Source: Chloroflexota bacterium (GTDB lineage: Bacteria; Chloroflexota; Anaerolineae; JAAEKA01). From it: a stretch of DNA of 64,000 nt. The stretch is from contig JAKQCW010000150.1 of the NCBI GenBank assembly GCA_029558955.1, positions 18,079 to 82,078 of the forward strand. The letters run 5' to 3'. The first letter of the stretch is position 1. The number at the start of each line of letters is the position of its first letter. The position numbers and the translations under genes were made by a program. The notes under the pieces are model-generated. The model was given only the letters and a program-made list of their open reading frames with translations. It did not search any database and had not been told where the DNA came from. Below, piece by piece: positions 1 to 64,000 of the stretch.

Positions 1-1185
1 GGAATGCTCCAGCACCGCTGGATTGAAGACCCACACCTCGCGCGAGCGTTGCAGCCAGCCGGCCGGCTCCATCAGGAAGAAGGGCAGCATCGGCCCCAGG
101 CCGATCACCGCGCCCAGTCCCAGCCAGAGCAACCCGCGGCGGTTGGCCCACAGCAGACGGCGCTCCACCAGCAGCAGGTAGAGCAGGAAGAGCGCCGCCA
201 CCACCAGGATCACCCGGCCGGAGTAGTACATCAGGCTGGCGCCGGCCAGCAGCAGCCCGCTGAGCAGAAAAGGCAGGCTTTGCCGGCGGCGCAGTCCGAT
301 GGCCAGCATGGCCAGCGCCCAGATGGCAAAGGGCGCCGGGTCCATGTACTCGGCGATGCGGCTGAAGTGGATGTGGGTGTAGGAGACGGCCAGCAGGGCG
401 GCGCCGATCAGGGCCACGCGGCGGCCCAGCGTCTCATTCAGCCAGACGTAGAGCCCCCAGACGCTCAGCACGCCCCCCAGCGCCGACGCCAGGCCCAGCC
501 CCAACGCGCCGCTGTCGCCGGAAAGGCGCATCATGGCCGCGGCCGGCAGAAAGCCAGTCATGGGGATGTCGGCCCAGCCCAGCGCCACAATGCCCTCCAC
601 CTGCCCGGCCAGCAGCGCCAGCGCCTGCAGGCCGTGGGAGGCCATGTCGCCGTGCAGGTCCTGCGGCAGCTCGCCCAGCCGGTAGAGACGCAGCCCCGCG
701 GCCGCCAGCAGGAGCAGCATTGGCAGCCCATAGCTGCGCCAATCGCGCCGCCAGCGGCTGGGCAGCGTCCGGGCCGCTCCCCAGGGGGTCTGGGAGGCGA
801 TCAGCAGCCCGATGCCAGCCAGCCAGCCCGCGCGCACCCAGCCCGATTCGCCGGCCAGCAGAAAGAGCCCGACGCTGAAGGCGTAGCTCAGCAGGGAGGC
901 GATGAACAAGGGCCGCGCCCAGCGGGTGGGGTGATCGACGAAGTCCGCGGCGGCCGCCGCCCGGCCGGTGGTCGCCGGGGCCAGGCCGGGCGCCGCCAGG
1001 GCAAAGATCAACGCGCCAGCCAGCAGCAGGCCGATGGCCAGGGTGGGCTGGCCATAGAGCGCCAGCGGCAGCCGAGCCAGCAGGGGGCTCCAATGGTCCG
1101 GCTGGTTCAGCAGATATTGGCCGGCGGCGGCCAGCGCCAGCGCCGATAAAACGCCGATGAAGCGTGCAACAGAGCGGGAGTGCAT
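1..1185 (-). CDS. GT-C superfamily glycosyltransferase, GT39 (PMT_2 / ArnT-like) family, partial. The C-terminus runs off the window start. Possible start ATG at 1185; an internal Met at 720 precedes the hydrophobic core.
   Basis: The minus-strand reading frame from 1185 is open to position 1, which is why it is absent from the ORF track (no stop in the window). Its translation is multi-pass hydrophobic and carries the ArnT/PMT-like N-terminal motif ...LLLLAAAGLRLYRLGELPQDLHGDMASHGL... The + ORF 4..1149 and the - ORF 434..1093 are Arg/Gln/Gly-rich off-frame artifacts. Confidence 0.55.
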   Translation of the reverse strand, partial: MHSRSVARFIGVLSALALAAAGQYLLNQPDHWSPLLARLPLALYGQPTLAIGLLLAGALIFALAAPGLAPATTGRAAAAADFVDHPTRWARPLFIASLLSYAFSVGLFLLAGESGWVRAGWLAGIGLLIASQTPWGAARTLPSRWRRDWRSYGLPMLLLLAAAGLRLYRLGELPQDLHGDMASHGLQALALLAGQVEGIVALGWADIPMTGFLPAAAMMRLSGDSGALGLGLASALGGVLSVWGLYVWLNETLGRRVALIGAALLAVSYTHIHFSRIAEYMDPAPFAIWALAMLAIGLRRRQSLPFLLSGLLLAGASLMYYSGRVILVVAALFLLYLLLVERRLLWANRRGLLWLGLGAVIGLGPMLPFFLMEPAGWLQRSREVWVFNPAVLEHS

Positions 1186-1311
1186 GGGCCTATGATAGCA
1201 GAATCACCGCCAGGAACCAAACCAGACACACCATGGCCAAGCGCAGCATGGGCTTTCATGACGCCGTGACCTTTTGCCCGTCGTGCGATCCTATGTTATA
1301 CTGGCGTCCAT

Positions 1312-1635
1312 GGGCCGCTAGCTCAATGGTAGAGCAAGGGACTTTAAGAATGGAGCCTCTACAGGGTAACTTGTAGAGTGGACGCTGCTATATGCTGGGA
1401 CCCCCTAAAGCTGACGGTACGTTTTCCTGACGTGACAATCTGTCAGATAGATGGGCAATCAGCAGGCAACCTCAGCGATGAGAGAGCCCTCAGAGGCCAT
1501 ACGCAGCGCACCCCGGCGGGCCAGACCCGGGGTGAAGAGATGGTCCAGACCGCAACAGTGTCTGCTGACCTGGCTGGCGAAAGTCAGTGCGGTAGGTTAA
1601 TCCCTAGGTTCAGAGTTCGAGCCTCTGGCGGCTCA
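1312..1635 (+). tRNA. tRNA-Lys (anticodon UUU) gene interrupted in the anticodon loop by a 252-nt intron. Exons are 1312..1344 and 1597..1635. No CCA is encoded.
   Basis: 5' half: GGGCCGC-TA-GCTC-AATGGTA-GAGC-A-AGGGA-CUU. 3' half: UUAA-TCCCT-AGGTT-CAGAG-TTCGAGC-CTCTG-GCGGCTC-A. These give canonical acceptor (one G-U), D, anticodon (AGGGA/TCCCT) and T stems, a 5-nt variable loop and discriminator A. The spliced loop would be CUUUUAA. The D-arm resembles bacterial tRNA-Lys. Confidence 0.7.
1345..1596 (+). ncRNA. Putative group I self-splicing intron (small, ORF-less) inside the tRNA-Lys anticodon loop.
   Basis: The 5' exon ends in U (..ACUU|) and the intron ends in G (..GCGGUAGG|). A GGGU internal guide (..cuacaGGGUaac..) can pair with exon ACUU to form P1 with a U-G wobble at the splice site. 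A P-like segment (gacgCUGCUauaug) is complementary to a Q-like element, gcAAUCAGCAGGca, which matches the group I Q consensus AAUC(C/A)GCAG. P7-like pairing is possible between guGUCUGCUGACC and gaaAGUCAGUgcgg. The length (252 nt) is typical of tRNA group I introns. Confidence 0.55.
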
Positions 1636-1641
1636 TAGAAA

Positions 1642-1676
1642 CAGCCCGAGACATCATGTCTCGGGCTGTTTTCGTT
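1642..1676 (+). terminator. Rho-independent terminator after the tRNA; it possibly also serves the convergent GT2 gene.
   Basis: A perfect 12-bp stem, CAGCCCGAGACA / TGTCTCGGGCTG, with a 3-nt loop, followed by a TTTTCGTT tract. Confidence 0.65.
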
Positions 1677-1690
1677 GCTGGCTGGGGCGG

Positions 1691-2479
1691 CTAGGCGATG
1701 TCGTACATGCCGCGCATTTCGTTGCGCTTGACGCGCAGAATCTCACGCGCCATCTCCAGCGACTCGTTGACGTAGCGCAGGAGATCGCTCTGCTGCCCCT
1801 TGGTGACGCTCACGTCGCGGTTCTGCCACTCCACCACCACTTCCTTGATGGCGTAGCCGGCCTTTTCCATGATGAAGAGCAGCTCGACGTCGTAGGCGGA
1901 GACCTTCCAGCCGCTGGGGCGCTCGGCCTGCTTGAAGAACTGCAAGCGGGGGAAGGTTTCCAGCGCCACATGGCGACGGCAAGTCTTGAAGCCGCATTGG
2001 GTGTCGTTGATATCGCGCAGCAGGAAGAGGCTGCGCAGGCCGCGAAAGATCAGGCTGCCCAGCTTGCGCAACAGGTTGAAGCCCTCGCGCGCCGCGCCGC
2101 GCGAGCCGATGACCACCTGGTAGCCGGCGTCGTACCAGGGCAGCAACTGATCCACCTCGTGGATCGGCGTGGACTGGTCCATGTCGGTGAAGAGCACGAT
2201 CTCGCCCTGCGCGGCCTGGATGCCGGCCCAGACGGCCGCCGGCTTGCCGCCGTGGACGATGGGGAGCAGCGAGAAGCCCCGCTTGCCGGCGATGCGGCTC
2301 TCGACCAGTTGCCGGCTGTCGTCTGTCGAGCCGTCGTCTACCACGATCACTTCCCAGGAGTAGGACTGCCGGCTGAGGAACTGATCGACTTCCTCCAGAA
2401 CCCCACGTTCCAGGTTGCGCGCTTCGTTGTAGCAGGGGATCACGACTGAGAGATAGACGGATGTTCCGGCGCTGCTCAT
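1691..2479 (-). CDS. GT2-family glycosyltransferase, polyprenol/dolichol-phosphate mannose (or glucose) synthase-like.
   Basis: The translation contains the GT2 hallmarks VIPCYNE...VVDDGSTDDS...DMDQ. The start is taken at the internal Met (MSSAGTSVYLSVVIPCYNE) at 2479. The upstream extension of the ORF runs into the REP repeats. Confidence 0.75.
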   Translation of the reverse strand: MSSAGTSVYLSVVIPCYNEARNLERGVLEEVDQFLSRQSYSWEVIVVDDGSTDDSRQLVESRIAGKRGFSLLPIVHGGKPAAVWAGIQAAQGEIVLFTDMDQSTPIHEVDQLLPWYDAGYQVVIGSRGAAREGFNLLRKLGSLIFRGLRSLFLLRDINDTQCGFKTCRRHVALETFPRLQFFKQAERPSGWKVSAYDVELLFIMEKAGYAIKEVVVEWQNRDVSVTKGQQSDLLRYVNESLEMAREILRVKRNEMRGMYDIA

Positions 2480-2494
2480 GGGCGAGGCTCGCGG

Positions 2495-2640
2495 GCTGGC
2501 TCGGTCAGAGACCGGCCAGAGCACCAATGAGGTGATTGGGGGCGGGCTGGCTCGGTCAGAGACCGGCCAGAGCGCGGGGCGGGGCGGGCTGGCTCGGTCA
2601 GAGACCGGCCAGAGCGCGGCGTGGTCAGAGGCTGGCCAAG
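2495..2640. repeat. Three or more tandem copies of a REP-like hairpin unit (GGGCTGGCTCGGTCAGAGACCGGCCAGAGC). A related copy lies at 12140..12240.
   Basis: The unit is directly repeated about 3 times at roughly 40-bp spacing. Each unit can fold as CTGGC(T)CGGTC-AGA-GACCGGCCAG. It generates the spurious ORFs 2476..2682 and 2478..2759 with GLARSETGQS repeats. Confidence 0.6.
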
Positions 2641-2691
2641 GGGCCAGCTTGATGGTTGAAGGGTGCCAGACATGTTGGTCATTGTACGGTT

Positions 2692-3567
2692 CTACAGGAG
2701 AATCAGCAAACCCAGGCTGCCTGCCAGCAGCCCACCCACCAGCGAGGAGAGGAGGTTGACCATGTCGTTGTTCATCCAGCTCCAGCCGCGCAGGGGACGG
2801 GTGGGCGCGCCGCAGCTATGCACCTGGCGTTCGGTCTCCTTCTCGCAGCGGTCGCACCAGAAGATGCGCTGCACCGTGGCGCCCAGCAGGCTGTCGAACA
2901 ACGAGCCTACCAGGCCGGCCACGGCCGCGATGGCCACGATGGGCAGATCGGCCAGCAGCAACTGGGCGCGCGTGGCCCATGAGGCGAGCTGGATCAGGAG
3001 AAACGCGGTCACGCCGATGAAGGCGGCGCCGGTGAGCGCGGCCAGCGTGCCGTAGCGGGTGATGCCGCCCGATGTGCCGGGCGCCGCGGGCCGGCCGGTG
3101 GTGATCAGCCGCGGCCTTTCGCGGGCCAACACGCCCAGCTCGGTGGCCCAGGTGTCGGCGTTGACGGTGGCCATGACGCCGAAATAGGCGACGGTCAGAT
3201 AGATGTAGAGCGGATTGCCGGCCCGCACCTGGCCGGTCAGGTCGATCAGAAAAAAGACCGCCAGCGCCAACAGCGCGCCGAGGCCGCCGTTGGCCAGCAC
3301 CTGCCCCAGGTCGCGGCGCTGACCTTTGTCGAACTGCTCGGCCACGGCCTGCTTTTCAGCGCGACGGTACTGGCTGAGCAGGCTGGAGCTGACAAAGAAG
3401 GCGATCAGCGTCAGGCCCCAGGTCCAGCCGCCGAAGCCGAAGATCAGCGTGCCGACCAGCATGGCGCCAGCCACGCCGCTGGGCGCCAGCGCGTTGCGCC
3501 GATAGGCCAGGAGGCCAATCAGGCCGCTGAGCGCCAGACCGAGGGCAAGACGGGGCAGGATATCCAT
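2692..3567 (-). CDS. DUF92 / TIGR00297-family integral membrane protein with a C-terminal Cys motif.
   Basis: The protein is multi-pass hydrophobic (MDILPRLALGLALSGLIGLL...). The start at 3567 lies 2 nt after the upstream gene's stop, suggesting an operon. Four Cys (CDRCEKETERQVHSCGAP) are clustered near the C-terminus. Confidence 0.5.
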   Translation of the reverse strand: MDILPRLALGLALSGLIGLLAYRRNALAPSGVAGAMLVGTLIFGFGGWTWGLTLIAFFVSSSLLSQYRRAEKQAVAEQFDKGQRRDLGQVLANGGLGALLALAVFFLIDLTGQVRAGNPLYIYLTVAYFGVMATVNADTWATELGVLARERPRLITTGRPAAPGTSGGITRYGTLAALTGAAFIGVTAFLLIQLASWATRAQLLLADLPIVAIAAVAGLVGSLFDSLLGATVQRIFWCDRCEKETERQVHSCGAPTRPLRGWSWMNNDMVNLLSSLVGGLLAGSLGLLILL

Positions 3568-3569
3568 GC

Positions 3570-4514
3570 TCAAAGCCTGGTGACGGAAAGAAGTGCAGCC
3601 ATGGCAGCAAGCTGGGCTGCCAACGCGCCGCCCCACAGCAGCCCCGCCGCCACGCGCTGCCGCTCATAGATCAGCAAACCCCAGGCGCCGTTGATCAGCC
3701 AGACTGCCAGGCCGAAGATGGGGAAGAGGAAGATCATGCGCCGGTCCAGGTCATCCCACTGCGGCAGGGCGAAGGGCAGGGCCGCAAAACGGCTCATGGC
3801 AACGCCCAGCAACAGCAGCACGCCCAGAAAACCGCCCAGCAGCAGGCTGAGCAGAAAACGGTCTTGCCAGAGGGGAAAGCGCATCCAGGCCGGCCACTGC
3901 CGCTGTTGCGTCGCCAGGTGGGTCGGTCCCAGGCGGTGATGCTCCTGCAACGAGGCCAGAAAGCCTTCAGGGTCGGCCGGCGAGATGCCAAAGACGCGGC
4001 CGCCGGCGTGCAGCAGGAGCTGTTGCGGCAGCGGCTGCGAGGCCACGCTGTAGAGCCTGGCGCGCGGCAGCTTGCGCCGCGTGCCCAGGTCAGGACCGAA
4101 GATCACCAACGGCGCGAGGCGAGGCCAGCGCTCGGCCAAGGCGCGCACCGGCTGATCGATCTGGCCGTTGGGGCCTTGGGCCAGCCGCTGGCCGGCGATC
4201 AGCGCCTGAACTGCTTCCTCCCGCTGCACCTCCTGCACCGCGCCGATGGGGATCACCTGCCGGATCGGCCCCCAGGCCAGGGTGACGGCGTTGCGGTCGA
4301 TCCAATAGACCAGGCTGAGGCAGAGCCAGGCCCGCCAGAGCGTGTAGCTGATGGGCAGCCAGAGCGCCAGCACCAACAGCAGCAGCAGGAAGGTCGTCGC
4401 GCCCACCGGCCGCGCGGCCATCAGGATCGCCAACAGCAGGTCCAGGGCGATCAACAGCAGGCCGACCAGCAGCGCACGGCGGCCGTCGGTGGAGGAGGCG
4501 GGGCGAAAGATCAT
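3570..4514 (-). CDS. Membrane protein, possibly bacterial PH (bPH_2, YdbT-like) domain protein.
   Basis: Two N-terminal TM helices are followed by soluble segments and further TM pairs. The start is taken at MIFRPASS (4514). The longer ORF start at 4598 lacks support. Confidence 0.35.
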   Translation of the reverse strand: MIFRPASSTDGRRALLVGLLLIALDLLLAILMAARPVGATTFLLLLLVLALWLPISYTLWRAWLCLSLVYWIDRNAVTLAWGPIRQVIPIGAVQEVQREEAVQALIAGQRLAQGPNGQIDQPVRALAERWPRLAPLVIFGPDLGTRRKLPRARLYSVASQPLPQQLLLHAGGRVFGISPADPEGFLASLQEHHRLGPTHLATQQRQWPAWMRFPLWQDRFLLSLLLGGFLGVLLLLGVAMSRFAALPFALPQWDDLDRRMIFLFPIFGLAVWLINGAWGLLIYERQRVAAGLLWGGALAAQLAAMAALLSVTRL

Positions 4515-4544
4515 AGTGAGGCGTGAAACGTGAGGTGTGATGGT

Positions 4545-4620
4545 GGTGTGCGTGGCACAAATGCGTAATTCGTAACCCGGAGCGTGTGAGGATGGCAATT
4601 GTCTCCGGGTTACGGATTAC
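4545..4620. repeat. CGTAAC-type palindromic repeat (family A) copy.
   Basis: gcgtaattcgtaacccgg ... ccgggttacggattacgggttacgc forms an inverted repeat. The same motif family occurs at 7786..7828, 27900..28088 and 40300..40400. Confidence 0.5.
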
Positions 4621-4623
4621 GGG

Positions 4624-5550
4624 TTACGCATGATCGAACACCGGCGTGTTCCACGACCGATAGCGTTCCACGTTGCCGCGCACGACGTCGAAGTAGAGGT
4701 TGCGGATGGCGTTGGTGATGGGCCCCATGACTCCCGCGCCCACCGGCCGGCGGTCGACGGCGGTGATGGAGGCAACCTGGACGCCGGTGCCGCAGAAGAA
4801 GAGCTCATCGCAGACGTAGAGCTCGGTGCGGTCGATCTCCCGTTCTTCGACGCGGATCCCCAGGTCGGCCGCGGCCAACTCCATGACGGTGCGCCGGGTG
4901 ATCCCCTCCAGGATGTTGGCCGACACCGGCGGCGTGATCAGTTGGCCATCGCGCACCATGAAGATGTTGGCCGCGCTGCCCTCCGAGGCGTGGCCATACT
5001 CGTCGAGCACGATGGCTTCGTCGTAGCCGTCCATCAATGCCTCAGACTTGACCAGGCTGGAGTTGACGTAGGCGCCGGCGATCTTGCCGCGGGCGGGGAT
5101 GGCGTTGTCGTCCACCCGGCGCCAGGAAGAGACGCACACCGATGCGCCCTCCTCGTTGGCCACGTAGCGGCCAAAGGGGGTGGCAAAGATGGTGACCTCG
5201 TCGATCATGTCGTGCAACAGCACGCCGATCTTGTGATCTGCCTTGTAGGCCAGCGGCCGCACGTACATGTCGTTGCGCTGCCCCTCGCACCTGAGCAGCT
5301 CCACCACGGCAGCGCGCAGTTGCTCGGCGCTGTAGGGCAGGTTCATCAACAGCAGGCTGGCTGAGCTCAGGAAACGCTTGATGTGATCCTCCAGCCGGAA
5401 GATGTAGAGCTGCTCCTGCTGTTCGTTCCAGTAGGCGCGGATGCCGCCGAAGCAGGCAGTGCCGTAGTGCAGCGCGTGGGTCATCACGCTGACTTTGGCT
5501 TGCTCGATGGGCACGATCTGGCCCTGAAAGAAGGCGTAGTTGGTTTGCAT
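4624..5550 (-). CDS. ilvE: Branched-chain amino acid aminotransferase.
   Basis: The 308-aa translation has the class IV aminotransferase pattern (..LHYGTACFGGIRAY.., ..EGSAANIFMV.., ..ITRRTVMELA..). Confidence 0.9.
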   Translation of the reverse strand: MQTNYAFFQGQIVPIEQAKVSVMTHALHYGTACFGGIRAYWNEQQEQLYIFRLEDHIKRFLSSASLLLMNLPYSAEQLRAAVVELLRCEGQRNDMYVRPLAYKADHKIGVLLHDMIDEVTIFATPFGRYVANEEGASVCVSSWRRVDDNAIPARGKIAGAYVNSSLVKSEALMDGYDEAIVLDEYGHASEGSAANIFMVRDGQLITPPVSANILEGITRRTVMELAAADLGIRVEEREIDRTELYVCDELFFCGTGVQVASITAVDRRPVGAGVMGPITNAIRNLYFDVVRGNVERYRSWNTPVFDHA

Positions 5551-5603
5551 GGGAGACCTGGATTTGGGGAATGGTTAATGGGGAATTGGGGAATGGTGAA
5601 CGG

Positions 5604-6398
5604 TTAATGGTTAATGGCTAATGGGGGGTGCGGGGTGGGAAGGGCGACCCAGGACTGGAGGGTGGCCATGAAGCTGTGGGCGGTCATGTCCATGCTGAGC
5701 GGGGTGATGGAGATGTAGCCGTGGGCGACGGCGCCGATGTCGGTGCCATCTTCGATCACGCCGCTGGGCGGCTCGCCGCCGATCCAGTAGTAGGGCTGGC
5801 CTTTGGGGTCGGTCCGCCCGATCAACACATCGCGGTAGACGCGCTGGCCCAGACGGGTGACGACGACGCCCTGCACCTCAGCGCTGGGAATGGGGGGCGC
5901 GTTGACGTTGAAGAGCAGGTTGGGCGGCAGGCCGTTGGCCAGGATCAGCCGGGCCAGGTGCGCCACCGCGGCGGTGACCGCGGCGAAATCGGACCACTCG
6001 CGCGCGTCCAGCGAGACCGCGATGGCCGGCACGCCGCCCACCACCGCCTCCATCGCGCCGGCCACCGTGCCGCTGTAGGTGATGTCGTGGCCCAGGTTGC
6101 CGCCCTGGTTGATGCCTGAGACCACCAGGTCCGGCGGGTCAGGGATGGCGCCCAGCAGGGCCAGTCCGACGCAGTCCGAGGGCGCGCCGTTGGTGGTGTA
6201 GGCTGACGAGCCGTCGGCCAGCGTCACCTGGTTGATGCGCAGCGGCTTGTGCATGGTCTTGCTGTGGCCGGCCGCGCTCCAGTTGCGGTCAGGCGCAAAG
6301 ACCGTCACCTGGCCCACCGCCTCCAGCGCCTGTTTCAACGCCAGCAGGCCGGGCGAGTATACACCGTCGTCGTTGGTGATTAAGATATGTGCAGGCAT
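5604..6398 (-). CDS. surE: 5'/3'-nucleotidase SurE.
   Basis: It has the N-terminal MPAHILITNDDGVYSPGL motif typical of SurE, and is 264 aa. Confidence 0.9.
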   Translation of the reverse strand: MPAHILITNDDGVYSPGLLALKQALEAVGQVTVFAPDRNWSAAGHSKTMHKPLRINQVTLADGSSAYTTNGAPSDCVGLALLGAIPDPPDLVVSGINQGGNLGHDITYSGTVAGAMEAVVGGVPAIAVSLDAREWSDFAAVTAAVAHLARLILANGLPPNLLFNVNAPPIPSAEVQGVVVTRLGQRVYRDVLIGRTDPKGQPYYWIGGEPPSGVIEDGTDIGAVAHGYISITPLSMDMTAHSFMATLQSWVALPTPHPPLAINH

Positions 6399-6602
6399 GG
6401 GTCAAACAAGGCAAACCCCCAGCGCCAGAGATCAAAGGATGGCCCGCCAGGCAAAAAACGTCTGGCGCCTGGGGTCAGTCGATGGGGCCATCGTCGGGTC
6501 ATTGTAGCGCAGCGGGGGAGATTCGACAAAACAGGGGGCTTTGTTGCCGGTTGGGGCGGGGGCCACGGCTTGCGTCGGATGTTGGCTACCATGGCGGCAT
6601 TC

Positions 6603-6631
6603 TTGCGTGATCGTTTTGTTGCAAGTATAAT
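6603..6631 (+). promoter_or_regulatory. Sigma70-type promoter for the Fe3+-type ABC operon.
   Basis: TTGCGT-17 nt-TATAAT, located 65 nt upstream of the SBP start, followed by the RBS AAGGAGG at 6683..6689. Confidence 0.5.
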
Positions 6632-6695
6632 CGCTCCCGTTCCACGTTTTGTCTCTTTGTTCCAATCAACCTGTTTTGCTCAAGGAGGAGCACCT

Positions 6696-7736
6696 ATGAA
6701 CATCCGTCGTCTTGCCTTCTCGTTGGCCATGTTGCTGGCCATCGTTGTGTTGGTGGTGGCCTGCCAGGCCCCGGCCGTCGCGCCGCAGCCCGCCGCCAGC
6801 AACGAGCTGAACGTGCTCTGCACCCCCCAGGTGGAGTGGTGCGAGGGCATGAAGACCGAGTTCGAAGCTGCCAACCCCGGCATCACCGTCAACTTCGTGC
6901 GTCTGTCCAGCGGCGAGGCGCTGACCCGCCTGCGCAACGAGAAGGACAACCCCCAATTCGACATCTGGTGGGGCGGCCCCATCGACAGCTTCGTCGCCGC
7001 CAAGAACGAGGGACTGCTGGAGCAGTACGACTCGCCCAACTACGCCAACCTGATCAACCCCACGCTGATGGCCGACCCGGACAAGCACTGGGCCGGGGTC
7101 TACGTCGGCTCGCTGGGCTTTGCCACCAACAACAACTCCGGCATCACCCCGCCCACCTCCTGGGATGACCTGCTGGCGCCGGAGATGAAGGGCCAGATCC
7201 TGATGGCGCACCCCTCCAGCTCGGGCACCTCCTACACCACGCTCTGCACCCGCTTGCAGATGCTGGGCGAAGAGGCCGGCTGGGACTGGATGGGTAAACT
7301 GGCCGACAATGTCTTGCAGTACACCAAGAGCGGCGCGGCGCCGGGCAAGTTCGTCGGCCAGGGAGAAGCCGCGGTCGGCATTCTCTTCTCCCACGACGTG
7401 GTGGCCGAGATCAAGAAGGGATCGCCGCTGACCCTCACCTTCCCCGAAGAGGGCACTGGCTACGAGATCGGCGGCATGGGGATCCTCAAGGGCGCCAAGA
7501 ACCTGGAGAACGCCAAGAAGTGGTTCGACTGGGCGCTGGAGCCGGCCACCCAGGAGCTGGGGCCGAAATACAACGCCTTCCAGGCGCCCACGGTCAAGGG
7601 AGCAGCCGCCTCGCAGCCTGAGCTGCTGGAGGTCAACCTGATCGACTACAACTTCCAGTGGTGCGGCGACAACAAGAAGGCGTTCGTCGACAAGTTCACC
7701 AACGAGATCGCCGGCGCCGACTCGCTGAAGGAATAA
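6696..7736 (+). CDS. ABC transporter periplasmic substrate-binding lipoprotein, Fe3+/thiamine/2-AEP (FbpA/AfuA-like) family.
   Basis: There is a lipoprotein signal (LLAIVVLVVAC) and an SBP fold. A strong RBS precedes the ATG at 6696. The long ORF start at 6387 is an upstream read-through. Confidence 0.8.
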   Translation: MNIRRLAFSLAMLLAIVVLVVACQAPAVAPQPAASNELNVLCTPQVEWCEGMKTEFEAANPGITVNFVRLSSGEALTRLRNEKDNPQFDIWWGGPIDSFVAAKNEGLLEQYDSPNYANLINPTLMADPDKHWAGVYVGSLGFATNNNSGITPPTSWDDLLAPEMKGQILMAHPSSSGTSYTTLCTRLQMLGEEAGWDWMGKLADNVLQYTKSGAAPGKFVGQGEAAVGILFSHDVVAEIKKGSPLTLTFPEEGTGYEIGGMGILKGAKNLENAKKWFDWALEPATQELGPKYNAFQAPTVKGAAASQPELLEVNLIDYNFQWCGDNKKAFVDKFTNEIAGADSLKE

Positions 7737-7744
7737 AGGTCGGT

Positions 7745-8110
7745 GCGTGACGTGTTACGTGTTGCGCGCATGGGTCGTTGGGAGTCGTGATGCGTAACAC
7801 GTAACTCGTAACTCGTAACACGTAACCGGAATTGCGGGCGATGGCTGTGCGCATGTTGCGCGTTGTCCATGCCGGGTCCCGCAATCCGGAGTCGAGGCTT
7901 CAGCCGGGTCTGGCGAAAAGCCGGCTAAAGCCTCGACTCCTATCTGGCCGCAACCGGATCCCGCAGCCAGAGTCGAGGCTTCAGCCGGGTCTGGCGAAAA
8001 GCCGGCTAAAGCCTCGACTCCTATCTGGCCGCAGCCGGGTTTCGCAGCCGGAGTCGAGGCTTCAGCCGGGTCGGGCGAAAAGCCGGCTAAAGCCTCGACT
8101 CCTATCCGCC
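7745..8110. repeat. Composite intercistronic repeat block. It has family A CGTAAC hairpins (7786..7828) plus three copies of the 53-nt family B hairpin (7888..7940, 7970..8021, 8050..8102).
   Basis: The B unit is GGAGTCGAGGCTTCAGCCGGG-TCTGGCGAAAA-GCCGGCTAAAGCCTCGACTCC, with an approximately 20-bp stem. It is repeated 3 times with spacers of about 28 nt. It creates the spurious ORFs 7755..8804 (-) and 7832..8968 (+). Confidence 0.75.
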
Positions 8111-8156
8111 AGGAACCGCCGGCGCGCTTGCGGCGGAACGAACCAGCGATCTCCCC

Positions 8157-10481
8157 ATGACCACACCCCCCCTCAGTGCATCGAGTCCCGGCTTGGTTGG
8201 GGCGCTGCGACGACGCATCCAGGAGTTCCGCCTGATCGGCCAGGACCCGATTCTGACCATCGGACTGCTGGCCATCGGCGCCTTCACGCTGACCTTCATC
8301 ATCTTCCCGCTGATGCGCGTGGTGGTGCAGGGCTTCGTCTCGCTGGAATCGGGCGAGCTGAGCCTGCTGCACTTCCAGCGCTACTTCGACCCCTACTTCG
8401 GGCCGTATTACCGGCAGGTGGTGCGCGACACCATGATCATGGGGGTGGCGACGGCTGCCGGCGGCACCGCGCTGGGCTTTGTCTTCGCCTACGCGCTGGT
8501 GCGCTGCAGGATGCCCTTCCCGCGGCTCACCCACGCGCTGACGCTGGTGCCCACCATCTCCCCACCCTTCGCCATCGCCATCGCGGCCATCCTGCTCTTC
8601 GGCCGCTCCGGGCTGATCACCCGCCAACTGCTGGGCATCGTCCCCACCAGCGGCAGCAACGACATCTACGGGCTGGACGGCCTGGTCTTCGTCCAGATCA
8701 TCACCTTCTTCCCGGTGGCCTATCTGATCATCCGCGGCATGTTGGAGCGGCTGGAACCCTCCATGGAGGAGGCGGCGCTCAGCCTGGGGGCCAGCAAATG
8801 GCACATCTTCCGCACCGTGACGCTGCCCCTGCTGGCGCCGGGCATTGCCGGCTCCTTCCTGCTGCTCTTCGTCGAGTCGCTGGCCGACCTGGGCAACCCG
8901 CTGCTGATCACCGGCAACCGCACCGTGCTGTCAGCCGAGATCTACCTGGCCATCAACGGCCAATATGACCAGCAAAAGGGCGCGGCGCTCTCGGTGGTGC
9001 TGCTGATCCCCACCCTCACCGTCTTCATCTTGCAGCGCTACTGGGTCAGCCGCCGCTCCTACGTGGCCGTCACCGGCAAGCCCACCGGCGGGCAGATCAG
9101 CGTCAAGGAGCCCTACATCCGCTGGCCGATAGTGATCATCACCGCGCTGACGCTGGGGCTGATCATGCTGCTCTACCTCGCCATCGCCGTGGGCTCGGTC
9201 ACCCAGCTCTGGGGCATCAACTACACGCTGACGCTGGACCACTACCGCGCGGCCTTCACGCGCGGCCTGGACGCCATCGCCGACACCACCTTCCTCTCGG
9301 CCGTGGCCACCCCCATCGCCGTCATGGCCGGCATGATCATCGCCTTTCTGGTAGTGCGCAAGAAGTTCTTTGGCAAAGAGGTACTGGACTTCACCTCCAA
9401 CCTGGGCGGCGCGGTGCCGGGCACCATCCTGGGCATCGGCTTCATCCTGGCCTTCATCAAGGCGCCCATCTGGCTGGTGGCCATCATCTATTTCGCCTTC
9501 GTCTTCTACATGGTCGGCCAGCAGGGCAGCGTGGTGGAGACGCCCGGCGCCGGCCGGCCGCGCCGCCGCTGGGTCAGCCTGCTGCTGGCGGTCGTCGGCA
9601 CGGCCATCGGCTACGGCCTGGCCGTCACCCTCAACGCCTGGGCCGGCGGGATATTGTGGCGCTGGATCATGGCCGCCGGCTTCATCCTGCTGGCTGTGGC
9701 GCTCTACTTCACCACCGCCAGCAAGTATCGCAAGGCGGTCAGCCTGGCCGTCGGGGCCATCGGCCTCTATCTGCTGATCGACACGTTGACCCCCACGCTG
9801 ACCACGCCGCTGGCCATCTGGGGCCGCGGCATCCCCAGCGTGCAGATCAGCCGCATCGTCGTCGGCCTGGGCGACTGGATCAAGGTCTTCACCCAGCTTC
9901 CCCCGGCGGTGCTGGGCCTGGCCGCCCTGGTGATCGGCATCTTCGTCATGGGCCGGCTGACGGGGCGGGCGCGTCCCTGGCTGCTGCTGGCCTTCATCGC
10001 GCTCAGCGCCGGGCTGGTCTTTGCCGAAGCGCCGCTGGCCCTGGTAGGCACCCCCTACATCGTCATTGCGGCCTACGCCGTGCGCAGCCTGCCCGCCAGC
10101 GCGCGCGCCGGCATCGCCTCGCTCCAGCAGATCGACCCCTCCATCGAGGAGGCGTCCACCAGCCTGGGCGGCGACACGCAATACACCTTCCGCCGCGTCA
10201 CCCTGCCGCTGATCATGCCCGCGTTGATCGCCGGTCTGATCTTCGCCTTCGCCCGCCACATGACCAGCCTCTCGGCCATCATCTTTCTGACCACGCCCCG
10301 GTGGCCGATCCTGACGGTGTGGATTCTGAGCGAGGTGGAGCAGGCCAGCATGAGCACGGCCGCGGCCTATTCCATGATCCTGATCTTCATCGTTCTGGCA
10401 GCCATCGGCCTGATGTACTGGCTGGTGGGCCGCACGCTGGGCAGCCAGGAAGGTGTGGACCTGACCACGGGCGCCGGATAA
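8157..10481 (+). CDS. ABC transporter permease, fused double-domain (FbpB/HitB-like) iron(III)-type permease.
   Basis: The 774-aa product has two tandem BPD-transport inner-membrane domains. Confidence 0.85.
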   Translation: MTTPPLSASSPGLVGALRRRIQEFRLIGQDPILTIGLLAIGAFTLTFIIFPLMRVVVQGFVSLESGELSLLHFQRYFDPYFGPYYRQVVRDTMIMGVATAAGGTALGFVFAYALVRCRMPFPRLTHALTLVPTISPPFAIAIAAILLFGRSGLITRQLLGIVPTSGSNDIYGLDGLVFVQIITFFPVAYLIIRGMLERLEPSMEEAALSLGASKWHIFRTVTLPLLAPGIAGSFLLLFVESLADLGNPLLITGNRTVLSAEIYLAINGQYDQQKGAALSVVLLIPTLTVFILQRYWVSRRSYVAVTGKPTGGQISVKEPYIRWPIVIITALTLGLIMLLYLAIAVGSVTQLWGINYTLTLDHYRAAFTRGLDAIADTTFLSAVATPIAVMAGMIIAFLVVRKKFFGKEVLDFTSNLGGAVPGTILGIGFILAFIKAPIWLVAIIYFAFVFYMVGQQGSVVETPGAGRPRRRWVSLLLAVVGTAIGYGLAVTLNAWAGGILWRWIMAAGFILLAVALYFTTASKYRKAVSLAVGAIGLYLLIDTLTPTLTTPLAIWGRGIPSVQISRIVVGLGDWIKVFTQLPPAVLGLAALVIGIFVMGRLTGRARPWLLLAFIALSAGLVFAEAPLALVGTPYIVIAAYAVRSLPASARAGIASLQQIDPSIEEASTSLGGDTQYTFRRVTLPLIMPALIAGLIFAFARHMTSLSAIIFLTTPRWPILTVWILSEVEQASMSTAAAYSMILIFIVLAAIGLMYWLVGRTLGSQEGVDLTTGAG

Positions 10482-10483
10482 CC

Positions 10484-11554
10484 ATGTACCTACGACTCGA
10501 AAACCTCTACAAAGTCTTCCCTGCGCGCGGCGGCAGCGGCGAAGTAACCGCCGTTCACGACGTCAACGTCTCCATCGAAAAGGGGGAGTTCGTGACGCTG
10601 CTGGGGCCTTCGGGCTGCGGCAAGACCACCACGCTGCGACTGATCGCCGGCTTCGAGTTCCCCAGCCAGGGCCGCATCGTGCTGGATGGCCAGGAGATCA
10701 ACGAACTGCCCCCCAACCGCCGCGATATGGCCATGGTCTTTCAGAGCTATGCGATCTTCCCCCACCTGAACGTCTACGAGAACATCGCCTATGGCCTGAA
10801 GATCCGCAAGCTCTCCAGCGACCAGATCAAGCGCCAGGTGGCCCGGGTGCTGGAGCTGACCGAGCTGGGCGGGCTGGAGCAGCGCGCGCCCAACCAGCTC
10901 TCCGGCGGCCAGCAGCAGCGCGTCGCCCTGGCCCGCGCCCTGGTGATGGAGCCCAAGGTGCTGCTGATGGACGAGCCGCTGAGCAACCTGGACGCCAAGC
11001 TGCGCGAGCAGATGCGCACCGAAATCCGCGAGATCCAGCAGCGGCTGGGCATCACCAGCGTCTACGTCACCCACGACCAGGTGGAGGCCATGAGCCTTTC
11101 CGACCGCGTCGTGGTGATGAACCTGGGCAGGGTGGAGCAGATCGATCCGCCGCAGAATGTCTACCGCAAGCCCAAGACCGCGTTCGTGGCCAACTTCATC
11201 GGCCGCACCAACTTCGTGCCGGCCACGGTGGCCGCGGTGGAGGAGGGCGCGCTGCGGGTGGATGCGCTGGCTGGCGCGCTGACCGTGTCGCAGCCGGAGA
11301 CGCCGCGGCGCGTGGGCGACAGGGCGACGCTGGTGGTGCGGCCTGACGCGATCCGCCTGACTGAGGAAGCGGGCCAGTTTGCCGGCGTGGTGAAACGCTC
11401 CACCTACCTGGGCAGCCAGGTGGAGTACGAGGTGGACGTGGCCGGCCAGGTGTTGATCGTGGTGGAAAGCGACCCCCGCCATGTGGTGGTCTATCCGCCG
11501 GGCGCCCAGGTAGGCGTGAACGTGCTGGCAGAGGCGATCTACGTGTTGCCGTGA
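10484..11554 (+). CDS. ABC transporter ATP-binding protein (FbpC/PotA-like).
   Basis: It has Walker A GPSGCGKTT, the signature LSGGQQQRVALARAL and Walker B LLMDEP, with a C-terminal TOBE-like domain. The ATG at 10484 lies 2 nt after the permease stop. Confidence 0.9.
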   Translation: MYLRLENLYKVFPARGGSGEVTAVHDVNVSIEKGEFVTLLGPSGCGKTTTLRLIAGFEFPSQGRIVLDGQEINELPPNRRDMAMVFQSYAIFPHLNVYENIAYGLKIRKLSSDQIKRQVARVLELTELGGLEQRAPNQLSGGQQQRVALARALVMEPKVLLMDEPLSNLDAKLREQMRTEIREIQQRLGITSVYVTHDQVEAMSLSDRVVVMNLGRVEQIDPPQNVYRKPKTAFVANFIGRTNFVPATVAAVEEGALRVDALAGALTVSQPETPRRVGDRATLVVRPDAIRLTEEAGQFAGVVKRSTYLGSQVEYEVDVAGQVLIVVESDPRHVVVYPPGAQVGVNVLAEAIYVLP

Positions 11555-11643
11555 GAACAGCGGATGGGGAGATGGCGCGGATCGGAGGAGAAGCGCCATG
11601 ACGGAGGATCCCTCCGCTCCGCGTCATCTGCAAATCCGCGGTT

Positions 11644-12138
11644 CTACGTCCATTGCACCCGTTTCTCCACCGGCAAACCCAATGCCAGCGCGATCTCTTG
11701 GCCGTGATCCAGCTCGTGTAGGGCCATGATACGGAAGATGCCGCCCACCGAGGTCTCGAAGCCGGCCGGATGCTGGCCGCGCACGGCCAGTTGCTCTTCG
11801 CTCAGGCTCTCCAGCAGGGTCAGCGTGTCGACGCGGCTGGCTTCCAGGCTGGCCAGCAGATCGGCCACGCTGCGCTCCCTCTGTTTCTCCACCTGGCGCA
11901 CGTTCCAGCGGTCCAGCGAAAAGTCAGCGGGCAGCGGCTGGCTGGCCAGGAAGCGCTGCACGGTGCCTTGCAGGCCGCGCTCGGCGCCGGCCAGGTGGGC
12001 CAACAGGTCATGGACGTTCCAGGCGGGGTTTTCGGTGGAGGCGAGCGCCTGATCCGGGCCAATCTGCCCGGCGACGGAGAAAAGGTAGGCGCGCGCTTCG
12101 GCCAACTGGGTGATGATGCGTTGTTTGCGGTTGCTCAT
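11644..12138 (-). CDS. DinB/YfiT-like (DinB_2) family protein.
   Basis: The 164-aa product has the ..HDLLAHLAGAER.. and ..HELDHGQEIALAL.. four-helix metal-binding pattern. Confidence 0.55.
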   Translation of the reverse strand: MSNRKQRIITQLAEARAYLFSVAGQIGPDQALASTENPAWNVHDLLAHLAGAERGLQGTVQRFLASQPLPADFSLDRWNVRQVEKQRERSVADLLASLEASRVDTLTLLESLSEEQLAVRGQHPAGFETSVGGIFRIMALHELDHGQEIALALGLPVEKRVQWT

Positions 12139-12243
12139 GGTAACTCCTGGCGCGGGCGGCGGGCTCGGTCGGAGACCGGCCCGAGCGGGCGGCGCGGGCG
12201 GCCCGGGCAGGGAATGCGGGCGGGCCTGAGCGGGCGATGGGGA

Positions 12244-13182
12244 TCAACCGCCTACCAGGGCGCGGGCGAAGAAGAGCAGGTTGGCCGGCCGCTCCGCCAG
12301 GCGGCGCATGAAGTAGGGGTACCAGCGCGTGCCGTAGGGGATGTAGACCCGCATGCGATAGCCCTGATCGGCCAGCTCCTGCTGCAAGTCGCGGCGAATG
12401 CCATAGAGCATCTGGAACTCGAAGCGGTCGGTCGCGATCCCGTGATGATGCGCGTAGGCCTTGACCCAGTTGATGATCCGGTGATCATGGCTGGCGATGG
12501 CCGGGTAGGTGCTGGGGAACTCGGCCTGGCTATCCAGCATCAGGCGGATCAGGCTGGTCATGCTCTGGTCCACCTCGGCTTTGGCCTGGAATGCCACGGC
12601 CGGCGGCTCGTCGTAGGCGCCCTTGCACAGCCGCAGATGGGCCATGCCCTCGGCCATCAAGCTGCGCACATCCTCCTCGCTGCGGTAAAGATAGGCCTGG
12701 ATCACCACGCCGGTGTTGGGGAACTCGGCGCGCAGCCGGCGGTAGATGGCCAGGGTGCGGTCAGTGACGGGCGTGTCCTCCATGTCGATGCGCACGAAGT
12801 TGCCCAACTGGGCCGCGGCCTCGACGATGCGCCGCACGTTGCGGTAGCAGAACTCGTCGTCCACCGCCAGCCCCATGGCGGTCAGCTTGATGGAGATGTT
12901 GGCGTCGACGCCGGCCTCCTGAATGGCGTGCAGGGCGCGGATGTACTCATCGGCGTTGACGCTGGCCTCCGCCTCGCTGTGGACATGTTCGCCCAGGAAG
13001 TCCAGCGTGGCCAGCAGGCCGGTCGCGTTGCTGGCGCGAATGGCGCCGATGGCGTCGGGCAGCGTCTCGCCAGCCACGAAGCGCCGCGCCATGCGCCGGC
13101 TGATGGGCATGCCGACGATGAGATCCTGCATCCGGGTGCTTTTCGAGAGGGCAATCAGGGTAGATCGCAAGGGTGATACCAT
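12244..13182 (-). CDS. Proline dehydrogenase (monofunctional PutA-like).
   Basis: It shows the ProDH TIM-barrel pattern (..RRFVAGETL.., ..IDMEDTPVTDRTL.., ..YGTRWYPYFMRRLAERPANL..). The start is at MVSPL (13182) with the RBS AGGAG 5 nt upstream. Confidence 0.8.
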   Translation of the reverse strand: MVSPLRSTLIALSKSTRMQDLIVGMPISRRMARRFVAGETLPDAIGAIRASNATGLLATLDFLGEHVHSEAEASVNADEYIRALHAIQEAGVDANISIKLTAMGLAVDDEFCYRNVRRIVEAAAQLGNFVRIDMEDTPVTDRTLAIYRRLRAEFPNTGVVIQAYLYRSEEDVRSLMAEGMAHLRLCKGAYDEPPAVAFQAKAEVDQSMTSLIRLMLDSQAEFPSTYPAIASHDHRIINWVKAYAHHHGIATDRFEFQMLYGIRRDLQQELADQGYRMRVYIPYGTRWYPYFMRRLAERPANLLFFARALVGG

Positions 13183-13292
13183 AGGTGCTCCTGATGGGAA
13201 AATACTTGATCGGTCGGTTGCCCTATTGTGCCCCAAAATCGCGTTCGCGTCTATGGCCTAGATCATAAATCCGCCGCTTTTTTCTCCTTTGT

Positions 13293-13321
13293 TTGACCAC
13301 ACCCCCGTCCTGTGCTAAACT
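13293..13321 (+). promoter_or_regulatory. Candidate sigma70 promoter for the 13378 gene (divergent from proDH).
   Basis: TTGACC-17 nt-TAAACT. Confidence 0.35.
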
Positions 13322-13377
13322 CCCGGCAGCAGCATCTCCTCATACCGTACCACGCACCGATTCCGCCGGAGACACTC

Positions 13378-16011
13378 ATGCGCATCGAAGACTTCCCTCG
13401 CCCTCCAGATGACAACGGCCGCGGCGTCCACTGGTCAGCGCGGCTCTACCACGACGCAGTCTATCCCAACCTCGATTACTGGGTCGAGCAACTGGTCGCC
13501 ATGAAGATCAAGTGGGTCAAGCTGCTCGACGACGGCGGCGGGTCGGGGCTGGCCCTCAGTCAAAAGCTGCTGGCGGCCGGCATCATGCCGGTGGTGCGGC
13601 TCTACATGGCCCAGCTCAACCCCAGCACCCTCGGCGGACGCGAGCTGGACACCGTCAGTCGCTACGTGGACAAAGGGGTGCGCTACTTCGAGAGCAACAA
13701 CGAGCCTGATCTGCCGGCCGAATGGCAGAACAACAGCCGGCCGGCCAACTGGCTGGAGATCGTGGTGGACAATTTCATCCGCGACGCCGACGGCGTGCTG
13801 AGCCGGGGCGGCCTGTTGGCTTTGCCAGCCATGGGCCCTGGCTCGCAGGACAACCCCATCAGCCTGGTGGTGCAGAAGGGGCGGCGCGATCTGTTCCTGC
13901 GCGGCTGCTGGGTCGCCATCCACAACTACACCCTCAACCACCCGCTGGACTATCCCTACGACGACGTCAACCAAACCGGCCGGCCGCTGACCCAGGAGGA
14001 GTTCGACGCCTACGCCCGCTGGCAATACAGCGACCTGAGCTACCAGCAGATCCAGGCCCAAGGCATCCCGGTCAGCGCCGAAGACTATGCCAAATTCAAC
14101 CGCTGGGCCTGGGATGGCCGCAGCATGGAGATGGTCAACCAGGTGCGGGCCAGCAACAAGAACCCCGGCCAGACCATCGACGACGATCCAAATTGCTTCA
14201 AAGGCTATCTGGCGGCTGGCCGGATGATGTTCGACGCGCTGGGCTTTTACGCGCCGGTGATCAGCACCGAGGGCGGGCCGGTGGTGGGCTGGGGCGACGA
14301 TAACCGCTATGCCAAGATGAACCCCACCACGCAGATGGAGTATCAACTGGGCATCGTGCGCTTCATGCAGAGCGAGGCGCCGCCCTGGTATTTTGCCCTG
14401 TGTACCTGGCTGCTGGCCTCCCGCCCGCTGGGCGATTTCAACCCCACCTGGGAGCAGATGTCCTGGTACACCTCGACCTGGGATTTGCAGTTCGGCCTCA
14501 ACGGCCAACTGCCCACCGTGCAGGCGCTGATCGACGAGCCATCGCTGGTGCGTCCTGAGCTTCAAACGGGCCGCGGGGTCATCCAGGGCACGGCGCGCCG
14601 CGCCGATGGCCAGCCGGTGGTCAGCCTGCCGCTCAAGCTGGCCGGCATGAACCGCCAATGGGCGGCCGTCAGCGACACGGCCGGCGCGTTCCGCTTCGAG
14701 CAGCTCAGCGCCGGCGTCTATGATCTGAGCAGCGGCGATCAGGTGCTGCAAGCTGGCATCACGCTGGAGAACGACGACGACGGGCAGACGGTGGAGCTCA
14801 CACTGACCGAGGGACGCCAGAGCAGCCTCGAAGGGTTGGTCAGCGACGTCACAGGTCAGCCCCAGGCCAACGCCATGGTGACGGTGGGCGCGGGCGACGT
14901 GCAACTGGCCTCGCTGCACACCGACGCCGCCGGCCGCTACCGGATCGGCGGCCTGCCGGCCGGCGCCTACTGGATCAACGCCAACGCCAACGCCGCGGCT
15001 GTCGCCGGCATCCGGCTGGACGGCTGGGGCGGCCGCACCGTCAACCTGACCGTGCCCGCGCCGGCCGGCTATCGCTACGTGGTCGTGACCCAGCGTCTGC
15101 TCAGCCAGGAGGAGACCGGCAACGACCGCAAGTTCTTCGGCCGCGTGCTCTCCGAGACGGGCGAGGGGCTGAACGGGATCGCGGTGGAGATGGGCTGGGT
15201 GGGCGCCGCGCCGGGCACGCAGTTCCCGCGCGTCGTCACCCCGCGCGATCCCTTCAAGCCCGCGGGCAATTTCGAGTTTCTGCACAGCCCCGGCGCCTTT
15301 GTGCTGCGGGTGGTGCAGGGCGACTGGCCCAGCGATGAGACTGCCCCGCTGCCCACGGTCAACGTGCCCGGCCGCGAGGGGGACCCCATCAGCTACGAGG
15401 TCAACTTCCAGCGCCGCAGCAGCGGCGCCGTGGCTGGCGCCGGCAGCCTGGCCGGCGTGGTGACCAACGGCGCGGGCCTGGGATTGACCCTCTGGCAGGG
15501 CGACCCGGAGCAGGTGGGGCAGCCGGGCCAGCGCAGTTGGGCCATGCTGCTGCCGACCAGCGGCGCCTATGCCTTTGCCAACCTGCCGGCCGACGCCTAT
15601 TCGCTGGTGCTGGAGGGTGAAGGGGTGGTGCATGCCTTCAGCCTGGCTGACGGCGCCAGCACGACCTTCAACTACGTGGTCGGCGCACCCCCGCCGCCCC
15701 TGCCGCCTCCGCTTCCGCCGCCGCCTCCCCCACCGCCGCCCCCCCAGGACAAACCGCTGGCCAGCTACTGGCTGCTGGGCCGGTCGGCGCAGGGAGCGGC
15801 GTTGCTGGACCTGTTGTTGCCCTACCTGCGCGCCCACGGGCTGACCGCCGGGACCAGCCTGGCGGAGGCGCTGCATGCGGCCGCGGTGACCATCGTGGGA
15901 GGCGACGAGGTGGCCAGCGCGGCCGATGAACAGGCCTTGCAGGCGGCCGGCTGCCAGGTGCAGCGCCTGCCCGGCGATCCTTTTGCCCTGGCGGAGACAT
16001 TGCAGCTATGA
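13378..16011 (+). CDS. Large multidomain protein. It has an N-terminal clan GH-A-like TIM-barrel glycoside hydrolase domain, carboxypeptidase-regulatory-like beta-sandwich repeats, a poly-Pro linker and a C-terminal about 45-aa domain shared with the next ORF.
   Basis: The ..FESNNEPDL.. segment is NEP-like, the catalytic motif of GH5/clan GH-A. The repeated ..GRYRIGGLPAGAYWI.. and ..GAYAFANLPADAYSLVL.. motifs are CarboxypepD_reg-like. A PPPPLPPPLPPPPPPPPPPQ linker follows. The start is taken at 13378 (RBS GGAGA). The ORF track start at 13312 is equally possible. Confidence 0.4.
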   Translation: MRIEDFPRPPDDNGRGVHWSARLYHDAVYPNLDYWVEQLVAMKIKWVKLLDDGGGSGLALSQKLLAAGIMPVVRLYMAQLNPSTLGGRELDTVSRYVDKGVRYFESNNEPDLPAEWQNNSRPANWLEIVVDNFIRDADGVLSRGGLLALPAMGPGSQDNPISLVVQKGRRDLFLRGCWVAIHNYTLNHPLDYPYDDVNQTGRPLTQEEFDAYARWQYSDLSYQQIQAQGIPVSAEDYAKFNRWAWDGRSMEMVNQVRASNKNPGQTIDDDPNCFKGYLAAGRMMFDALGFYAPVISTEGGPVVGWGDDNRYAKMNPTTQMEYQLGIVRFMQSEAPPWYFALCTWLLASRPLGDFNPTWEQMSWYTSTWDLQFGLNGQLPTVQALIDEPSLVRPELQTGRGVIQGTARRADGQPVVSLPLKLAGMNRQWAAVSDTAGAFRFEQLSAGVYDLSSGDQVLQAGITLENDDDGQTVELTLTEGRQSSLEGLVSDVTGQPQANAMVTVGAGDVQLASLHTDAAGRYRIGGLPAGAYWINANANAAAVAGIRLDGWGGRTVNLTVPAPAGYRYVVVTQRLLSQEETGNDRKFFGRVLSETGEGLNGIAVEMGWVGAAPGTQFPRVVTPRDPFKPAGNFEFLHSPGAFVLRVVQGDWPSDETAPLPTVNVPGREGDPISYEVNFQRRSSGAVAGAGSLAGVVTNGAGLGLTLWQGDPEQVGQPGQRSWAMLLPTSGAYAFANLPADAYSLVLEGEGVVHAFSLADGASTTFNYVVGAPPPPLPPPLPPPPPPPPPPQDKPLASYWLLGRSAQGAALLDLLLPYLRAHGLTAGTSLAEALHAAAVTIVGGDEVASAADEQALQAAGCQVQRLPGDPFALAETLQL

Positions 16012-16940
16012 GCGAACAAGGCAATCCCATCAAGCGCCTGCTGTTGTGGCTGAGCGGCGCGCCGGCCGAGTCCGCGCCGGCGGCCGCGCCTTCAGCCGTC
16101 GAAGCCGCGGCCGCTGAGCCGCCTGCGGTCCCGGCCGGGCCAACGCCCCCTGCGGCCAGCGCCGCGTCCGCGGCGCTGCAGCCCTTGGCCGACGATCCGC
16201 TCAACGACGCCGGCGCCTACGGCGTGCGCGTCGTTCCTGTCGACGCGCCCGAAGGGGCCAGCGTCTGGCGCGCCGTGCGCGTCCATCACCTGACGCCCGA
16301 GGAGAACCAGGGCCGTCATCACATCTTCCTCGATGCGCTGGATGAGGCCGGCGGGCGCGTGTTCGGCGCCCAGGCGCGCGTCGTCTGGCCTGAAGGGGAG
16401 CAGATCATCGCCGTGGAGAAGCCGTTGGGGGAGCCGGGCGCCAACTTCCCCCTGTGGAAATGGCAGGTGGCCGCCGTGGAGATGCTGGGACTGCCCAGCG
16501 ACCGCGTCGAAAACCTGCACACCGGCCACCCTGACGAGCCGCCCGGCATGGGCAACACGCTCTTTCACCATTCCTTCGAGGTGGTGTTTCAGCGCGCTGT
16601 CAGCGGCGCAGTTCAGCCTCTTCCCCTGCCCCTGCCGTTGCCCGACAACAAAGTGGTGGAACGCTACCTGCTCTTCGGCCCGCCGGCCTCGTCGCGCACG
16701 GCCGTCTACCTGGCGCAGGCCACGCCGGCGCTGCTTGCCTATCAGCCCACCTTCGGCTTCGACCCGCAGGAAGCCGCCTTTGCCCAGTCCGTGGTCATCG
16801 TGGGCGAGACGCAGGACATCCCCCAGGCCACAGCGGACGCGCTGATCGCCGCCGGCTGCCATGTAGAACGCATCCAGGGGGACGCCCAGCAGGTAGCCGC
16901 CGGCCTGGAGCGCGTGCTCAATCCTGGGGGACCGGTGTAG
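16008..16940 (+). CDS. Hypothetical protein, translationally coupled (ATGA overlap) to the upstream gene. It has an Ala/Pro-rich N-terminus and a shared C-terminal domain.
   Basis: Its C-terminus VVIVGETQDIPQATADALIAAGCHVERIQGDAQQVAAGLERVL parallels the upstream protein's TIVGGDEVASAADEQALQAAGCQVQRLPGDPFALAETL. Confidence 0.45.
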   Translation: MSEQGNPIKRLLLWLSGAPAESAPAAAPSAVEAAAAEPPAVPAGPTPPAASAASAALQPLADDPLNDAGAYGVRVVPVDAPEGASVWRAVRVHHLTPEENQGRHHIFLDALDEAGGRVFGAQARVVWPEGEQIIAVEKPLGEPGANFPLWKWQVAAVEMLGLPSDRVENLHTGHPDEPPGMGNTLFHHSFEVVFQRAVSGAVQPLPLPLPLPDNKVVERYLLFGPPASSRTAVYLAQATPALLAYQPTFGFDPQEAAFAQSVVIVGETQDIPQATADALIAAGCHVERIQGDAQQVAAGLERVLNPGGPV

Positions 16941-17142
16941 CCGTGACACGGCCGGCAGAAGGATACAACGCCAATCGACATGCTCAACGTGCGGTACGAA
17001 GGCGACGAGATGATAGCTCTCATTGACGGAGAAGAGTGGCGGACACGGTTGGATGACTTCCCTGACGAGCCATAGGGCTGGACGCTGAAACAAGGACATC
17101 AGAACTGCCATTCGCCGGGCGCGCAATCTATAGGAATCTATC

Positions 17143-17310
17143 ATGGCCAAGACGATCACAACTCGCTACGATGTCGTTGAACATCTGCGTCCCCATCCCA
17201 CCACATCTGCCGCACCCCGTCAGGCCGGACAACTCACAGCGCATCGGTCATTAAGGACGCTCAAGAGCCGCGCGGGTGCGCCGCGCGAGGAAAGGAACTG
17301 CAATGGCTAA
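17143..17310 (+). pseudogene. Possible remnant of a HigA-like addiction-module antidote gene.
   Basis: A 55-codon ORF in a low-GC pocket starts MAKTITTRYDVVEHL, which resembles the N-termini of 'addiction module antidote' (TIGR02684-like) proteins. The rest is unrelated low-complexity sequence. A preceding 32-codon fragment may be the toxin tail. It is too short to call a gene. Confidence 0.2.
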
Positions 17311-17845
17311 GCTCGTGTTCGGAATGAACCAGTCCCTGGATGGCTACGTCGACCATACGGCGTTTGCGCCGGACGCGACGCTCTTCCGCTACTTCATCGA
17401 GGAGGCAAAGCGGCAGGCGGGCAGCATCTACGGTCGCCGCATGTATGAGATCATGCGCTACTGGGACGACGATGACCCTGGTTGGGATGCCGAGGAGCAT
17501 GCCTTCGCGGCGGCGTGGCGGGGCCAGCCGAAGTGGGTCGTCTCGCGCTCGTTGAAGTCAGTCGGCCCCAACGCCAGGCTGGTCGAGGGCGATCTTGAAC
17601 GCGCGATCCGCGCGCTGAAGGCCGAGGTCGATGGGGAGATCGAAGTGGCCGGCCCCAACCTGGCGCATAGCCTCACCCAACTTGGCCTGATCGACGAATA
17701 TCGCATCTACCTGCACCCCGTCGTGCTGGGTCACGGCAGCCCATTCTTCGCCGGCCCCCGGCCGCCGCTCCGTCTGGCGACCCATGACCGGATTGGCGCG
17801 GATGTGCTCAGGCTGGTCTACCTTCCAGCGCGTTCGGCGATGTAG
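17303..17845 (+). CDS. Dihydrofolate reductase family protein (RibD C-terminal domain-like, YwjB-type).
   Basis: MAKLVFGMNQSLDGYV...GRRMYE...VVSRSL pattern. RBS AGGAAAGGA. Confidence 0.7.
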   Translation: MAKLVFGMNQSLDGYVDHTAFAPDATLFRYFIEEAKRQAGSIYGRRMYEIMRYWDDDDPGWDAEEHAFAAAWRGQPKWVVSRSLKSVGPNARLVEGDLERAIRALKAEVDGEIEVAGPNLAHSLTQLGLIDEYRIYLHPVVLGHGSPFFAGPRPPLRLATHDRIGADVLRLVYLPARSAM

Positions 17846-17951
17846 CCGTCACCCAGGCCACGCGGCAGAGGACAACACGGTGCGCTTGTCGCGACGTCAG
17901 CCATTTGCAAAGTGCGCAGATAACGTTGCCAAAGTGCTTCTGCTTTCGGGA

Positions 17952-18617
17952 TCATCCTGACGTCGGACCGGGACTTCCCAGCCCGCTCGCCTGAACCTGC
18001 TCCCACAGCTCGACGTACTTCGCCCGAACGGAGGGATCCAGCGCACTCTCCAGGCTCAACGGTAGCTCCAGATACAGGATGAGGTCCTGGACGTCGGCCA
18101 GATCGCGCAGACGGTGCGGGGCGCTCAGGCCCGAGGCCAGCTTGAGCTCGATCAAGCGCTCCAGTGCAACCACGTGAACGCCCTCGATCTCGACCACTAC
18201 GCCGGGCAGGCCAGGATCAGGGAAGGCCACCGGCTTGGGCAGGCCATCCCCTGGATACTCCCCAGCGGTCAGAATCTCGATGCGCACGCCGGTGTCGGTA
18301 TCGCGAAAGGTCTTGGCCGCGCCCTGAAACGCGGGCCGGTATCCCCTGCCCACCAGCCGGCGGTTGAACCGCTCTAGCCCGGAGGCTGTCAGCACCAGAT
18401 CGATATCCGCGGTGAGTCGAACATAGCCGTGTTCGGCCATCGCCAGCCCGCCGATCAGGGCATAGGCAATCCCTTCCTCTGCCAGGCGCCGCGCCAGCCT
18501 TGCTAACGTGACATGCAACGCGCCGACCCCTGCGAAATAGGCCCCGGACTCGCGCAACATCGACTCGCCACCTCGACGCAGGCGCTGTTCATAGATTGGT
18601 GTTGATTCGTCTGTCAT
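17952..18617 (-). CDS. Nucleotidyltransferase-fold protein (hypothetical).
   Basis: The ..IGGLAMAEHGYVRLTADIDLVL.. stretch fits the GG/GS...D.D nucleotidyltransferase signature. Confidence 0.45.
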   Translation of the reverse strand: MTDESTPIYEQRLRRGGESMLRESGAYFAGVGALHVTLARLARRLAEEGIAYALIGGLAMAEHGYVRLTADIDLVLTASGLERFNRRLVGRGYRPAFQGAAKTFRDTDTGVRIEILTAGEYPGDGLPKPVAFPDPGLPGVVVEIEGVHVVALERLIELKLASGLSAPHRLRDLADVQDLILYLELPLSLESALDPSVRAKYVELWEQVQASGLGSPGPTSG

Positions 18618-18720
18618 GGTGGGGATAACTCACAGGTTGGGCAGCGGCGAAGGTGCGGCAGGGAAGGCCGTGGTTTTCAGAAACTGTTGTGTCAGCCGGT
18701 GGTTCCCACCGGTCCGAGGC

Positions 18721-19797
18721 TCAGCGCACCACATCCAGCGCGGCCTTGGCCAGCGTCGGCGGATGGAGCAGCATGTTGGCGTAGCTGGCGTTGGCCATGG
18801 GACAGTAGCATTCCTTGTTGGCGATGGAGCGGCGCATCTTGGCCATCTCCTCGCCGAACCAGATGGGGGCGATGTCGTAGTCGTGATCGCGCAGGTTGCC
18901 CGTCCCCTCGGCGCGAATGCAGCAGCTCCACAGGTCGCCGTTGGGGCCGATCTGACAGGAGGCCCAGCCGGCGTAGCAGTCGATGACCTGGGTGCGCTCC
19001 AGCAGGGTGCGTTTGGCCAGTTGGTAATATTGGGCGCGGAAGGCCTGGGTGAAGCGGGCCATGCCTCTGGCGTGCGCCCGGTGCGCCTTGTCGCTCAAAA
19101 AGTCGGCCACCGGCGCATACTGCTCGGCCAGCGGCGTGATGCCCCAGCCCACCGTGTCCAGCTCCACCCGCTCCTCGGCCACCTCGGTGATGTAGCTGTC
19201 AGGCTGGAGCTGTTGCAGGCCCTGGTAAGTTTCCTCGAAGAGGTGGATGTTAAAACGACTGATCACGGTGTGTACGGTCAGCACCAGGTTGGAATAGCGC
19301 GTCTGCAGCTCCTTCAGCCGGCGCCAGGTCTCCATGGAGCGCTCCCAGTTGCCCGGCACCCCGCGGATGTCGTCGTGTACCTCGCCCACGCCGTCCAGGC
19401 TCAGGTTGATGCCCACCTGGGACCGCTCACAGGTGCGCACGATGTTCTCGGCCTGAGCCAGCACCCGATCAGGGAGCAGGCCGTTGGTGGGAATGGTGAT
19501 GTATTCCGGTCGGCAGTGACGGTAGCCGCTGATCACCATCTGGTCCAGGTCATCGCGCAGGAAAGGCTCGCCGCCGGTGAAGGTCATGTAGACCGGGGTG
19601 CGCCCCAGCTTCTGAAAGACCTGGTCCCATTCCTCCAGGCTTAGGTCATCGTTGGGCTTGCGCCACACGTCGCAGGTGCGGCATTTGCTGTTGCAGCGAA
19701 AGCTGATGCTGATCACGACGCTGAAGGGGTACAGCTTCGGCCAGCCAAAGCGGCGGAAAGACCAATAGAGCGGCAGTTTGGGAATCAATCCAAGCAT
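18721..19797 (-). CDS. Radical SAM enzyme with a C-terminal SPASM/twitch-like Cys-rich domain.
   Basis: It has the CNSKCRTC (CX3CX2C) motif and GGEP, plus the C-terminal ..[24 protein letters not shown].. cluster. Confidence 0.8.
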
Positions 19798-19850
19798 AAA
19801 AAAACTCCGGAGGCCCAGGTGGAACCTCCGGAGTCACGGTCGAAGCCGGA

Positions 19851-20152
19851 TCAGATCAAGATGCCGGCTGGCTCGCGGGCTTCCGCCAGATTCCACACCA
19901 GCCATTCGTCGCTGTCAAGGACCCAACTCTCGGCATCTGGCCCCAGGTCGTCCCAGCGACCCCGGGTCAGCTCCAGCGTTGCATCCTTCTCGGCGTTGAT
20001 TTGTTCGAGCAGCAGGTCCCACTCATCGGGAGCAGGCACGTCGATGTCGATGCTGGTGCCGTTGGCCAGATGGCTCACATCAGCCTGAGGCACGAAGACG
20101 CCATCCTGCAAGACGACGGCAATTGTGGTTTTGATCTCAGACATAGATAATC
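19851..20152 (-). CDS. Small acidic hypothetical protein (100 aa) with a DUF104-like N-terminus.
   Basis: The start is at MSEIKTTIAVVLQDGVFVPQ with the RBS GGAGGA 7 nt upstream. The C-terminal half is very acidic. Confidence 0.4.
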
Positions 20153-20327
20153 CTCCAGGTAAAGAATCGCAGCCGCTCAGCGGCAACGCAAACATCAAAG
20201 AGTATACACCACCGGGAGGATTTAGTCGCGTAGTATTCACTCCAAATTTGTGCGCTGTTTATTCATGACATGTTGCGTCAATAACATAAGCAGAGCATCC
20301 GGTTGCCGGCAGGTCGGAAAGGAATGA

Positions 20328-20534
20328 TCAGCCCAGATTGTCGATGTACTGCCGCAGCTCGCGCTGGTTGACCTTGACGTAGCGGTCGGCGACGATCTCG
20401 GCCATCTCCTGCGGGCTCAGCCGAATGCTCAGAATCTGCAAGGCATCCTCCGGCGATTCGCCGTAGGCCAGCTTCTGCTTGCCATTGCGCAGGTCGAACA
20501 GATACATGTAGTGGGGGTTGCTGAAACTGCTCAT
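20328..20534 (-). CDS. Small hypothetical protein (68 aa).
   Basis: Sequence: MSSFSNPHYMYLFDLRNGKQKLAYGESPEDALQILSIRLSPQEMAEIVADRYVKVNQRELRQYIDNLG. It has no recognisable family. It is located between the small peptide gene and the DUF104-like gene on the same strand. Confidence 0.35.
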   Translation of the reverse strand: MSSFSNPHYMYLFDLRNGKQKLAYGESPEDALQILSIRLSPQEMAEIVADRYVKVNQRELRQYIDNLG

Positions 20535-20605
20535 AGGAACACCTGGTCGGCAACGCGGGGCGTAGGGCCCTGCGCTGCATGGATCGACACGATTCGGGGA
20601 GGACC

Positions 20606-20809
20606 TCAGCCCTTGCGCGCGGCGGCGATACTGGCGCCGATAGCAGCGCCCATCCCAGCGCCCATGCCCATCCACAAACCCATGTTGTTGGTGATGGCGC
20701 CCATGGCAGCGCCGACAGCGATGCCGATGGCGACGCCAAGCGCCATGTTCCGACCGACCGCTTCGTTGGAAGGGCGCTTGTTCCGTTGGTCATCAGATGG
20801 TTGGCTCAT
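20606..20809 (-). CDS. 67-aa Gly/Ala/Met-rich small peptide with a glycine-zipper (GxxxG)n hydrophobic core. It is either a candidate RiPP precursor or a YMGG-like membrane peptide.
   Basis: Sequence: MSQPSDDQRNKRPSNEAVGRNMALGVAIGIAVGAAMGAITNNMGLWMGMGAGMGAAIGASIAAARKG. The RBS GGAGGA lies 4-5 nt upstream of the ATG at 20809. The ATG sits 14 nt downstream of the TGA stop of the last B12-rSAM gene (no overlap), so the two genes are tightly packed and probably co-transcribed. The ORF-track Met at 20827 is upstream of the RBS. Confidence 0.55.
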   Translation of the reverse strand: MSQPSDDQRNKRPSNEAVGRNMALGVAIGIAVGAAMGAITNNMGLWMGMGAGMGAAIGASIAAARKG

Positions 20810-20823
20810 CAGGTCCTCCGATC

Positions 20824-22245
20824 TCACGCCTTAATCAGCGCGCCCTGATAGGCCTCAGCGCCGCGCGCGCTGGGGGCCAGGCCGCGGTTGATTTCGGCGT
20901 CATATTTGCCGGCCAGCAGGTCCCGGTAAAACTGGTAATTCACCCCTTTGACCTTCTCGTCGTCGGGGTAGCGGTGATAGTTGTCCTTGCTCATCAGGCT
21001 CTTGCCCTCGGCGATCAGTTGATAGCCCAAGGCTGAGCCGGGGTAGGGCGCGTAGAAGGCGATGGAGGGCATGACGCGCTTCATGCGCTTGAGCATGCGC
21101 ATGGTCTTGAAGGCGTCCTCCGGCTCCTCGCCGGGGATACCCAGCATGATGTTGGACCAGAAGACGGGCGGCCGCTCCCCTTTGGCCTCCAGCTCGTCGC
21201 CGATGCGGTTGACCAGGTCGATGGCGAAGAAATTGTCCTCCTCGGTGCATTCCTTGTTGAGCAGCTTGAGAATGCGGTCGCTGCCCGACTCGAAGCCGAT
21301 GGAGATGGTGCGCCAGTTGGTCTCCTTGACCAGCGCCTCGAACAGATCAGGCCACTGGCGCACGGTGTCGGCGCGGCCGGCTGCCCAGTAGCTCCAGTTC
21401 TTGGTCTGGCGCGGATATTTCTCGATCCACTCCTTGAGCCACTTGGGGTTCTGGAAGAACATGGAATCGTGGATCACCACCGAGCCGACGCCGTAGAGGC
21501 GATCCAGGGTGTTCAGCTCCTCGATCACCTGATCCACCGACCGGCGGCCGATGCGGGGGATGTAGCTGTTTTCGTTGCAGAAAACGCACTGCCAGGGGCA
21601 GACGCGGCTGGTGATGATGGTGGCCACCGGCCCCGGCCCCCAGCCGCATTCCGGCTCCATGGGCCAGCGCCACTTCCATTTGCGTTTCATGCGCCAGCCC
21701 ACCGGCTGGGGCCACATGGTGCGGTCGATGGTCGGCCACTCGGCCATGGACTTGGCGCCCTCGGCCGAGAAGACGCGCGGGAAGGCGCTGGGATCCTTGA
21801 CCAGGTCGACGATCACATTCTCGCCCGGGCCCATGCAGATGCGGTCGAACTCCGCCACCGCGGCCATCTCGTCGGGCGCGACCGTGGCGTGCATGCCGCC
21901 GGTCAGCACCAGGCCGTTGGGGTTGATCTGCTTGAAGAGCCGGGCGGCCTTGAGCGCGGGCGGATAGGTGTAGCTGCGCACGTTCATCAGCAGCATGTCA
22001 TAGCCGGCCATCTGCGGCGCCAGTTGATCCCACGAGGTCACGGCGCGGGTGGAGGCCAGGTCGGTCGGCACACCCGCCTGCTTCAGGATGGTGCGCAGCA
22101 GGCCCAGGCCGTGGTCCTGCCACTGCTCATGCGGCCCGCCGGGGTGCACCAGGTCGCCCAGGTCGCCCAGGTCAAGCCAGAGCCGGTTGGATTGTTTCTT
22201 CGGTCGTGAACTAAATAGAGACACGAGAGTTGCCTCCGCGGTCAA
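20824..22245 (-). CDS. Cobalamin-binding (class B) radical SAM enzyme.
   Basis: It has an N-terminal B12-binding Rossmann-like domain and the radical SAM CPWQCVFC (CX3CX2C) motif. Confidence 0.85.
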   Translation of the reverse strand: MTAEATLVSLFSSRPKKQSNRLWLDLGDLGDLVHPGGPHEQWQDHGLGLLRTILKQAGVPTDLASTRAVTSWDQLAPQMAGYDMLLMNVRSYTYPPALKAARLFKQINPNGLVLTGGMHATVAPDEMAAVAEFDRICMGPGENVIVDLVKDPSAFPRVFSAEGAKSMAEWPTIDRTMWPQPVGWRMKRKWKWRWPMEPECGWGPGPVATIITSRVCPWQCVFCNENSYIPRIGRRSVDQVIEELNTLDRLYGVGSVVIHDSMFFQNPKWLKEWIEKYPRQTKNWSYWAAGRADTVRQWPDLFEALVKETNWRTISIGFESGSDRILKLLNKECTEEDNFFAIDLVNRIGDELEAKGERPPVFWSNIMLGIPGEEPEDAFKTMRMLKRMKRVMPSIAFYAPYPGSALGYQLIAEGKSLMSKDNYHRYPDDEKVKGVNYQFYRDLLAGKYDAEINRGLAPSARGAEAYQGALIKA

Positions 22246-22292
22246 GCGATGTCAATGAAGCTGCCGTTTGGGTGCGTTGGAGCGCCGCTGGG

Positions 22293-23783
22293 TCAGTTGA
22301 CAATCGCCGGCATGGTCGCTTCGTCGGAGCTTGCGCGCCGGCCAGCCTTGGCGTGCTGATCATCGCGGCCCAGGAAGAAGCGGCGGGCATTGCTGATGGT
22401 GTTGGGCATCTCGGTCCAGAAGCTTTTCTTGGACATCTTTTCCCAGACGCGTTCGGGCCGGTAGAGATAGAAACGCCGGTAGGCCTCGCGCCATTTGCGC
22501 ACCACCAGATCGGGATCGTAGATGCCGTCGTTCATGGTGAAGCGCGATTTCTGCTCGTGGATGGCGTAGTCAGGCCACTCGTTGGCGAAGATCTCGCCGC
22601 CTTCCCGTATCATATCATACATCTTGGTGCCAGGGAAGGGCGCGGCCAGCATGAAGTTGGCCAGGTCGGGGTCCAGCTCCAGCGCCAGGTCGATGGTGGC
22701 GTTCATGGTCTCTTCGGTCTCGTTGGGCATGCCAAAGATGAAGAAGCCCATGGTCTGCAGGCCGGCCGCGCGGGCGTTCTTGAAGGCCTCGCGCACCTGG
22801 TCCAGCGTCTGACCCTTGCGGATCACGTTGCGCAGCATCCAGGGATCGCCGTTCTCCACGCCGAAGCCGACCCGCTTGCAGCCCGCGGCCTTCATCAGTT
22901 GGAAGAGCTCCAGGTCGGTGTGGTTGACCTTCATGCCGTGCACGGTGGTCCAGGGCACGGTGTTCAGCCCCTCGGCGATCAGCCGCCGCATCAGATCCTT
23001 GGCCCGGTCCAGCTTCAGGTTCCAGATGTCATCGGTGACGCCGATCTCGCTGGCGTGGAGCTCGTTGACCAGCCAGCGCCATTCGCCCACCACGTTCTCT
23101 ACGCTGCGGCCGCGCCAGGTGTCGCCGGTGACCGGCTTGGAGCAGAAGGTGCATTTGTAGGGGCAGCCGCGGCTGGTCAGAATGGTGAAGGAGCGCGCGT
23201 GGCGGTCCAGCCCATCGGTCAGCGGCTGCAGGTTGGTGTAACGGTCGATCTTGAACAGATCATGGGCCGGGTAGGGCAGGCTGTCCAGCTTTTCGATCAT
23301 GGGCGAGCTGTAGTCGGAGATGATCTCGCCGTCGCGCCCGCGCATGTGCATGCCGGGCAGCAAGTCCACCGGCCGGCCGGCCTCCAGGGTGTTCACCAGC
23401 TCCAGGAAGGTGTGTTCGGCCTCCCCTTTGAAGGCGAAGTCCACGTAGGGATGCTCCGGCCCCAGGCTCTCGCGCGGCATGATGGTCAGGTGCGGGCCGC
23501 CCAGCACCGTGTGCAGGCCGTAGCGCTTGGCGGTCGCGGCCATCTGCCACGCGTCGCCGATCAGCGGCGTGGTGGCGGTGATGCCGATCAACTGGAAGGG
23601 CTTGCCCTGCTGCGCGGCTTCCTCGATGGTGTGCTCGATGGGCTTGTCTTCGATGGCCGCGTCGTAGATCAGCGGCTCATGCCCGCCCTCGCGCAGCGTC
23701 GCCGCCAGATAGCCCAGCCCCAAGGGAATATGTTTACGCTCAGACCAGACTTTTGCTTCTGGGCTGGCAAGAATTACTCGCAT
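22293..23783 (-). CDS. Cobalamin-binding (class B) radical SAM enzyme.
   Basis: MRVILASP... B12 domain. Motif ..[14 protein letters not shown]... It is paralogous to 28090..29595. Confidence 0.85.
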
Positions 23784-23793
23784 AGTTTATGCC

Positions 23794-25134
23794 TTAACTG
23801 TATCGATAGTTGAACTCGCGCTTGTATCCGACATCGGTGCTGAAGGCCAGGACCGCGCGCTTGGGCCACTTGGCCACCGGGTGACGGCGGAGCTGGCGCG
23901 TGCCGCGCTGCAGCATCGACGACGGGCTGTACAGCTTGCGGCACAGCCAGTCGTGGGCGCTGGTCAGCTCGTCCACCGTCATCCTGCCCGGCAGATAGGT
24001 GACGTGCGTGGTGTCGTAGCGTTCCCAGGTGGTGTGGGGGATGATCCGGCCGGCCGCCAGCAGCTCTTGTCGCTGTTCAGTGCCAGGGTAGGGAGTCAAA
24101 ATGGTCGCGCTGACGCTGTCCAGCTCGCTGCTGCGCACGAAATCCCAGGTCTCTTGGAAAGTCTCGAAGGTGTCGTGGTCGAAGCCGAAGACGAAAAGGC
24201 CCACCACGCCGATGCCATGCTGGTGGACGGTCTGGATCACCTGGCGGTAGCGTTCGGTGTTGCCCTTGGCCTTGCCGCCCAGCTCCTTGCGGTTGGCTGG
24301 GTTGACCGACTCGAAGCCGATGAAGAACTTGTCCATGTGCGCCTCGCGCGCCAGGCTCAACAGCTCAGGGAAATCGGCCACCATCTGCTCAGCCTGGCAG
24401 GTCCAGCCGGCCAGCGGCAGCTTGGCCAGGGCGCGGAAAAGCTGCTCCATGTACTCCGGGTTGAGCTTGAAGTTCAGGCCAAAGTTGTCGTCGGTCAGGA
24501 AGAAACGCTGGATCTTGCGGCGCTCGATCTCCTCGACCACCTCCTCCACCGGCCGCAGCCGCATCTTGCGGCCTGAGACGCGGATCGCGGTGCAGAAGGT
24601 GCAGTTGCGCGGGCAGCCGCGCGTGATCTCCAGGTAGGGTGTCCAGTAGTTCTTGTGCTCGTTGACCTGGCGCAGCACGCGGTCTTGCAGCAGCGCCACG
24701 CCTGAATCCAGCGGCGCCCAGCTCTCGTCCACATAGGCCGGCTTGAGCACGCCCCGGTCGAAATCCTGGATGATCTGCGGCCAGGTGTAATAGCCCTCGC
24801 CCACGGCGATCACATCGGCCCACTGGGCCACCTCGTCGGGTACCAGCGTGGTGTGGGCGCCGCCCATGACCACCGTTGCGCCCTGCTTTTTGATGCGCTG
24901 GGCAATGGCTTTGGCGCGGTCGATCAGCAGCGTCTTGGCGCTGATGCCCACCAGGTCCTGCGGGCCCAGGCTCTGGATCGGCAGGTCCATCAGATCTTCG
25001 TCCCAGATCTCGACGGGAATCTCTGCGGGAACCAGCGAGGCCAGCCGCATCAGGGTGTACGGCTGGCTGGTGCCCTTGCCCAAATAGCGGCCATCGCGGC
25101 GCGGCTGGATCAAAATGACTTTGCGTATGGACAC
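23794..25134 (-). CDS. Cobalamin-binding (class B) radical SAM enzyme.
   Basis: Motif ..ITRGCPRNCTFCT... The start is taken at GTG 25134 (VSIRKVILIQP..., the typical N-terminus of this family). The ORF-track N-terminal extension to 25365 overlaps the upstream gene and is Pro/Ala-rich junk. Confidence 0.75.
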   Translation of the reverse strand: MSIRKVILIQPRRDGRYLGKGTSQPYTLMRLASLVPAEIPVEIWDEDLMDLPIQSLGPQDLVGISAKTLLIDRAKAIAQRIKKQGATVVMGGAHTTLVPDEVAQWADVIAVGEGYYTWPQIIQDFDRGVLKPAYVDESWAPLDSGVALLQDRVLRQVNEHKNYWTPYLEITRGCPRNCTFCTAIRVSGRKMRLRPVEEVVEEIERRKIQRFFLTDDNFGLNFKLNPEYMEQLFRALAKLPLAGWTCQAEQMVADFPELLSLAREAHMDKFFIGFESVNPANRKELGGKAKGNTERYRQVIQTVHQHGIGVVGLFVFGFDHDTFETFQETWDFVRSSELDSVSATILTPYPGTEQRQELLAAGRIIPHTTWERYDTTHVTYLPGRMTVDELTSAHDWLCRKLYSPSSMLQRGTRQLRRHPVAKWPKRAVLAFSTDVGYKREFNYRYS

Positions 25135-25216
25135 GAAGGAGCTTATCCTCTCAAGCGGTCGCCCAAAATGAGCGGTGCGCAGGTCTGAACCTGGCGCACC
25201 GTTGACCGATGGCTGT

Positions 25217-26395
25217 TCACTGGCTGCTGCCGGCGCTGCTGTCGTTGGGCTTCTTGTTCTCCAGCAGCGCGGCGTTGTAGTTGCCATAGCCCTTGCCCAG
25301 CCGCGGCTTCCACCAGGCCCATTCGACGCAGGTGTCGCAGGGGCTGACGGTGTGGGCCTGGCCATCGACGTGCAGTTGGCGCAGACCTTGCATCTTGGGG
25401 CCGTTCCAGTTCTTCATCACCTCGACCTGGCCGTCGGGGCTGATGACGTTGCCCAGGTCGTAGTTCAGGTTGAAGTCGCGGTCGCACATGGCGATGCGGC
25501 CATCCCAGTAGATATGCACGTGATACCACAGGTTGGGGCAGGCATAGCGCTGTTGCGGCACGAAATTGGCCGGGTCGTCGGCGCGCAGCTCGTTGATCTG
25601 CTCCACCTGGCCGCCCCAGGAGTCGAAGGGCTTGACGTTGATGTGATCGACGCCGGGCAGGTTCCAGGCGGCCACGAACTCGTCGATCTCATCCATGGTC
25701 TGCTCCATCTGGATGATCTGCAAGTTGACGTAAGGGTTGTGATAGCCCCCTTGGGTCTTCAGCTCCAGGAAGCGTCGGATGTTGTTGTTGGTCTTTTCGT
25801 AGTCGGCCTTGACGCGGATCGCCTCGTAGGTTTCAGGGCGAAAGCCGTCCAGGCAGAGGTAGATGGTGCCCAACCCGGCGTCCAGCAGCCCCTGGGCCTT
25901 GCGTTCGTCCAGCAGGGTGGCGTTGGTGCTGATCTCGGCCCGCAGCCCCTTCTTGCGACAATAGGCGATCATGTCGAAGATGCGTTTGTGCATCAGCGGC
26001 TCGCCCCAGATGTGCAGGGTGGTGGCCTTGACGTGCGGCGCCATCTGATCCACGATGGACTTGAACAGGTCGAAGTCCATGTAGCCTTTGGGACGCTTGA
26101 CCTGCTTCAGGCCTGTGGGGCACATGACGCAGTCCAGGTTGCAGATGTTGGTGGATTCGATGTACATGCGGTCAGGCGGCGGCACCAGGCGGGTCTGCCC
26201 CGTCTCGTAGGCCGCCCACTTGACCGGCGCCATGGCCTTTTGGCGCAGTTGTTTCAGCTCCCAGCCGGCTCGCCGCTGGACGCGCGCGGCGGTGGAGCGG
26301 TCGATCTCAGGCGGCGCGCTGAAGAGCGGCTGCTCCGGCCGGCGACTGCCAGAGCCGTTGCCCGTGTGGTTGGTTGGTGGTTCAGAAGCGTTCAC
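25217..26395 (-). CDS. Radical SAM / SPASM-domain enzyme.
   Basis: It has CNLDCVMC (CX3CX2C) and a C-terminal Cys-rich ..CPNLW..CDRDFN..CDTCVEW.. region, plus an approximately 90-aa N-terminal extension. Confidence 0.8.
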   Translation of the reverse strand: MNASEPPTNHTGNGSGSRRPEQPLFSAPPEIDRSTAARVQRRAGWELKQLRQKAMAPVKWAAYETGQTRLVPPPDRMYIESTNICNLDCVMCPTGLKQVKRPKGYMDFDLFKSIVDQMAPHVKATTLHIWGEPLMHKRIFDMIAYCRKKGLRAEISTNATLLDERKAQGLLDAGLGTIYLCLDGFRPETYEAIRVKADYEKTNNNIRRFLELKTQGGYHNPYVNLQIIQMEQTMDEIDEFVAAWNLPGVDHINVKPFDSWGGQVEQINELRADDPANFVPQQRYACPNLWYHVHIYWDGRIAMCDRDFNLNYDLGNVISPDGQVEVMKNWNGPKMQGLRQLHVDGQAHTVSPCDTCVEWAWWKPRLGKGYGNYNAALLENKKPNDSSAGSSQ

Positions 26396-26413
26396 TGGAA
26401 GGTGTCACCTGGC

Positions 26414-27883
26414 TCAGGCCCACGAGCTGGCGCCCTCGCGCGGCTGCGCCTGGCGGAATTTGGGGAAGAGGCCGGCGTTCAGCGCCACCTTGGCCGCGGC
26501 GTTGATCGGCTTGATCTTAGCCACCTGGTAGACGCGGCGTCCCCACTGCGGCCCGAAGTATTTGATGAACTTGCGCTGCTCTTTGGCATCCTGGAAGCGC
26601 TCGCGCGCCTGCAGGGCCATGCCGCTCAGCGTCTCATTGCTCACCTCAGAGACGTTCATGAAGGGCGCGATCTCAGCGGCGTAGTTGTTGTAGTAGTAGG
26701 TCTTGGTGAAGTCGGCGTTGTAGGCCATGCCGGGGTTGCGCAGCACCAGCTCGTTCCACAGCGCCGTGCCGGGGAAGGGGGTGGCGATGGAGAACATGGC
26801 CTCGGTCAGCTCCAGGCTGGAGGCGAACTCGATAGTCTCCTGCATGGTCGCTTCGTCATCGCCGGGCAGGCCCAGGATGAAGTAGCCCTTGGAGCGAATG
26901 CCCGCTTCCTCGGTCCACCGGATCGCGTCGCGCACCTGCTGCAGGTTGATGTGCTTGGAGGTGCGCCGCAGCACATCCTCGTTGCCGCTCTCGATGCCGT
27001 AGTGGATCTGGCGACAGCCGGCGCGATACATCTTCTTCAGCAGCTCCTGCGAGATGCGGTCGACCCGCGCCAAGCAGCGCCAGCGGTAGTCCAGCTTCTG
27101 CTCGATGAAGTAGTCGAGAATCTTCTCCAGCCGCTTGACGTCGATGGTGAAGAGGTCGTCGATGAAGTAGAAGTTGCGGACGTTGTAGGTCTGGGAAACC
27201 TGCTGCAGCTCAGCCACGATGTTCTCAGGGCTGCGCTGGTGATAGGAGCGGCCGACGATGCCCTTGAAGCAGAAGGAGCAGTTGTAGGGACAGCCGCGGC
27301 TGCTGAGGATCGTCAGCATGGTCTCGCCGTTGGGCGCGTAAAGGGGGTACTTGTCCAGCTCGTAGAGGTGGCGCGCCGGGTTGGGCAGCGCATCCAGATC
27401 CTCGATCGGCTTGCGGCTGCCGCCGCGGATGATGCGGCCATCTTCCTTGTACCACAGCCCCTGGATCTGATCCCAGCGGTGATCGCCCGATTCCCAGGCG
27501 CGCAAAAAGTCCTGGAAGATGTACTCCCCTTCGCCGTAGGCCAGGTAGTCGATGTGGGGATTGGCCAGCGTGCTGTCGGGCAGCGAGGTGGCGTGGGGGC
27601 CGCCGATGATCACCGGCGCGCCCAGGGCCTCTTTCAGCAGGGCCACCAACTGCTCCACATAGTGATACGAGGTGGTCATCGATGTGAACGCGATGATGTC
27701 GGGTTTGAAGTCGATCACCTGCTGCGCGTCCTGCTCGATGGGCTGGGACGGATAGAGGCCGAAGTCGTGGATGCGCACATCGTGCCCATCCTGCTCGGCG
27801 ATGCCCGCCAAATAGCCCAGCCCCAACAGGGGGTAGCTGTTGATCATTTCGTTCCACTTGGGGCCGATCAGGGAGATTCTCAT
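26414..27883 (-). CDS. Cobalamin-binding (class B) radical SAM enzyme.
   Basis: MRISLIGPK... B12 domain. Motif ..[14 protein letters not shown]... Confidence 0.85.
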   Translation of the reverse strand: MRISLIGPKWNEMINSYPLLGLGYLAGIAEQDGHDVRIHDFGLYPSQPIEQDAQQVIDFKPDIIAFTSMTTSYHYVEQLVALLKEALGAPVIIGGPHATSLPDSTLANPHIDYLAYGEGEYIFQDFLRAWESGDHRWDQIQGLWYKEDGRIIRGGSRKPIEDLDALPNPARHLYELDKYPLYAPNGETMLTILSSRGCPYNCSFCFKGIVGRSYHQRSPENIVAELQQVSQTYNVRNFYFIDDLFTIDVKRLEKILDYFIEQKLDYRWRCLARVDRISQELLKKMYRAGCRQIHYGIESGNEDVLRRTSKHINLQQVRDAIRWTEEAGIRSKGYFILGLPGDDEATMQETIEFASSLELTEAMFSIATPFPGTALWNELVLRNPGMAYNADFTKTYYYNNYAAEIAPFMNVSEVSNETLSGMALQARERFQDAKEQRKFIKYFGPQWGRRVYQVAKIKPINAAAKVALNAGLFPKFRQAQPREGASSWA

Positions 27884-27899
27884 GGTGTTTTTCCGTGGG

Positions 27900-28088
27900 G
27901 ATGATGCGTAGTACGTAATGCGTAACTCGTAATGCGTAACCGGAATGGCGGGCTTTGGCTGCGGTGGCGAGCGTTCCGGGTTACGGGTTACGTGTTACGA
28001 GTTACTCATCACGCACGCGCAACCGGAACAAAAAGCCCTCGTCGCCAGCCAAACATTCCGGGTTACGAGTTACGCATTACGTGTTACG
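27900..28088. repeat. Family A CGTAAC palindromic repeat cluster between rSAM genes.
   Basis: cgtaatgcgtaactcgtaatgcgtaaccgg ... ccgggttacgggttacgtgttacgagttac forms a long inverted repeat. A second copy (ccgggttacgagttacgcattacgtgttacg) follows. It is the only sizeable intergenic gap inside the rSAM cluster. Confidence 0.6.
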
Positions 28089-28089
28089 A

Positions 28090-39209: not shown

Positions 39210-40307
39210 ATGTCCGAGATCATGATCGAAAATGTCACCAAACGTTTCGGCAACTTCACAGCGGTGGACAACGTCTCGCTGACTGTCGCCAACCAGGAGT
39301 TCATGGTGCTGCTGGGCCCCAGCGGTTGCGGCAAGACCACCCTGTTGCGCGCCATCGCCGGACTGGGCATGCCCGACGATGGCCGCATCAGCATCGGCGG
39401 GCACGATGTGACCTACCTGGCCCCGCGCGACCGGCACATCTCCATGGTTTTCCAGAGCTATGCCATCTTCCCGCACATGGACGTCTTCGACAACATCGCC
39501 TTTGGACTGAAGATGCAGAAGATGGGCAAAGCCGAGATCCAGGAGCGCGTCAAGCAGGCGGCCGAAATGATGCACATCGAGCAGATGCTGGATCGTTTTC
39601 CCTCCAAGATGAGCGGCGGCCAGCGCCAGCGAGTGGCCGTGGCGCGCGCCATCGCCATGCAGGCCCAGGTATTGCTGATGGACGAGCCGCTGAGCAACCT
39701 GGATGCGCTGCTGCGGCTGGAGATGCGGGCCGAATTGAAACGGCTGCTGGCAGAGCTGGGCGCCACGACCATCTACGTCACCCACGACCAGATCGAGGCC
39801 ATGAGCATGGGCGACCGCATCGCGGTGATGCGCGCCGGCATCATCGAACAGGTGAGCAGTCCCACCACGATCTATGATTTTCCGGCCAACCAGTTCATCG
39901 GCGGCTTCATCGGCACGCCGCCCATGAATTTCCTCCACGGCCAGATGCAGCGCCAGAACGGCCACAGCGTGGTGCGCATCGGCGAGTTCGACCTGACGCC
40001 CCAGCCGCTGATGCAGCCGCTGTTGGCCTCCTACGACGGCAAGCCCATCGTGGTCGGCATCCGCGCTGAGAACATGGAGACGCTGTCCAGCCCGGCCGAG
40101 GGTGCGCTGCGCGCCAGCGTGCTGGTGGTCGAGCCGCTGGGTTCGCAGAATCTCCTGACGGTCAAACTGGGTGACAGCCAGATGAAAGTCTCTACCCACC
40201 CTGATTTCACCACGCAGCCCGACGCCGATGTCTGGCTTCGTTTCCCAGCCGACAAGATCCGCTGGATCGATCCGGACACGAAGCGGGCGTTGTATCCGAA
40301 TGCGTGA
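39210..40307 (+). CDS. Sugar ABC transporter ATP-binding protein (MalK/UgpC-like).
   Basis: It has Walker A GPSGCGKTT, LSGGQRQRVAVARA, LLMDEP and a C-terminal TOBE domain. RBS AAGGAGA. Confidence 0.9.
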   Translation: MSEIMIENVTKRFGNFTAVDNVSLTVANQEFMVLLGPSGCGKTTLLRAIAGLGMPDDGRISIGGHDVTYLAPRDRHISMVFQSYAIFPHMDVFDNIAFGLKMQKMGKAEIQERVKQAAEMMHIEQMLDRFPSKMSGGQRQRVAVARAIAMQAQVLLMDEPLSNLDALLRLEMRAELKRLLAELGATTIYVTHDQIEAMSMGDRIAVMRAGIIEQVSSPTTIYDFPANQFIGGFIGTPPMNFLHGQMQRQNGHSVVRIGEFDLTPQPLMQPLLASYDGKPIVVGIRAENMETLSSPAEGALRASVLVVEPLGSQNLLTVKLGDSQMKVSTHPDFTTQPDADVWLRFPADKIRWIDPDTKRALYPNA

Positions 40308-40400
40308 CGAGTAATGCGTAACCCGTAACCCGGAATAGCCTCCCGCTTGCGCTCACTTCGGGTTACGCATTACCTGGTACGAGTTACGGGTTAAGACCCT
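40300..40400. repeat. Family A CGTAAC palindromic repeat.
   Basis: acgagtaatgcgtaacccgtaacccgg ... cgggttacgcattacctggtacgagttacgggtta. Confidence 0.5.
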
Positions 40401-40418
40401 GAATTCTGTAAACCACCC

Positions 40419-41714
40419 ATGAACATCGCCTTCATTTCAACCCGCATCGCCGGCGTCGACGGGGTGTCGCTGGAGATTGCCAAACTGGCCATGATCTTGC
40501 GCCGGCTGGGGCATCACTGCTGCTTCTGCGCCGGTGAGCTGGACGCCAGCTTTGCGCCCGGTTTCCTCGTTCCAGAGATGCACTTCACCCATCCCGAGGC
40601 GCTGTGGATCCATGACCATTGCTTCGGAACGACGGAGGCTGCGCCCGGGCTGCGGGAGCGCATCGAGGCGCAGGCTGCCCGGCTGCACACGGCCATTGCC
40701 CGTTTTGTGGATGAACAACGCGTCGACGTGCTCTTCACCCAGAACGCGCTGTCGATACCCATGCAGGTCCCCCTGGGCGTGGCGCTGACCGACTTCATCG
40801 CCGCGACCGCCATCCCCACCCTGGCCCACAACCATGATCTGGCCTGGGAGCGGGAACGGTTCGCGGTCAACTGCATCCCCGATCTCCTGGAACGCTGCTT
40901 CCCGCCGGCTCTGCCCTCGGTGCAGCATCTGGTCATCAACTCGTTGGCTCAAACGGCGCTGCGGGAGCGCAAGGGCGTCGAGGCCGTGCTGCTGCCCAAC
41001 ATTTTCGACTTCGCTGCGGCCGCGCCGGCCATGACCCCTTTCAACGCCGATCTGCGCGCCAACCTGGGGCTGACCGACGACCACCTGCTGATCCTGCAGC
41101 CGACGCGCGTCATCCCCCGCAAGGGCATCGAACTGGCCATCGAGCTGGTGCGCCGGCTGCGGGAGCCGCAAAACCGGCGACGGCTGTTGGGCAAAGAGCC
41201 GGTGTTGGTCATCAGCCACTATGCCGGCGATGAGGGGCTGGCCTATCTGGCGAAGCTGCACGCGCTGGCCAGCGCGGCCGGCGCGCCGTTGATCTATGCG
41301 GCTGAGCATTTCGCGGCCGAGCCTGGCGTGACCGGCGGTCGCAAGGTCTACTCGTTGTGGGATGGCTACGTCCACGCCGATTTCGTCGCCTATCCCAGCC
41401 TGATCGAGGGTTTTGGCAATGCTCTGCTGGAGACGCTTTACTTCCGCCTGCCCGCGCTGGTCAACCGTTACGCCGTCTACACGGCCGACATCGCGCCCCG
41501 GGGATTCGACCTGATCGAAATCGACGCGCAGAATGACCCGGGCAACCTGGCCGCCATCACCGACGAGACAGTGGACGCGACTATCTGTGCCATCACCGAC
41601 CCCGTGCGCCGCCGTCGCATGGTCGAGTGGAACTACCAGCGGGCCCGCGAGAGCTATTCGTTCGAGGCGGTAACGCCGCTGCTCGCCAGCTTGTTGCAGG
41701 GATTGGCGCACTGA
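40419..41714 (+). CDS. GT4-family glycosyltransferase (compatible-solute-type, possibly mannosylglucosylglycerate/glucosylglycerate synthase-like).
   Basis: The product is 431 aa with a GT-B fold and a C-terminal E..E motif region (..IEGFGNALLETLYFRLPALVNRY..). Confidence 0.6.
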   Translation: MNIAFISTRIAGVDGVSLEIAKLAMILRRLGHHCCFCAGELDASFAPGFLVPEMHFTHPEALWIHDHCFGTTEAAPGLRERIEAQAARLHTAIARFVDEQRVDVLFTQNALSIPMQVPLGVALTDFIAATAIPTLAHNHDLAWERERFAVNCIPDLLERCFPPALPSVQHLVINSLAQTALRERKGVEAVLLPNIFDFAAAAPAMTPFNADLRANLGLTDDHLLILQPTRVIPRKGIELAIELVRRLREPQNRRRLLGKEPVLVISHYAGDEGLAYLAKLHALASAAGAPLIYAAEHFAAEPGVTGGRKVYSLWDGYVHADFVAYPSLIEGFGNALLETLYFRLPALVNRYAVYTADIAPRGFDLIEIDAQNDPGNLAAITDETVDATICAITDPVRRRRMVEWNYQRARESYSFEAVTPLLASLLQGLAH

Positions 41715-41729
41715 GAAGGGAGACAATAC

Positions 41730-42959
41730 ATGCGAATCGAAGTTCCTCATGATACTGAACGTCTCGGCGCTGTGCTGGTTCACGGTGTTCAGAAGGTGTT
41801 CGAGCTGGACTCTAGTCTGCTGGAGAGCGGGACGGAGGAATCGAAGATCGACCAGATCATCAGACCTATCGCCATCCAGGCCTGCCACGCCATCGAGCGC
41901 GAGATGGCCATCGTGGTTCCCGTCCACGGGGAACGGATCAAGCTGGTGGAGGGAGTATTGTGCGGCATACCTAACCACTGCCTGACCATCATCTGTTCCA
42001 ACAGCGCGCGCGAGCCGGTGGATCGTTATGCCATTGAGTTGGCGGCGTTTCTGCGCTACTCGCACTTCACCCAGAAGCGGCTGATCATTGTCCACCAGAA
42101 GGACCCGACGCTGGCCGAGGCCTTTCGCAACGCGGGCTTTCCGCAGATCCTGGACGAGCGCGACGGTCTGATCCGCAGCGGCAAGGCCGAGGGCATGGTG
42201 TTGGCCACGGTGCTGGCCAAGCTGGCTGGCAGCAAGGCTATCGGCTTCGTCGACTCTGACAACTACTTTCCCGGCGCGGTGCTGGAGTACGTGCGTGAGT
42301 ACTCGGCCGGGCTGTCCATGAGCAACTCGCCTTACGCCATGGTGCGCATCTCCTGGCACAGCAAGCCCAAGGTGATCGAGCAGGGGTTGTTCTTCGCCCG
42401 CTATGGCCGCACCAGCCGCACCACCAACCGCTACCTGAATCAACTCATCGCCGAGTATTCAGGCTTCGAGACCGAGATCATCACCACCGGCAACGCTGGC
42501 GAGCACGCCATGACCATGGCTCTGGCCATGCAGTTGGACTATTCGTCGGGCTACTCCATCGAGCCGTACCACTTCATCAATCTGTTCGAGAAGTTCGGCG
42601 GCCTGGACGAGCGCGCTCTGGACCGCGAGATGATTCGTCAGAACATCGAGATCTTCCAGATCGAGTCGCGCAACCCACATATGCACGATGTGGCCAAAGG
42701 CGACGAGCATATCGACGCCATGGCCTACGCGGCCATGCGGGTGATCCACGATTCCCCCATCTGTCCGCCCAAGCTGCGCGATGAGCTGGCCGAGGAGATC
42801 GATCGCCTGTTGGGTCGCAACCTGGTCCATGGCGAAGGCCCGACCGCGGTGCGCTATTACCCCACGCTCTCCGGCATCGACCTAGAGGCGTTTCGCGCGA
42901 CGATCCGCCAGCAGCCGTACGCGACGCATCTCTTGGGTGATGCGTCGCAGCCGTCTTGA
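41730..42959 (+). CDS. Putative mannosyl-3-phosphoglycerate synthase-like glycosyltransferase (GT55/GT81-like, GT-A fold).
   Basis: The 409-aa product has the acidic ..GFVDSDNYFPGAV.. DxD-like motif. The genomic context (HAD MpgP-like phosphatase and GH38 nearby) supports an assignment to glycosyl-glycerate compatible-solute synthesis. The family call is from memory only. Confidence 0.4.
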   Translation: MRIEVPHDTERLGAVLVHGVQKVFELDSSLLESGTEESKIDQIIRPIAIQACHAIEREMAIVVPVHGERIKLVEGVLCGIPNHCLTIICSNSAREPVDRYAIELAAFLRYSHFTQKRLIIVHQKDPTLAEAFRNAGFPQILDERDGLIRSGKAEGMVLATVLAKLAGSKAIGFVDSDNYFPGAVLEYVREYSAGLSMSNSPYAMVRISWHSKPKVIEQGLFFARYGRTSRTTNRYLNQLIAEYSGFETEIITTGNAGEHAMTMALAMQLDYSSGYSIEPYHFINLFEKFGGLDERALDREMIRQNIEIFQIESRNPHMHDVAKGDEHIDAMAYAAMRVIHDSPICPPKLRDELAEEIDRLLGRNLVHGEGPTAVRYYPTLSGIDLEAFRATIRQQPYATHLLGDASQPS

Positions 42960-43054
42960 CGATCGCTTCGGCCAGTCTCCGACCGATCTCGTCCGCTTTC
43001 ATCCATTGAAGCGCCGGCCCCGCTGGCGCGCGCGCGGTCCCGGAGAATCCCCAC

Positions 43055-46000
43055 ATGCAGCATCCTCTCCATCATTCCCACACCTCTGCTTCTGCCCAAC
43101 CCCTGACCATCCACCTGATCACCCACAACCACTGGGACCGGGAGTGGATCTTCACCGCCCGCTATGCCAACCGCTGGCTGCTCCCTTTTTTCGACAACCT
43201 GCTCGCGCGGCTGGCTGAGCAACCTGACTATCGTTTCGTGCTGGATGGTCAGACGTTGATCATCGAGGACTATCTGGCGCAGCTCGCGCCGGAGAAGGCC
43301 GCCCAGCGCGAGCGCGATATCCGTCGTTTTGCCCGCTCCGGCCAGCTTCTCCTCGGCCCAGCCTACTTGCAGCCAGATTGGAGCCTGGTCAGCGGCGAGT
43401 CTCTGGTGCGCAACCTGTTGATCGGCGACCGCGTGGCTCGTCGCTACGGCGCGCCTATGAAGGCCGCCTGGCTGTTGGACAACTTCGGCCAGGTGGCCCA
43501 GGCGCCGCAGATCCTGGCCGGTTTTGGCATCGAGGGCGCGTTCGTCTGGCGCGGGATTGAGATGCCGCCGGAGCAACTGCGCACCGAGTTCTGGTGGCAG
43601 GCGCCCGATGGCACGAGGGTGCTTGGCGTCTACTTGCTGGACAGCTACCGCAACGCCATGGTGTTGAGCATGACCCGGGAGATCGCCCAGCAGCGCATCC
43701 TCGCCCACACCGGGACCTTGCAGCGTTTCGCGACCACGCCCAACGTGCTGCTGATGAACGGCTATGAGCAGGTGCCGCAACCCGACGACGTGCTGCCCAT
43801 CATCGCGCAGTTCAACCAGCAGCATGGGCCGGCCATGCGGGCCGTGCAGAGCACGCCGCCAGACTACCTGGCCGCCGTGCAGGCCTATCAGCCCGACTTG
43901 CCCGTGTTGACCGGCTATTTTTACAGCGGCCGCTATGCGCCCATTCTCAAAGGCGTCTACTCCAGTCGCAGCTATCTGAACCAGCAGAACAACGAGTGCC
44001 AGCGGGAGCTGGAACGTTGGGCCGAGAAGTTCAGCACCTTCGCGTGGGCCTACGGCTCCGACTACCCGACTGAACGCATGCTCAAGGCCTGGAAGACGTT
44101 GCTGCTCAACCACACCCACGACGATCTGTGCGGCTGCTGCATCGACCCCATCGCCCGGGATATGGTCGAGCGCTTCGCAGAGGTGGACCGTTCGGCGCGC
44201 ATCATGTCGGGCGAGAGCCTGCAAGCCATCGCCCAATCGGTGGACACCACACAGGCGCCCGGCCCCGGCATCGTGATTTTCAACCCTTCCTCGCGCGTTC
44301 GCAGCGAGGTGGTAGGAATCGGCATCGAGGTCCCGGAGAGCTGGGAGAGCTTCTCGCTGGTGGATGGCCAGGGCCAGCCGTTGCCCTACCAGGTGCAGAA
44401 CAGCATCGGATCGCGCACCGAACTGTATCTGTGGGCGGCCGACGTGCCCTCGGTGGGCTATCGCATCTTCTATCTGACCCCGCAGGCATCCCCAGCCGCG
44501 CCGGCGGCGTCGCCTGTGGTCACCGCTTCGGCCGCAGATCAGCGCATGGAAAATCAGCACCTGGCAGTCGCCATCGAGGCCGACGGCGCGCTGACCGTCC
44601 ACGACAAGGCGCGTGGGCGCGTCTACGCCGGGTTGGGCTATTTCGAGGACGGCGGCGACTGCGGCGATACCTACGACTACTCCTACCCGGCCGAGGACCA
44701 GGTGATTCTGAGCCGCGGCGGCGAGGCCAGGGTGACGCTGGAGGTCGCCGGTCCGCTGCTGGCCCGCTTTCGCATCGAGACGGAGCTGGTGTTGCCGGCC
44801 AGCCTGGCCGCCGATCGCCAGTCGCGCAGCCCAGAGCGGCGCGTGCTGCCCATCATCTCTTTTGTGGAGCTGGCCGCCCACAGCCGCCACGTCGAGGTAC
44901 GCACGACCATCAGCAACACGGTCAAGGATCACCGACTGCGGGTACTCTTCCCCAGCGGCGTCCAGACTGAAGTCGCCCATGTCGGCATGCCCTTCGATGT
45001 GGCAGAGTTCCCGGTCGAGGAGAGCGGCAACAACGGCGAACTGCCTCCACAACTGGCCGGGCTGATGCTGGCCGGCCGCTACATCGCACCGGTCAACACC
45101 CATCCGTTTCAAGATTTCGTCAGCCTGGTGGATGCTCAGGCGGGGCTGACCGTGTTCAGCCGCGGGCTCAACGAGTTTCAGGTGTTGCCGGAGCAAGGCA
45201 ACGCCATCGCCTTGACCATGCTGCGCAGCGTGGGTTGGCTGGCGCGGTCCGACCTGTTGACCCGCATCGGCGACGTGGGGCCGCACATTTTCACGCCCGA
45301 AGCACAGGGATTGGGGGAGCAGACTTTCGAATATGGCATCTATCCCCACGGCCCAGACCTGTGGGCCGCCAACCCGCACTACGAATCCGACCGCCACGCG
45401 CTCAAGTTCCGCGCCGTGCGCACCGACGCTCACCCCGGCCGGCTGCCTGGCGAGCTTTCCTTCCTTTCCTGGATCGTCCAGGTCCCAGCCTACGCCTTCA
45501 AACTGACAGCCCTGAAGCATTCCGAGGCCGAGGACGGGCTGATCGTGCGCCTTTACAACGCCTGTGACCAAGAGGCGCGCGGCCAGTTGCGGTTGGGCGG
45601 TCTGGTGGTCAAAGCCTGGCGCGCCAATCTGAACGAGGAGCCGCTGGCTGAGCTGCCCGTGCAGGATGGCAACATCCCTGTAGTCGCCAAACCCAAGGAG
45701 ATCGTCACCCTCAAGGTCAAGCTGTCGCGCTCGCGGCTGATCTACGACTTCCCATCCGCGGCGACGCGTATCCTGCCCCCACTGACGCCGCGCGCGGATT
45801 TCGCCGTGGACGATCCACCCCTGCTCTTGAGCGAGGAAGAGGTGCACAGCGAGCAGATGCGCGCGCAGACTCTGAGCGAGGGGCTGCACGTCATCCGCAG
45901 CGACATTTACGACCTCCAGGAGGCCATCGAACGCCAGGCCGAGCCGCCGGTGCAACAGCTTGCCGCGCTGCAGAAGCTCAAAGGCCAAGAGGCCACTCTG

Positions 46001-46174
46001 GCCCGCCAGTACCACGAGGCGCGCATCTCGGCCTTGCTCAACCAGCAGCTCCTGATCACCCATCAGATCGAGACCGAGTTGGATGGCATCGGCGAGCAGC
46101 TCAACTGGGCCCGCGTGCGCAAGCGTGTGGGCGAGTTCTTGATCCATTACTACGATGGATTGATGAGCCAGTGA
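43055..46174 (+). CDS. GH38 alpha-mannosidase (mannosylglycerate hydrolase MngB-like).
   Basis: It has the N-terminal HLITHNHWDREW (the GH38 H-x-H-x-D-x-x-W signature) and is 1039 aa. Confidence 0.8.
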   Translation: MQHPLHHSHTSASAQPLTIHLITHNHWDREWIFTARYANRWLLPFFDNLLARLAEQPDYRFVLDGQTLIIEDYLAQLAPEKAAQRERDIRRFARSGQLLLGPAYLQPDWSLVSGESLVRNLLIGDRVARRYGAPMKAAWLLDNFGQVAQAPQILAGFGIEGAFVWRGIEMPPEQLRTEFWWQAPDGTRVLGVYLLDSYRNAMVLSMTREIAQQRILAHTGTLQRFATTPNVLLMNGYEQVPQPDDVLPIIAQFNQQHGPAMRAVQSTPPDYLAAVQAYQPDLPVLTGYFYSGRYAPILKGVYSSRSYLNQQNNECQRELERWAEKFSTFAWAYGSDYPTERMLKAWKTLLLNHTHDDLCGCCIDPIARDMVERFAEVDRSARIMSGESLQAIAQSVDTTQAPGPGIVIFNPSSRVRSEVVGIGIEVPESWESFSLVDGQGQPLPYQVQNSIGSRTELYLWAADVPSVGYRIFYLTPQASPAAPAASPVVTASAADQRMENQHLAVAIEADGALTVHDKARGRVYAGLGYFEDGGDCGDTYDYSYPAEDQVILSRGGEARVTLEVAGPLLARFRIETELVLPASLAADRQSRSPERRVLPIISFVELAAHSRHVEVRTTISNTVKDHRLRVLFPSGVQTEVAHVGMPFDVAEFPVEESGNNGELPPQLAGLMLAGRYIAPVNTHPFQDFVSLVDAQAGLTVFSRGLNEFQVLPEQGNAIALTMLRSVGWLARSDLLTRIGDVGPHIFTPEAQGLGEQTFEYGIYPHGPDLWAANPHYESDRHALKFRAVRTDAHPGRLPGELSFLSWIVQVPAYAFKLTALKHSEAEDGLIVRLYNACDQEARGQLRLGGLVVKAWRANLNEEPLAELPVQDGNIPVVAKPKEIVTLKVKLSRSRLIYDFPSAATRILPPLTPRADFAVDDPPLLLSEEEVHSEQMRAQTLSEGLHVIRSDIYDLQEAIERQAEPPVQQLAALQKLKGQEATLARQYHEARISALLNQQLLITHQIETELDGIGEQLNWARVRKRVGEFLIHYYDGLMSQ

Positions 46175-46222
46175 ACGGATATCGGATCACCGACCCCTGA
46201 TCGCCGACCACCGGTTACCGAG

Positions 46223-47092
46223 ATGCCCCATCCTGTCATCTTCACGGATATCGACGGCACGCTGCTGGATCTGGAGACCTATAGCCATGCGGCCAGTGCG
46301 GATGCAGCGGCGCGGCTGGTGGCGGCCGGCGTGCCGGTGGTGCTGTGCTCATCCAAAACCCGGGCGGAGCAGGAGCCGCTGCGGGCAGCGCTGGGCATTC
46401 CTGATCCGTTCATCGTCGAAAACGGCAGCGCGATCATCGCGCCGCCGGGCTACTTCGAGTTTGACCTGGACGCCGTTGGATGCGCGCCGGATCGGGCCGG
46501 CGAGCTGGCCTTGGGCGTCGAGGCAGCCGTCATCCGCCGGGCGCTGGTCGAGATCCGCCGCACGACGGGGCTGGCGCTGGTGGGCTACGCCGACCTGAGC
46601 GATGAGGAGGTGGCCGCCGTGACCGGCCTCGCCGTGACCGCAGCCCACCTCGCCCGCCAGCGGGACTACAGCGAGACCATCGTCAGCCCGCTGGCGCCGG
46701 CCGAGTTGGCAGCGTTGCGCGCCGCGCTGGCGGCGCGCGGGCTGGCTGTGGCCCATGGCGGCCGCTTCTACACCGTCAGCGGCGCAGCCAGCGACAAAGG
46801 CGTGGCCGTGCGACGGTGTACCCAGTTGCTGCGCCGCCAGTTGGGCGAGATCTTCACCATCGGCGTCGGCGACAGCGCCAACGATCTGCCCCTGCTGGCC
46901 GCAGTGGATCGTCCCTGTCTGGTGCGGCGTCCGGTCGGCGATTGGTGCGACGCGGGCGAATTGCCGGTGACGCGGCTCTCCGGCGTCGGCCCGCTGGGCT
47001 GGTGCGAGCTGGCCGAGGAAGTGTTGGCGCTGCATTCTCGTCCTGACCTTCGTCTCCAGCAAGAGAAAGAGCGTGCGGTGGTAGCATGGTGA
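46223..47092 (+). CDS. HAD-IIB phosphatase, mannosyl-3-phosphoglycerate phosphatase (MpgP/YedP)-like.
   Basis: It has HAD motif I FTDIDGTLLD and motif IV GDSANDLPLL. Confidence 0.7.
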   Translation: MPHPVIFTDIDGTLLDLETYSHAASADAAARLVAAGVPVVLCSSKTRAEQEPLRAALGIPDPFIVENGSAIIAPPGYFEFDLDAVGCAPDRAGELALGVEAAVIRRALVEIRRTTGLALVGYADLSDEEVAAVTGLAVTAAHLARQRDYSETIVSPLAPAELAALRAALAARGLAVAHGGRFYTVSGAASDKGVAVRRCTQLLRRQLGEIFTIGVGDSANDLPLLAAVDRPCLVRRPVGDWCDAGELPVTRLSGVGPLGWCELAEEVLALHSRPDLRLQQEKERAVVAW

Positions 47093-48846
47093 GTCCCGAA
47101 GAGCGTATTCAGCATTGGTTGGCATTTCTGTATGGCGCCGAACCTATGGCCGCGTTGTGGTCGAGCCTGGACGCCTTGCTGGCAGGTTTCAGGGCGCAGA
47201 TGGCGCGGGCCGGATCATGGGCGCCGCGCACCTTGCCAGGGCTAAGCCAGGAAGACGCCATCCTGATCACCTATGGGGACCAGATCAGCGAGCCGGGTGG
47301 TGCGACTCCGCCGCTGCGCACGCTCGCCCGGTTTCTGGATGCCGAGCTGGCCGGCAGCATCAGCGGCGTGCATATCCTGCCCTGCTTCCCCTACTCCTCC
47401 GACGACGGCTTCTCGGTGATCGACTATACACAGATTGACCCGGCGCTGGGCGATTGGGCCGACGTGGCGCGGCTGGGCGCGCGCTACCGGCTGATGTTCG
47501 ACTTCGTGGCCAACCACATCTCGCAGCACAGCGCCTGGTTCCAGGCCTACCGGCGCGGCGAGGCGCCTTATCACGGGTTCTTCATCGAAGTCGATCCGGC
47601 CGTCGATCTGTCGCAGGTGGTGCGGCCGCGCGCGCTGCCGCTCTTGACGGCGGTGGAGACCACGCGTGGGCCGCGCCACGTCTGGACCACCTTCAGCGCC
47701 GACCAGATCGACCTCGACTACGCCAATCCGGCCGTGCTGCTGACCATGACCGGGGTGTTGCTGCACTACGTGGCCCACGGCGCGGAGATCATCCGCCTGG
47801 ACGCCGTCGCCTACCTGTGGAAGCAGGTCGGCGCCTCCTGCATCCACCTGCCGCAGGCCCACGCTGTGATCAAGCTGTGGCGGGCCGTTCTGGACGCGGT
47901 CGCGCCGCATGTGCTGTTGATCACCGAGACCAACGTGCCCCACGCCGACAACATCAGCTACTTCGGCCAGACGCTGCCGGAGACCCGCGCCACCGACGAA
48001 GCACAACTGGTCTACAACTTCTCCCTGGCGCCGCTGACGCTGCACGCCCTGCTGACCGGCGACGCCGGCAAGCTGTCGGCCTGGGCCGCGACGCTGCAAG
48101 CGCCGGCTGGCGGCAGCTTTTTCAACTTCATCGCCTCCCACGACGGTATCGGCGTGCTGCCGGCGCGCGATATCCTGAGCGACGGCGAACTGCACACGCT
48201 GGTCGAGCGGACTCTGGCCCACGGCGGCCAGGTCAGCGTGCGCAGCCTGCCCGACGGCTCCCACACTCCCTACGAACTGAACATCACGCTGTACGACTTC
48301 CTCAATCGGCCGGGTCGGGCCGAGCTTGCGACCGACATCGCCCGCTTCCTGGCTTCGCAAGCCATTCTCTTGGCGCTGGCAGGCGTGCCGGGCATCTATG
48401 TTCACAGCCTGTTTGGCTCGCCCAACTGCCACGACTGCTTCGCCGAGACCGGACGGGCGCGTTCGCTCAACCGCAAAAAGTGGACCCTGGCTGAGCTGCG
48501 CCGTCTGCTGGCCGAGCCCCATGGCCAGGCGCGCCGCGTGTTCGATGGCTACCGGCGACTGCTCCACCTGCGCCGCGCCCAGCCGGCCTTTCATCCGGCC
48601 AGCAGCCAGCAGGTGTTGTATGGCGACCCGGCGCTTTTTACCCTGCTGCGCGGGGCTGAGCTGGAGAGGCCGCTGCTGTGCAGCGTCAATGTGTCGGACC
48701 GGCCGGCCACTCTGCGCCTCGACGCCGCCAGCCTGCCCGGCCGCGCCTGGCGCGATCTGCTCAGCGGGGAGGAATTTGTCGCGGCCGGTGCATATCTGAC
48801 TGCGCCGATGGATCTGTACCAGATCCGATGGCTGACGGTTGCGTAG
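47086..48846 (+). CDS. GH13_18 sucrose-phosphorylase-family glycoside phosphorylase (sucrose / glucosylglycerate / glucosylglycerol phosphorylase-like).
   Basis: It has ..FDFVANHIS.., ..IIRLDAVAY.., ..ITETN.. and ..ASHDGIGV.. motifs. The start overlaps the upstream stop. Confidence 0.7.
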   Translation: MVSPEERIQHWLAFLYGAEPMAALWSSLDALLAGFRAQMARAGSWAPRTLPGLSQEDAILITYGDQISEPGGATPPLRTLARFLDAELAGSISGVHILPCFPYSSDDGFSVIDYTQIDPALGDWADVARLGARYRLMFDFVANHISQHSAWFQAYRRGEAPYHGFFIEVDPAVDLSQVVRPRALPLLTAVETTRGPRHVWTTFSADQIDLDYANPAVLLTMTGVLLHYVAHGAEIIRLDAVAYLWKQVGASCIHLPQAHAVIKLWRAVLDAVAPHVLLITETNVPHADNISYFGQTLPETRATDEAQLVYNFSLAPLTLHALLTGDAGKLSAWAATLQAPAGGSFFNFIASHDGIGVLPARDILSDGELHTLVERTLAHGGQVSVRSLPDGSHTPYELNITLYDFLNRPGRAELATDIARFLASQAILLALAGVPGIYVHSLFGSPNCHDCFAETGRARSLNRKKWTLAELRRLLAEPHGQARRVFDGYRRLLHLRRAQPAFHPASSQQVLYGDPALFTLLRGAELERPLLCSVNVSDRPATLRLDAASLPGRAWRDLLSGEEFVAAGAYLTAPMDLYQIRWLTVA

Positions 48847-48902
48847 GCTGCCCGACCATCGGAGAACCTGGCCAAGGCCGCGGCCAAGGGGAAGAAGCGG
48901 CG

Positions 48903-49679
48903 CTAATAGGTCCGCCTGAACACAATCACATAGGAAAAGTGCTTGTACGGGGGCAGGGGGCAGTTGTCCACGGTGGGGCAGGTGTCGCCCAGCTTGCCGG
49001 CGATGTCCGCAGGCACAGGCGCGACCAGCGACATGGTGCGCGAGGTCTCGCTGCTCACCGGCTGGCCGCCCACGCTTTCCACCTTGAGGCGAAACTCCTC
49101 GCGGTCCATCAGGATCTCAGCTTTGCCCGGCCCCTTGTCGCCGGTGACGGCCTGGCCGGGGTAGGGCGCGGTGTTGACCAGCAGCGCCCCGTCGATGGGG
49201 TTGCCGGCTGCGTCGAGCACGGTGATGTAGATGTTGCGCTGCCCGCCCAGCTCGATGCCGCCGTTGTTCTCATCCAGGCCCAGCGCGCGCAGCTCGGCGA
49301 TGACGAAATCGACCGCCGGCGCCGGGGTGTTGGTCGGCGCGGCCGGCGCCGGTGTGGCGGTAGGGGCCGCGGGCGGGGCGGTCGGTGCAACGGCCACGGC
49401 TGTGGGCGTCGGCTGCGGCGCGGGGGTGGCGGTGGCCGGCGGCGCTGGCGTTTCAGTGGCCGTGGGCTCCGGCGTATCGGTCGGCGCAACCGTGGGCGTC
49501 GCCGACGGCGGCGGGCTCGGAGTCGTGGTGGGGGTGGCCGTCGCTGGCAGCGCCGTGGGCGTCACAGTCTTGGTGGGGGTGGGAGTGGCCGCTGGCTCGG
49601 CCGGGCCGCAGCCGGCCAGCAGCATGGCCAGCAGGCCCGTCAAGACAGCCAGGCAGATGAACCGCGTGGATCGCGCCAT
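48903..49679 (-). CDS. Lipoprotein with a Pro/Thr/Ala-rich linker, hypothetical.
   Basis: It has the signal plus lipobox LLAGC and about 100 aa of PT-rich low complexity, followed by a C-terminal globular domain. Confidence 0.5.
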   Translation of the reverse strand: MARSTRFICLAVLTGLLAMLLAGCGPAEPAATPTPTKTVTPTALPATATPTTTPSPPPSATPTVAPTDTPEPTATETPAPPATATPAPQPTPTAVAVAPTAPPAAPTATPAPAAPTNTPAPAVDFVIAELRALGLDENNGGIELGGQRNIYITVLDAAGNPIDGALLVNTAPYPGQAVTGDKGPGKAEILMDREEFRLKVESVGGQPVSSETSRTMSLVAPVPADIAGKLGDTCPTVDNCPLPPYKHFSYVIVFRRTY

Positions 49680-49889
49680 GACCTAAACCTCGGCAAGAAT
49701 GTGCCTGCGCCGCGGCAAGATCGCGGCAAAGGCAAAGATGACAGGCTCCGCGTCCAGCCGGCCGTGGAGCACATCCCACAGCCCCCTGGCCAGCGGCAGG
49801 GCGTTCTGCCCGGCCTGACCCTGCGTCTCGATCTGGTCAGGCGTGCCATTCTACCCCCGCGCAAACGGGCTGTCAATCCTGGGCTGCTA

Positions 49890-50080
49890 CAAACGGCGCT
49901 TCCAGATCTGGGCGGAGCCGAGGCTACGGGGTCAGCAGGGCAAGGGTGTTTGCGCGGCGCTTCCAAACATGGGCGGAGTCGAGGCTTCAGCCGGGTCTGG
50001 CATGGGCGGAGTCGAGGCTTCAGCCGGGTCTGGCCGAGGTGTTTCGAGCACTGACCGCCTGAAGGCTCGACTCCGTGTCC
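49890..50080. repeat. Family B (GGAGTCGAGGCTTCAGCCGGG) repeat copies: two direct left arms plus one right arm.
   Basis: gggcggagtcgaggcttcagccgggtctggc occurs twice, then gcctgaaggctcgactccg. Confidence 0.6.
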
Positions 50081-50121
50081 CAGGCCTGTTGACATGCGAA
50101 TTGCTGCGCTCGCCTGTCTCC

Positions 50122-50361
50122 TCACGGCAGCGCATAGCAGGCGCCGGCGTTGGACATGACGTAGGGGCAGCCGTTGACGTGGCCGCAGACCGTGCAGTCG
50201 ATGGCCGCGCGGTCCTCGATGCGCTCCAGCCGGCCCATGCGCACCAGCTCGGCCAGCATCCCCTCCAGCACCGCCGGCTCCAGGTCGAGCTGCGCGGCCA
50301 GCAGGTCCACGCTGAGCGGGCCGGGGGCGTTGCCAAAAAGAGTTAGGAGTTGACGTAACAT
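50122..50361 (-). CDS. feoC: FeoC-like ferrous iron transport regulator (winged helix plus Cys cluster). It is possibly extended N-terminally through the heptad repeat to 50715.
   Basis: Sequence: MLRQLLTLFGNAPGPLSVDLLAAQLDLEPAVLEGMLAELVRMGRLERIEDRAAIDCTVCGHVNGCPYVMSNAGACYALP. It has a wHTH plus a C..C....C......C cluster, like FeoC/YhgG, and lies downstream of feoB. Confidence 0.6.
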   Translation of the reverse strand: MLRQLLTLFGNAPGPLSVDLLAAQLDLEPAVLEGMLAELVRMGRLERIEDRAAIDCTVCGHVNGCPYVMSNAGACYALP

Positions 50362-50365
50362 TGTG

Positions 50366-50770
50366 GTCGGTGGTCGGTGGTCGGTGAACGGTGAACGGTG
50401 AACGGTGAACGGTGGTCGGTGGTCGGTGGTCGGTGAACGGTGGTCGGTGGTCGGTGAACGGTGGTCGGTGAACGGTGAACGGTGAACGGTGAACGGTGAA
50501 CGGTGAACGGTGGTCGGTGGTCGGTGAACGGTGAACGGTGGTCGGTGGTCGGTGAACGGTGGTCGGTGAACGGTGAACGGTGGCCGGTGAACGGTGGTCG
50601 GTGAACGGTGAACGGTGGCCGGTGGTCGGTGAACGGTGAACTGTGAATGGTGAATGGCAAACTGCGAATAGTGAACGGTCATCGGTGCAGCGATCACCCT
50701 CCGTTTACCGTTCACCGTTCACCGTTTACCCTCCGCTTACCGTTCACCGTTCACCGTTTACCCTCCACCG
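50366..50770. repeat. Heptanucleotide microsatellite (GGTGAAC/GGTGGTC)n of about 40 units, followed by inverted (GTTCACC)n copies.
   Basis: The direct 7-bp repeats run from 50366 to about 50650. Reverse-complement copies (ccgttcaccgttcaccgtttaccc) lie at 50700..50770. The region is stop-free on the minus strand in all frames, giving HRPPFTV-type translations. Confidence 0.9.
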
Positions 50771-50771
50771 T

Positions 50772-52943
50772 TCACCCTCCGAACAGCCACCCAGCCACCC
50801 GGTAAGTCACGAAACCGGTGATCCAGGCCAGCGCCAGCAGGTAGGTGAAGCTGAAGGCCATCCATTTGCCGCCGAATTCGGCCTTCAGCGCGCCCATGGC
50901 AGCGATGCAGGGGGCGTAGAGCAGCACGAAGACCAGAAAGGCCAGCGCGGACGCGGGGGTGAAATGGGTTTGCAGCGCCTGGCTGAGGGCCGTGTCGGTC
51001 TGGGGCGGTTCATCTCCCATCAGGTCGACGCCGGGGATCATGCTCAACACGATGCGCGCCGAGTCGACTACCGCCTGGCCAAAGCCGACCACGATGCCGC
51101 GCACGTCCGCGGCCAGATCCACCGGCTCAGGCGGCTCGTCCGGCGCGTCTCCCAGGTAGATCACGGCCATGCTGCTGATCACCACCTCCTTGGCCACCAG
51201 TCCCGTGACCAGCGAGCCCGCGGCTTGCCAATTGCCAAAGCCCAGCGGCTCGAAGGCGGGAGCGATCGCGCCGGCCAGCCGGCCAAAGACGCTCTCCTCA
51301 GTGCTGGCCACCCCCACCGGCAGGTTGAGCAGCGCCCAGACGGTGACGGAGGCGGCCAGGATCAGCGTGGCCGCCTTGTGTACGAATTCCGCGCTGTGCC
51401 GCCACATGTGGGTGCGCAGGCCGCGCCAGGCCGGCAGGCGATAGGGGGGCAACTCCAACACGAAGAGCGAATCGGTGGTCTTGCCGAAAAGGGTGCGGCG
51501 CATCAGCAGGCCGGTCAGCACAGCCAGCGCGATGCCCAGCAGGTAGAGCCCAAAGATCACCGCGCTGGCGTGCCGGGGGAAGAAGGCCGCGGCGAAGATC
51601 ACGTAGACCGGCAGGCGGGCCGCACAGCTCATCAGCGGCACCATCAGCCCGGTCAGAATGCGGTCACGGCGGTTTTCCAGCGTGCGGGTGGCCAGAATGC
51701 CGGGCACGTTGCAGCCAAAGCCGACGATCAGCGGGATGAAGCTCTTGCCGTGCAGTCCCAGCAGGTGCATCAGCTTGTCCATGACGAACGCTGCCCGCGC
51801 CATGTAGCCGCTGTCCTCCAGCAGCGCCAGGCAGAGATAGAGAATCAGCAACACCGGCAGGAAGACCAACACCCCGCCCACGCCGGCCATCACCCCATCG
51901 ACCAGCAGCGAGGTCAGCCAGGCCGGCGCGGCCACGGCGCTCAAGGCGGCCGCGACCCAGTTGGCCAGCACACCGTTGACGGTGGCATCGATCCAGTCCA
52001 CAAAGGGGGCGGAGGCGTCGGCGGTCAGCTTGAAGACCAGCGCCATCAGCCCGAAAAAGATGGGCAGACCCAGCACGCGGTGGGCGGCGATGTCGTCGAT
52101 GCGGTCGGTCAGGCTGCGCGGGCGATGTCCGCCGTGGCGCTTGACCACCTGATGGGCCAGGCCGTGCACGAAGCCATAGCGGCGGTCGGCCACCAGCAGC
52201 TCCACGTCGTCGCCGTAGACAGCCTGGACGCGGGCCGCGGCCTCCTCAGCCTGCTGGCGCAGCGCCGCGGCCTGCGGCGTGTCGCCCAGCGCCTGTGCGA
52301 CCAGCCGATCTCCTTCCAGCAGCTTGAGCGTGGTATAGCGCGGCGTGTCGCTGGCGATCAGCGCGCCGAGCTGCGGCTGCAAGGCGGCGATCTCCGCTTC
52401 CAGCTCGTTCCCGTAGTCGATCAGGTTGGGGTGTGACGCGGCCTCGGTCACGGCCAGGCCGACCAGGTCCATCAGCCCCTGGCGACGGGTGCCCACCGTG
52501 GGAACCACCGGCACGCCCAGCAGCCGGGCCAGCAGTTCCACGTCGATGGCGATCCCCTCGGCTTCGGCGCGGTCCATCATGTTCAACGCCAGCGTCACCG
52601 GCGCGCCCAGCTCCAGCACCTGCGCGGCCAGGTAGAGGTTGCGCTCCAGGTTGGTGGCGTCGGCGACGACGATGGCTGCATCGGGCCGCTGCTCCAGGAT
52701 GAAATCGCGCGCGATGACCTCCTCCGGCGAGTGCGCGCTGAGGCTGTACGTGCCGGGCAGGTCGACCAGCGTCACCGCCTGGCCGTTCCAGCGCACGACG
52801 CCCGACGCGACCTCCACCGTCTTGCCGGGCCAGTTGCCCACATGTTGTCTGCCCCCGGTCAGGGTGTTGAAGATGGTGCTTTTGCCGGCGTTGGGGTTGC
52901 CTGCCAGAACCACCACCGGCGAGGTGTCTGCTTTACCGGCCAT
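50772..52943 (-). CDS. feoB: Ferrous iron transport protein B.
   Basis: It has N-terminal G-protein motifs ([13 protein letters not shown]) plus a polytopic membrane domain, and is 723 aa. Confidence 0.95.
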
Positions 52944-53265
52944 GAGTACCGCCGTAGAGCCAACGCAGCCAGCGCGGGCAGCGGCTGGCCTGCTGGGAAT
53001 CGCAGCCCTCTTCGGCTGGCTGATCGCAGTCTGCGCAGGGCAGCCGCTGGATCATGACCTGGCTGGCCTCGCTGCGCCGCAGGGAGAGTCGATAGCCCTT
53101 GACCATGTACTCCACCGGGTCGCCCAGCGGCGCCACACGCACCACGCTGATCTCTGCGCCGGGCACCAGGCCCATGTCCAGCAGACGTTTGCGCAGGGTC
53201 GCTCCGCCGTGTACAGACTGAATGGCCGCGCGCTGCATGGGGAGAAGGGCTGTCAGTTGTTCCAT
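52933..53265 (-). CDS. feoA: FeoA-domain protein with a Cys-rich C-terminal extension.
   Basis: The start is at [16 protein letters not shown] with the RBS AGGAG. The FeoA SH3-like core is followed by [24 protein letters not shown]. It overlaps the feoB start by 11 nt. Confidence 0.7.
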
Positions 53266-53535
53266 ATTTAGGTACTCCTGTAGAAATTCGGTCGAATTCT
53301 TTAGCCAGATCATAACATGGATTGTGCAAAATGGAATATGATCTGGGTCAGGTTTTGTCGCTATTTTTTCGCTCGCCGAGATGTGACGGCGCGTGCCTTG
53401 TCAGGATTAGCCTTGTCATCCTCCTCTCTGACCGGGCGGCTGTTGAAATTGCTGTCGGAGGTGTTTGACAGAACGCCAAGAAACAGGTATCCTCACCTCC
53501 ACGCAAGTTTCATATTTCACTCAGGAGTCTTCCCC

Positions 53536-53973
53536 ATGTCCGGTCACCTCGCCAGTATCGTCTATAGTCCCGACCCCGGCAGCTACAATCGCCATCCATT
53601 ACATGAGGCCATGCTTTTGGCCGGCTACGGCATCGAGGGCGACCGCAAAGGGGGCAACCCCCGGCGCAACCTGAACATCATGGATCAGGAGATGGTGGTG
53701 ACGCTGGCGGCTGAGGGCTTTCCCAGCGGCGCCGGTGTGCTGGGCGAGAACCTGATCATCGCCGGAGTCGATCTGAGCGCGCAGCCTGAGGGCGCGCGGC
53801 TGCGCATCGGCTCTGAGGCGGTGATCGAGGTGGTGAGCCTGCGCAAGCCCTGCTACAAGCTCACCGCCCTGGATGCGCGCATGCCCGACGCGGTGGTCGG
53901 CCGCGTCGGCGTGATGGCCCGCGTTGTGGCAGGTGGGCCGATCCGTGTGGGCGACGCGGTGGCGGTGCTGTGA
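53536..53973 (+). CDS. MOSC-domain protein (YiiM-like).
   Basis: It is 145 aa with ..GIEGDRKGGNPRRNLNIMD.. and a conserved Cys in ..LRKPCYKL... RBS CAGGAG. Confidence 0.7.
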   Translation: MSGHLASIVYSPDPGSYNRHPLHEAMLLAGYGIEGDRKGGNPRRNLNIMDQEMVVTLAAEGFPSGAGVLGENLIIAGVDLSAQPEGARLRIGSEAVIEVVSLRKPCYKLTALDARMPDAVVGRVGVMARVVAGGPIRVGDAVAVL

Positions 53974-54067
53974 CGTGGCGAGTGTCTGGCGTCGGGCCTG
54001 CGCCTGACGCCGGGCCGCAGACACCGAGCACCCTTCCTCTTGCCCCTCTCCCCTCACAGTTTCTATC

Positions 54068-55977
54068 ATGTGGCATACCTACTACCAACCGACAACGTTG
54101 TCTGAGGCGCTGGCCCTGCTCAGCCAGCACGGCCAGGAGGCGCGCGTCATCGCCGGCGGCACCGATCTGGTCATCGAGCTGGAACGGGGCGTGCGCAGCC
54201 AGCACATCCTGATCGACATCACGCGAATTCCGGGGCTGGACGGCATCGAGCTGGGGCCTGCTGCTGCGGTTCAGACGGGTCTCGATACGGCGCAGACGCC
54301 TACTCGACCGACGGATGTTGGGCCGGCGCAGACGGGTCTCGATACGGCGCAGACGCCTACTCGACCCACGGATGACTGGCCGGCGCATACGGGTCTCGAT
54401 ACGGCGCAGACGCCTACTCGACCCACGGATGATTGGCCGGCGGGGGAGGAGATCACCCTCGGCCCGCTGGTGACGCACAACGACGTGGCCGCGTCGGCGC
54501 TGCTGGTGGAACGGGTTTTCCCCTTGGCCCAGGCCTGCTGGGAGGTGGGCGCGCCGCAGATTCGCAACCGCGGCACCGTGGCCGGCAATCTGATCACCGC
54601 CAGCCCGGCCAACGACACCATCACCCCGCTGTGGGCGCTGGATGGCGCGGTGACGCTGGCCAGCGCGCAGCGCGGGGAGCGGCGGTTGACCTTCGACCAG
54701 TTCTATCTGGGGGTGCGCCGCACGGCCATGCAGCCGGACGAGATGTTGACGGCGATCCACCTGCGCGCCCTGCCGGCCAACGCCCGCGGCGTGTTCATCA
54801 AGCTGGGCCTGCGCCGCGCCCAGGCCATCTCGCTGGTCAACGTCGCGGTGGTGCTGGAATTCGCCCAACCGCCGCTCGGGCCGGTCTCTGACCGTGCCCG
54901 CGTCGTCCACGCCCAACCGCCGCTCGGGCCGGTCTCTGACCGTGCCCGCGTCGCCCACGCTCAACCGCCGCTCGGGCCGGTCTCCGACCGTGCCCGCGTC
55001 GCCCACGCTCAACCGCCGCTCGGGCCGGTCTCTGACCGTGCCCGCGTCGCCCACGCCCAACCGCCGCTCGGGCCGGTCTCCGACCGTGCCCGCGTCGCCC
55101 GCGTCCGCATCGCCCTGGGCGCCGTCGCGCCCACCATCGTGCGCGCCGAGGCGGCCGAGGCCAGCCTGCTGGACCAGCCGTTGAGCGACGCGGCCATCGC
55201 CCGCGCCGCCGACCTGGCCATGCAGGCCGCCCGCCCCATCGATGATCTGCGCGCCAGCGCCGGCTATCGCCGCGCCATGGTCGGCGTCCTGGTGGAGCGC
55301 GCCCTGCGCCAACTGCGCAGCGGCACGGAGCGCGCCGGCTTCCCGGCCGATCCCGTTCTGCTCAGGACCACGGCGAGCCCGCACTATTCCGGCGTCGAGC
55401 TGCCGGTTACGGGGCGCGGCGCAGCCATCCCGTTGACGCTCAACCATCGCTCGATCGCCCTTGACCACGCCGCCGGCAAGACTCTCCTGCGCGCCCTGCG
55501 CGAAGATGGCCACATGACCGGCGTCAAGGAGGGCTGCGCCGAAGGAGAGTGCGGCGCCTGCACCGTCTGGCTGGACGGCAAGGCGGTGATGGCCTGTCTG
55601 GTGCCGGCGGAGCGGGCCGCGGGGTGTGAGGTGGTGACGGTGGAAGGGCTGGCGCAGCAGGGGTCTCGATACGGCGCAGACGCCTACTCGACCCACGATG
55701 ATTCGCCCGGCGCGGAGGGGTCTCGATACGGCGCAGACGCCTACTCGACCCACGATGATTCGCCCGGCGGGTTGCACCCGCTGCAGGCTGCGTTTGTGGC
55801 TGAGGGCGCGGTGCAGTGCGGCTATTGCACCCCCGGCCTGCTCATGTCCGGCGCGATGTTGCTGGAGGAGCGCCCCCAGCCCACGATGGCCGAGATCCAG
55901 CAGGCGCTGGCCGGCAACCTCTGCCGCTGCACCGGCTATGCCAAGGTGGCGGCGGCGATCGAGAAGGCAGGTAGATC

Positions 55978-55981
<4 letters not shown>
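54068..55981 (+). CDS. Molybdenum hydroxylase (xanthine dehydrogenase / aerobic CODH family) fused FAD-binding (CoxM/XdhB-like) plus 2Fe-2S (CoxS-like) subunit. It carries three in-frame tandem-repeat insertions.
   Basis: The FAD domain is marked by ..[12 protein letters not shown].. and ..[11 protein letters not shown]... The ferredoxin part is marked by ..[13 protein letters not shown].. and ..[14 protein letters not shown]... Repeat-encoded inserts are [13 protein letters not shown] x3 (54272..54440), [16 protein letters not shown] x5 (54863..55102) and [17 protein letters not shown] x2 (55662..55768). Confidence 0.8.
54863..55102 (+). repeat. Five tandem 48-nt intragenic repeats, encoding [16 protein letters not shown] x5 in-frame.
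   Basis: The unit gcccaaccgccgctcgggccggtctc(t/c)gaccgtgcccgcgtcg(t/c)ccac occurs 5 times head-to-tail inside the CoxM/S-like CDS. Confidence 0.85.
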
Positions 55982-58236
<2,255 letters not shown>

Positions 58237-58256
58237 CGGTGTGACTGGAGGAAACG

Positions 58257-58463
58257 ATGCGACAGGTGATTGTATACCGAGGCGAGGATGGGTTTTGGGT
58301 ATCAGAGTGCCCGAGTCTGCCGGGCTGCATCAGTCAGGGCGTGACCCGTGAGGAAGCAATTCGCAACATCAAAGAGGCGATTGATCTCTACATCGATACG
58401 CTGATGGAAGATGGGCTGCCGGTGCCAGAAGAGCACTTCGATCTGTTGGCGGTTGCGGTATGA
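58257..58463 (+). CDS. hicB: HicB-family antitoxin (UPF0150).
   Basis: MRQVIVYRGEDGFWVSECPSLPGCISQGVTREEAIRNIKEAIDLYID - the classic HicB pattern. Confidence 0.7.
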   Translation: MRQVIVYRGEDGFWVSECPSLPGCISQGVTREEAIRNIKEAIDLYIDTLMEDGLPVPEEHFDLLAVAV

Positions 58464-58681
58464 GCAAGTTGCCGGAGCTCTCGGGGCGGGACTGCGCGCA
58501 GGCGCTGACGCGTGTTGGTTTCTACTTCAAACGGCAGACCGGCAGCCACATGGTGTTGCGCCGGGACGACCCGTTTGCTCAGGTGGTGGTCCCGGATCAT
58601 CGCGTGCTCGACCGCGGCACCCTGCGGGCGATCATCCGTCAGTCAGGTTTGAGCGTCGGTGAGTTCCTGGAACTGCTGTGA
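58460..58681 (+). CDS. hicA: HicA-family mRNA interferase toxin.
   Basis: ..FYFKRQTGSHMVLRRDDPFAQVVVPDH..LDRGTLRAIIRQSGLS.. matches the HicA (YcfA-like) pattern. ATGA overlap with hicB. Confidence 0.7.
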   Translation: MSKLPELSGRDCAQALTRVGFYFKRQTGSHMVLRRDDPFAQVVVPDHRVLDRGTLRAIIRQSGLSVGEFLELL

Positions 58682-59514
58682 ACTACGATTCTGGTCCTGA
58701 AAATCAGCTTGTCTTGATGCGCGGCGCCGGCGATCTGGCCAGCGGCGTGGCCTGGCGTCTGCACCGTTGCGGCTTTCCGGTGGTGATGACGGAGCTGGCG
58801 GCGCCGCTGGTGGTGCGGCGCACGGTCAGCTTCGCCGAGGCGGCCTTCGCCGGCCAGGCTGCGGTGGAGGGGGTTGTTGCCCAGCGCGCGGCCGATGTGG
58901 CCGAAGCTCGCCGCCTGCTGGCCGCGGGCGTCATCCCCCTGTTGATCGATCCGGCCGCGACCTGCCGCGCCGAGCTTCACCCCGCGGTCATGGTGGATGC
59001 CATCATGGCCAAGGTCAACACCGGCACGGCCATCGACGATGCGCCGCTGGTGGCGGCGTTGGGGCCGGGCTTCACGGCTGGCATCGACTGCCACGCGGTG
59101 ATCGAGACCAACCGCGGCCACGATCTGGGGCGGGTGATCTGGCAGGGCGCGGCCGAGCCGGACACCAAGACGCCGGGCGAGGTGGGGGGCTACAAAGGGG
59201 CGCGGGTGTTGCGTGCGCCGGCTGATGGCCAGGTGCATGCCCATGTGGCTATCGGCGACGCCGTGCAGGAGGGGCAGGTGCTGGCCCACATCGACGGCGC
59301 GCCCATCGTCGCACCCTTCGCCGGCGTGCTGCGCGGCATTGTCCATCCCAGCGTGTCGGTGTACACCGGCATGAAGATCGGCGACCTGGACGCCCGCGCC
59401 GAGCGACGCTACTGTTTCACCATCTCGGAGAAGTCGTTGGCGGTGGCAGGGGGGGTGTTGGAGGCGATTCTGACGCGGCTGGCGGCGGCCCGGCGAATGG
59501 AATTCGCCGGCTGA
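58678..59514 (+). CDS. YqeB-family selenium-dependent molybdenum hydroxylase system protein.
   Basis: ..LVLMRGAGDLASGVAWRLHRCGF.. N-terminus and about 270 aa length match the YqeB (EF2563) family that accompanies selenium-dependent XDH-family enzymes. A GTG start at 58678 overlaps the hicA stop. An internal ATG start is also possible. Confidence 0.6.
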   Translation: MNYDSGPENQLVLMRGAGDLASGVAWRLHRCGFPVVMTELAAPLVVRRTVSFAEAAFAGQAAVEGVVAQRAADVAEARRLLAAGVIPLLIDPAATCRAELHPAVMVDAIMAKVNTGTAIDDAPLVAALGPGFTAGIDCHAVIETNRGHDLGRVIWQGAAEPDTKTPGEVGGYKGARVLRAPADGQVHAHVAIGDAVQEGQVLAHIDGAPIVAPFAGVLRGIVHPSVSVYTGMKIGDLDARAERRYCFTISEKSLAVAGGVLEAILTRLAAARRMEFAG

Positions 59515-59651
59515 CAACACAAAGCGGCCTCAGCCACTGGGGAGGCGTCCGGCGAATGGAATTCGCCGGCTGACAACACAAAGCGGCCTCAGCCGCTGGG
59601 AGACCCGCTCCGCCAGGCCCTGAGGGGCCTTGGCATTGTCAGCCAGGGATT

Positions 59652-60026
59652 TCAATCCCTGGGCAGACTCGAAGCCTTGAGATGCGCGCTGCAATACGGG
59701 CAATCGGCTGTCTCCGTCCCTGTCCATTCCACCGTTGACACGCTCAACGGCGCGCCGCAGTTGGGGCATTTGCTGGGCAGCCAGTCGGTTCGGCGCTGCG
59801 CGGCCTGACGCTGCTCCCGCTGGCGTTGGATGTACCATTGCATCAGCGCCTGGCTGACGCCGCTGATGGCCGTCAGCACCAGAATCCCCGGCCAAAACCA
59901 TCCCTTCCAGAACAGAATGGCCAGACCGATCAGCCAGATGGCCGACTGGATCTGCTGCCAGGGCAACGGCAGCTCCGGTTCCTCCACTTGCTTGGGTGTT
60001 TGCGGTTTTGTTTCCTCTGCGGACAT
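59652..60026 (-). CDS. Small membrane protein with a C-terminal zinc-ribbon (hypothetical).
   Basis: MSAEETKPQ... has two TM helices, then CPNCGAPL...CPYCSAHL. RBS AGGAAGGA. The ORF-track N-terminal extension to 60500 overlaps the GNAT gene and is rejected. Confidence 0.5.
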   Translation of the reverse strand: MSAEETKPQTPKQVEEPELPLPWQQIQSAIWLIGLAILFWKGWFWPGILVLTAISGVSQALMQWYIQRQREQRQAAQRRTDWLPSKCPNCGAPLSVSTVEWTGTETADCPYCSAHLKASSLPRD

Positions 60027-60067
60027 GGTTACGTTTCCTTCCTGTCGGGTCGGTGCAGCCAGCGCCG

Positions 60068-60568
60068 TCAATCGGACAAAGCCATCTCCAGCTCGAGCTC
60101 GTCGCGGATCGGGATGCCGTCGTTGCCGATCATGGGAATCTCCGGCTTGATCTGGCGGGAACGGCTGACCGCGTCGCGGTGGAGGGCCGCCAGGGCGAAG
60201 CCCCGTCTCTGATAGAAGCGCAGCGCGGCCGTGTTGTCGTTGGTGGTGATCAGCCACAGCCGGCGGCAGCCGGCCTGCAGCGCCGCCCGCCGCGCGGCAG
60301 CGATCAGCGCCGTTCCGATCCCCTGGTTGGGATGGTCCGTGTCCAGCGTGACGATCTCGCACGCCTCGCCGGCGCTGTGATAGGTCAGCAGGCCCAGCCA
60401 TTGGTCGCCACCGACCGCGACGAAGCCGGGCAGCTCGCCCGGCCGGTACACCTGGCCGTGGGTCACCATGATCTCGCTGCCCCAGCGTCGCCTGATCCAA
60501 TCGGTCGCCTGCTGGCGCTGGTCGGCTTGCAGCGGGTGGAGGGTGAAGCTGAGCGAGTTAGCTGTCAT
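60068..60568 (-). CDS. GNAT-family N-acetyltransferase.
   Basis: ..QGIGTALIAAARRAALQAGCRRLWLITTNDNTAALRFYQRRGF.. is the acetyl-CoA binding motif. Confidence 0.8.
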   Translation of the reverse strand: MTANSLSFTLHPLQADQRQQATDWIRRRWGSEIMVTHGQVYRPGELPGFVAVGGDQWLGLLTYHSAGEACEIVTLDTDHPNQGIGTALIAAARRAALQAGCRRLWLITTNDNTAALRFYQRRGFALAALHRDAVSRSRQIKPEIPMIGNDGIPIRDELELEMALSD

Positions 60569-61119
60569 GCGGCATGCTTCAGCTTGGCCGCGAAGTTCTT
60601 GCGCATTTTTGCTACCTTGGGCGAGACCACTGCCTGGCAGTAGGGCTGGTTGGGGTTGTTGCTGAAGTAGTCGTGATGATAGTCCTCGGCCGGGTAGAAC
60701 CGGGTGACGCCGGTCACCTCGGTCACGATGGGGCGGTCAAACACCTCGGCCGCGGTCAGCTCGGCGATCATCGCCTGCGCAACGGCCTTCTGCTCCGGCG
60801 AGTGGTAGAAGATCGCCGAGCGGTACTGCGGGCCCACATCGCCGCCCTGGCGGTTCAGCGTCGTCGGGTCATGGAGGGCGAAGAAGATCTCCAGAATCTC
60901 CCGAAAGGTGATCACGGTGGGATCGAATTCTACCTGCACCACCTCGGCGTGGCCGGTCTGGCCATCGCACACCTGACGATAGGTCGGGTTGACCACGAAG
61001 CCGCCCGAATAGCCCGACGTCACATGCTCGACGCCGCGTATCTGGTCATAGACGGCCTCCAGGCACCAAAAACAGCCGCCGGCCAAGGTGGCGGTCTCAC
61101 GGTTGATTGCATCAGTCAT
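60565..61119 (-). CDS. msrA: Peptide-methionine (S)-S-oxide reductase.
   Basis: ATLAGGCFWCLEAVY... the MsrA active-site GCFWC motif. Confidence 0.9.
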   Translation of the reverse strand: MTDAINRETATLAGGCFWCLEAVYDQIRGVEHVTSGYSGGFVVNPTYRQVCDGQTGHAEVVQVEFDPTVITFREILEIFFALHDPTTLNRQGGDVGPQYRSAIFYHSPEQKAVAQAMIAELTAAEVFDRPIVTEVTGVTRFYPAEDYHHDYFSNNPNQPYCQAVVSPKVAKMRKNFAAKLKHAA

Positions 61120-61233
61120 GGGTGTCCATCCTCGTTTGTGTCCTGAGTTTCTCCTGATTTCCGCAGCCAGCGCGGTCGCCTGTGACGACCGCGACGCGGC
61201 AAATCTGTGAGTCGAAATGCGGTCGAGCTGGCG

Positions 61234-64000: not shown

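Follow-up and report, generated by a model that had tools for sequence, protein, structure and literature searches.

Group I introns of tRNA genes in bacteria are classically known from tRNA-Leu(UAA), tRNA-fMet, tRNA-Ile(CAU) and also tRNA-Arg(CCU). A preliminary description of the locus studied here had named the same four. Williams 2020 (bioRxiv 10.1101/2020.01.27.920355) places the four classical classes in subgroup IC3. The same preprint, in which 5,292 split tRNA genes were mapped, expanded the 4 classes to 21. Its seed alignment includes Mle24.Lys.3Ug (CUU/ca...cagg/) and a Lys.4Ug seed. The preliminary description had supposed that an intron in tRNA-Lys was not described, a view made outdated by the Lys.3Ug class of that preprint. 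A 2026 paper in mSystems (PMC13011429) puts the number of tRNA group I introns at 333, distributed over 18 phyla, describes PD-(D/E)XK genes in tRNA-fMet and tRNA-Arg(UCU) introns, and cites experimental self-splicing of the cyanobacterial and plastid tRNA-Leu(UAA) intron (Leu.3Ug); tRNA-Lys is unmentioned in its main text. A “group I intron” was also proposed in cyanobacterial tRNA-Lys(CUU) (Mohanta 2017; PMC5733544). Its inserts, at 22-49 nt, fall below the length that a group I ribozyme needs, and we therefore leave it out of the prior art.

Here we analyzed a 64-kb stretch of DNA, hereafter the window, from an uncultured Chloroflexota bacterium that is Anaerolineae/Caldilineales-like and has a G+C content of 65%. 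The window holds a tRNA-Lys(UUU) gene at positions 1312-1635 (+), made of two canonical tRNA halves with 252 nt between them. We consider it very likely that the intervening sequence is an ORF-less group I intron of the Lys.3Ug class, which splits the gene between anticodon positions 34 and 35, is predicted to self-splice, and has lost its endonuclease gene. The preliminary description had placed a roughly 252-nt group I-like intron in the anticodon loop of this gene, after an exon U. Its coordinates proved exact, and the group I assignment is borne out by an Rfam match described below.

The 5′ exon (1312-1344, +) contributes the 5′ strand of the acceptor stem, the D arm, the 5′ strand of the anticodon stem (AGGGA), and loop positions C32, U33 and U34; its letters are GGGCCGC-UA-GCUC-AAUGGUA-GAGC-A-AGGGA-CUU. 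The 3′ exon (1597-1635, +) supplies U35, U36, A37 and A38, the 3′ strand of the anticodon stem (UCCCU), the variable loop, the T arm, the 3′ strand of the acceptor stem, and an A discriminator (UUAA-UCCCU-AGGUU-CAGAG-UUCGAGC-CUCUG-GCGGCUC-A). CCA is absent from the 3′ exon and so is not encoded. When joined, the exons form a 72-nt class I tRNA with four intact stems, a class I variable loop, and a 7-nt anticodon loop reading CUUUUAA. ARAGORN labeled the joined exons (CUU|UUAA) as tRNA-Lys(ttt). No other tRNA gene was found within the 64-kb window.

Putative transcription signals flank the gene. Upstream lies a sigma-70-like promoter (1274-1302, +) with a -35 element TTGCCC, a 17-nt spacer, and a TG-extended -10 element TATACT, ending 9 nt 5′ of the tRNA. 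The promoter scan returned this one site, compared to 0.1 expected from shuffled sequences, and the intron-less orthologues of two relatives, L004 and L129, have a TATACT box equally far upstream. Downstream, direct reading of the sequence revealed a terminator-like hairpin with a U-rich tail (1639-1676, +; AAACAGCCCGAGAC-AUCAU-GUCUCGGGCUGUUU), which a simple terminator scan did not call. The same hairpin stands 3′ of the intron-less tRNA gene of L129. In the window it sits between convergent genes, the tRNA (+) and a GT2 glycosyltransferase (-) whose stop is at 1691, and it may terminate both.

Detection of the intron depended on search settings. The preliminary description had suggested searching with the Rfam covariance model for group I introns (RF00028, Intron_gpI). 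With laxer cmscan filters this model matched the locus at 54.1 bits, above its gathering score of 50. The E-value was 5e-13 for a region of 551 nt and 6e-11 when the whole window was searched. It was the sole credible RNA match in the 64 kb under these filters. Elsewhere in the window, a palindromic stretch at 50626-50732 matched the mir-9447 model on both strands with 33 and 30 bits against a gathering score of 67, and it is probably a plain inverted repeat or terminator. With default settings, an Rfam gathering search over the whole window found nothing, the speed filters being the cause, and default ARAGORN likewise returned nothing on the window. With its intron search enabled, ARAGORN reported a single split cloverleaf, labeled Asn(GUU), whose intron measures 252 nt. 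An unguided minimum free energy fold of the 324 nt recovered the acceptor, D, anticodon and T stems together with P1, P2, P3, P4, P5, P8, P9, P9a and P9b (z = -3.34), and none of 100 shuffles was as stable.

The intron spans positions 1345-1596 (252 nt, UAAGAAUGG...GCGGUAGG), and all of its elements are given below on the + strand. P1 (1342-1346/1351-1355) is formed by the guide UGGAG at 1351-1355, which pairs with C1342-U1343-U1344 and the first two intron bases across an AGAA loop. Its pairs are C1342-G1355, U1343-A1354, the splice-site wobble U1344·G1353, U1345·G1352, and A1346-U1351. The helix is short at 5 bp, and two neighboring pairs are U·G. The preliminary description had instead taken a GGGU as the guide, which was mistaken, as GGGU sits in the GUAA-type loop of P2. 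The P2 hairpin itself (1357-1365/1370-1378) has 9 bp and a GUAA tetraloop, replaced by GAAA in most homologues, and an A-U pair of the window is a compensatory G-C in the relative L001.

The core helices follow. P3 joins CGCUGC (1383-1388) to GCAGCG (1503-1508). P4 pairs UGCUGG (1393-1398) with UCAGCA (1459-1464), and the latter strand lies within AAUCAGCAGG, which the preliminary description had rightly recognized as the Q element. Within P5 (1403-1405/1453-1455) lie a P5a extension (1411-1417/1440-1446) and, distally, a hairpin. A CUGAC/GUCAG pairing had been proposed as P7, but these strands belong to P5a. P7 is formed by GGCCAU (1495-1500) with AUGGUC (1540-1545), which makes a pseudoknot with P3 and corresponds in position to GACUA/UAGUC in the RF00028 consensus. 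Between P4 and P7 lies the P6 hairpin (1471-1474/1479-1482; CUCA-GCGA-UGAG), and P8 (1510-1516/1527-1533; ACCCCGG/CCGGGGU) has 7 bp, of which the proximal 4 are conserved or covarying while the distal part is variable in length. J8/7 (GAAGAG) and the 3′ strand of P7 occupy 1534-1545. P9 (1550-1554/1588-1592) encloses P9a (1557-1562/1567-1571), as found in the minimum free energy fold, and P9b (1574-1578/1583-1587), which is capped by a GAAA tetraloop. The intron ends in the terminal G (omega G) at 1596, which marks the 3′ splice site directly before UUAA. Across the 16 proposed helices, tRNA stems included, 89/89 pairs are standard in the window. The layout is a compact P1-P9 that lacks P2.1 and P7.1/7.2; being shared with the classical classes, it is suggestive, and only suggestive, of subgroup IC3.

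We then searched for homologues. Scanning metagenome contigs with a 20-mer covering J8/7 and P7 yielded at least 119 loci, and ARAGORN placed a split tRNA across the match in 95 of the loci listed, 94 of them tRNA-Lys. These include at least 88 distinct split tRNA-Lys sequences. Among the matches listed, the tRNA backbones of these genes are diverse in the acceptor, anticodon and T stems, with introns ranging from 225 to 699 nt. Recurrence in so many independent assemblies means that the element is neither a chance occurrence nor a misassembly. The remaining split gene (L169) has the same 20-nt J8/7-P7 core inside a class II tRNA-Leu gene. Its sole junction giving a 7-nt loop and an intron-final G is CUC|...G|AAAA, which yields Leu(CAA) and puts C instead of U at position -1, resembling the Leu.3Cg class that Williams 2020 reports in Proteobacteria. 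A separate scan of genome contigs with the loose 5′ junction pattern GGACTTTAANNNTNGAGCC (15 specified bases) returned 119 matches, all of them chance matches in coding sequence, and no split tRNAs.

To quantify conservation of the fold, we aligned 32 representatives that were less than 93% identical using MAFFT. Standard pairs occupied 87.1% of cells, compared to 35-47% when the 3′ partners were slid by 1-3 columns. Pairs changed on both sides numbered 33, versus 17.4±2.1 in shuffles (0/500). In P3, where all cells were paired (100%), two positions covary (GC/CG and GC/AU/UA), and 3/4 pairs of P6 do so as well. Covariation was also present in P8, in P9b (3 pairs changed on both sides), in distal P1, and in the T, acceptor and anticodon stems. 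The first three pairs of P1 were invariant (32/32), and its fourth pair was C-G in 27 sequences and U·G in 5. P4 was likewise invariant in 32/32 sequences, as were P5, P7 and P9 in this sample, so these helices contribute no support from covariation; the invariance of P7 and J8/7 is uninformative in any case because it was imposed by the search 20-mer. P2, P5a, distal P8 and P9a were paired in 59-71% of cells, probably owing to register errors in the alignment, and P5a carries compensatory changes. One homologue (L227:1917-2266(-)) has an extra hairpin of ~35 nt in the P1 loop (alignment columns 37-71), which indicates that L1 tolerates insertions. That the core is conserved with compensatory changes over at least 88 distinct homologues implies selection for folding.

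These data bear on whether two tRNA halves could merely flank a chance resemblance to a group I intron, or have been brought together by faulty assembly. The silence of the default Rfam gathering run and of default ARAGORN could be taken that way. Yet the match was highly significant on the whole window once filters were relaxed, over 90 independent contigs from metagenomes share the architecture, as do syntenic loci of relatives, and its helices covary. We therefore regard chance or artefact as extremely improbable.

As to which tRNA the intron interrupts, two junctions fit an exon ending in U and an intron ending in G. The first, CU|...AG|GUUAA, lies one base further 5′, between positions 33 and 34, and would produce tRNA-Asn(GUU). 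The second, CUU|...GG|UUAA, produces tRNA-Lys(UUU). ARAGORN with intron search chose the former for the window and for most homologues, and the alternative product does fold as a cloverleaf. However, exons joined at CUU|UUAA are identical at 72/72 positions to the intron-less tRNA-Lys(UUU) genes of L004 and L129, which occupy the syntenic locus (SurE, aminotransferase IV, hypothetical gene, DUF92, GT2, [tRNA], PMT_2) and read CUUUUAA; their GT2 proteins are 82% and 91% identical to that of the window, respectively. The wobble of P1 points to the same junction: it is invariant at U34 (U1344·G1353), whereas U33 pairs with A1354 and so provides no wobble. The last intron base is G in 88/88 distinct homologues among the matches listed, but the base before it can be G, A, C or U. 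Were the intron moved by one base, the final G would thus be lost in some homologues: four of them have A, C, C or U at this position. The discriminator also fits Lys, as it is A, while G73 belongs to the E. coli identity set for tRNA-Asn and is the discriminator of bacterial tRNA-Asn. Junction errors of this kind by ARAGORN are documented by both Williams 2020 and PMC13011429; the latter reports that ARAGORN and tFind misplace junctions and advises checking them against intron-less homologues. Because such a comparison was made here, the junction is decided. We consider the host settled as tRNA-Lys(UUU), with the junction CUU|...G|UUAA, and the Asn reading very unlikely. The spliced loop CUUUUAA, the exon U and the intron-final G of the preliminary description are thus confirmed by the intron-less orthologues and the P1 wobble.

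Close relatives of the window displayed four states at this tRNA gene: an intron with an endonuclease gene, an intron with a remnant of it, an ORF-less intron (the window), and no intron. In the first state are L218 (443-1211, +) and L220 (882-1651, -), whose introns of ~695 nt carry a ~140-aa ORF in the P6 loop that matches PF11645 of the PD-(D/E)XK type (E = 3e-17), a family that we take to be linked to I-Ssp6803I. Their 5′ exons are the same as that of the window. The 3′ exon of L218 is too, and the T stem of L220 differs by a compensated change. A third split tRNA (L156:134-905, +) also has a PF11645 ORF in its P6 loop (5e-21) in a very different tRNA-Lys backbone (GATCCCG...), which implies that the intron and the endonuclease gene cross host lineages. 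We consider these ORFs candidate tRNA-Lys-specific homing endonucleases; a phmmer search of the endonuclease ORF against PDB sequences found no match. No endonuclease ORF is present in the window intron, which has the 4-bp P6 hairpin at the ORF site of L218 and L220.

The second state is represented by L001-L003, whose 442-nt intron has lost the middle of the ORF, with ~95 nt left at each end. In these relatives, a 108-aa ORF is annotated in public gene calls antisense to the intron (~4992-5318 (-) in L001 and L002). It has no Pfam match and is almost certainly spurious. The intron-less state is found in L129, L126 and L004. In L004, the interval between the intron-less tRNA-Lys and PMT_2 contains, at 4796-5570, an extended series of short, imperfect direct repeats (CTTGTCTACYTGTCTACC, TCTTCCCTCC) that is absent from the window. 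The distribution of the intron did not track relatedness: going by GT2 identity to the window, it is missing at 91%, present with an ORF remnant at 88%, and missing at 84% and 82%. Homing, decay of the endonuclease and loss of the intron would be expected to leave such a pattern. The order of the evolutionary events is put forward provisionally.

How the window intron would splice can be proposed by analogy to its family. The gene would be transcribed from its own promoter, and the intron would fold into the P1-P9 core while the anticodon stem (AGGGA/UCCCU) holds the exons together. The guide UGGAG (1351-1355), positioned on exon CUU and two intron bases, would mark the 5′ splice site through U1344·G1353. 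A free guanosine bound at P7 would attack after U1344. G1596 would then take the place of the guanosine, and the 3′-OH of U1344 would attack after G1596. Ligation would give a 72-nt tRNA with the loop CUUUUAA, which would then be processed by RNase P, trimmed at its 3′ end and supplied with CCA, since the gene does not encode it. The window copy appears to have lost the PD-(D/E)XK gene that relatives carry in the P6 loop. With its endonuclease gene lost, the intron would now be a passenger unable to move, and a working tRNA would depend on its continued splicing. UUU is normally the sole anticodon reading AAA, so splicing would be obligatory if this gene is the only copy.

It is conceivable that the intron no longer splices and the gene is a pseudogene, its function being covered by another tRNA-Lys elsewhere in the genome. 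The lost homing-endonuclease gene suits a decaying element of this sort, and our view of the genome is a 64-kb window that contains no other tRNA gene. Decay is difficult to reconcile with a fold in which every proposed pair is intact, exons 100% identical to intron-less orthologues, a conserved promoter and terminator, and a core maintained with compensatory changes across the homologues. Nor would loss of the gene be readily tolerated where UUU is normally the only anticodon for AAA. We consequently judge a dead relic to be unlikely, and favor an intron that is still capable of splicing.

Where the Lys.3Ug intron came from is a more speculative matter. Both tRNA-Leu(UAA) and tRNA-Lys(UUU) share the C32-U33-U34 context recognized by P1. 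It is possible, although we hold the idea with considerable doubt, that a tRNA-Leu(UAA)-type intron entered tRNA-Lys(UUU) by reverse splicing or endonuclease-driven ectopic homing, and that it still cycles in uncultured Chloroflexota by means of a putative tRNA-Lys-specific PD-(D/E)XK homing endonuclease. If so, the homing cycle would be represented in all four of its stages by the window and its relatives, which form a single narrow clade.

The locus exposes a blind spot in genome annotation. An essential tRNA gene escapes default ARAGORN and default Rfam searches, and ARAGORN with intron search gives it the wrong label, Asn(GUU). As a result, genomes of this lineage would look as if tRNA-Lys(UUU) were missing or an additional tRNA-Asn were present, affecting estimates of tRNA complement and completeness. 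Gene callers compound the problem by putting spurious ORFs on the intron. The relatives constitute a compact natural series for studying intron gain and loss, and they point to a candidate tRNA-Lys-specific homing endonuclease. While the window intron leaves the understanding of how group I introns work unchanged, the window locus and its intron-less orthologues offer a cleanly defined splicing substrate for a class, Lys.3Ug, that rests on computation in one preprint (Williams 2020).

Among known introns, those of the classical classes resemble the window intron to differing degrees. It is like the Leu.3Ug intron of cyanobacterial and plastid tRNA-Leu(UAA), as in Anabaena/Nostoc PCC 7120, in its insertion site (34/35, after C32-U33-U34), its CUU/GAG pairing in P1 with U34·G, an anticodon stem that closes the intron, a compact P1-P9, and GNRA loops in L2 and L9b. 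Unlike Leu.3Ug, it resides in a class I tRNA-Lys rather than a class II tRNA-Leu. The two are also clearly dissimilar in J3/4-P4 and P6, where the window has UAUAUGCUGGG/AAUCAGCAGG and Leu.3Ug has AAAYUCRGGGAAA/CAAUCCYGAGCC, and their alignment score was 108.5. The introns of Azoarcus tRNA-Ile(CAU) (Ile2.5Ug) and Agrobacterium tRNA-Arg(CCU) (Arg.5Ug) are small bacterial tRNA introns with the same core topology, but they are inserted after position 36 instead of 34 and scored 63.5 and 92.5 against the window, respectively. The Synechocystis tRNA-fMet intron encodes the PD-(D/E)XK enzyme I-Ssp6803I. Relatives of the window (L218, L220 and L156) encode PF11645 proteins, whereas the window intron encodes none.

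The closest of the nine seeds compared was Mle24.Lys.3Ug, with a score of 201 versus at most 108.5 for the other eight and 77% identity over 231 aligned bases. Both introns have a tRNA-Lys host, a site after the third base of the anticodon loop (CUU/...g/UUAA), U at position -1, and a final G. The blocks they have in common are UAUAUGCUGGGAC, GGGYAAUCAGCAGGYAA and GGUGAAGAKAURGUCCAGAC; GGGUAAUCAGCAGGUAA and GGUGAAGAUAUAGUCCAGAC are likewise distinctive blocks of both. They differ in the tRNA-Lys backbone, in L2 (GUAA in the window, not GAAA), and in the P5 extension, P6 and P8. Judged by the sequence of its junction and its homology to the seed, the window intron belongs to the Lys.3Ug class of Williams 2020. 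The class itself was therefore already catalogued in the 2020 preprint, and what is new here is a copy without an ORF in a Chloroflexota-like host.

Follow-up and report, generated by a model that had tools for sequence, protein, structure and literature searches.

Proteusin precursors such as PoyA, from which the polytheonamides arise, are matured by B12-binding radical SAM (rSAM) C-methyltransferases and an rSAM epimerase. Glycine-zipper repeats and an abundance of small residues are found in outer-membrane lipoproteins such as YiaD, which belong to the YMGG-like Gly-zipper (PF13441) and Gly-zipper_Omp (PF13488) families. They also occur in the Gly_zipper family (PF26273), whose small proteins are annotated as hypothetical or, in Cellulomonas sp. 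APG4, misnamed "HPP family"; our literature search found no experimentally characterized PF26273 member, and no published work on this family or on the rSAM operon considered here. Glycine zippers are further known from CdzC and CdzD, the contact-dependent bacteriocins of Caulobacter (84-86 aa), which were described together with criteria for Cdz-like proteins (PMC5380434).

Here we analyze pep67, a 67-codon gene embedded in an rSAM operon within a 64,000-nucleotide stretch of a Chloroflexota genome (the window). An earlier note left undecided whether its product is a RiPP precursor or a glycine-zipper membrane peptide. Our analysis indicates that pep67 probably encodes a small membrane protein that folds as a helical hairpin and self-associates; carried as a passenger of the operon, it would be left unmodified and independent of the rSAM chemistry around it.

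A small gene within a radical SAM operon

The pep67 gene (20606..20809, minus strand) consists of 67 codons and a stop, and its translation, read directly from 20809 to 20606, is MSQPSDDQRNKRPSNEAVGRNMALGVAIGIAVGAAMGAITNNMGLWMGMGAGMGAAIGASIAAARKG*. Taken together, the translation, the phmmer and profile searches and the AlphaFold2 (AF2) model describe the product as a small glycine-zipper helical-hairpin membrane protein. Directly upstream lies the gene of a 466-aa protein with Pfam B12-binding and Radical_SAM domains (20824..22224, minus strand), the TGA stop of which (20824-20826) is 14 nt from the ATG of pep67. The spacer between the two (20810..20823, minus strand), GATCGGAGGACCTG, carries a GGAGG Shine-Dalgarno sequence (SD) at 20815-20819, 5 nt ahead of the ATG, confirming the earlier description of a 67-aa reading frame 14 nt behind a B12-rSAM gene with a strong ribosome-binding site. 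The same description had the core made entirely of small and aliphatic residues plus Asn and Met, which is nearly the case: besides 13 Ala, 10 Gly, 6 Met, 5 Ile, 2 Leu, 2 Val and 2 Asn, there are also one Thr, one Trp and one Ser. The unmodified product has a computed monoisotopic mass of 6598.25 Da, or 6467.21 Da without Met1.

In the frame of pep67 the GC content of third codon positions (GC3, 0.75) is higher than that of first (0.60) and second (0.57) positions, and it lies below the 0.87-0.91 found in the core genes of the operon. Since this GC3 excess is joined by a strong family profile match and by conservation in a 98.5%-identical lineage (both described below), the reading frame is a real gene, beyond a chance ORF. 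The gene is also bracketed by a perfect 9-nt inverted repeat, with a 5' arm (20811..20819; GGAGGACCT on the mRNA strand) that holds the SD and a 3' arm (20598..20606; AGGTCCTCC on the mRNA strand) that overlaps the stop codon, and the two arms pair in the minimum-free-energy fold. In a GC-rich stretch such as this one, chance alone would be expected to give repeats of this length, and the complementarity is down to 7 nt in lineage L106; with a fold z-score of -1.0, which is not significant, we rejected the candidate explanation that the inserted segment is a structured RNA or hairpin-repeat element.

The operon surrounding pep67 (18721-31081, minus strand) contains six B12-binding rSAM genes and two rSAM/SPASM genes. 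A consensus sigma-70-type promoter, TTGACA-16-TATAAT with 12 of 12 matching positions, is found upstream of the first rSAM gene (31215..31242, minus strand) and is the probable operon promoter. At the other end, a strong intrinsic-terminator-like hairpin with a T-run (19803..19835, minus strand) follows a 97-aa ORF. Between the 466-aa rSAM gene, pep67 and the next gene, which codes for a conserved 68-aa protein, no terminator-like site was found, and given the consensus promoter these three genes are therefore likely to be co-transcribed. Farther upstream, a 26/27-bp unit, AAAATGGCCGGAGTCGAGGCTTCAGCC, is repeated seven times in tandem (31431-31616; 96% matches), immediately ahead of a terminator-like hairpin (31303-31329) and the operon promoter.

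The rSAM enzymes of the operon are 75-97% identical across Caldilineales, and the 466-aa enzyme in particular has hundreds of metagenomic counterparts at 75-98% identity, mostly labeled Caldilineaceae or Chloroflexi. Compared with PDB and NCBIfam, the operon enzymes showed no more than generic similarity to B12-rSAM proteins, and no curated cutoff was reached. In Caldilineaceae the cluster is split by ArsR-type HTH, MoaA-like, Uma2, DUF2203 and NifU-like genes, as in L061.

The residue types of the pep67 core resemble those that are methylated in the polytheonamides. Together with the position of pep67 directly after a B12-rSAM gene, in an operon of six such genes and two SPASM genes, this resemblance is what speaks for a RiPP precursor of the proteusin type, in which the B12-rSAM enzymes would C-methylate, and the SPASM enzymes crosslink or epimerize, a Gly/Ala/Ile/Met/Asn core, with the 21-aa N-terminus serving for recognition. 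Like proteusin precursors such as PoyA, pep67 has a core in which small, aliphatic and Asn residues abound, and adjacent B12-rSAM genes; unlike them, it has no NHLP or Nif11 leader. Pfam and NCBIfam scans returned neither these nor any other leader family, and gave only weak glycine-zipper and MgtE matches. No protease, exporter or recognizable RRE gene is present within 10 kb on either side, where we found genes for an NTP_transf_5 protein (a weak match), RibD_C, Pro_dh and DinB proteins, a solute ABC importer, a LacI regulator and a hexapeptide-repeat protein.

Family membership and predicted fold

A phmmer search with pep67 against 1.84 billion representative proteins retrieved 554 matches at E<=1e-3 (best 2.6e-9), nearly all of them 58-120 aa long, and a profile search of the family extended the set to 2122 proteins at E<=1e-5. 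The best 120 of these 2122 all carry a precomputed Pfam PF26273 (Gly_zipper) assignment (120/120). A profile built from 27 members with the query excluded scored pep67 at 84.7 bits, whereas 2000 shuffled versions of the core stayed at or below 23.7 bits (median 2.2), so the match reflects residue positions and not composition. Judged from its sequence, pep67 is thus a new member of a widespread, known but uncharacterized family of the PF26273 type. The family was recovered solely by exhaustive HMMER searching: a word-indexed homology search with pep67 alone gave no match, in a collection that lacks the exact pep67 sequence. Metagenome scans with pep67 and with the degenerate pattern TNNMGLWMGMG confirmed no locus, the family alignment found none in viral contigs, and tblastn against plasmids and phages gave no match; low-complexity filtering weakens all of these searches, which are therefore uninformative.

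In alignments of 28 and of 50 sequences, pep67 aligns with the family without gaps over a 40-residue core. The family-invariant glycines are all present (G29, G33, G37, G50 and G54), and so are the near-invariant T40, N42 and G58, the last being conserved in at least 90% of members. The common layout of the family is a polar, charged N-terminus, a GxxxGxxxG stretch, a turn of the form T-[D/N]-N-x-G-x-W, a second GxxxGxxxG stretch and a polar tail, and in pep67 the turn reads T40-N41-N42-M43-G44-L45-W46. Among 50 aligned sequences, the turn positions are conserved to differing degrees (T in 45, D/N in 42, N in 49, G in 35 and W in 40). Thus pep67 shares with PF26273 proteins the size range, the polar N-terminus and tail, the turn and two in-register GxxxGxxxG helices, but it differs in having an unusually Met/Gly-rich second helix (GLWMGMGAGMG), where the family usually has Leu, Ile, Val and Ala, and a C-terminal tail of just 3 residues; its best matches are 43-58% identical.

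The earlier note had likened the peptide to YMGG-like zippers, a family that pep67 does not reach by profile score. Zipper repeats and small residues are common to pep67 and the PF13441/PF13488 lipoproteins, with weak profile similarity (E = 0.0018) that stays under threshold for the YMGG and Omp models alike, but the Pfam scan scored pep67 against PF13441 at 18.3 bits, under the gathering cutoff of 28.9, and pep67 differs from these proteins in having no lipobox, signal peptide or OmpA-like domain.

The broader idea of a two-helix glycine-zipper membrane peptide, on the other hand, is supported by the family membership, by hydropathy and by a confident AF2 model. Based on the 50-sequence alignment, AF2 predicts a helix at 16-40, a turn at N41-N42 and a second helix at 43-66, with a mean pLDDT of 81 for the hairpin and above 90 in the core. 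The sequence itself divides into a polar N-terminus bearing Lys and Arg (1-21), a first helix with GxxxGxxxGxxxG (22-39), the turn T-N-N-M followed by G-L-W, a second helix with GxxxGxxxG (44-64) and a basic RKG at the C-terminus. Helix 1 has a mean hydropathy of 2.15 and helix 2 one of 1.29, and Lys and Arg are confined to the two termini; because of these two features, we infer by the positive-inside rule that pep67 would form a membrane hairpin with both ends in the cytoplasm (N-in/C-in). Foldseek comparison of the model with PDB gave nothing significant, with matches at E>3 to small two-helix membrane subunits.

A fold of this kind raises the question of membrane-damaging glycine-zipper toxins, such as the Cdz and class IIb bacteriocins or the C-terminal zippers of T7SS effectors, whether acting as a bacteriocin or carried as a selfish toxin cassette. 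Three of the four Cdz-like criteria (PMC5380434), which ask for a length of 60-151 aa, one or two zippers without interruption and a short polar end at the C-terminus, fit pep67 through its size, its two small-hydrophobic zippers and its short basic tail. CdzC and CdzD likewise combine small size, extended small-hydrophobic zippers and a short polar C-terminus (PMC5380434), but pep67 differs from them in the secretion leader, as no GG, GA or GS precedes the zipper (...NEAVGRNMALG...) to end a G[G/A/S]-type leader. It differs also in its surroundings: neither the operon nor the 10 kb around it contains type I secretion genes (ABC/MFP exporter) or immunity genes. A lone toxin without antidote, constitutively coupled to the operon, would moreover be lethal.

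The junction between the rSAM gene and the 68-aa gene

Comparison with related species shows that pep67 sits on a clean, lineage-specific insertion of 288 bp (20535..20822), which carries the gene and a 71-nt 3' tail. In the closest sister species (L013), 92-93% identical in DNA across the operon, the 288 bp are absent, and the stop of the rSAM gene overlaps the ATG of the 68-aa gene; by blastn, window positions 20823 and 20534 correspond to L013 positions 11396 and 11392. The boundaries of the insertion are ambiguous by ~4 nt, with TGA/ATGA at both ends. The 3' tail provides an AGGTG ribosome-binding site for the downstream 68-aa gene.

To place the insertion among relatives of the 466-aa rSAM gene, one genome per species was scanned, yielding 496 stretches, from which the best 80 loci (76-97% identity) were taken with 10-kb flanks. 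None of these 80 loci has a glycine-zipper homologue, either by tblastn or by the family HMM applied to six-frame ORFs, and in the four closest species the gene order is as in the window except that pep67 is absent. The gene is carried by a lineage with 98.5% DNA identity (L106/L107), where it shows 3 synonymous changes and one conservative change (I30V; P ~0.046 under neutrality), as against 4 changes in 82 nt of flanking non-coding sequence in L106. Since L013 lacks the 288 bp while L106/L107 keep pep67, the insertion is, as far as these genomes record it, recent and restricted to one Caldilineales lineage, later than the split from the closest sister and earlier than the divergence of the 98.5%-identical lineage, and the pattern of changes suggests that pep67 is under purifying selection. 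The tight coupling, which the earlier note took as an argument for functional linkage, loses its force here, as the gene is absent at all 80 best loci, including that of the sister with 93% DNA identity. A RiPP precursor, in particular, is hard to reconcile with a gene that is missing from the same operon at 80 of 80 loci despite enzymes that are 75-97% identical; in this lack of co-conservation with the enzymes pep67 departs from the proteusin precursors once more.

The very young age and restricted distribution of the insertion, and a GC3 below that of core genes, could also fit a non-functional passenger, that is, an insertion-borne ORF that is transcribed without being maintained by selection. 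We consider this very improbable: the SD and ATG are intact, every family-invariant glycine is kept, and the changes relative to L106 are 3 synonymous and one conservative, while the 82-nt non-coding flank has 4.

In the ancestral arrangement, the 466-aa rSAM gene is followed directly by the conserved 68-aa gene (20328..20534, minus strand; MSSFSNPHYMYLF...). Among the best 80 loci, 78 have downstream DNA, and in 77 of these the 68-aa gene comes next, at distances ranging from -4 nt (an ATGA overlap, which is frequent) to 581 nt from the rSAM stop (median 43). The protein (MSSFSNPHYMYLFDLRNGKQKLAYG...NLG) has a mean column identity of 80%, with invariant M1-S2-S3-F4, P7 and C-terminal L-G, and a predicted secondary structure of beta-beta-alpha-alpha-alpha; it has no match in Pfam, NCBIfam, PHROG or PDB. 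Its conservation indicates that it is a real small partner of the 466-aa rSAM enzyme, whether substrate, chaperone or subunit. The sole exception among the 78 loci is L019, where the rSAM gene is intact and the 68-aa gene is a remnant (11410-11500; ATGAGTAGCTTCAGGATGACC..., MSSFRMT...).

The 97-aa ORF that follows the 68-aa gene in the window (19851-20144, minus strand; MSEIKTTIAVVLQDGVFVPQ...) is kept in the closest relatives only. Caldilineaceae have in this position a protein of similar length (~97 aa) but unrelated to it, marked by an invariant SNMKFPAAT(F/Y)LLT motif, and neither the ORF nor its replacement has a Pfam match.

Other species carry insertions of different kinds at the rSAM/68-aa junction. 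In L031 a DUF4258 gene and an MqsA-like zinc-finger gene, resembling a toxin-antitoxin pair, are inserted at the same junction (11412-11971), and in L032 a putative related zinc-finger ORF is found there (9426-9686). The junction therefore appears to accept small cassettes repeatedly. For the toxin explanation of pep67, the pair in L031 is a point in its favor.

In six further loci (L014-L018 and L091) short tandem repeats in inverted arrays occupy the junction and could form long hairpins. The repeat units of the L014-L018 hairpins are heptamers, and the unit sequence varies by species, as in L015 (11396-11498; GGTAGATTGGTACATTGGTAAATTGGT ... ACCAATCTACCAATCTACCAATCTACC) and L016 (GACAAGGTGACAAGGTG ... 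GTCACCCTGTCACCCTGTCACC).

Genomic contexts of the family and the role of pep67

We examined the neighborhoods of nine other family members. In eight of the nine an rSAM gene is absent nearby, and no consistent partner emerges. The first two of these eight genes lie next to a GNAT acetyltransferase and a gamma-glutamyltranspeptidase by prophage genes, and next to a dehydrogenase and sulfatases. The next three lie in an integrase island by dnaG in Cellulomonas, beside a PALP enzyme and a zinc-ribbon protein, and beside a hydrolase in Oscillochloris. The last three are found between gcvH and gcvP, beside a beta-lactamase-fold protein and a pseudouridine synthase, and in an ABC transporter region. 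For several of these genes the neighbors on both sides are close and run in the same direction; tight coupling is therefore common in the family and does not by itself point to shared function. In L103 (4667-6586), an 80-aa member, P0340, is called between gcvH and gcvP in the glycine-cleavage operon and overlaps both of its neighbors.

These contexts bear on two of the explanations above. The earlier note had named a wide occurrence of homologous peptides away from rSAM genes as the observation that would count against a precursor, and this is the situation in eight of the nine contexts; the closest relatives of pep67 have no rSAM neighbors. What is conserved in pep67, moreover, is the transmembrane hairpin itself, shared with hundreds of proteins that have no rSAM neighbors, and not a leader placed ahead of a variable core, which again sets it apart from proteusin precursors. 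The presence of family members in housekeeping operons, e.g. the glycine-cleavage operon, also tells against a membrane-damaging toxin, an explanation we regard as highly improbable.

The ninth context is different. The family member P0149 of L093 (1339-3192) is followed, 480 nt downstream, by a B12-rSAM gene whose product is 62-63% identical to the 446-aa enzyme of the operon. The organism has 54% GC and falls outside the sampled Caldilineales. P0149 has an SD to itself and is flanked by hairpins, and so looks like a separate transcription unit; its junction differs from that of pep67, and it belongs to a different sub-branch of the family, with the turn DNIAMG, no Trp, and nearest relatives other than pep67. 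By a post hoc estimate, an adjacency of this type would arise under independence with a probability of at most ~4% over nine contexts. The related rSAM gene 480 nt away in L093 keeps a functional link to the rSAM system alive at low probability.

For a RiPP precursor, L093 adds a second family member adjoining a homologue of another rSAM enzyme of this system. Set against it are the absence of pep67 from the 80 best loci, the eight contexts without rSAM genes, and the missing leader, peptidase, exporter and RRE, which together with the conserved hairpin core lead us not to class pep67 as a proteusin-type precursor; we give this reading very little credence.

The two independent juxtapositions, in the window lineage and in L093, also speak for pep67 as a newly recruited membrane partner, a hairpin that tethers or organizes the rSAM enzymes at the membrane without being their substrate. 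Likely co-transcription and coupling would agree with such a role, for example in a setting where the operon modifies a lipid or a membrane-bound substrate. However, 77 species have the same operon without pep67, and the window and L093 juxtapositions involve different junctions and different sub-branches of the family. The partner role thus seems very unlikely to us.

A more far-reaching version holds that glycine-zipper hairpins of this family were recruited at least twice next to genes of the Caldilineales multi-B12-rSAM system, in the lineages of the window and of L093, with the membrane-embedded Gly/Ala/Ile/Met helix serving as substrate or docking partner. We regard it as a long shot; if true, pep67 would be the first case of a transmembrane glycine zipper tailored by cobalamin-dependent rSAM enzymes.

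We therefore return to an unmodified hairpin protein that is carried along by the operon as the explanation we favor. In such a scheme, pep67 would be expressed by read-through from the operon promoter, its translation coupled to the ribosome that terminates on the rSAM gene, and the tight coupling would be a by-product of the site where the insertion landed. The product would insert into the cytoplasmic membrane with both termini inside, as the distribution of positive charges predicts, and would self-associate via its glycine faces. Its role would be independent of the rSAM chemistry, as the comparative absence of the gene suggests, and might lie, as a guess, in membrane packing or in a stress or pore-like function.

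These results carry a caution for genome mining, as a small Gly/Ala-rich ORF coupled to a radical SAM gene can mimic a RiPP precursor while comparative genomics points to a recent passenger insertion. They also shift attention to the conserved component of the locus, the 68-aa protein that follows the 466-aa B12-rSAM enzyme in 77 of 78 species. This rSAM/68-aa pair, and the substrate of the eight-rSAM operon, may be more interesting leads than pep67 itself.

What the first reader, a model, noticed from the sequence alone, without database searches (positions are those of the whole stretch)
40419..48846. Compatible-solute locus: GT4 plus MpgS-like GT plus MpgP-like HAD phosphatase interleaved with GH38 alpha-mannosidase and a GH13_18 phosphorylase, downstream of a LacI-controlled ABC importer
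The two-step synthase/phosphatase pair (glycosyl-3-phosphoglycerate synthase then HAD phosphatase) is the established route to mannosylglycerate or glucosylglycerate. GH38 (MngB-type) hydrolyses mannosylglycerate, and GH13_18 enzymes phosphorolyse sucrose, glucosylglycerate or glucosylglycerol. The GT4 could add a second sugar (a mannosylglucosylglycerate-type solute). Biosynthetic and catabolic genes for the same solute in one apparent operon, with uptake genes, is an unusual arrangement. It suggests dynamic turnover of the osmolyte, or a pathway to a larger glycoside.
Basis: partly seen in the sequence, partly recalled or inferred. Interest (0 to 1): 0.55.

Follow-up and report, generated by a model that had tools for sequence, protein, structure and literature searches.

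The report
Sugar-glycerate solute operon in Anaerolineae
An uncultured Anaerolineae bacterium carries one operon with genes to import, make and break down mannosylglycerate and glucosylglycerate-type protective sugars; every enzyme family in it is already known, and only the way two known gene modules are joined here appears to be new.

Summary
Five co-directional genes (40419-48846) encode:
- an MggS-like GT4;
- a GT55 mannosyl-3-phosphoglycerate synthase, above the NCBIfam equivalog cutoff;
- an MngB-type GH38;
- an MpgP-family HAD-IIB phosphatase;
- a GH13_18 phosphorylase.

They follow LacI and an ABC importer.

Three refinements:
1. The GH13_18 enzyme belongs to the glucosylglycerate phosphorylase (GGaP) type. 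It is 40% identical to E. coli YcjM and has both GGaP signature motifs. It should therefore act on glucosylglycerate, not on the mannosylglycerate made by MpgS/MpgP.
2. The locus joins two modules. GT4+GGaP is a widespread pair (GH13 present in 40 of 80 species loci, adjacent in 29). mpgS-GH38-mpgP is a cassette of a Chloroflexota clade. In close relatives the same operon slot holds a GH63 glycosylglycerate hydrolase instead.
3. The five genes recur together in at least five other distinct metagenomic loci, in different gene orders, which argues for a functional link.

Best reading: MpgS/MpgP make mannosylglycerate and GH38 hydrolyses it. GGaP reversibly interconverts glucosylglycerate with glucose-1-phosphate plus glycerate. 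GT4 probably mannosylates glucosylglycerate. The importer takes up or recaptures such solutes. No substrate has been demonstrated.

Verdict: a new variant of known systems, of moderate interest.

The parts
32826..32854 (+). Sigma-70-like promoter match (TTGACA-17-TACGAT, with TG) about 60 nt upstream of the LacI start
   Evidence: This is a consensus match only: 4 were found in the region against 2.4 expected from shuffles.
32915..33946 (+). LacI-family repressor (343 aa; true start MAVTIRDIAERTG)
   Evidence: Pfam LacI HTH plus Peripla_BP_3/1. Start taken from the translation and from the BLASTP alignment to YcjW (26% identity, E 4e-40). It is the first gene in the same orientation in L005, L007, L085, L086 and L088.
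34137..36773 (+). Lipoprotein solute-binding protein with two tandem SBP_bac_1 domains (878 aa after the lipobox LLISAC)
   Evidence: The two halves are 81% identical. The same architecture is present in L085, L086 and L088.
36834..38234 (+). ABC permease 1 (BPD_transp_1), carrying a roughly 200-residue extracytoplasmic insert that matches SH3_3
   Evidence: The 466-aa orthologues in L085, L086 and L088 are 76-89% identical.
38231..39121 (+). ABC permease 2 (296 aa)
   Evidence: Gene call on an identical contig. BLASTP to YcjP: 34% identity, E 4e-24.
39210..40307 (+). MalK-type ABC ATPase (ABC_tran + OB_MalK + TOBE_2)
   Evidence: Start taken from the gene call on an identical contig. 45% identical to YcjV.
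40311..40373 (.). Perfect 15-bp inverted repeat (GTAATGCGTAACCCG ... CGGGTTACGCATTAC) in the MalK-GT4 gap. It belongs to a dispersed REP-like repeat.
   Evidence: MFE -39.8 kcal/mol, z = -3.05; 13 motif copies in the window against 0.03 expected.
40419..41714 (+). GT4 retaining glycosyltransferase, MggS/MggA-like (431 aa). Predicted to mannosylate glucosylglycerate.
   Evidence: NF041101, 228 bits, below the 640 cutoff. Invariant R230/K235 and E330-x7-E338. AlphaFold model with pLDDT 91. Nearest solved folds are MshA, sucrose-phosphate synthase, WaaG and BshA. A GH13 gene is adjacent in 29 of 80 species loci.
41730..42959 (+). GT55 mannosyl-3-phosphoglycerate synthase (MpgS, 409 aa)
   Evidence: TIGR02460, 458 bits, above the 351 cutoff. 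364 bits, full length, to T. thermophilus MpgS 2WVK. The segments DSDNYFPG and NPHMH are conserved.
43055..46174 (+). Cytoplasmic GH38 alpha-mannosidase, MngB-type (1039 aa). Predicted hydrolase of mannosylglycerate and/or MGG.
   Evidence: 29% identity over about 850 aa to E. coli MngB, E 6e-108. HNHWDREW and DNFG align with the matching segments of the E. faecalis GH38 3LVT. No signal peptide. It sits between mpgS and mpgP in L085 and L089-L095.
46223..47092 (+). HAD-IIB mannosyl-3-phosphoglycerate phosphatase (MpgP, 289 aa)
   Evidence: TIGR01486, 245 bits, above the 165 cutoff. 125 bits to T. thermophilus MpgP 3ZTW. The DIDGT and GDSAND motifs are present.
47086..48846 (+). GH13_18 glucosylglycerate-phosphorylase-type enzyme (586 aa). 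Its start overlaps the mpgP stop by 7 nt.
   Evidence: 40% identity over the full length to E. coli YcjM, E 1e-140. ITETNVPH and PYELN signatures. RLDA nucleophile, catalytic Glu and SHD present. These are invariant in 10 sequences: E. coli YcjM and nine GH13s from GT4-carrying loci. Signature definition from PMC7178133. Overlap.

Best explanation
The locus is a composite operon for sugar-glycerate compatible solutes, made of two modules.

Module 1, mpgS-GH38-mpgP, makes and breaks mannosylglycerate (MG):
- MpgS condenses GDP-mannose with 3-phosphoglycerate.
- MpgP dephosphorylates the product to MG.
- The cytoplasmic MngB-type GH38 hydrolyses MG (and possibly the mannosyl cap of MGG) to mannose plus glycerate.

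Module 2 is LacI, the ABC importer, GT4 and GGaP, and it handles glucosylglycerate (GG):
- The importer, with its double binding protein, takes up or recaptures such solutes.
- GGaP reversibly interconverts GG + Pi with alpha-glucose-1-phosphate + D-glycerate.
- The MggS-like GT4 most likely adds mannose from GDP-mannose to GG to give mannosylglucosylglycerate (MGG).

In close relatives the slot between GT4 and GGaP holds a GH63 glycosylglycerate hydrolase. Here that slot holds mpgS-GH38-mpgP, so GH38 is the functional stand-in for GH63.

Shown: gene identities, signature motifs, synteny and recurrence. Inferred: all substrates, the direction of GGaP in vivo, LacI control and the identity of the transported solute.
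For: Family membership:
- MpgS passes its equivalog cutoff and aligns over its full length with T. thermophilus MpgS.
- MpgP passes the MPGP-family cutoff and keeps the HAD motifs.
- GH38 is homologous over its whole length to E. coli MngB, the mannosidase of the mannosylglycerate PTS operon.
- GH13_18 is 40% identical to the characterised GGaP YcjM and carries both published GGaP motifs.

Synteny:
- A GH13 gene is present in 40, and adjacent to GT4 in 29, of 80 species loci across several phyla.
- LacI, the double SBP, two permeases, MalK, GT4, X and GH13 are conserved in relatives. X is GH63 in L005-L007, L086 and L088, and X is mpgS-GH38-mpgP in the window and L085.
- GH63 enzymes of this family hydrolyse MG and GG (PMC5381378).
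- The cassette genes diverge together (MpgS 61-67%, GH38 61-72%, MpgP 53-58% identity to the window). They sit beside GT4+GH13 in L089/90, L091, L092 and L094 in different orders and orientations. The GT4 partners fall in different branches of the GT4 tree.
- mpgP and GH13 overlap by 4-7 nt in the window, L085 and L092.

Literature: an MggS homologue next to a sucrose-phosphorylase-like gene, and a route GG -> MGG, were proposed for R. baltica. MggS activity has been shown for a T. maritima homologue (PMC3736172).
Against: - No activity was measured for any of the proteins.
- GT4 scores far below the MggS equivalog cutoff (228 against 640), as do all other GT4s tested from the related loci. 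The R. baltica MggS homologue showed no activity when tested.
- GH38 is only 29% identical to MngB. MngB acts on the 6-phosphorylated solute delivered by a PTS (from my own knowledge of Sampaio et al. 2004), whereas this locus has an ABC importer.
- Making and hydrolysing MG from one transcript would be a futile cycle unless there is unseen regulation or internal promoters.
- No LacI operator was found.
- No glycerate kinase or GDP-mannose synthesis gene lies in the window.
- L093 shows that the cassette can stand alone, so a metabolic link between the two modules is not obligatory.
Confidence: 0.55

Rival explanations
1. The two modules share a location but have no metabolic link. LacI/ABC/GT4/GGaP would be a scavenging operon for exogenous glucosylglycerate-type solutes, similar to the E. 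coli ycj cluster. The mpgS-GH38-mpgP cassette would be an independent osmolyte unit that landed in the hydrolase slot and is merely co-regulated.
For: - The cassette occurs alone in L093, and most MpgS loci have no GT4 or GH13 (1 of 80).
- Most GT4+GH13 loci lack MpgS (0 of 80).
- The relative L086 carries YcjQ- and YcjS-like dehydrogenases, and the window's LacI, MalK and GH13 resemble YcjW, YcjV and YcjM.
Against: - The cassette has joined GT4+GH13 modules whose GT4s lie on at least three different branches of the GT4 tree, and in different gene orders. Chance insertion is unlikely to do this repeatedly.
- mpgP and GH13 are translationally coupled by overlapping stop and start codons in three loci.
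- The cassette replaces the one hydrolase gene whose known substrates include MG.
Confidence: 0.2
2. GT4 glycosylates mannosylglycerate rather than glucosylglycerate, giving a new diglycosyl-glycerate such as glucosyl-mannosylglycerate. The GH13_18 enzyme would then remove the alpha-glucosyl cap by phosphorolysis, and GH38 would finish the breakdown.
For: - It would give all five enzymes one linear pathway on the MG that the operon itself makes.
- The acceptor of GT4 is unknown, and GT4 is not a strict MggS equivalog.
Against: - The residues that define glycerate binding in GGaP (Asn of TETN, loop-A Glu) are invariant between this enzyme, GT4-linked GH13s from loci without any mpgS, and E. coli YcjM.
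- The window GT4 is 77-78% identical to GT4s of GH63-type loci that carry no mpgS, so a change of acceptor is unlikely.
Confidence: 0.12
3. The MpgS homologue works in vivo as a glucosyl-3-phosphoglycerate synthase. The whole operon would then be a single MGG pathway: GPG -> GG -> MGG, with GH38 removing mannose and GGaP splitting GG.
For: - It would remove the mismatch between an MG synthase and a GG phosphorylase.
- Elsewhere the GT4+GGaP pair is associated with GpgS (17 of 80 loci; L002 has GpgS plus a histidine phosphatase).
Against: - The protein scores above the MpgS equivalog cutoff. It aligns over its full length with T. thermophilus MpgS and keeps the conserved motifs.
- The positions invariant in alignment A2 are shared between cassette-type MpgS sequences and more distant homologues of other phyla (Flammeovirgaceae, Cyclobacteriaceae, Phycisphaerae), with no sign of a specificity shift.
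- Donor-sugar contact residues were not examined individually.
Confidence: 0.06
4. The solute is only a primer. The locus would start a larger intracellular glycan on a glycerate aglycone, as glucosylglycerate primes mycobacterial methylglucose lipopolysaccharide.
For: Related loci (L002, L010, L011, L031, L068, L072) carry GT4-family genes of up to three types next to GpgS, a histidine phosphatase (GpgP-like) and GH13.
Against: The window has a single GT4. It has no methyltransferase, acyltransferase or further glycosyltransferase in the operon. It does have two degradative enzymes and an importer.
Confidence: 0.05

Closest known systems
Two-step mannosylglycerate pathway mpgS-mpgP (Thermus thermophilus, Pyrococcus horikoshii)
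   Same: GT55 synthase (364 bits to 2WVK) and HAD-IIB phosphatase (125 bits to 3ZTW), with conserved motifs.
   Different: Here a GH38 gene is inserted between the two genes. In 46 of 80 metagenome loci the two genes are directly adjacent. Here they also lie inside a LacI/ABC operon.
E. coli mngR-mngA-mngB mannosylglycerate utilisation operon
   Same: A GH38 homologous to MngB over about 850 residues (29% identity, E 6e-108) in a locus concerned with mannosylglycerate.
   Different: E. coli imports by PTS, so MngB sees the 6-phosphorylated solute (from my own knowledge of Sampaio et al. 2004). Here import is by ABC transporter and MG is also made in the cytoplasm, so the substrate would be unphosphorylated. 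The regulator here is LacI-type, not the MngR repressor of E. coli. The window GH38 is about 160 residues longer.
E. coli ycj cluster (YcjM glucosylglycerate phosphorylase, YcjW LacI repressor, YcjNOPV ABC transporter)
   Same: GGaP (40% identity), a LacI-type repressor (26%), a MalK-type ATPase (45%) and a CUT1-type permease (34%). A relative (L086) also has YcjQ- and YcjS-like dehydrogenases.
   Different: The ycj cluster has no GT4, MpgS, MpgP or GH38. The binding protein shows no BLASTP match to YcjN at E <= 1e-3. The window has no kojibiose phosphorylase or beta-phosphoglucomutase.
Rhodopirellula baltica mggS-homologue / mggB / sucrose-phosphorylase-like operon, and the Petrotoga/Thermotoga MggS route to mannosylglucosylglycerate
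   Same: An MggS-like GT4 next to a GH13_18 phosphorylase. A proposed non-phosphorylating route: phosphorylase makes GG, then GT4 makes MGG (PMC3736172).
   Different: The R. baltica MggS homologue was inactive, and its phosphorylase was reported to act on sucrose. The window enzyme has the GGaP signature. The window adds an MG cassette and an importer.
GH63 mannosylglycerate/glucosylglycerate hydrolases (MgH of Thermus and Rubrobacter; GgH of Mycobacterium hassiacum)
   Same: They occupy the same operon position in the nearest relatives (L005-L007, L086, L088), and they lie next to mpgS-mpgP in 11 of 80 metagenome loci. They carry out the same predicted step, hydrolysis of a glycosylglycerate.
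   Different: The window has no GH63. An unrelated GH38 fold takes the position, which is a non-orthologous replacement.

Membership tests
GT55 mannosyl-3-phosphoglycerate synthase (MpgS) | Scores above the curated equivalog model cutoff, with a full-length match | tested here: met
   TIGR02460: 458 bits against a cutoff of 351, residues 3-392 of 409. Pfam PF09488: 463 bits.
GT55 mannosyl-3-phosphoglycerate synthase (MpgS) | Conserved DxD metal site and the NPH(L/M)H histidine. The PDB chains 2WVK and 2WVM differ at this histidine (NPHLH against NPALH). | tested here: met
   FVDSDNYFPG and RNPHMH align with FIDADNYFPG and RNPHLH of 2WVK.
GT55 mannosyl-3-phosphoglycerate synthase (MpgS) | Uses GDP-mannose and 3-phosphoglycerate | not testable with these tools
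   Requires an enzyme assay.
HAD-IIB mannosyl-3-phosphoglycerate phosphatase (MpgP) | Passes the family model and has HAD motifs I and IV | tested here: met
   TIGR01486: 245 bits against a cutoff of 165. FTDIDGTLLD and GDSANDLP are present.
HAD-IIB mannosyl-3-phosphoglycerate phosphatase (MpgP) | Passes the strict equivalog model TIGR02461 | tested here: not met
   229 bits against a cutoff of 244, a narrow miss. Adjacency to mpgS in the cassette supports the role.
GH13_18 glucosylglycerate phosphorylase (GGaP, EC 2.4.1.352) | [quoted passage not shown] | tested here: met
   ITETNVPH. T280, E281, T282 and N283 are invariant across YcjM and nine GH13s from GT4-carrying loci.
GH13_18 glucosylglycerate phosphorylase (GGaP, EC 2.4.1.352) | Glu in loop A, where most other GH13_18 clades have Gln | tested here: met
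   PYELN aligns with the IYQVN segment of the best PDB match 7QQI and with PYEIN of YcjM.
GH13_18 glucosylglycerate phosphorylase (GGaP, EC 2.4.1.352) | Closer to a characterised GGaP than to sucrose, sucrose-6F-phosphate or glucosylglycerol phosphorylases | tested here: inconclusive
   BLASTP to YcjM gives 408 bits and 40% identity over the full length. The best phmmer scores to solved sucrose-phosphorylase-type, GGoP and SPP chains are 122-175 bits. The scores come from different programs and no tree with reference enzymes was built.
GH13_18 glucosylglycerate phosphorylase (GGaP, EC 2.4.1.352) | Phosphorolysis of 2-O-alpha-glucosylglycerate, with no activity on sucrose | not testable with these tools
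   Requires an enzyme assay.
GH38 MngB-type alpha-mannosidase | Four-domain GH38 architecture with the conserved N-terminal segments HxHWDREW and DxFG. I take these to include the metal ligands and the nucleophile Asp; that role assignment is from my own knowledge. | tested here: met
   PF01074, PF09261, PF07748 and PF17677 all match. HNHWDREW and DNFG align with the matching segments of 3LVT.
GH38 MngB-type alpha-mannosidase | Passes the MngB equivalog model | tested here: not met
   PRK09819: 474 bits against a cutoff of 1138. 29% identity to E. coli MngB. It is a distant relative, not an orthologue.
Mannosylglucosylglycerate synthase (MggS, GT4) | Passes the NCBIfam equivalog model NF041101 | tested here: not met
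   228 bits against a cutoff of 640. The six other MggS-like GT4s tested from related loci score 227-263 bits.
Mannosylglucosylglycerate synthase (MggS, GT4) | Retaining GT-B GT4 fold with the R/K phosphate-binding pair and the E-x7-E motif. This motif definition is from my own knowledge. | tested here: met
   R230, K235, E330 and E338 are invariant in 23 homologues. Model pLDDT 91. Top structural matches are GT4 enzymes with small soluble acceptors.
Mannosylglucosylglycerate synthase (MggS, GT4) | Transfers mannose from GDP-mannose to glucosylglycerate | not testable with these tools
   Shown only for a T. maritima homologue in the literature.

The most novel reading that the evidence does not exclude
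The merged operon interconverts two osmolytes. GH38 would be a new GH38 specificity: a cytoplasmic hydrolase of unphosphorylated mannosylglycerate and/or of the mannosyl cap of MGG. The glycerate it releases would be re-used by GGaP running in the synthetic direction (glucose-1-phosphate + glycerate -> glucosylglycerate). GT4 would then mannosylate that product to mannosylglucosylglycerate. The cell could thereby shift its pool between MG and MGG without a GpgS/GpgP pathway. The repeated independent joining of the cassette to GT4+GGaP modules would reflect selection for this shunt.
Probability: 0.15. Interest if true: 0.6.

Novelty: new variant of a known kind. Interest (0 to 1): 0.4.

Why it matters
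Mannosylglycerate and glucosylglycerate are studied as stress protectants and as cosmetic or biocatalysis products. How cells remove them or interconvert them is much less well known than how they make them.

This locus and its relatives give three testable leads:
1. A GH38 that probably hydrolyses unphosphorylated mannosylglycerate. It is a non-orthologous substitute for the known GH63 hydrolases.
2. Genomic support, across many phyla, for the long-proposed but unproven route that pairs a glucosylglycerate phosphorylase with an MggS-like GT4.
3. A candidate ABC importer for sugar-glycerates with an unusual duplicated binding protein.

It also places mannosylglycerate metabolism in Anaerolineae known only from metagenomes. 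None of this overturns current understanding; it extends known pathways.

Tried and rejected
- LacI operator: a search for short palindromes upstream of LacI, upstream of the binding-protein gene and in the MalK-GT4 gap found nothing convincing. The strong hairpin in that gap proved to be a dispersed REP-like repeat, not an operator.
- Promoters and terminators: the scan gave no more sites than shuffled sequence, so operon boundaries rest on gene spacing and on the convergent downstream ORF.
- RNA genes: Rfam and tRNA scans of the whole window found nothing.
- Sequence search of the PDB with GT4 gave only marginal WaaG hits. The fold search confirms a GT4 GT-B fold but cannot assign donor or acceptor.
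- The similarity to the E. coli ycj cluster is generic apart from YcjM. I do not treat the locus as a ycj orthologue.
- I first read the window/L085 arrangement as a derived insertion into a GH63-type operon, from the NJ tree. L092 has the same five-gene order at only 71% GT4 identity. I therefore leave the direction of the GH63 <-> cassette exchange open.
- Papers: I could not open the original GGaP paper. Searches of the held library found no structural paper on T. thermophilus MpgS and no paper describing an mpgS-linked GH38. The library is incomplete, so this is weak evidence of novelty.
- No glycerate kinase, hexokinase or GDP-mannose synthesis gene was found in the window.

Full report
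**1. The observation**

The window is GC-rich (61-71%). A protein 100% identical to the window GT4 is held in public collections as a protein of an Anaerolineae MAG.

All lie on the + strand and have the third-position GC expected of real genes.

Pfam and NCBIfam assign them as follows:
- a GT4 glycosyltransferase whose only strong curated match is mannosylglucosylglycerate synthase (228 bits, below the 640 cutoff);
- a mannosyl-3-phosphoglycerate synthase (TIGR02460, 458 bits, above the 351 cutoff);
- a four-domain GH38 whose best curated match is MngB (474 bits, below the 1138 cutoff);
- an MpgP-family HAD-IIB phosphatase (TIGR01486, 245 bits, above the 165 cutoff);
- a GH13 enzyme whose best curated match is sucrose phosphorylase (193 bits, below the 334 cutoff).

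Upstream, in the same orientation, lie these genes:
- a LacI repressor (true start 32915);
- a lipoprotein with two solute-binding domains (34137-36773);
- two permeases;
- a MalK-type ATPase.

The gaps between the five enzyme genes are 15, 95 and 48 nt. The mpgP stop overlaps the GH13 start by 7 nt. The next ORF downstream lies on the opposite strand.

**2. The individual enzymes**

- MpgS aligns end to end with T. thermophilus MpgS (364 bits). It keeps the DxD segment and the NPHxH histidine.
- MpgP aligns with T. thermophilus and P. horikoshii MpgP and keeps HAD motifs I and IV.
- GH38 is 29% identical to E. coli MngB over about 850 residues (E 6e-108). Its nearest solved relative is the Enterococcus faecalis GH38 (PDB 3LVT), with the conserved HxHWDREW and DxFG segments aligned. 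It has no signal peptide, so it acts in the cytoplasm.
- GT4 has no close solved relative. A confident AlphaFold model (pLDDT 91) is a GT-B fold nearest to retaining GT4 enzymes that use small soluble acceptors: MshA, sucrose-phosphate synthase, BshA and WaaG. The R/K pair and the E-x7-E motif are invariant in 23 homologues.

**3. The GH13_18 enzyme is of the glucosylglycerate-phosphorylase type**

The review by Franceus and Desmet (PMC7178133) gives two sequence marks that separate GGaP from the other GH13_18 specificities:
- a Glu in loop A (Glu383), where most other clades have Gln.

The window protein reads ITETNVPH and PYELN. It is 40% identical over its full length to E. coli YcjM (E 1e-140), a GGaP that RefSeq annotates as such. 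Both marks are invariant in an alignment of YcjM with nine GH13s from loci that also carry a GT4.

This enzyme should therefore act on glucosylglycerate. That is not the product of MpgS/MpgP.

**4. Comparative context: two modules**

*GT4 side.* GT4 homologues are very numerous. In 80 species-representative genome loci found with a GT4 profile:
- 40 carry a GH13 of this type, and in 29 it lies within 600 nt of GT4;
- 17 carry a GpgS;
- 4 carry a GH63;
- none carries MpgS, MpgP or GH38.

The loci come from Chloroflexota, Verrucomicrobiota, Planctomycetota, Spirochaetota, Desulfobacterota and Thermotogota.

*Nearest relatives.* They share the backbone LacI, double SBP, permease with SH3-like insert, second permease, MalK, GT4, X, GH13.
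- X is a GH63 (Pfam MGH1-like; NCBIfam glucosylglycerate hydrolase, 368 bits) in L005, L006, L007, L086 and L088. L005 and L086 have three further genes there.
- X is mpgS-GH38-mpgP in the window and in L085.

GH63 enzymes of this family hydrolyse mannosylglycerate and glucosylglycerate (PMC5381378). GH38 therefore sits where a known glycosylglycerate hydrolase sits in sister genomes.

*MpgS side.* In 80 metagenome loci found with an MpgS profile:
- 50 have mpgP, directly adjacent in 46;
- 11 have a GH63 nearby;
- 10 have a GH38;
- only 1 has GT4 and GH13.

A hydrolase beside the synthase genes is thus a recurrent design.

*The cassette.* The specific order mpgS-GH38-mpgP is found in the loci whose MpgS is at least 61% identical to the window's: L085, L089/90, L091, L092, L093, L094 and L095, whose contig ends before mpgP. 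Where the source names an organism, it is Chloroflexota.

Within that group the cassette stands alone in L093. Elsewhere it is joined to GT4+GH13 in several layouts:
- GT4-cassette-GH13 (window, L085, L092);
- MalK-GH13-GT4-cassette (L091, L094);
- cassette convergent with GT4-GH13-MalK (L089/90).

The three cassette genes diverge in step (MpgS 61-67%, GH38 61-72%, MpgP 53-58% identity to the window). The partner GT4s range from 47% to 85% identity and fall on different branches of a neighbour-joining tree.

That tree has no support values, and L092's partial GT4 is not in it. I therefore claim only that the association arose or was rearranged repeatedly. I do not claim the direction of the GH63 <-> cassette exchange.

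**5. How it most likely works**

Shown: gene identities, signature motifs, operon-like spacing, and recurrent co-location in shuffled order.

Inferred from knowledge of the families:
- MpgS and MpgP make mannosylglycerate from GDP-mannose and 3-phosphoglycerate.
- GH38 hydrolyses it, and perhaps also the mannosyl cap of MGG.
- GGaP interconverts glucosylglycerate + Pi with alpha-glucose-1-phosphate + D-glycerate. The reaction is reversible and efficient with glycerate as acceptor (PMC11009771).
- GT4 adds mannose to glucosylglycerate, as shown for a T. maritima MggS homologue and proposed for R. baltica (PMC3736172).
- The ABC system imports or recaptures such solutes, and LacI represses the set.

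D-glycerate is the metabolite common to both modules. That gives a possible reason for their repeated joining.

Weak points:
- GT4 is far from the MggS equivalog cutoff, and the R. baltica homologue was inactive.
- GH38 is a distant MngB relative, and its substrate here would be unphosphorylated.
- Synthesis and hydrolysis of MG from one transcript implies regulation that I cannot see.
- No operator was identified.

**6. Rivals**

- Co-location without a metabolic link (a ycj-like scavenging operon plus an independent MG cassette) is the main rival. It is supported by L093 and by the rarity of the fusion. It is weakened by the repeated, differently ordered joins and by mpgP-GH13 translational coupling in three loci.
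- A pathway in which GT4 extends MG and the phosphorylase removes a glucosyl cap conflicts with the invariant glycerate-binding signature, and with the 77-78% identity between the window GT4 and GT4s of loci without mpgS.
- MpgS acting as a GpgS would unify the operon, but it has no sequence support.
- A primer for a larger glycan fits the L002-type loci, which have three GT4s, GpgS and a histidine phosphatase. It does not fit this window.

**7. Comparison with known systems, and novelty**

All five enzyme families and three of the pairwise associations are known:
- mpgS with mpgP;
- GGaP with glucosylglycerate genes;
- an MggS homologue with a sucrose-phosphorylase-like gene.

MngB as the GH38 of mannosylglycerate catabolism is also known.

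I could not find the following in the held literature:
- a GH38 embedded between mpgS and mpgP;
- its exchange with GH63 at one operon position;
- the repeated fusion of this cassette with the ABC/GT4/GGaP module.

I rate the finding a new variant of a known kind, with interest 0.4.

**8. Limits**

- Neighbourhood statistics use stop-to-stop ORFs scored with phmmer at E <= 1e-8 and >= 100 bits.
- They cover only the best 80 loci per scan, and many metagenome contigs are short.
- No enzyme activity, transcript or solute was measured.

Noticed in passing
window 18721-31192 (- strand): Eight radical SAM genes on the minus strand, seven of them consecutive (20824-31192). Six carry an N-terminal B12-binding domain and one carries a SPASM domain. 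This looks like a heavily tailoring peptide- or natural-product-modification cluster. No precursor gene was looked for.
   Followed up: no
window 34137-36773: The ABC binding protein is a single lipoprotein made of two tandem SBP_bac_1 domains that are 81% identical to each other. Each ends in CWAPDAPSDGPCQV. The duplication is conserved in L085, L086 and L088. In L086 and L088 the two halves are more alike (88-91%) than orthologous halves are (85%), which suggests gene conversion.
   Followed up: partly
window 36834-38234: The first ABC permease carries a roughly 200-residue insert after its first transmembrane helix that matches the bacterial SH3_3 domain. It is conserved (466 aa) in relatives. 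It may be a docking surface for the double binding protein.
   Followed up: no
window 40311-40373; also 4565-4634, 7787-7801, 27915-28080: A dispersed REP-like repeat built on GTAATGCGTAACCCG and GTAACCCG units, with 13 matches in the window against 0.03 expected. In the MalK-GT4 gap it forms a perfect 15-bp-stem hairpin. It might affect mRNA stability or the relative expression of the transporter and enzyme halves of the operon.
   Followed up: partly
L002 10001-18300 (also L010, L011, L031, L068, L072): A different locus type in Chloroflexota. L002, L010 and L011 carry three GT4-family genes in a row (L031, L068 and L072 have a subset), followed by a glucosyl-3-phosphoglycerate synthase fused to an N-terminal Usp domain (661 aa), a histidine-phosphatase (GpgP-like) and a GGaP-type GH13. 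This may be a pathway to a larger glucosylglycerate-based glycoside.
   Followed up: partly
L086 13024-16990 and L005 13006-16972: In some close relatives the slot between GH63 and GH13 also holds a zinc-type alcohol dehydrogenase (31% identical to E. coli YcjQ), a GFO/IDH/MocA oxidoreductase (27% identical to YcjS) and a GH36-like melibiase. This echoes the E. coli ycj cluster, whose natural substrate is, to my knowledge, still unknown.
   Followed up: partly
L108, L112-L115: In another MpgS lineage, mpgS is followed directly by a MalK-type ATPase and, where the contig extends far enough (L112-L114), ABC permease genes, with no adjacent mpgP. This may be another link between mannosylglycerate synthesis and ABC uptake.
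   Followed up: no
window 45750-46174 (GH38 residues about 900-1039): The GH38 extends about 140-160 residues beyond the end of its alignment with E. coli MngB. The extension has no Pfam match, and part of it looks helical and charged. Orthologues in L085, L089 and L092 are of similar length (1026-1039 aa).
   Followed up: no
window 6387-11551: A second ABC system: an SBP_bac_6-type binding protein, a 774-aa fused double permease and a MalK-like ATPase ORF. It is unrelated to the sugar-glycerate locus.
   Followed up: no
window 48903-49679 (- strand): A convergent 258-aa ORF immediately downstream of the operon has no Pfam match. A strong sigma-70-like promoter match (11 of 12) lies at 49876-49848 on the same strand. 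FeoC- and FeoB-like genes follow at 50122-52943.
   Followed up: no

Follow-up and report, generated by a model that had tools for sequence, protein, structure and literature searches.

A length-variable heptanucleotide array between feoB and feoC in Anaerolineae and its possible role in tuning FeoC at the RNA level

What is a spacer of some 400 nucleotides, made largely of seven-nucleotide repeats, doing between two genes of a ferrous iron transport operon? The question is raised by a stretch of 64,000 nucleotides from a Chloroflexota bacterium (contig JAKQCW010000150.1 of assembly GCA_029558955.1), analyzed as a whole and referred to below as the window. Its minus strand encodes feoA (52933-53313), the first gene of a feoABC operon, whose product matches the Pfam FeoA family (78 bits, E 5e-22) and is given 110 or 126 residues by gene callers in other assemblies. 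The 723-residue FeoB follows (50772-52943); an identical protein is named 'ferrous iron transport protein B [Anaerolineae bacterium]' by NCBI and carries the Pfam domains FeoB_N, FeoB_Cyto, Gate and FeoB_C. Downstream of both, and co-directional with them, lies feoC (50122-50361, start codon ATG at 50361), which encodes a winged-helix protein of 79 residues with four C-terminal cysteines. Residues 16-62 of this protein match Pfam FeoC (PF09012; 29.7 bits, above the cut-off of 21; E 7e-7), and NCBI annotates the product, also at 79 residues, as a 'FeoC-like transcriptional regulator'.

The spacer consists of two unequal arms of opposite sense and a loop. Immediately before feoC, a C-rich array (50362-50641, minus strand) holds 40 units, which in the mRNA sense read GUUCACC, GACCACC and GGCCACC; on the plus strand these are 40 clean heptamers in register, namely 22 GGTGAAC, 15 GGTGGTC, 2 GGTGGCC and 1 TGTGGTC. 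Upstream in the mRNA is a loop of about 52 nt (50642-50693), composed of unique sequence and decayed units (…GAUCGCUGCACCGAUGACCGUUCACUAUUCGCAGUUUGCCAUUCACCAUUCACA), and before it a G-rich 5' arm (50694-50780) of about 12 heptads of the types GGAGGGU, GGUGAAC and GGUAAAC. Unit decay reaches about 50690, and the inverted copies extend to 50776-50780. The preliminary description of some 40 direct units followed by inverted copies is therefore borne out. Tandem Repeats Finder (TRF) delimits the same two blocks as a period-7 array of 43.7 copies (50382-50687, score 325) and a period-7 array of opposite sense with 11.3 copies (50701-50776), the latter also scored as a 32-bp repeat of 2.2 copies. 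The 14-mer GGTGAACGGTGAAC, with at most one mismatch, occurs 17 times in the window, each time at this locus, against 0.01 occurrences expected; i.e., the head-to-tail units are far above chance. In the mRNA sense, the C-rich array is 49% C and 15% G, and the G-rich arm is 46% G and 12% C, with 87% complementarity over inverted arms of 47 nt.

Both ends of the spacer are tied to the genes. The last unit of the array, GACCACA, directly abuts the feoC AUG, with a gap of 0 nt. At the other end, the inverted tail overlaps the final two codons and the stop codon of feoB, such that the first unit of the G-rich arm is made by these codons (GGA GGG TGA), and the arm is laid out as a 32-nt super-repeat, present 2.2 times, that copies the feoB terminus. 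The array itself is thus intergenic, lying between the feoB stop and the conserved start of FeoC. The 40-nt core of the loop is single-copy in the window, and scanning all 64,000 nucleotides against Rfam at gathering thresholds gave no matches. Elsewhere in the window, several other intergenic spacers are filled by other heptamer arrays, and there is a second palindromic family, with NCGTAAC heptamer arms and a CCGGAA core, at no fewer than four dispersed sites.

Comparison of assemblies supports the view that this spacer repeat is hypervariable in length between strains, as the preliminary description had suspected. Assemblies that encode an identical FeoB have spacers of 375, 410, 438 and 473 nt, corresponding to 35, 40, 44 and 49 units; each difference is divisible by 7, and the flanking sequences do not differ. 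These are short-read assemblies, and some of the allele differences could reflect choices of assembly path. The 40-unit form is found in the window and in one ENA scaffold, the 49-unit form in two JGI samples; what separates the two is a single passage through a 9-unit block bordered by 63 nt of identical sequence. One sample holds two different unit orders (contigs L125 and L134), and sister strains (L153-L155) differ both in their arrays and in their counts of the 32-nt G-arm blocks. Because many contigs end in the array (six end inside it, and two start inside it), it evidently breaks short-read assemblies. When JGI metagenomes were scanned with a 30-nt core of the loop, the sole match was contig Ga0209096_1007147, from this very locus (L151 is L127), and no further alleles emerged.

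Relatives indicate how such a spacer may have arisen. In the closest one, with 91% FeoC identity, only decayed units are present and there is no array; we conclude that feo function does not depend on a large array. A relative with 84% FeoC identity carries GTTCACC GTTTACT GTTCACC GTTCACC immediately before the ATG, and another, with 67% identity, has six units, ending GTTCACC GACCACC-ATG. Complementary G and C arms are also found in a relative with 72% identity, and one with 65% identity has the same layout built from a different heptamer: nine copies of GACGGCR, a loop and four copies of GTCTGCC. That is, the complementarity of the arms is kept between lineages, and the sequence of the unit is not. 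The repeat has thus probably originated in place, from a small stem-loop in which the G-rich end of feoB (GGAGGGUGA…) would have paired with the C-rich leader of feoC (…GUUCACC-AUG). From this seed, the C-rich arm would have grown into 35-49 units or more, and 32-nt duplications of the feoB terminus would have brought the other arm to about 12.

The preliminary description had also proposed that the spacer can form a hairpin, and its RNA is indeed predicted to fold into a long stem. The fold of the full spacer has a minimum free energy of -164.5 kcal/mol, with a modest z of -2.8. Partition-function folds leave about 82-87% of the G arm paired, in a long hairpin formed in silico between the arm of about 12 units and the array; the C-rich array alone is unstructured (-9.7 kcal/mol over 280 nt). 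In the same type of calculation, the accessibility of the 21 nt before the AUG rises with added units. Spacer folds of relatives gave z values of -2.2, -4.4 and -2.3, and in the relatives with 84% and 91% FeoC identity folding revealed no significant spacer structure.

With modest confidence, we therefore read the spacer as a slippage-prone, non-coding intercistronic repeat, probably grown from a stem-loop, that would tune the output of FeoC at the RNA level. The array would be transcribed as part of the feoABC mRNA; a scan of 49900-51100 for sigma-70-like promoters and intrinsic terminators found none in the spacer. In this transcript, the G arm could pair with any set of about 12 array units, giving an imperfect duplex of about 80 bp, and the remaining 19-34 units, C-rich and G-poor, would be single-stranded. 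FeoC synthesis might in this way be uncoupled from that of FeoB and set at the RNA level, possibly through processing of the duplex by RNase III, through the accessibility of the start site, or through loading of Rho on the C-rich tract. Gain or loss of units would then generate heritable, reversible differences between cells and strains.

The strongest competitor, which we consider possible but rather unlikely, is that the array is a neutral by-product of polymerase slippage, started from a short seed in dispensable intergenic DNA and devoid of any regulatory role. In many bacteria, heptamers are reported to be the most abundant class of long simple sequence repeats, and polymerase slippage is given as the cause (Mrazek 2007, cited in PMC4679880 and PMC4692102). 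Neutrality would also accommodate the lack of an array in the closest relative, the free drift of unit number and order across strains, and the occupation of several intergenic spacers of the window by other heptamer arrays. Three observations, however, argue against it. Complementary G-rich and C-rich arms recur at the feoB-feoC junction in lineages whose arm sequences are unrelated; the feoC ATG invariably marks the end of the array or lies close to it; and paired arrays across phyla have the G arm first in 35 cases and the reverse order in 6 (p = 5e-6), a bias that slippage alone does not predict.

A coding role is far less probable. In this model, which elaborates the His/Pro-rich N-terminal extension of FeoC proposed in the preliminary description, translation would start upstream, at a GTG at 50715 or an ATG at 50682, and run through heptads of the type (VHRSPFT/DHRPPTT)n, with 7-nt steps switching the frame. 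The codon at 50715 had been given as ATG; it reads GTG, and the first in-frame ATG is that at 50682. It had further been stated that the minus strand is free of stops in every frame, which holds inside the array and fails in the inverted tail, where all frames are interrupted between 50696 and 50774. Open frames through the array are in any case automatic, since the unit sequence itself yields them. The candidate starts are preceded, at 14-15 nt, by GGAGGG motifs, but this is a poor Shine-Dalgarno spacing. As to the frame, the upstream GTG is in frame with feoC in the 40- and 49-unit alleles and out of frame in those with 35 and 44 units. In relatives with four to six units, there is no start codon upstream of the feoC ATG.

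The protein itself argues for the shorter form. All 21 of 21 FeoC homologues (57-91% identity) share an N-terminus of the MLRQ, MLKH or MLRL type, with differences in length confined to the C-terminus, and position 15 of the Pfam profile aligns at residue 16 of the 79-residue protein, so that the family is covered from its N-terminus. The composition of the DNA agrees: GC3 of the proposed 118-codon extension is 0.59-0.63 in every frame, compared with 0.89 for feoB and feoC and 0.80-0.93 for 35 genes of the window. On this sequence evidence, the array is non-coding and FeoC starts at the ATG of its own gene (50361), without a His-rich extension. We had also considered the missing Shine-Dalgarno sequence before this ATG as an argument for an upstream start; it was dropped because many genes of the window likewise lack one and start after a C-rich ...CACC-ATG or ...CCCC-ATG. 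Gene callers have nonetheless joined the open frames into a fused 207-residue 'FeoC' in two assemblies (L121 and L123). Given both the broken assemblies and the misled gene callers, annotation and binning of such genomes should expect heptamer arrays at gene junctions. In intragenic contingency loci, such as the tetranucleotide repeats of the lic genes of Haemophilus influenzae, the repeat lies inside the coding sequence, past the true start. The feo array resembles them in that its unit length is not divisible by three and its alleles vary in unit number, and hence in frame; however, it precedes the conserved FeoC start, has a non-coding composition, and does not lie within a translated ORF.

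Equally improbable is an action at the level of the DNA, whether as iteron-like sites for a regulator, as a cruciform, or as a G-quadruplex of two tetrads on the antisense strand, (GGTGGTC)n, with an effect on transcription or replication. To our knowledge, the unit bears no likeness to the consensus boxes of Fur, DtxR/IdeR or LexA, and 40 or more binding sites are implausible. The arms could be extruded as a cruciform, but the sequence of the unit varies between lineages while the complementarity of the arms persists. A role as G-quadruplex elements has been considered for G-rich heptamers that lie upstream of ORFs on the non-coding strand (PMC4692102); here, however, the units offer GG runs only, and any quadruplex would be weak.

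Finally, insertion of a mobile, MITE- or REP-like palindromic element between feoB and feoC is the least credible explanation of all: inverted terminal arms do flank a unique core, the NCGTAAC/CCGGAA family is dispersed in the window at four sites or more, and the 91% relative lacks a large array, but the G arm starts inside feoB and duplicates its terminus, short versions of the same units occupy the same site in the 84% and 67% relatives, the loop is single-copy in the window with its sole JGI match at the same locus, and reading of the flanks by eye revealed no target-site duplications. REPs are dispersed copies of one palindrome of about 20-40 nt, mobilized by RAYT transposases. REP, BIME and REPIN elements resemble the feo spacer in being intercistronic, hairpin-forming, common within operons and possibly involved in mRNA stability or processing, whereas the feo element is a local tandem array with a single-copy loop.

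The reading that we favor, i.e., a non-coding repeat tuning FeoC through its RNA, places the spacer among known systems: bacterial repeats of this kind have been described, and the array is a large representative. By analogy, its mode of working would be that of the hmw1A and hmw2A genes of H. influenzae, in which an (ATCTTTC)n repeat, (AUCUUUC)n in the 5'-UTR of the mRNA, forms with a G-rich arm a hairpin, described in December 2025, that is processed by RNase III, and in which expression scales inversely with the number of heptamer units (PMC12721329). Both systems have a 7-nt unit, a pyrimidine-rich array upstream of the start codon, and natural populations that vary in unit number; in both, the G-rich arm engages about 10-12 units in a hairpin that is long and imperfect, the surplus units remaining outside the stem, although for feo this is a prediction. 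They differ in that the order of the arms is reversed, the feo spacer having its G-rich arm 5' and its repeats 3'; in that the feo array is intercistronic within an operon and abuts the AUG, whereas that of hmw is promoter-proximal; and in that the target is a small cytoplasmic protein of an environmental Anaerolineae bacterium rather than a surface adhesin. Moreover, RNase III cleavage and length-dependent expression are findings for hmw and would be predictions for the feo spacer.

Other heptamer families are comparable as well. The repeats of Xanthomonas (GGGAATC) and Nostoc (GGGGAYT) are intergenic and variable in length, and form convergent pairs 0-50 bp from ORF ends, many of them plus/minus pairs able to form stem-loops; in them too, the G-rich sense closely follows stop codons and the C-rich sense closely precedes start codons, and in Nostoc one case is located within an operon, where it separates pecE from pecF (PMC4692102). 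The feo unit differs from them in sequence and lacks G3-G4 runs, its array is longer (40-49 units, compared with a reported maximum of 26; PMC4692102), and its arms are strongly asymmetric, with about 12 and 40 units. The TAACTGA repeats of Beggiatoaceae mostly run in the forward orientation and stop about 1 nt short of start codons (PMC4679880). These, and the STRR repeats of cyanobacteria (for Calothrix, as cited in PMC4692102), are likewise tandem intergenic heptamers, comparable to an array that ends 0 nt before its ATG. However, they are short sets (2-6 copies for TAACTGA) of a genome-wide motif that is rarely inverted, whereas the feo locus has one very long array and its inverted partner.

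If the array does tune FeoC, it would constitute a length switch, both stochastic and heritable, on an accessory regulator of iron uptake in a non-pathogenic, uncultured bacterium. Most work on such switches has dealt with host-adapted pathogens. The array would also take the hmw-type hairpin into an intercistronic position and into further phyla. Arrays of the GGTGAAC unit are found in Gemmatimonadales, Proteobacteria, Bacteroidota and Acidobacteriota as well; our search of the literature on this motif, or on heptamer repeats in Anaerolineae or Gemmatimonadetes, turned up no specific reports. It is conceivable, though we regard it as speculative and improbable, that hairpins with a G-rich arm first and a C-rich arm second are self-expanding intercistronic RNA regulators across phyla, with hmw-like processing, transcription-dependent changes in length, a tunable C-rich tail, and selection for the G-first order. 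The unpaired tail, C-rich and G-poor, might then serve as a tunable platform for Rho loading or ribosome standby, and the bias towards G-first pairs could reflect selection to mask C-rich RNA during transcription. When the window was compared by BLASTN with 120 loci of other genomes, one weak match emerged (69% identity over 370 nt); the repeat motif is all that these loci have in common with the window, and none is a relative. In the other phyla, a nearby start codon was found, by a crude ORF rule, in 25/108 cases as compared with 10/108 (p = 0.009).

The spacer between feoB and a FeoC-family gene holds a heptamer repeat that is, we are confident, non-coding, variable in length and of in-place origin. 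The window (G+C about 65%) carries on its minus strand feoA (52933-53313; Pfam FeoA, 78 bits), feoB (50772-52943; FeoB domains were found on an identical protein) and the gene for the 79-aa FeoC-family protein (50122-50361; Pfam FeoC, 29.7 bits, cut-off 21). Proteins identical to FeoB and FeoC are named 'ferrous iron transport protein B' and 'FeoC-like transcriptional regulator', respectively, in 'Anaerolineae bacterium' MAGs at NCBI. Four C-terminal cysteines of FeoC (50122-50200; …DCTVCGHVNGCPYVMSNAGAC…) are kept in most homologues, and are reminiscent of the Fe-S-binding wing of enterobacterial FeoC.

The spacer from the feoB stop codon to the feoC ATG is 410 nt long in the window. The preliminary description had reported an array of about 40 direct heptamers with reverse-complement copies beyond it, and this is borne out. 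That is, positions 50362-50641 of the plus strand consist of 40 units in perfect register (22 GGTGAAC, 15 GGTGGTC, two GGTGGCC and one TGTGGTC); the heptamers then decay over about 50 nt, and about 12 reverse-complement units follow, at about 50694-50780. TRF assigns 43.7 copies to 50382-50687 and arranges the inverted units as a 32-nt super-repeat of 2.2 copies; the 47-nt inverted arms are up to 87% complementary. The 14-mer GGTGAACGGTGAAC, allowing at most one mismatch, occurs 17 times in the window, always in this spacer array, where 0.01 occurrences are expected. In the mRNA sense, the feoB stop is followed by a G-rich arm (GGAGGGU, GGUGAAC and GGUAAAC units; 46% G, 12% C), a unique loop, the C-rich array (GUUCACC, GACCACC and GGCCACC units; 49% C, 15% G) and the feoC AUG, with 0 nt between the last array unit, GACCACA, and the AUG. 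The inverted tail starts within feoB, whose last codons and stop, GGA GGG TGA, plus AC, make up the first unit. Because the 32-nt block GGAGGGUAAACGGUGAACGGUGAACGGUAAxC reproduces the feoB terminus, GGAGGGUGAACGGUG, almost unchanged, we conclude that the G arm arose via local duplication.

Exact-protein look-ups recovered the same locus in at least 10 independent assemblies (JGI, ENA, NCBI and Logan). The spacer measures 375 nt with 35 units in one of these (L125), 410 nt with 40 units in the window and L133, 438 nt with 44 units in L122/L131, 473 nt with 49 units in L121 and L123, and at least 538 nt in L124, which has an N gap. Alleles always differ in length by a multiple of 7 nt and have identical G arms, loops and flanks. 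With units coded by letter (a, GTTCACC; b, GACCACC; c, GGCCACC), block indels of 5, 9 and 14 units separate the alleles. One pass through a block with 63-nt identity at its flanks separates the 40-unit from the 49-unit form, so that a small-k assembler could mis-resolve the two. Six contigs end and two start within the array, and unit orders differ between L125 and L134, both from one sample. In sister strains (FeoB identity of at least 90%) the array has other unit variants (ATTCACC, GTTCACA, GCTCACC), the number of 32-nt G-arm blocks differs, and every contig stops inside the array. The k141 contigs and the sample with two variants argue, in data mostly from short-read assemblies, that there is real heterogeneity.

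Among relatives, ranked by FeoC identity, heptamers or complementary arms occur at several feoB-feoC junctions. The closest relative (91%; L145/L146) has a 42-nt spacer that keeps just 2-3 decayed units. At 84% identity (L140-L142) the 39-nt spacer reads GGAGGGTGA-ATTGTACTGCC-GTTCACC GTTTACT GTTCACC GTTCACC-ATG. The 72% relative (L148-L150) has a G arm, GGGUGAAGAAUGGAGAG, and a C arm, CUUCCUCUUCCCUCACC; its poly-C tract, some 30 nt ahead of the feoC ATG, has 9, 10 and 6 residues in the three samples, so that this junction varies in length in a second way. At 67% (L136) there are six units; the leading ones pair with GGGTAAGCGGTAACCGG, located at the feoB stop, and the last ones read GTTCACC GACCACC-ATG. 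A different heptamer with the same layout is found at 65% (L143), i.e., (GACGGCR)x9, a loop, (GTCTGCC)x4, 22 nt and ATG, and at 61% (L137) heptamers are absent and ordinary hairpins and a GAGGA Shine-Dalgarno are present. Fold z-scores are -2.2 for L136, -4.4 for L143 and -2.3 for L148, and are not significant for L141 (-0.1) and L145 (+0.2). Thus, complementarity between a G-rich arm at the feoB stop and a C-rich arm ahead of the feoC AUG recurs with unrelated arm sequences. The very large array is a recent expansion within this species group.

The proposal of a length-variable, hairpin-forming spacer is supported, both by the 35-49 units across assemblies and by the predicted fold of the window sequence (z = -2.8). 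The array alone is essentially unstructured (predicted -9.7 kcal/mol over 280 nt). With the upstream arm included, thermodynamic prediction leaves 19-34 array units unpaired and pairs 82-87% of the G arm. For the 21 nt preceding the AUG, the probability of being unpaired is predicted at 0.33-0.41 with synthetic arrays of 4-20 units and at 0.51-0.65 with the natural 35-49-unit alleles. Scans of the spacer for a sigma-70-like promoter, an intrinsic terminator or an Rfam family gave no match.

The repeat is a large example of an already known kind. In many bacteria, heptamers are reported to be the commonest class of long simple-sequence repeat, an abundance assigned to polymerase slippage (Mrazek 2007, as cited in PMC4679880 and PMC4692102). 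The main rival explanation, which we consider rather unlikely, is that this repeat is a neutral by-product of slippage. A Xanthomonas genome has about 185 GGGAATC repeats of up to 26 units; about 90% are intergenic, and 70-75 convergent plus/minus pairs are among them. Their G-rich sense is found on the coding strand in the 0-50 bp past stop codons, and on the non-coding strand in the 0-50 bp ahead of start codons (PMC4692102). This geometry is the same as that of the feoB-feoC element. Most TAACTGA sets of Beggiatoaceae terminate 1 nt ahead of a start codon (PMC4679880). The closest mechanistic precedent is (ATCTTTC)n of Haemophilus influenzae hmw1A, which is part of the transcribed 5'-UTR; ten of its repeats and a G-rich arm form a long hairpin that is cleaved by RNase III, more units lower expression, and changes in unit number require transcription, folding and RNase III (PMC12721329). 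The feoB-feoC element likewise has a 7-nt unit, about 10-12 units predicted to pair with a G-rich arm, surplus units predicted to be unpaired, and natural length variation, but it differs in arm order, intercistronic position, the abutted AUG, host and target gene. At slightly below an even chance in our estimate, the repeat might truly influence FeoC expression at the RNA level, be it via an hmw-like hairpin, access to the start site or loading of Rho.

Translation of the array is contradicted by six lines of evidence, and the His-rich FeoC extension of the preliminary description is not supported. The FeoC N-terminus is MLRQ, MLKH or MLRL at the same position in all 21 homologues found (57-91% identity), whose length differences are confined to the C-terminus. 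Position 15 of the Pfam FeoC profile aligns with residue 16 of the 79-aa protein, and therefore the N-terminus of this form is complete. In the 118-codon 'extension', GC3 is 0.59-0.63 whichever of the three frames is read, compared with 0.89 in both feoB and feoC and 0.80-0.93 across 35 long window ORFs. The upstream GTG or ATG is in frame with FeoC in the natural 40- and 49-unit alleles only, and not with 35 or 44 units. In short-array relatives, no start codon precedes the array. Lastly, a Shine-Dalgarno is absent before the ATG at 50361, which is not unusual because many window genes have C-rich start contexts (aacacc-ATG, accacc-ATG, ccaccc-ATG, tctcccc-ATG). The codon at 50715, described as ATG, is GTG, and the first in-frame ATG is at 50682. 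The minus strand, described as stop-free in every frame, is so inside the array only, where the unit sequence makes open frames automatic; all three frames of the inverted tail have stops, and the reverse sense of the array has TGA in each frame. The 207-aa product that some gene callers obtain by fusing the ORFs (L121, L123) is regarded as an annotation artefact. A mobile element is countered by the loop core, which is single-copy in the window and whose sole match in a JGI metagenome scan is one contig of the same locus.

A scan for (GGTGAAC)x3 with one genome per species gave at least 120 loci; the matches listed span many phyla, with Gemmatimonadales dominant and Chloroflexota, Proteobacteria, Bacteroidota and Acidobacteriota also present. 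Of the 115 arrays among these matches that lie at a sufficient distance from locus ends, 41 are accompanied by an inverted partner no more than 250 nt away, the G arm coming first in 35 and the C arm in 6 (binomial p = 5e-6). In 25/108 arrays among the matches listed, an ORF of 100 codons or more opens with an ATG no further than about 42 nt downstream (C-rich sense), versus 10/108 in the control direction (p = 0.009), which we grade as weak support because the ORF rule is crude. Many of the listed arrays (L001-L120; e.g., L010, L011, L016, L035, L046, L060, L043 and L116) sit at contig ends, and these loci hold many further pairs of heptamer array and inverse array (such as GACTAAC, GGTCGTA, GGAGATT and AATGCAC).

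Further heptamer arrays of the window likewise lie at gene junctions. A mixed array at 5560-5626 (minus-strand sense AUUAGCC AUUAACC AUUAACC GUUCACC AUUCCCC …, with GTTCACC once) stops about 15 nt short of the ATG that opens the minus-strand gene at 4624-5550. A second family, (NCGTAAC)n with inverse (GTTACGN)n around a CCGGAA…TTCCGG core, occupies at least four junctions, its copies reaching from the stop codon almost to the following start codon: 4606-4628 (region 4590-4640), between two co-directional genes; 7793-7826 (region 7760-7830), after a stop codon; 27880-28092, from one gene's stop to 22 nt before the next ATG; and 40300-40400, with a stop codon on one side and a start codon on the other. 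This family looks like a dispersed palindromic element with heptamer arrays as arms. The 18-nt core GGAGTCGAGGCTTCAGCC occurs 19 times in the window (0.09 expected), in clusters at 7888-8102, 31440-31616, 49975-50074 and 63186-63277, as tandem arrays with 27-, 33-, 37- and 81-nt periods plus inverted copies; one cluster, inverted copy included, lies directly 3' of feoC.

An alpha-amylase-family gene (47086-48846; also in L124, L132 and L135) is called with 586 aa in the window and most assemblies, and with 566 aa in two NCBI MAGs. The gene at 54068-55981, for the FAD-binding/Fer2 subunit of a xanthine-dehydrogenase-like enzyme, contains in-frame 57- and 48-nt tandem repeats (54272-54442, 54862-55100 and 55651-55769). 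Depending on the assembly, the product called from this one locus has 485, 598, 617 or 637 aa, so the gene contains a coding-region VNTR.

Follow-up and report, generated by a model that had tools for sequence, protein, structure and literature searches.

Two families of tiny dispersed hairpin repeats as probable colonists of three loops in a molybdenum hydroxylase subunit of Chloroflexota

In a 64,000-nt stretch of DNA from a Chloroflexota bacterium (hereafter the window), a gene for a subunit of a molybdenum (Mo) hydroxylase contains three in-frame tandem arrays within one uninterrupted open reading frame (ORF), much as an earlier note on this DNA had described (Table 1). Probably, two families of tiny hairpin repeats, both distributed genome-wide, have colonised three loops of this functional enzyme subunit. 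It is concluded that these are REP/RPE-like hairpin elements, which were tolerated in permissive loops and then expanded by slippage.

Table 1. Positions of the repeat arrays, dispersed repeat copies, and genes in the window.
Feature	Position	Strand	Cores	Remarks
MOSC-domain gene	53536..53973	+		Pfam MOSC; directly upstream of the Mo-hydroxylase FAD/FeS gene
Mo-hydroxylase FAD/FeS gene	54068..55981	+		ORF, 637 aa, Pfam, PDB sequence matches, Foldseek, dN/dS
Array 1, family A x3.0	54272-54442	+	54277-54310, 54334-54367, 54391-54424	period 57 nt, 94% matches
Array 2, family B x5.0	54862-55105	+	54875-54900, 54923-54948, 54971-54996, 55019-55044, 55067-55092	period 48 nt, 96% matches over 54862-55100
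Array 3, family A x2.1	55651-55769	+	55661-55694, 55718-55751	period 57 nt, 96% matches
Molybdopterin-binding large subunit	55978..58236	+		Pfam Ald_Xan_dh_C, MoCoBD_1, MoCoBD_2
Family B copies x3	2496-2521, 2547-2572, 2589-2614	-		leader just upstream of probable glycosyltransferase start
Family B single copy	12160..12185	-		between co-directional genes, just upstream of MSNRKQ start

The product of the gene is a fusion of the FAD (medium) and 2x[2Fe-2S] (small) subunits of a molybdenum hydroxylase of the xanthine dehydrogenase/CO dehydrogenase family, with the Pfam domains FAD_binding_5, CO_deh_flav_C, Fer2, and Fer2_2; domain order, both Cys clusters, and the neighbouring MoCoBD large-subunit gene all agree with membership of this family. 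The modelled subunit resembles CutM/CoxM and the FeS subunits with Foldseek TM scores of 0.86-0.91, and an exact-protein look-up with the 637-aa product returned no match. Concerning the operon, the start of the large-subunit gene overlaps the stop of the fused gene (GTGA), and the gene order is syntenic in orthologues; the MOSC gene, the start of which was placed according to the 145-aa product of its orthologues, is present at every orthologous locus (e.g., L001, L002, L005, and L115).

Given multiple-of-3 unit lengths, two readings had been proposed in the earlier note: selection for frame preservation in an expressed enzyme, or a gene being eroded by repeat proliferation. Although about 27% of the ORF consists of repeat, and the neighbouring large-subunit gene also possesses a small repeat-derived, heptamer-like insert (57283-57333; variable or absent among orthologues), a decaying pseudogene is very improbable: the 637 codons are uninterrupted, dN/dS amounts to 0.21-0.24 in every pair compared among the insert-bearing orthologues, neither the eight Fe-S ligands (C490/C495/C498/C510 and C584/C587/C619/C621) nor the FAD motifs vary among 116 homologues, the conserved domains are modelled confidently, and the operon combines conserved synteny with a stop codon that overlaps the next start. 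The first of the two readings is thus the one upheld, and we conclude that this is, as judged from sequence and structural model, a functional enzyme gene under purifying selection rather than a decaying one.

The three arrays occupy a beta-hairpin loop of the FAD domain (array 1, protein residues ~63-125), a beta-turn of the CO_deh_flav_C domain (array 2, residues ~266-343), and the linker between the two [2Fe-2S] domains (array 3, Fer2/Fer2_2, residues ~530-568). The third had been placed inside the ferredoxin domain; the alignments to the PDB small subunits 3hrd_D and 4zoh_C, however, are interrupted here, after residue 85 and before residue 89 of those chains, i.e., at the Fer2/Fer2_2 linker. 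Concerning the units, the earlier description stands for arrays 1 and 2 (57 nt in three and 48 nt in five copies), whereas the third period is 57 nt (17 aa plus a 2-aa joint) instead of 51 nt, and repeats described as perfect match at 94-96%. The insert lengths read from the alignment (62, 74, and 35 aa by site) come to about 170 aa in place of the 156 aa first given, and the protein exceeds the insert-free orthologue P0014 (470 aa) by 167 aa. The identity of the elements in arrays 1 and 3 was correctly recognised: they have a 34-nt core in common, which is read in different frames (offsets 2 and 0, respectively). A 36-nt core yields five matches with at most one mismatch, all within this ORF, where none are expected (100 shuffles), and the array 2 unit likewise five against none expected; the cores of array 2 are read as LGPVSDRAR. 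In the AlphaFold model, residues 71-120, 276-334, and 533-566 are the only ones with a pLDDT below 50, most of the remainder reaching at least 90; the first of these segments lies between the predicted strands 60-64 and 127-131 and the second between the predicted strands 254-265 and 342-352, such that the inserts come to lie in low-confidence loops. Two reading frames, the second dispersed hairpin family in array 2, and orthologues with the same elements in the same loops are additions to what had been noted before.

The core of family A reads GGGT[C/T]TCGATACG[G/C]CGCAGACG[C/G]CTACTC[G/A]ACC, and a full single insert, as seen from comparison of an empty with a filled site 3, comprises 51 nt. 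The core pattern occurs in more than 106 stretches from about eight Anaerolineae/Caldilineales metagenome-assembled genomes (MAGs), often at contig ends; this sample consists of the matches listed by an exact-pattern scan, so that, apart from the four degenerate positions, part of its uniformity was imposed by the pattern. Since the core is dispersed across MAGs, arrays 1 and 3 represent one dispersed, slippage-prone element that is not private to the gene; within the window, family A is confined to it. Where family A copies cluster, they share a strand and follow each other head to tail, and the reverse complement of the core exhibits GTAG, a hallmark of REPs, beside the inner stem. The core of family B is CTC[G/T]GGCCGGTCTCYGACCG[A/T]GCC[C/A]G, and copies are found in many related loci as well as elsewhere in the window (Table 1), where the conserved PCYNE..DDGS motifs suggest that the gene downstream of the three clustered copies encodes a GT2-type glycosyltransferase. 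An Rfam scan of the whole window revealed no family at the gathering threshold. The window also contains heptamer arrays (5560-5626, 7776-7839, 27890-28087, and 50300-50776). A CRISPR-like array was ruled out, as there are no spacers and the arrays are in-frame within a gene.

The cores of both families fold as hairpins. Among the 114 family A copies listed, positions 5/30 are C-G in 62 and T-A in 50 (two exceptions), positions 14/23 are G-C in 65 and C-G in 46 (three exceptions), and all four combinations of these pair types are present. The covariation score of 0.187 compares with 0.082 in shuffles (0 of 500 as high) and with at most 0.045 when the partners are slid, whereas for the closing pair 1/34 covariation is unconvincing (47 of 83 cells unpaired). 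No G-U intermediates exist at the covarying pairs (CG 50, UA 31, other 2; GC 48, CG 32, other 3). The stem of family B exhibits G-C/T-A and C-G/G-C swaps, and its RNA hairpin in array 2 reaches -16.9 kcal/mol (z -4.6). Whole repeat units folded as DNA are indistinguishable in energy from their shuffles (z -0.5, -1.5, and 0.0; -0.5 to 0.0 for the 57-nt units), and only the cores stand out, such that the case for hairpins is made from the covariation and the cores alone. Only two or three compensatory changes in master copies, followed by amplification, could by themselves account for the family A covariation.

Inside genes, the elements are subject to a strict filter. By a looser ORF criterion, 52 of the 105 family A arrays among the matches listed are intragenic, and among the 71 scorable ones there are 27 strictly intragenic arrays, spread over about 19 different host genes, all of which (27 of 27) are in sense orientation. 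Eighteen of them use one benign frame and nine the other, none an Arg-rich or Cys-containing frame; only two of the five stop-free frames are thus in use, and only in sense. The periods of intragenic arrays (36, 39, 45, 48, 57, 60, 66, and 78 nt) are without exception multiples of 3, which answers the question previously raised about intragenic copies. Intergenic periods include 29, 32, 41, 43, 46, 50, 53, 65, 67, 97, and 134 nt, with a multiple of 3 in only about a third of the arrays, and intergenic family A copies are found in both orientations. In a different Mo-hydroxylase paralogue (L053), family A is situated at the same VEGLA/LHP junction in the other frame; this insert, array 3, and an insert between NuoE and NuoF are all located at inter-domain junctions. 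Going by these frame statistics, with their strict constraints on frame, orientation, and multiples of 3, the inserts are probably translated, and they would accordingly constitute disordered loops which the enzyme tolerates. The same constraints speak against removal of the inserts by an intein, an intron, or a bypass-type mechanism.

Orthologues in related species possess the same elements in the same three loops, in other copy numbers, and insert-free orthologues of about 470 aa exist as well, including a close one (P0014/L115). Site 1 holds three copies in the window, two in L002-L004, and one in L063, in genomes that are 96-99.9% identical. Loop 2 is empty in L115, L116, and L027 and is occupied by a different palindrome in L001, L006, and L063; three pairs of close relatives differ at this site by family B, an unrelated palindrome, or nothing. 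At dS 0.32-0.45, cores are near-identical between orthologues, whereas spacers differ in sequence and length. The close relatives include MAGs from wastewater-type samples.

With family A copies lying so often at MAG contig ends, and with a sudden shift at array 1 in the identity between the window and L002 (99.17% before the array, 99.98% after it), which could reflect strain switching during assembly, the arrays might be taken for mis-joined or collapsed MAG repeats. Such an artefact deserves hardly any credence: four independent metagenome assemblies contain the identical allele P0001, which is 99% identical to the window ORF, has equal copy numbers in arrays 2 and 3, and matches the window at 100% over 1655 nt including both of these arrays; other species' orthologues carry arrays at the same sites, and all arrays keep the reading frame.

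A further explanation holds that the repeat peptides are selected as protein, namely as T/P/Q-rich or G/S/Y-rich disordered tethers serving in docking, localisation, or solubility, with the DNA repeats as a mere footprint. Several species (dS 0.3-0.45) retain inserts in these three loops, which would fit this, as would the use of only two benign frames and the recurrence of the same peptides in many unrelated proteins. However, one DNA core gives unrelated peptides in its two frames, and it is the nucleotide core that is conserved, including A/T-ending codons in a gene with a GC3 of about 85%, whereas the spacer peptides vary. Numerous copies lie between genes and point in either direction, copy number differs between near-identical genomes, loop 2 may hold an unrelated element or nothing, and close orthologues (P0014/L115) lack any insert. 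Selection on the peptides is therefore considered quite improbable.

Unlikely, too, is a role of the hairpins in the mRNA, be it ribosome pausing at domain boundaries for folding and cofactor insertion or a REP-like protection against exonucleases. Compensatory changes do keep the pairing intact even in coding copies, the intragenic copies are all in sense, the inserts in array 3, L053, and NuoE-NuoF are found at inter-domain junctions, and the family B copies elsewhere in the window are in sense within transcribed leaders or intergenic spacers. Nevertheless, 15 intergenic family A arrays are opposite to both neighbours and only two in the same orientation as both, and the lack of G-U intermediates is more compatible with pairing required on both strands of DNA than with RNA pairing. 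The toxic-looking peptides encoded in the other frames suffice to explain why intragenic copies occur in sense only, and the insert-free orthologues, as judged by their conservation, function without hairpins.

The preferred explanation, colonisation of loops by dispersed hairpin elements, has its closest counterparts in several known repeat systems. Rickettsia palindromic elements (RPEs) are palindromic selfish repeats of about 100-150 bp, mostly in single copies, in-frame in many unrelated housekeeping genes of alphaproteobacterial endosymbionts (Ogata et al. 2000, reviewed in PMC10969869). The elements studied here share with them the in-frame palindromic inserts, the fold-compatible extra peptides (translation here being inferred), and sites common to related species. 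They also differ from RPEs: the single insert is 51 nt long and the elements measure only 26-51 nt, their host is a free-living member of the Chloroflexota, and they are read in two frames, commonly form variable-number tandem arrays, and give way to other families in one and the same loop. IS200/IS605-type insertion leaves no target-site duplication, and at site 3 likewise none is seen. REPs are imperfect palindromes of 20-40 nt, extragenic by definition, which are mobilised by RAYT (IS200/IS605-like) transposases (PMC3116915). The 34-nt core of family A corresponds to them as a short imperfect palindrome with conserved sequence and high-copy dispersal, sometimes in tandem, whereas a third to a half of the family A copies are intragenic (27 of 71 scorable arrays) instead of predominantly extragenic. 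The head-to-tail arrays differ from REPINs, which are inverted doublets, and MITEs, which have terminal inverted repeats derived from an IS and a target-site duplication and usually exceed 50 bp, are not matched by a single hairpin with a 51-nt insert devoid of flanking duplication and no IS among the 20 window ORFs by Pfam.

Like intragenic VNTRs, the arrays have multiple-of-3 units and a copy number that differs among closely related strains (site 1: 3, 2, and 1), but their unit is a dispersed element that also exists between genes and in other genes, and they reside in a redox enzyme of the cytoplasm instead of a surface protein. Filamentous bacteria with many heptamer tandem repeats in their genomes are also hosts of small dispersed repeats (SDRs). 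In cyanobacteria, according to the accounts that cite the original description, they are hairpin-forming dispersed repeats of 21-27 nt (Elhai et al. 2008, cited in PMC5861425 and PMC3116915). As far as these accounts go, they resemble the elements found here in being very small dispersed hairpins accompanied by heptamer arrays, and differ in phylum and sequence. The literature searched contained no paper linking Chloroflexi or Caldilinea with REP-type repeats.

Concerning their origin, the elements spread or are exchanged at the DNA level, and as single-stranded DNA they would form hairpins. The statistics of frame, orientation, and period suggest that a copy survives within a gene only if it enters a permissive loop, in a multiple of 3 nt, in sense, and in one of the two frames, both of which would encode short hydrophilic, uncharged, and disordered peptides. 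The resident core, together with a variable flank, is then duplicated and deleted in a VNTR-like manner, as seen in the copy-number and period differences among orthologues, presumably by replication slippage or unequal recombination. A tblastn search of 730 kb with approximate RAYT and IS608 TnpA sequences as queries returned nothing below E = 0.2, and Pfam detected no transposase, IS, or mobilising enzyme among the 20 window ORFs, only ordinary metabolic and transport genes. Comparison of the empty with the filled site 3 reveals a clean 51-nt insert with neither a target-site duplication nor a defined insertion motif, such that the spread may be owed either to true transposition or to recombination. 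More tentatively, and with considerable doubt, families A and B and the loop 2 palindrome might together form an undescribed class of mobile hairpin elements of 26-51 nt in Chloroflexota, in which the 51-nt unit and the two benign frames would be adaptations to genes, and which would be actively mobilised, possibly by an HUH-type single-strand transposase, with turnover at strain level and enzyme loops that are routinely variable.

A mobilising enzyme, if found, would define a new mini-transposon system. For practical purposes, the repeats fragment MAG assemblies, make proteins longer, and may misguide annotation; their copy-number variation at strain level could be used to type filamentous Chloroflexota. 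The selection filter is measurable in these genomes (two of five stop-free frames, sense only), and the Mo-hydroxylase loops, including the Fe-S inter-domain linker, provide a natural map of insertion tolerance, accepting 35-75 disordered residues. The elements would thereby constitute a second natural case, besides Rickettsia, of selfish palindromic DNA living in genes for essential-type enzymes without killing them, here with elements three times smaller than in Rickettsia and in a free-living, environmentally abundant phylum.

The gene at 54068-55981 (+) encodes a fused FAD/2x[2Fe-2S] subunit of a molybdenum hydroxylase as an open reading frame (ORF) of 637 aa without interruption, in which Tandem Repeats Finder and ORF translation place three in-frame tandem arrays, as the earlier note had described. 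The five 48-nt repeats of array 2 were likewise recovered (5 matches to the unit versus 0 expected), whereas the repeats are not perfect, as had been claimed, but show 94-96% matches, and the unit of the third array measures 57 nt instead of 51 nt. The total insert, previously put at about 156 aa, amounts to around 170 aa in a site-by-site reading of the alignment, the protein being 167 aa longer than its insert-free orthologue P0014 (637 vs 470 aa). A 36-nt core has five matches at ≤1 mismatch, 5/5 within this ORF and with 0 expected by chance. Arrays 1 and 3 do share one DNA core (family A), as noted before, but the two arrays use it in different reading frames.

Repeat arrays and genes located in the window
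Feature	Position	Strand	Description
Array 1	54272-54442	+	period 57 nt, 3.0 copies, 94% matches
Array 2	54862-55100	+	period 48 nt, 5.0 copies, 96% matches
Array 3	55651-55769	+	period 57 nt, 2.1 copies, 96% matches
MoCoBD large-subunit gene	55978-58236	+	Pfam; start overlaps stop of ORF 54068-55981
Heptamer-like insert	57283-57333		short, in large-subunit gene
Further family B copies	2496-2614		directly upstream of a start codon
Further family B copy	12160-12185		directly upstream of a start codon
Third-family array	7872-8128		81 nt x3
Third-family array	31419-31616		26/27 nt x7
Third-family array	49893-50034		33 nt x2
Third-family array	63173-63287		37 nt x3.2
Heptamer repeats	50300-50776		
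Heptamer repeats	5560-5626		
Heptamer repeats	4603-4634		
Heptamer repeats	7776-7839		
Heptamer repeats	27890-28087		
Heptamer repeats	40286-40387		
Duplicated ORF	33888-36773		single, 961 codons
ORF row	20824-31204	-	seven similar ORFs, ~400-540 codons

Purifying selection acts on the host gene. Its erosion by repeat proliferation, which the earlier note had considered, is rejected by a dN/dS of 0.21-0.24 in every comparison among insert-bearing orthologues and by the invariance of eight/eight Fe-S cysteines and of the FAD motifs in 116 homologues. Pfam identifies FAD_binding_5, CO_deh_flav_C, Fer2 and Fer2_2 domains, with a MOSC gene upstream; orthologous loci L001 and L002 share the order feoABC / MOSC / FAD-FeS / MoCoBD, and locus L005 retains the FAD-FeS / MoCoBD pair and the downstream genes. 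The short insert in the large-subunit gene is variable in L005 and absent from L001, so that the neighbouring gene is touched by the same kind of process. Elsewhere the window consists of ordinary chromosomal DNA (61-71% G+C), and Pfam detected no transposase among the 20 window ORFs scanned. Within the duplicated ORF a stretch of 1233 nt is present twice (76-81% identity), which yields two tandem solute-binding-protein domains, and 3/3 ORFs scanned from the minus-strand row (20824-22251, 26414-27994, 29633-31204) are B12-binding radical SAM proteins.

Concerning the position of the inserts in the protein, array 3 does not lie inside the ferredoxin domain, as had been proposed, but falls exactly where PDB sequence alignments to the small subunits 3hrd_D and 4zoh_C are interrupted (residues 85 to 89), in the linker joining the two [2Fe-2S] domains. 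In an AlphaFold2 model built on the 116 homologues, all four domains are confident (Foldseek TM 0.86-0.91 against CutM/CoxM and FeS subunits), and only residues 71-120, 276-334 and 533-566, corresponding to the three arrays, combine pLDDT <50 with a lack of secondary structure. Each of these segments is flanked by two well-modelled secondary-structure elements.

Two dispersed hairpin families exist, and base pairing is maintained. With a pattern degenerate at four positions, where any of the 16 combinations was accepted, the family A core was found, among the matches listed, in >106 DNA stretches from around 8 MAGs labelled Anaerolineae, Anaerolinea or Caldilineales, many of them at contig ends, with two more on probably mis-binned contigs. 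Two contigs bearing the elements, L063 (CAYZYG010000210.1) and L096 (JAJTXQ010000074.1), were assigned to bins of Vicinamibacterales and Dehalococcoidia; at least L063 is probably mis-binned, because it is 96-98.5% identical to the window. Among 114 distinct copies listed, positions 5/30 are C-G in 62 and T-A in 50 (2 exceptions) and positions 14/23 are G-C in 65 and C-G in 46 (3 exceptions), with all four combinations of the two pairs present, although amplified copies are related, not independent, such that the count of compensatory events may be small. Both covarying pairs lie within stems of the fold (((((..((...((((....))))...))))))), and 94% of cells are paired over 83 distinct copies among those listed. 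The covariation score of 0.187 compares with 0.082 in shuffles (0/500 reach 0.187) and with ≤0.045 when partners are slid. Since G-U intermediates are absent at these pairs, pairing on both DNA strands fits better than RNA-only pairing.

By a strict test (open frame and coding-type GC3 pattern across 240 nt either side), 27 of the family A arrays listed are intragenic, and 27/27 are in sense orientation, 18 in one frame and 9 in a second; none of these 27 uses the other stop-free frames of the core (one sense, two antisense). Listed intergenic copies occur in either orientation, more often opposite to their neighbours. Every listed intragenic period is a multiple of 3 (36, 39, 45, 48, 57, 60, 66, 78), whereas intergenic periods are mixed (29, 32, 41, 43, 46, 50, 53, 65, 67, 97, 134 and some chance multiples of 3), which favours the frame-preserving selection suggested earlier. 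Removal of the inserts before translation would predict no constraint on frame or orientation, and we therefore infer that they are translated. The listed intragenic copies occupy about 19 different host genes, including those for an aminotransferase, PurD, a class A PBP, a UvrD-like helicase and a PKS-like protein, as well as a NuoE-NuoF fusion, where the inter-domain linker is affected. In a Mo-hydroxylase paralogue (FeS-MoCoBD fusion; L053 3797-6946, -), family A sits in the same inter-domain junction (VEGLA|LHPLQ), where it is read in the other frame (AGLDTPQTATRPT), an independent strike on the same permissive linker. The insertions are in frame, sense-oriented and located in disordered loops.

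Array 2 belongs to family B, CTC[G/T]GGCCGGTCTCYGACCG[A/T]GCC[C/A]G, which folds into a hairpin of 10 bp and a single bulged base (-16.9 kcal/mol, z -4.6); its stem exhibits G-C/T-A and C-G/G-C swaps. Single family B hairpins are found in relatives (L001 2778-2853, L025 3266-3341, L039 156-231, L059 5014-5089) as part of a longer conserved unit, …TGAAAATAG – hairpin – TTTTCATCC…GTGCG, possibly a composite element or else a structured RNA; no counterpart was seen within the window. Intergenic tandem arrays are also built from a third family (core GGAGTCGAGGCTTCAGCC), whose 81-nt unit folds as DNA into a long and almost perfect hairpin (-25.3 kcal/mol, z -4.8). Immediately 3' of feoB lie around 55 copies of the heptamer CGGTGAA/CCGTTCA; other heptamer arrays in the window consist of AATGGTT and CGTAACN/GTTACGN. 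These heptamer arrays resemble the heptamer-rich genomes of filamentous cyanobacteria.

Tandem expansion is lineage-specific, and the elements turn over at strain level. Baseline homologues measure 465-485 aa; one orthologue clade carries the same peptides in the same three loops at differing copy numbers and, within the FAD-FeS linker, a fourth insert of the heptamer type. The cores are near-identical across species whose 4-fold degenerate sites share only 74-80% identity (dS 0.32-0.45). Spacers differ between orthologues, as do unit lengths (site 1, 57 vs 45 nt; site 3, 57 vs 39; site 2, 48 vs 60 vs 39/66), so that the arrays must have expanded separately in each lineage. A single insert is a clean 51 nt (17 codons), and comparison of the empty sites of L005 and L115 with the single-copy sites of L116 and L027 revealed no target-site duplication. 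At site 1, the window has 3 units and L002-L004 have 2 despite 99.2-99.98% identity, whereas L063 has 1. Mismatches to L002-L004 are concentrated at the 5' edge of array 1: identity to L002 is 99.17% upstream and 99.98% downstream, and 15/28 upstream mismatches fall within 319 nt (window 54068-54330 vs L002 3711-4025), which suggests that the sequence was remodelled locally, that recombination had a breakpoint here, or that the assembly switched strains at the repeat. At site 2, L063 possesses an unrelated palindrome (EFSEFPEFSSAGNWRNSEELS; hairpin -26 kcal/mol) in place of the window's five family B units; L008 and L001 (dS 0.08) likewise differ by family B versus palindrome, and L027 and L006 by empty versus palindrome.

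The literature searched yielded no account of such elements from Chloroflexota. Their closest working likeness is to the Rickettsia palindromic elements, which are inserted in frame in many metabolic genes (PMC10969869), but they are set apart from these by their size and host, by being read in two frames, and by tandem amplification and element replacement. REPs (PMC3116915) are alike in size and palindromy, but are extragenic and organised in doublets; the arrangement here is not REPIN-like. The presence of heptamer arrays alongside the elements is reminiscent of the cyanobacterial SDRs (Elhai 2008, cited in PMC5861425). HUH/RAYT-type mobilisation would be expected to give small size, a conserved imperfect palindrome and no target duplication; approximate RAYT and IS608 TnpA queries (tblastn) found no gene of this type in the 730 kb searched. 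The elements would propagate as DNA, in the form of single-strand hairpins, intragenic copies would be purged by selection save those in benign frames at permissive loops, and copy number would be altered by slippage or unequal recombination.
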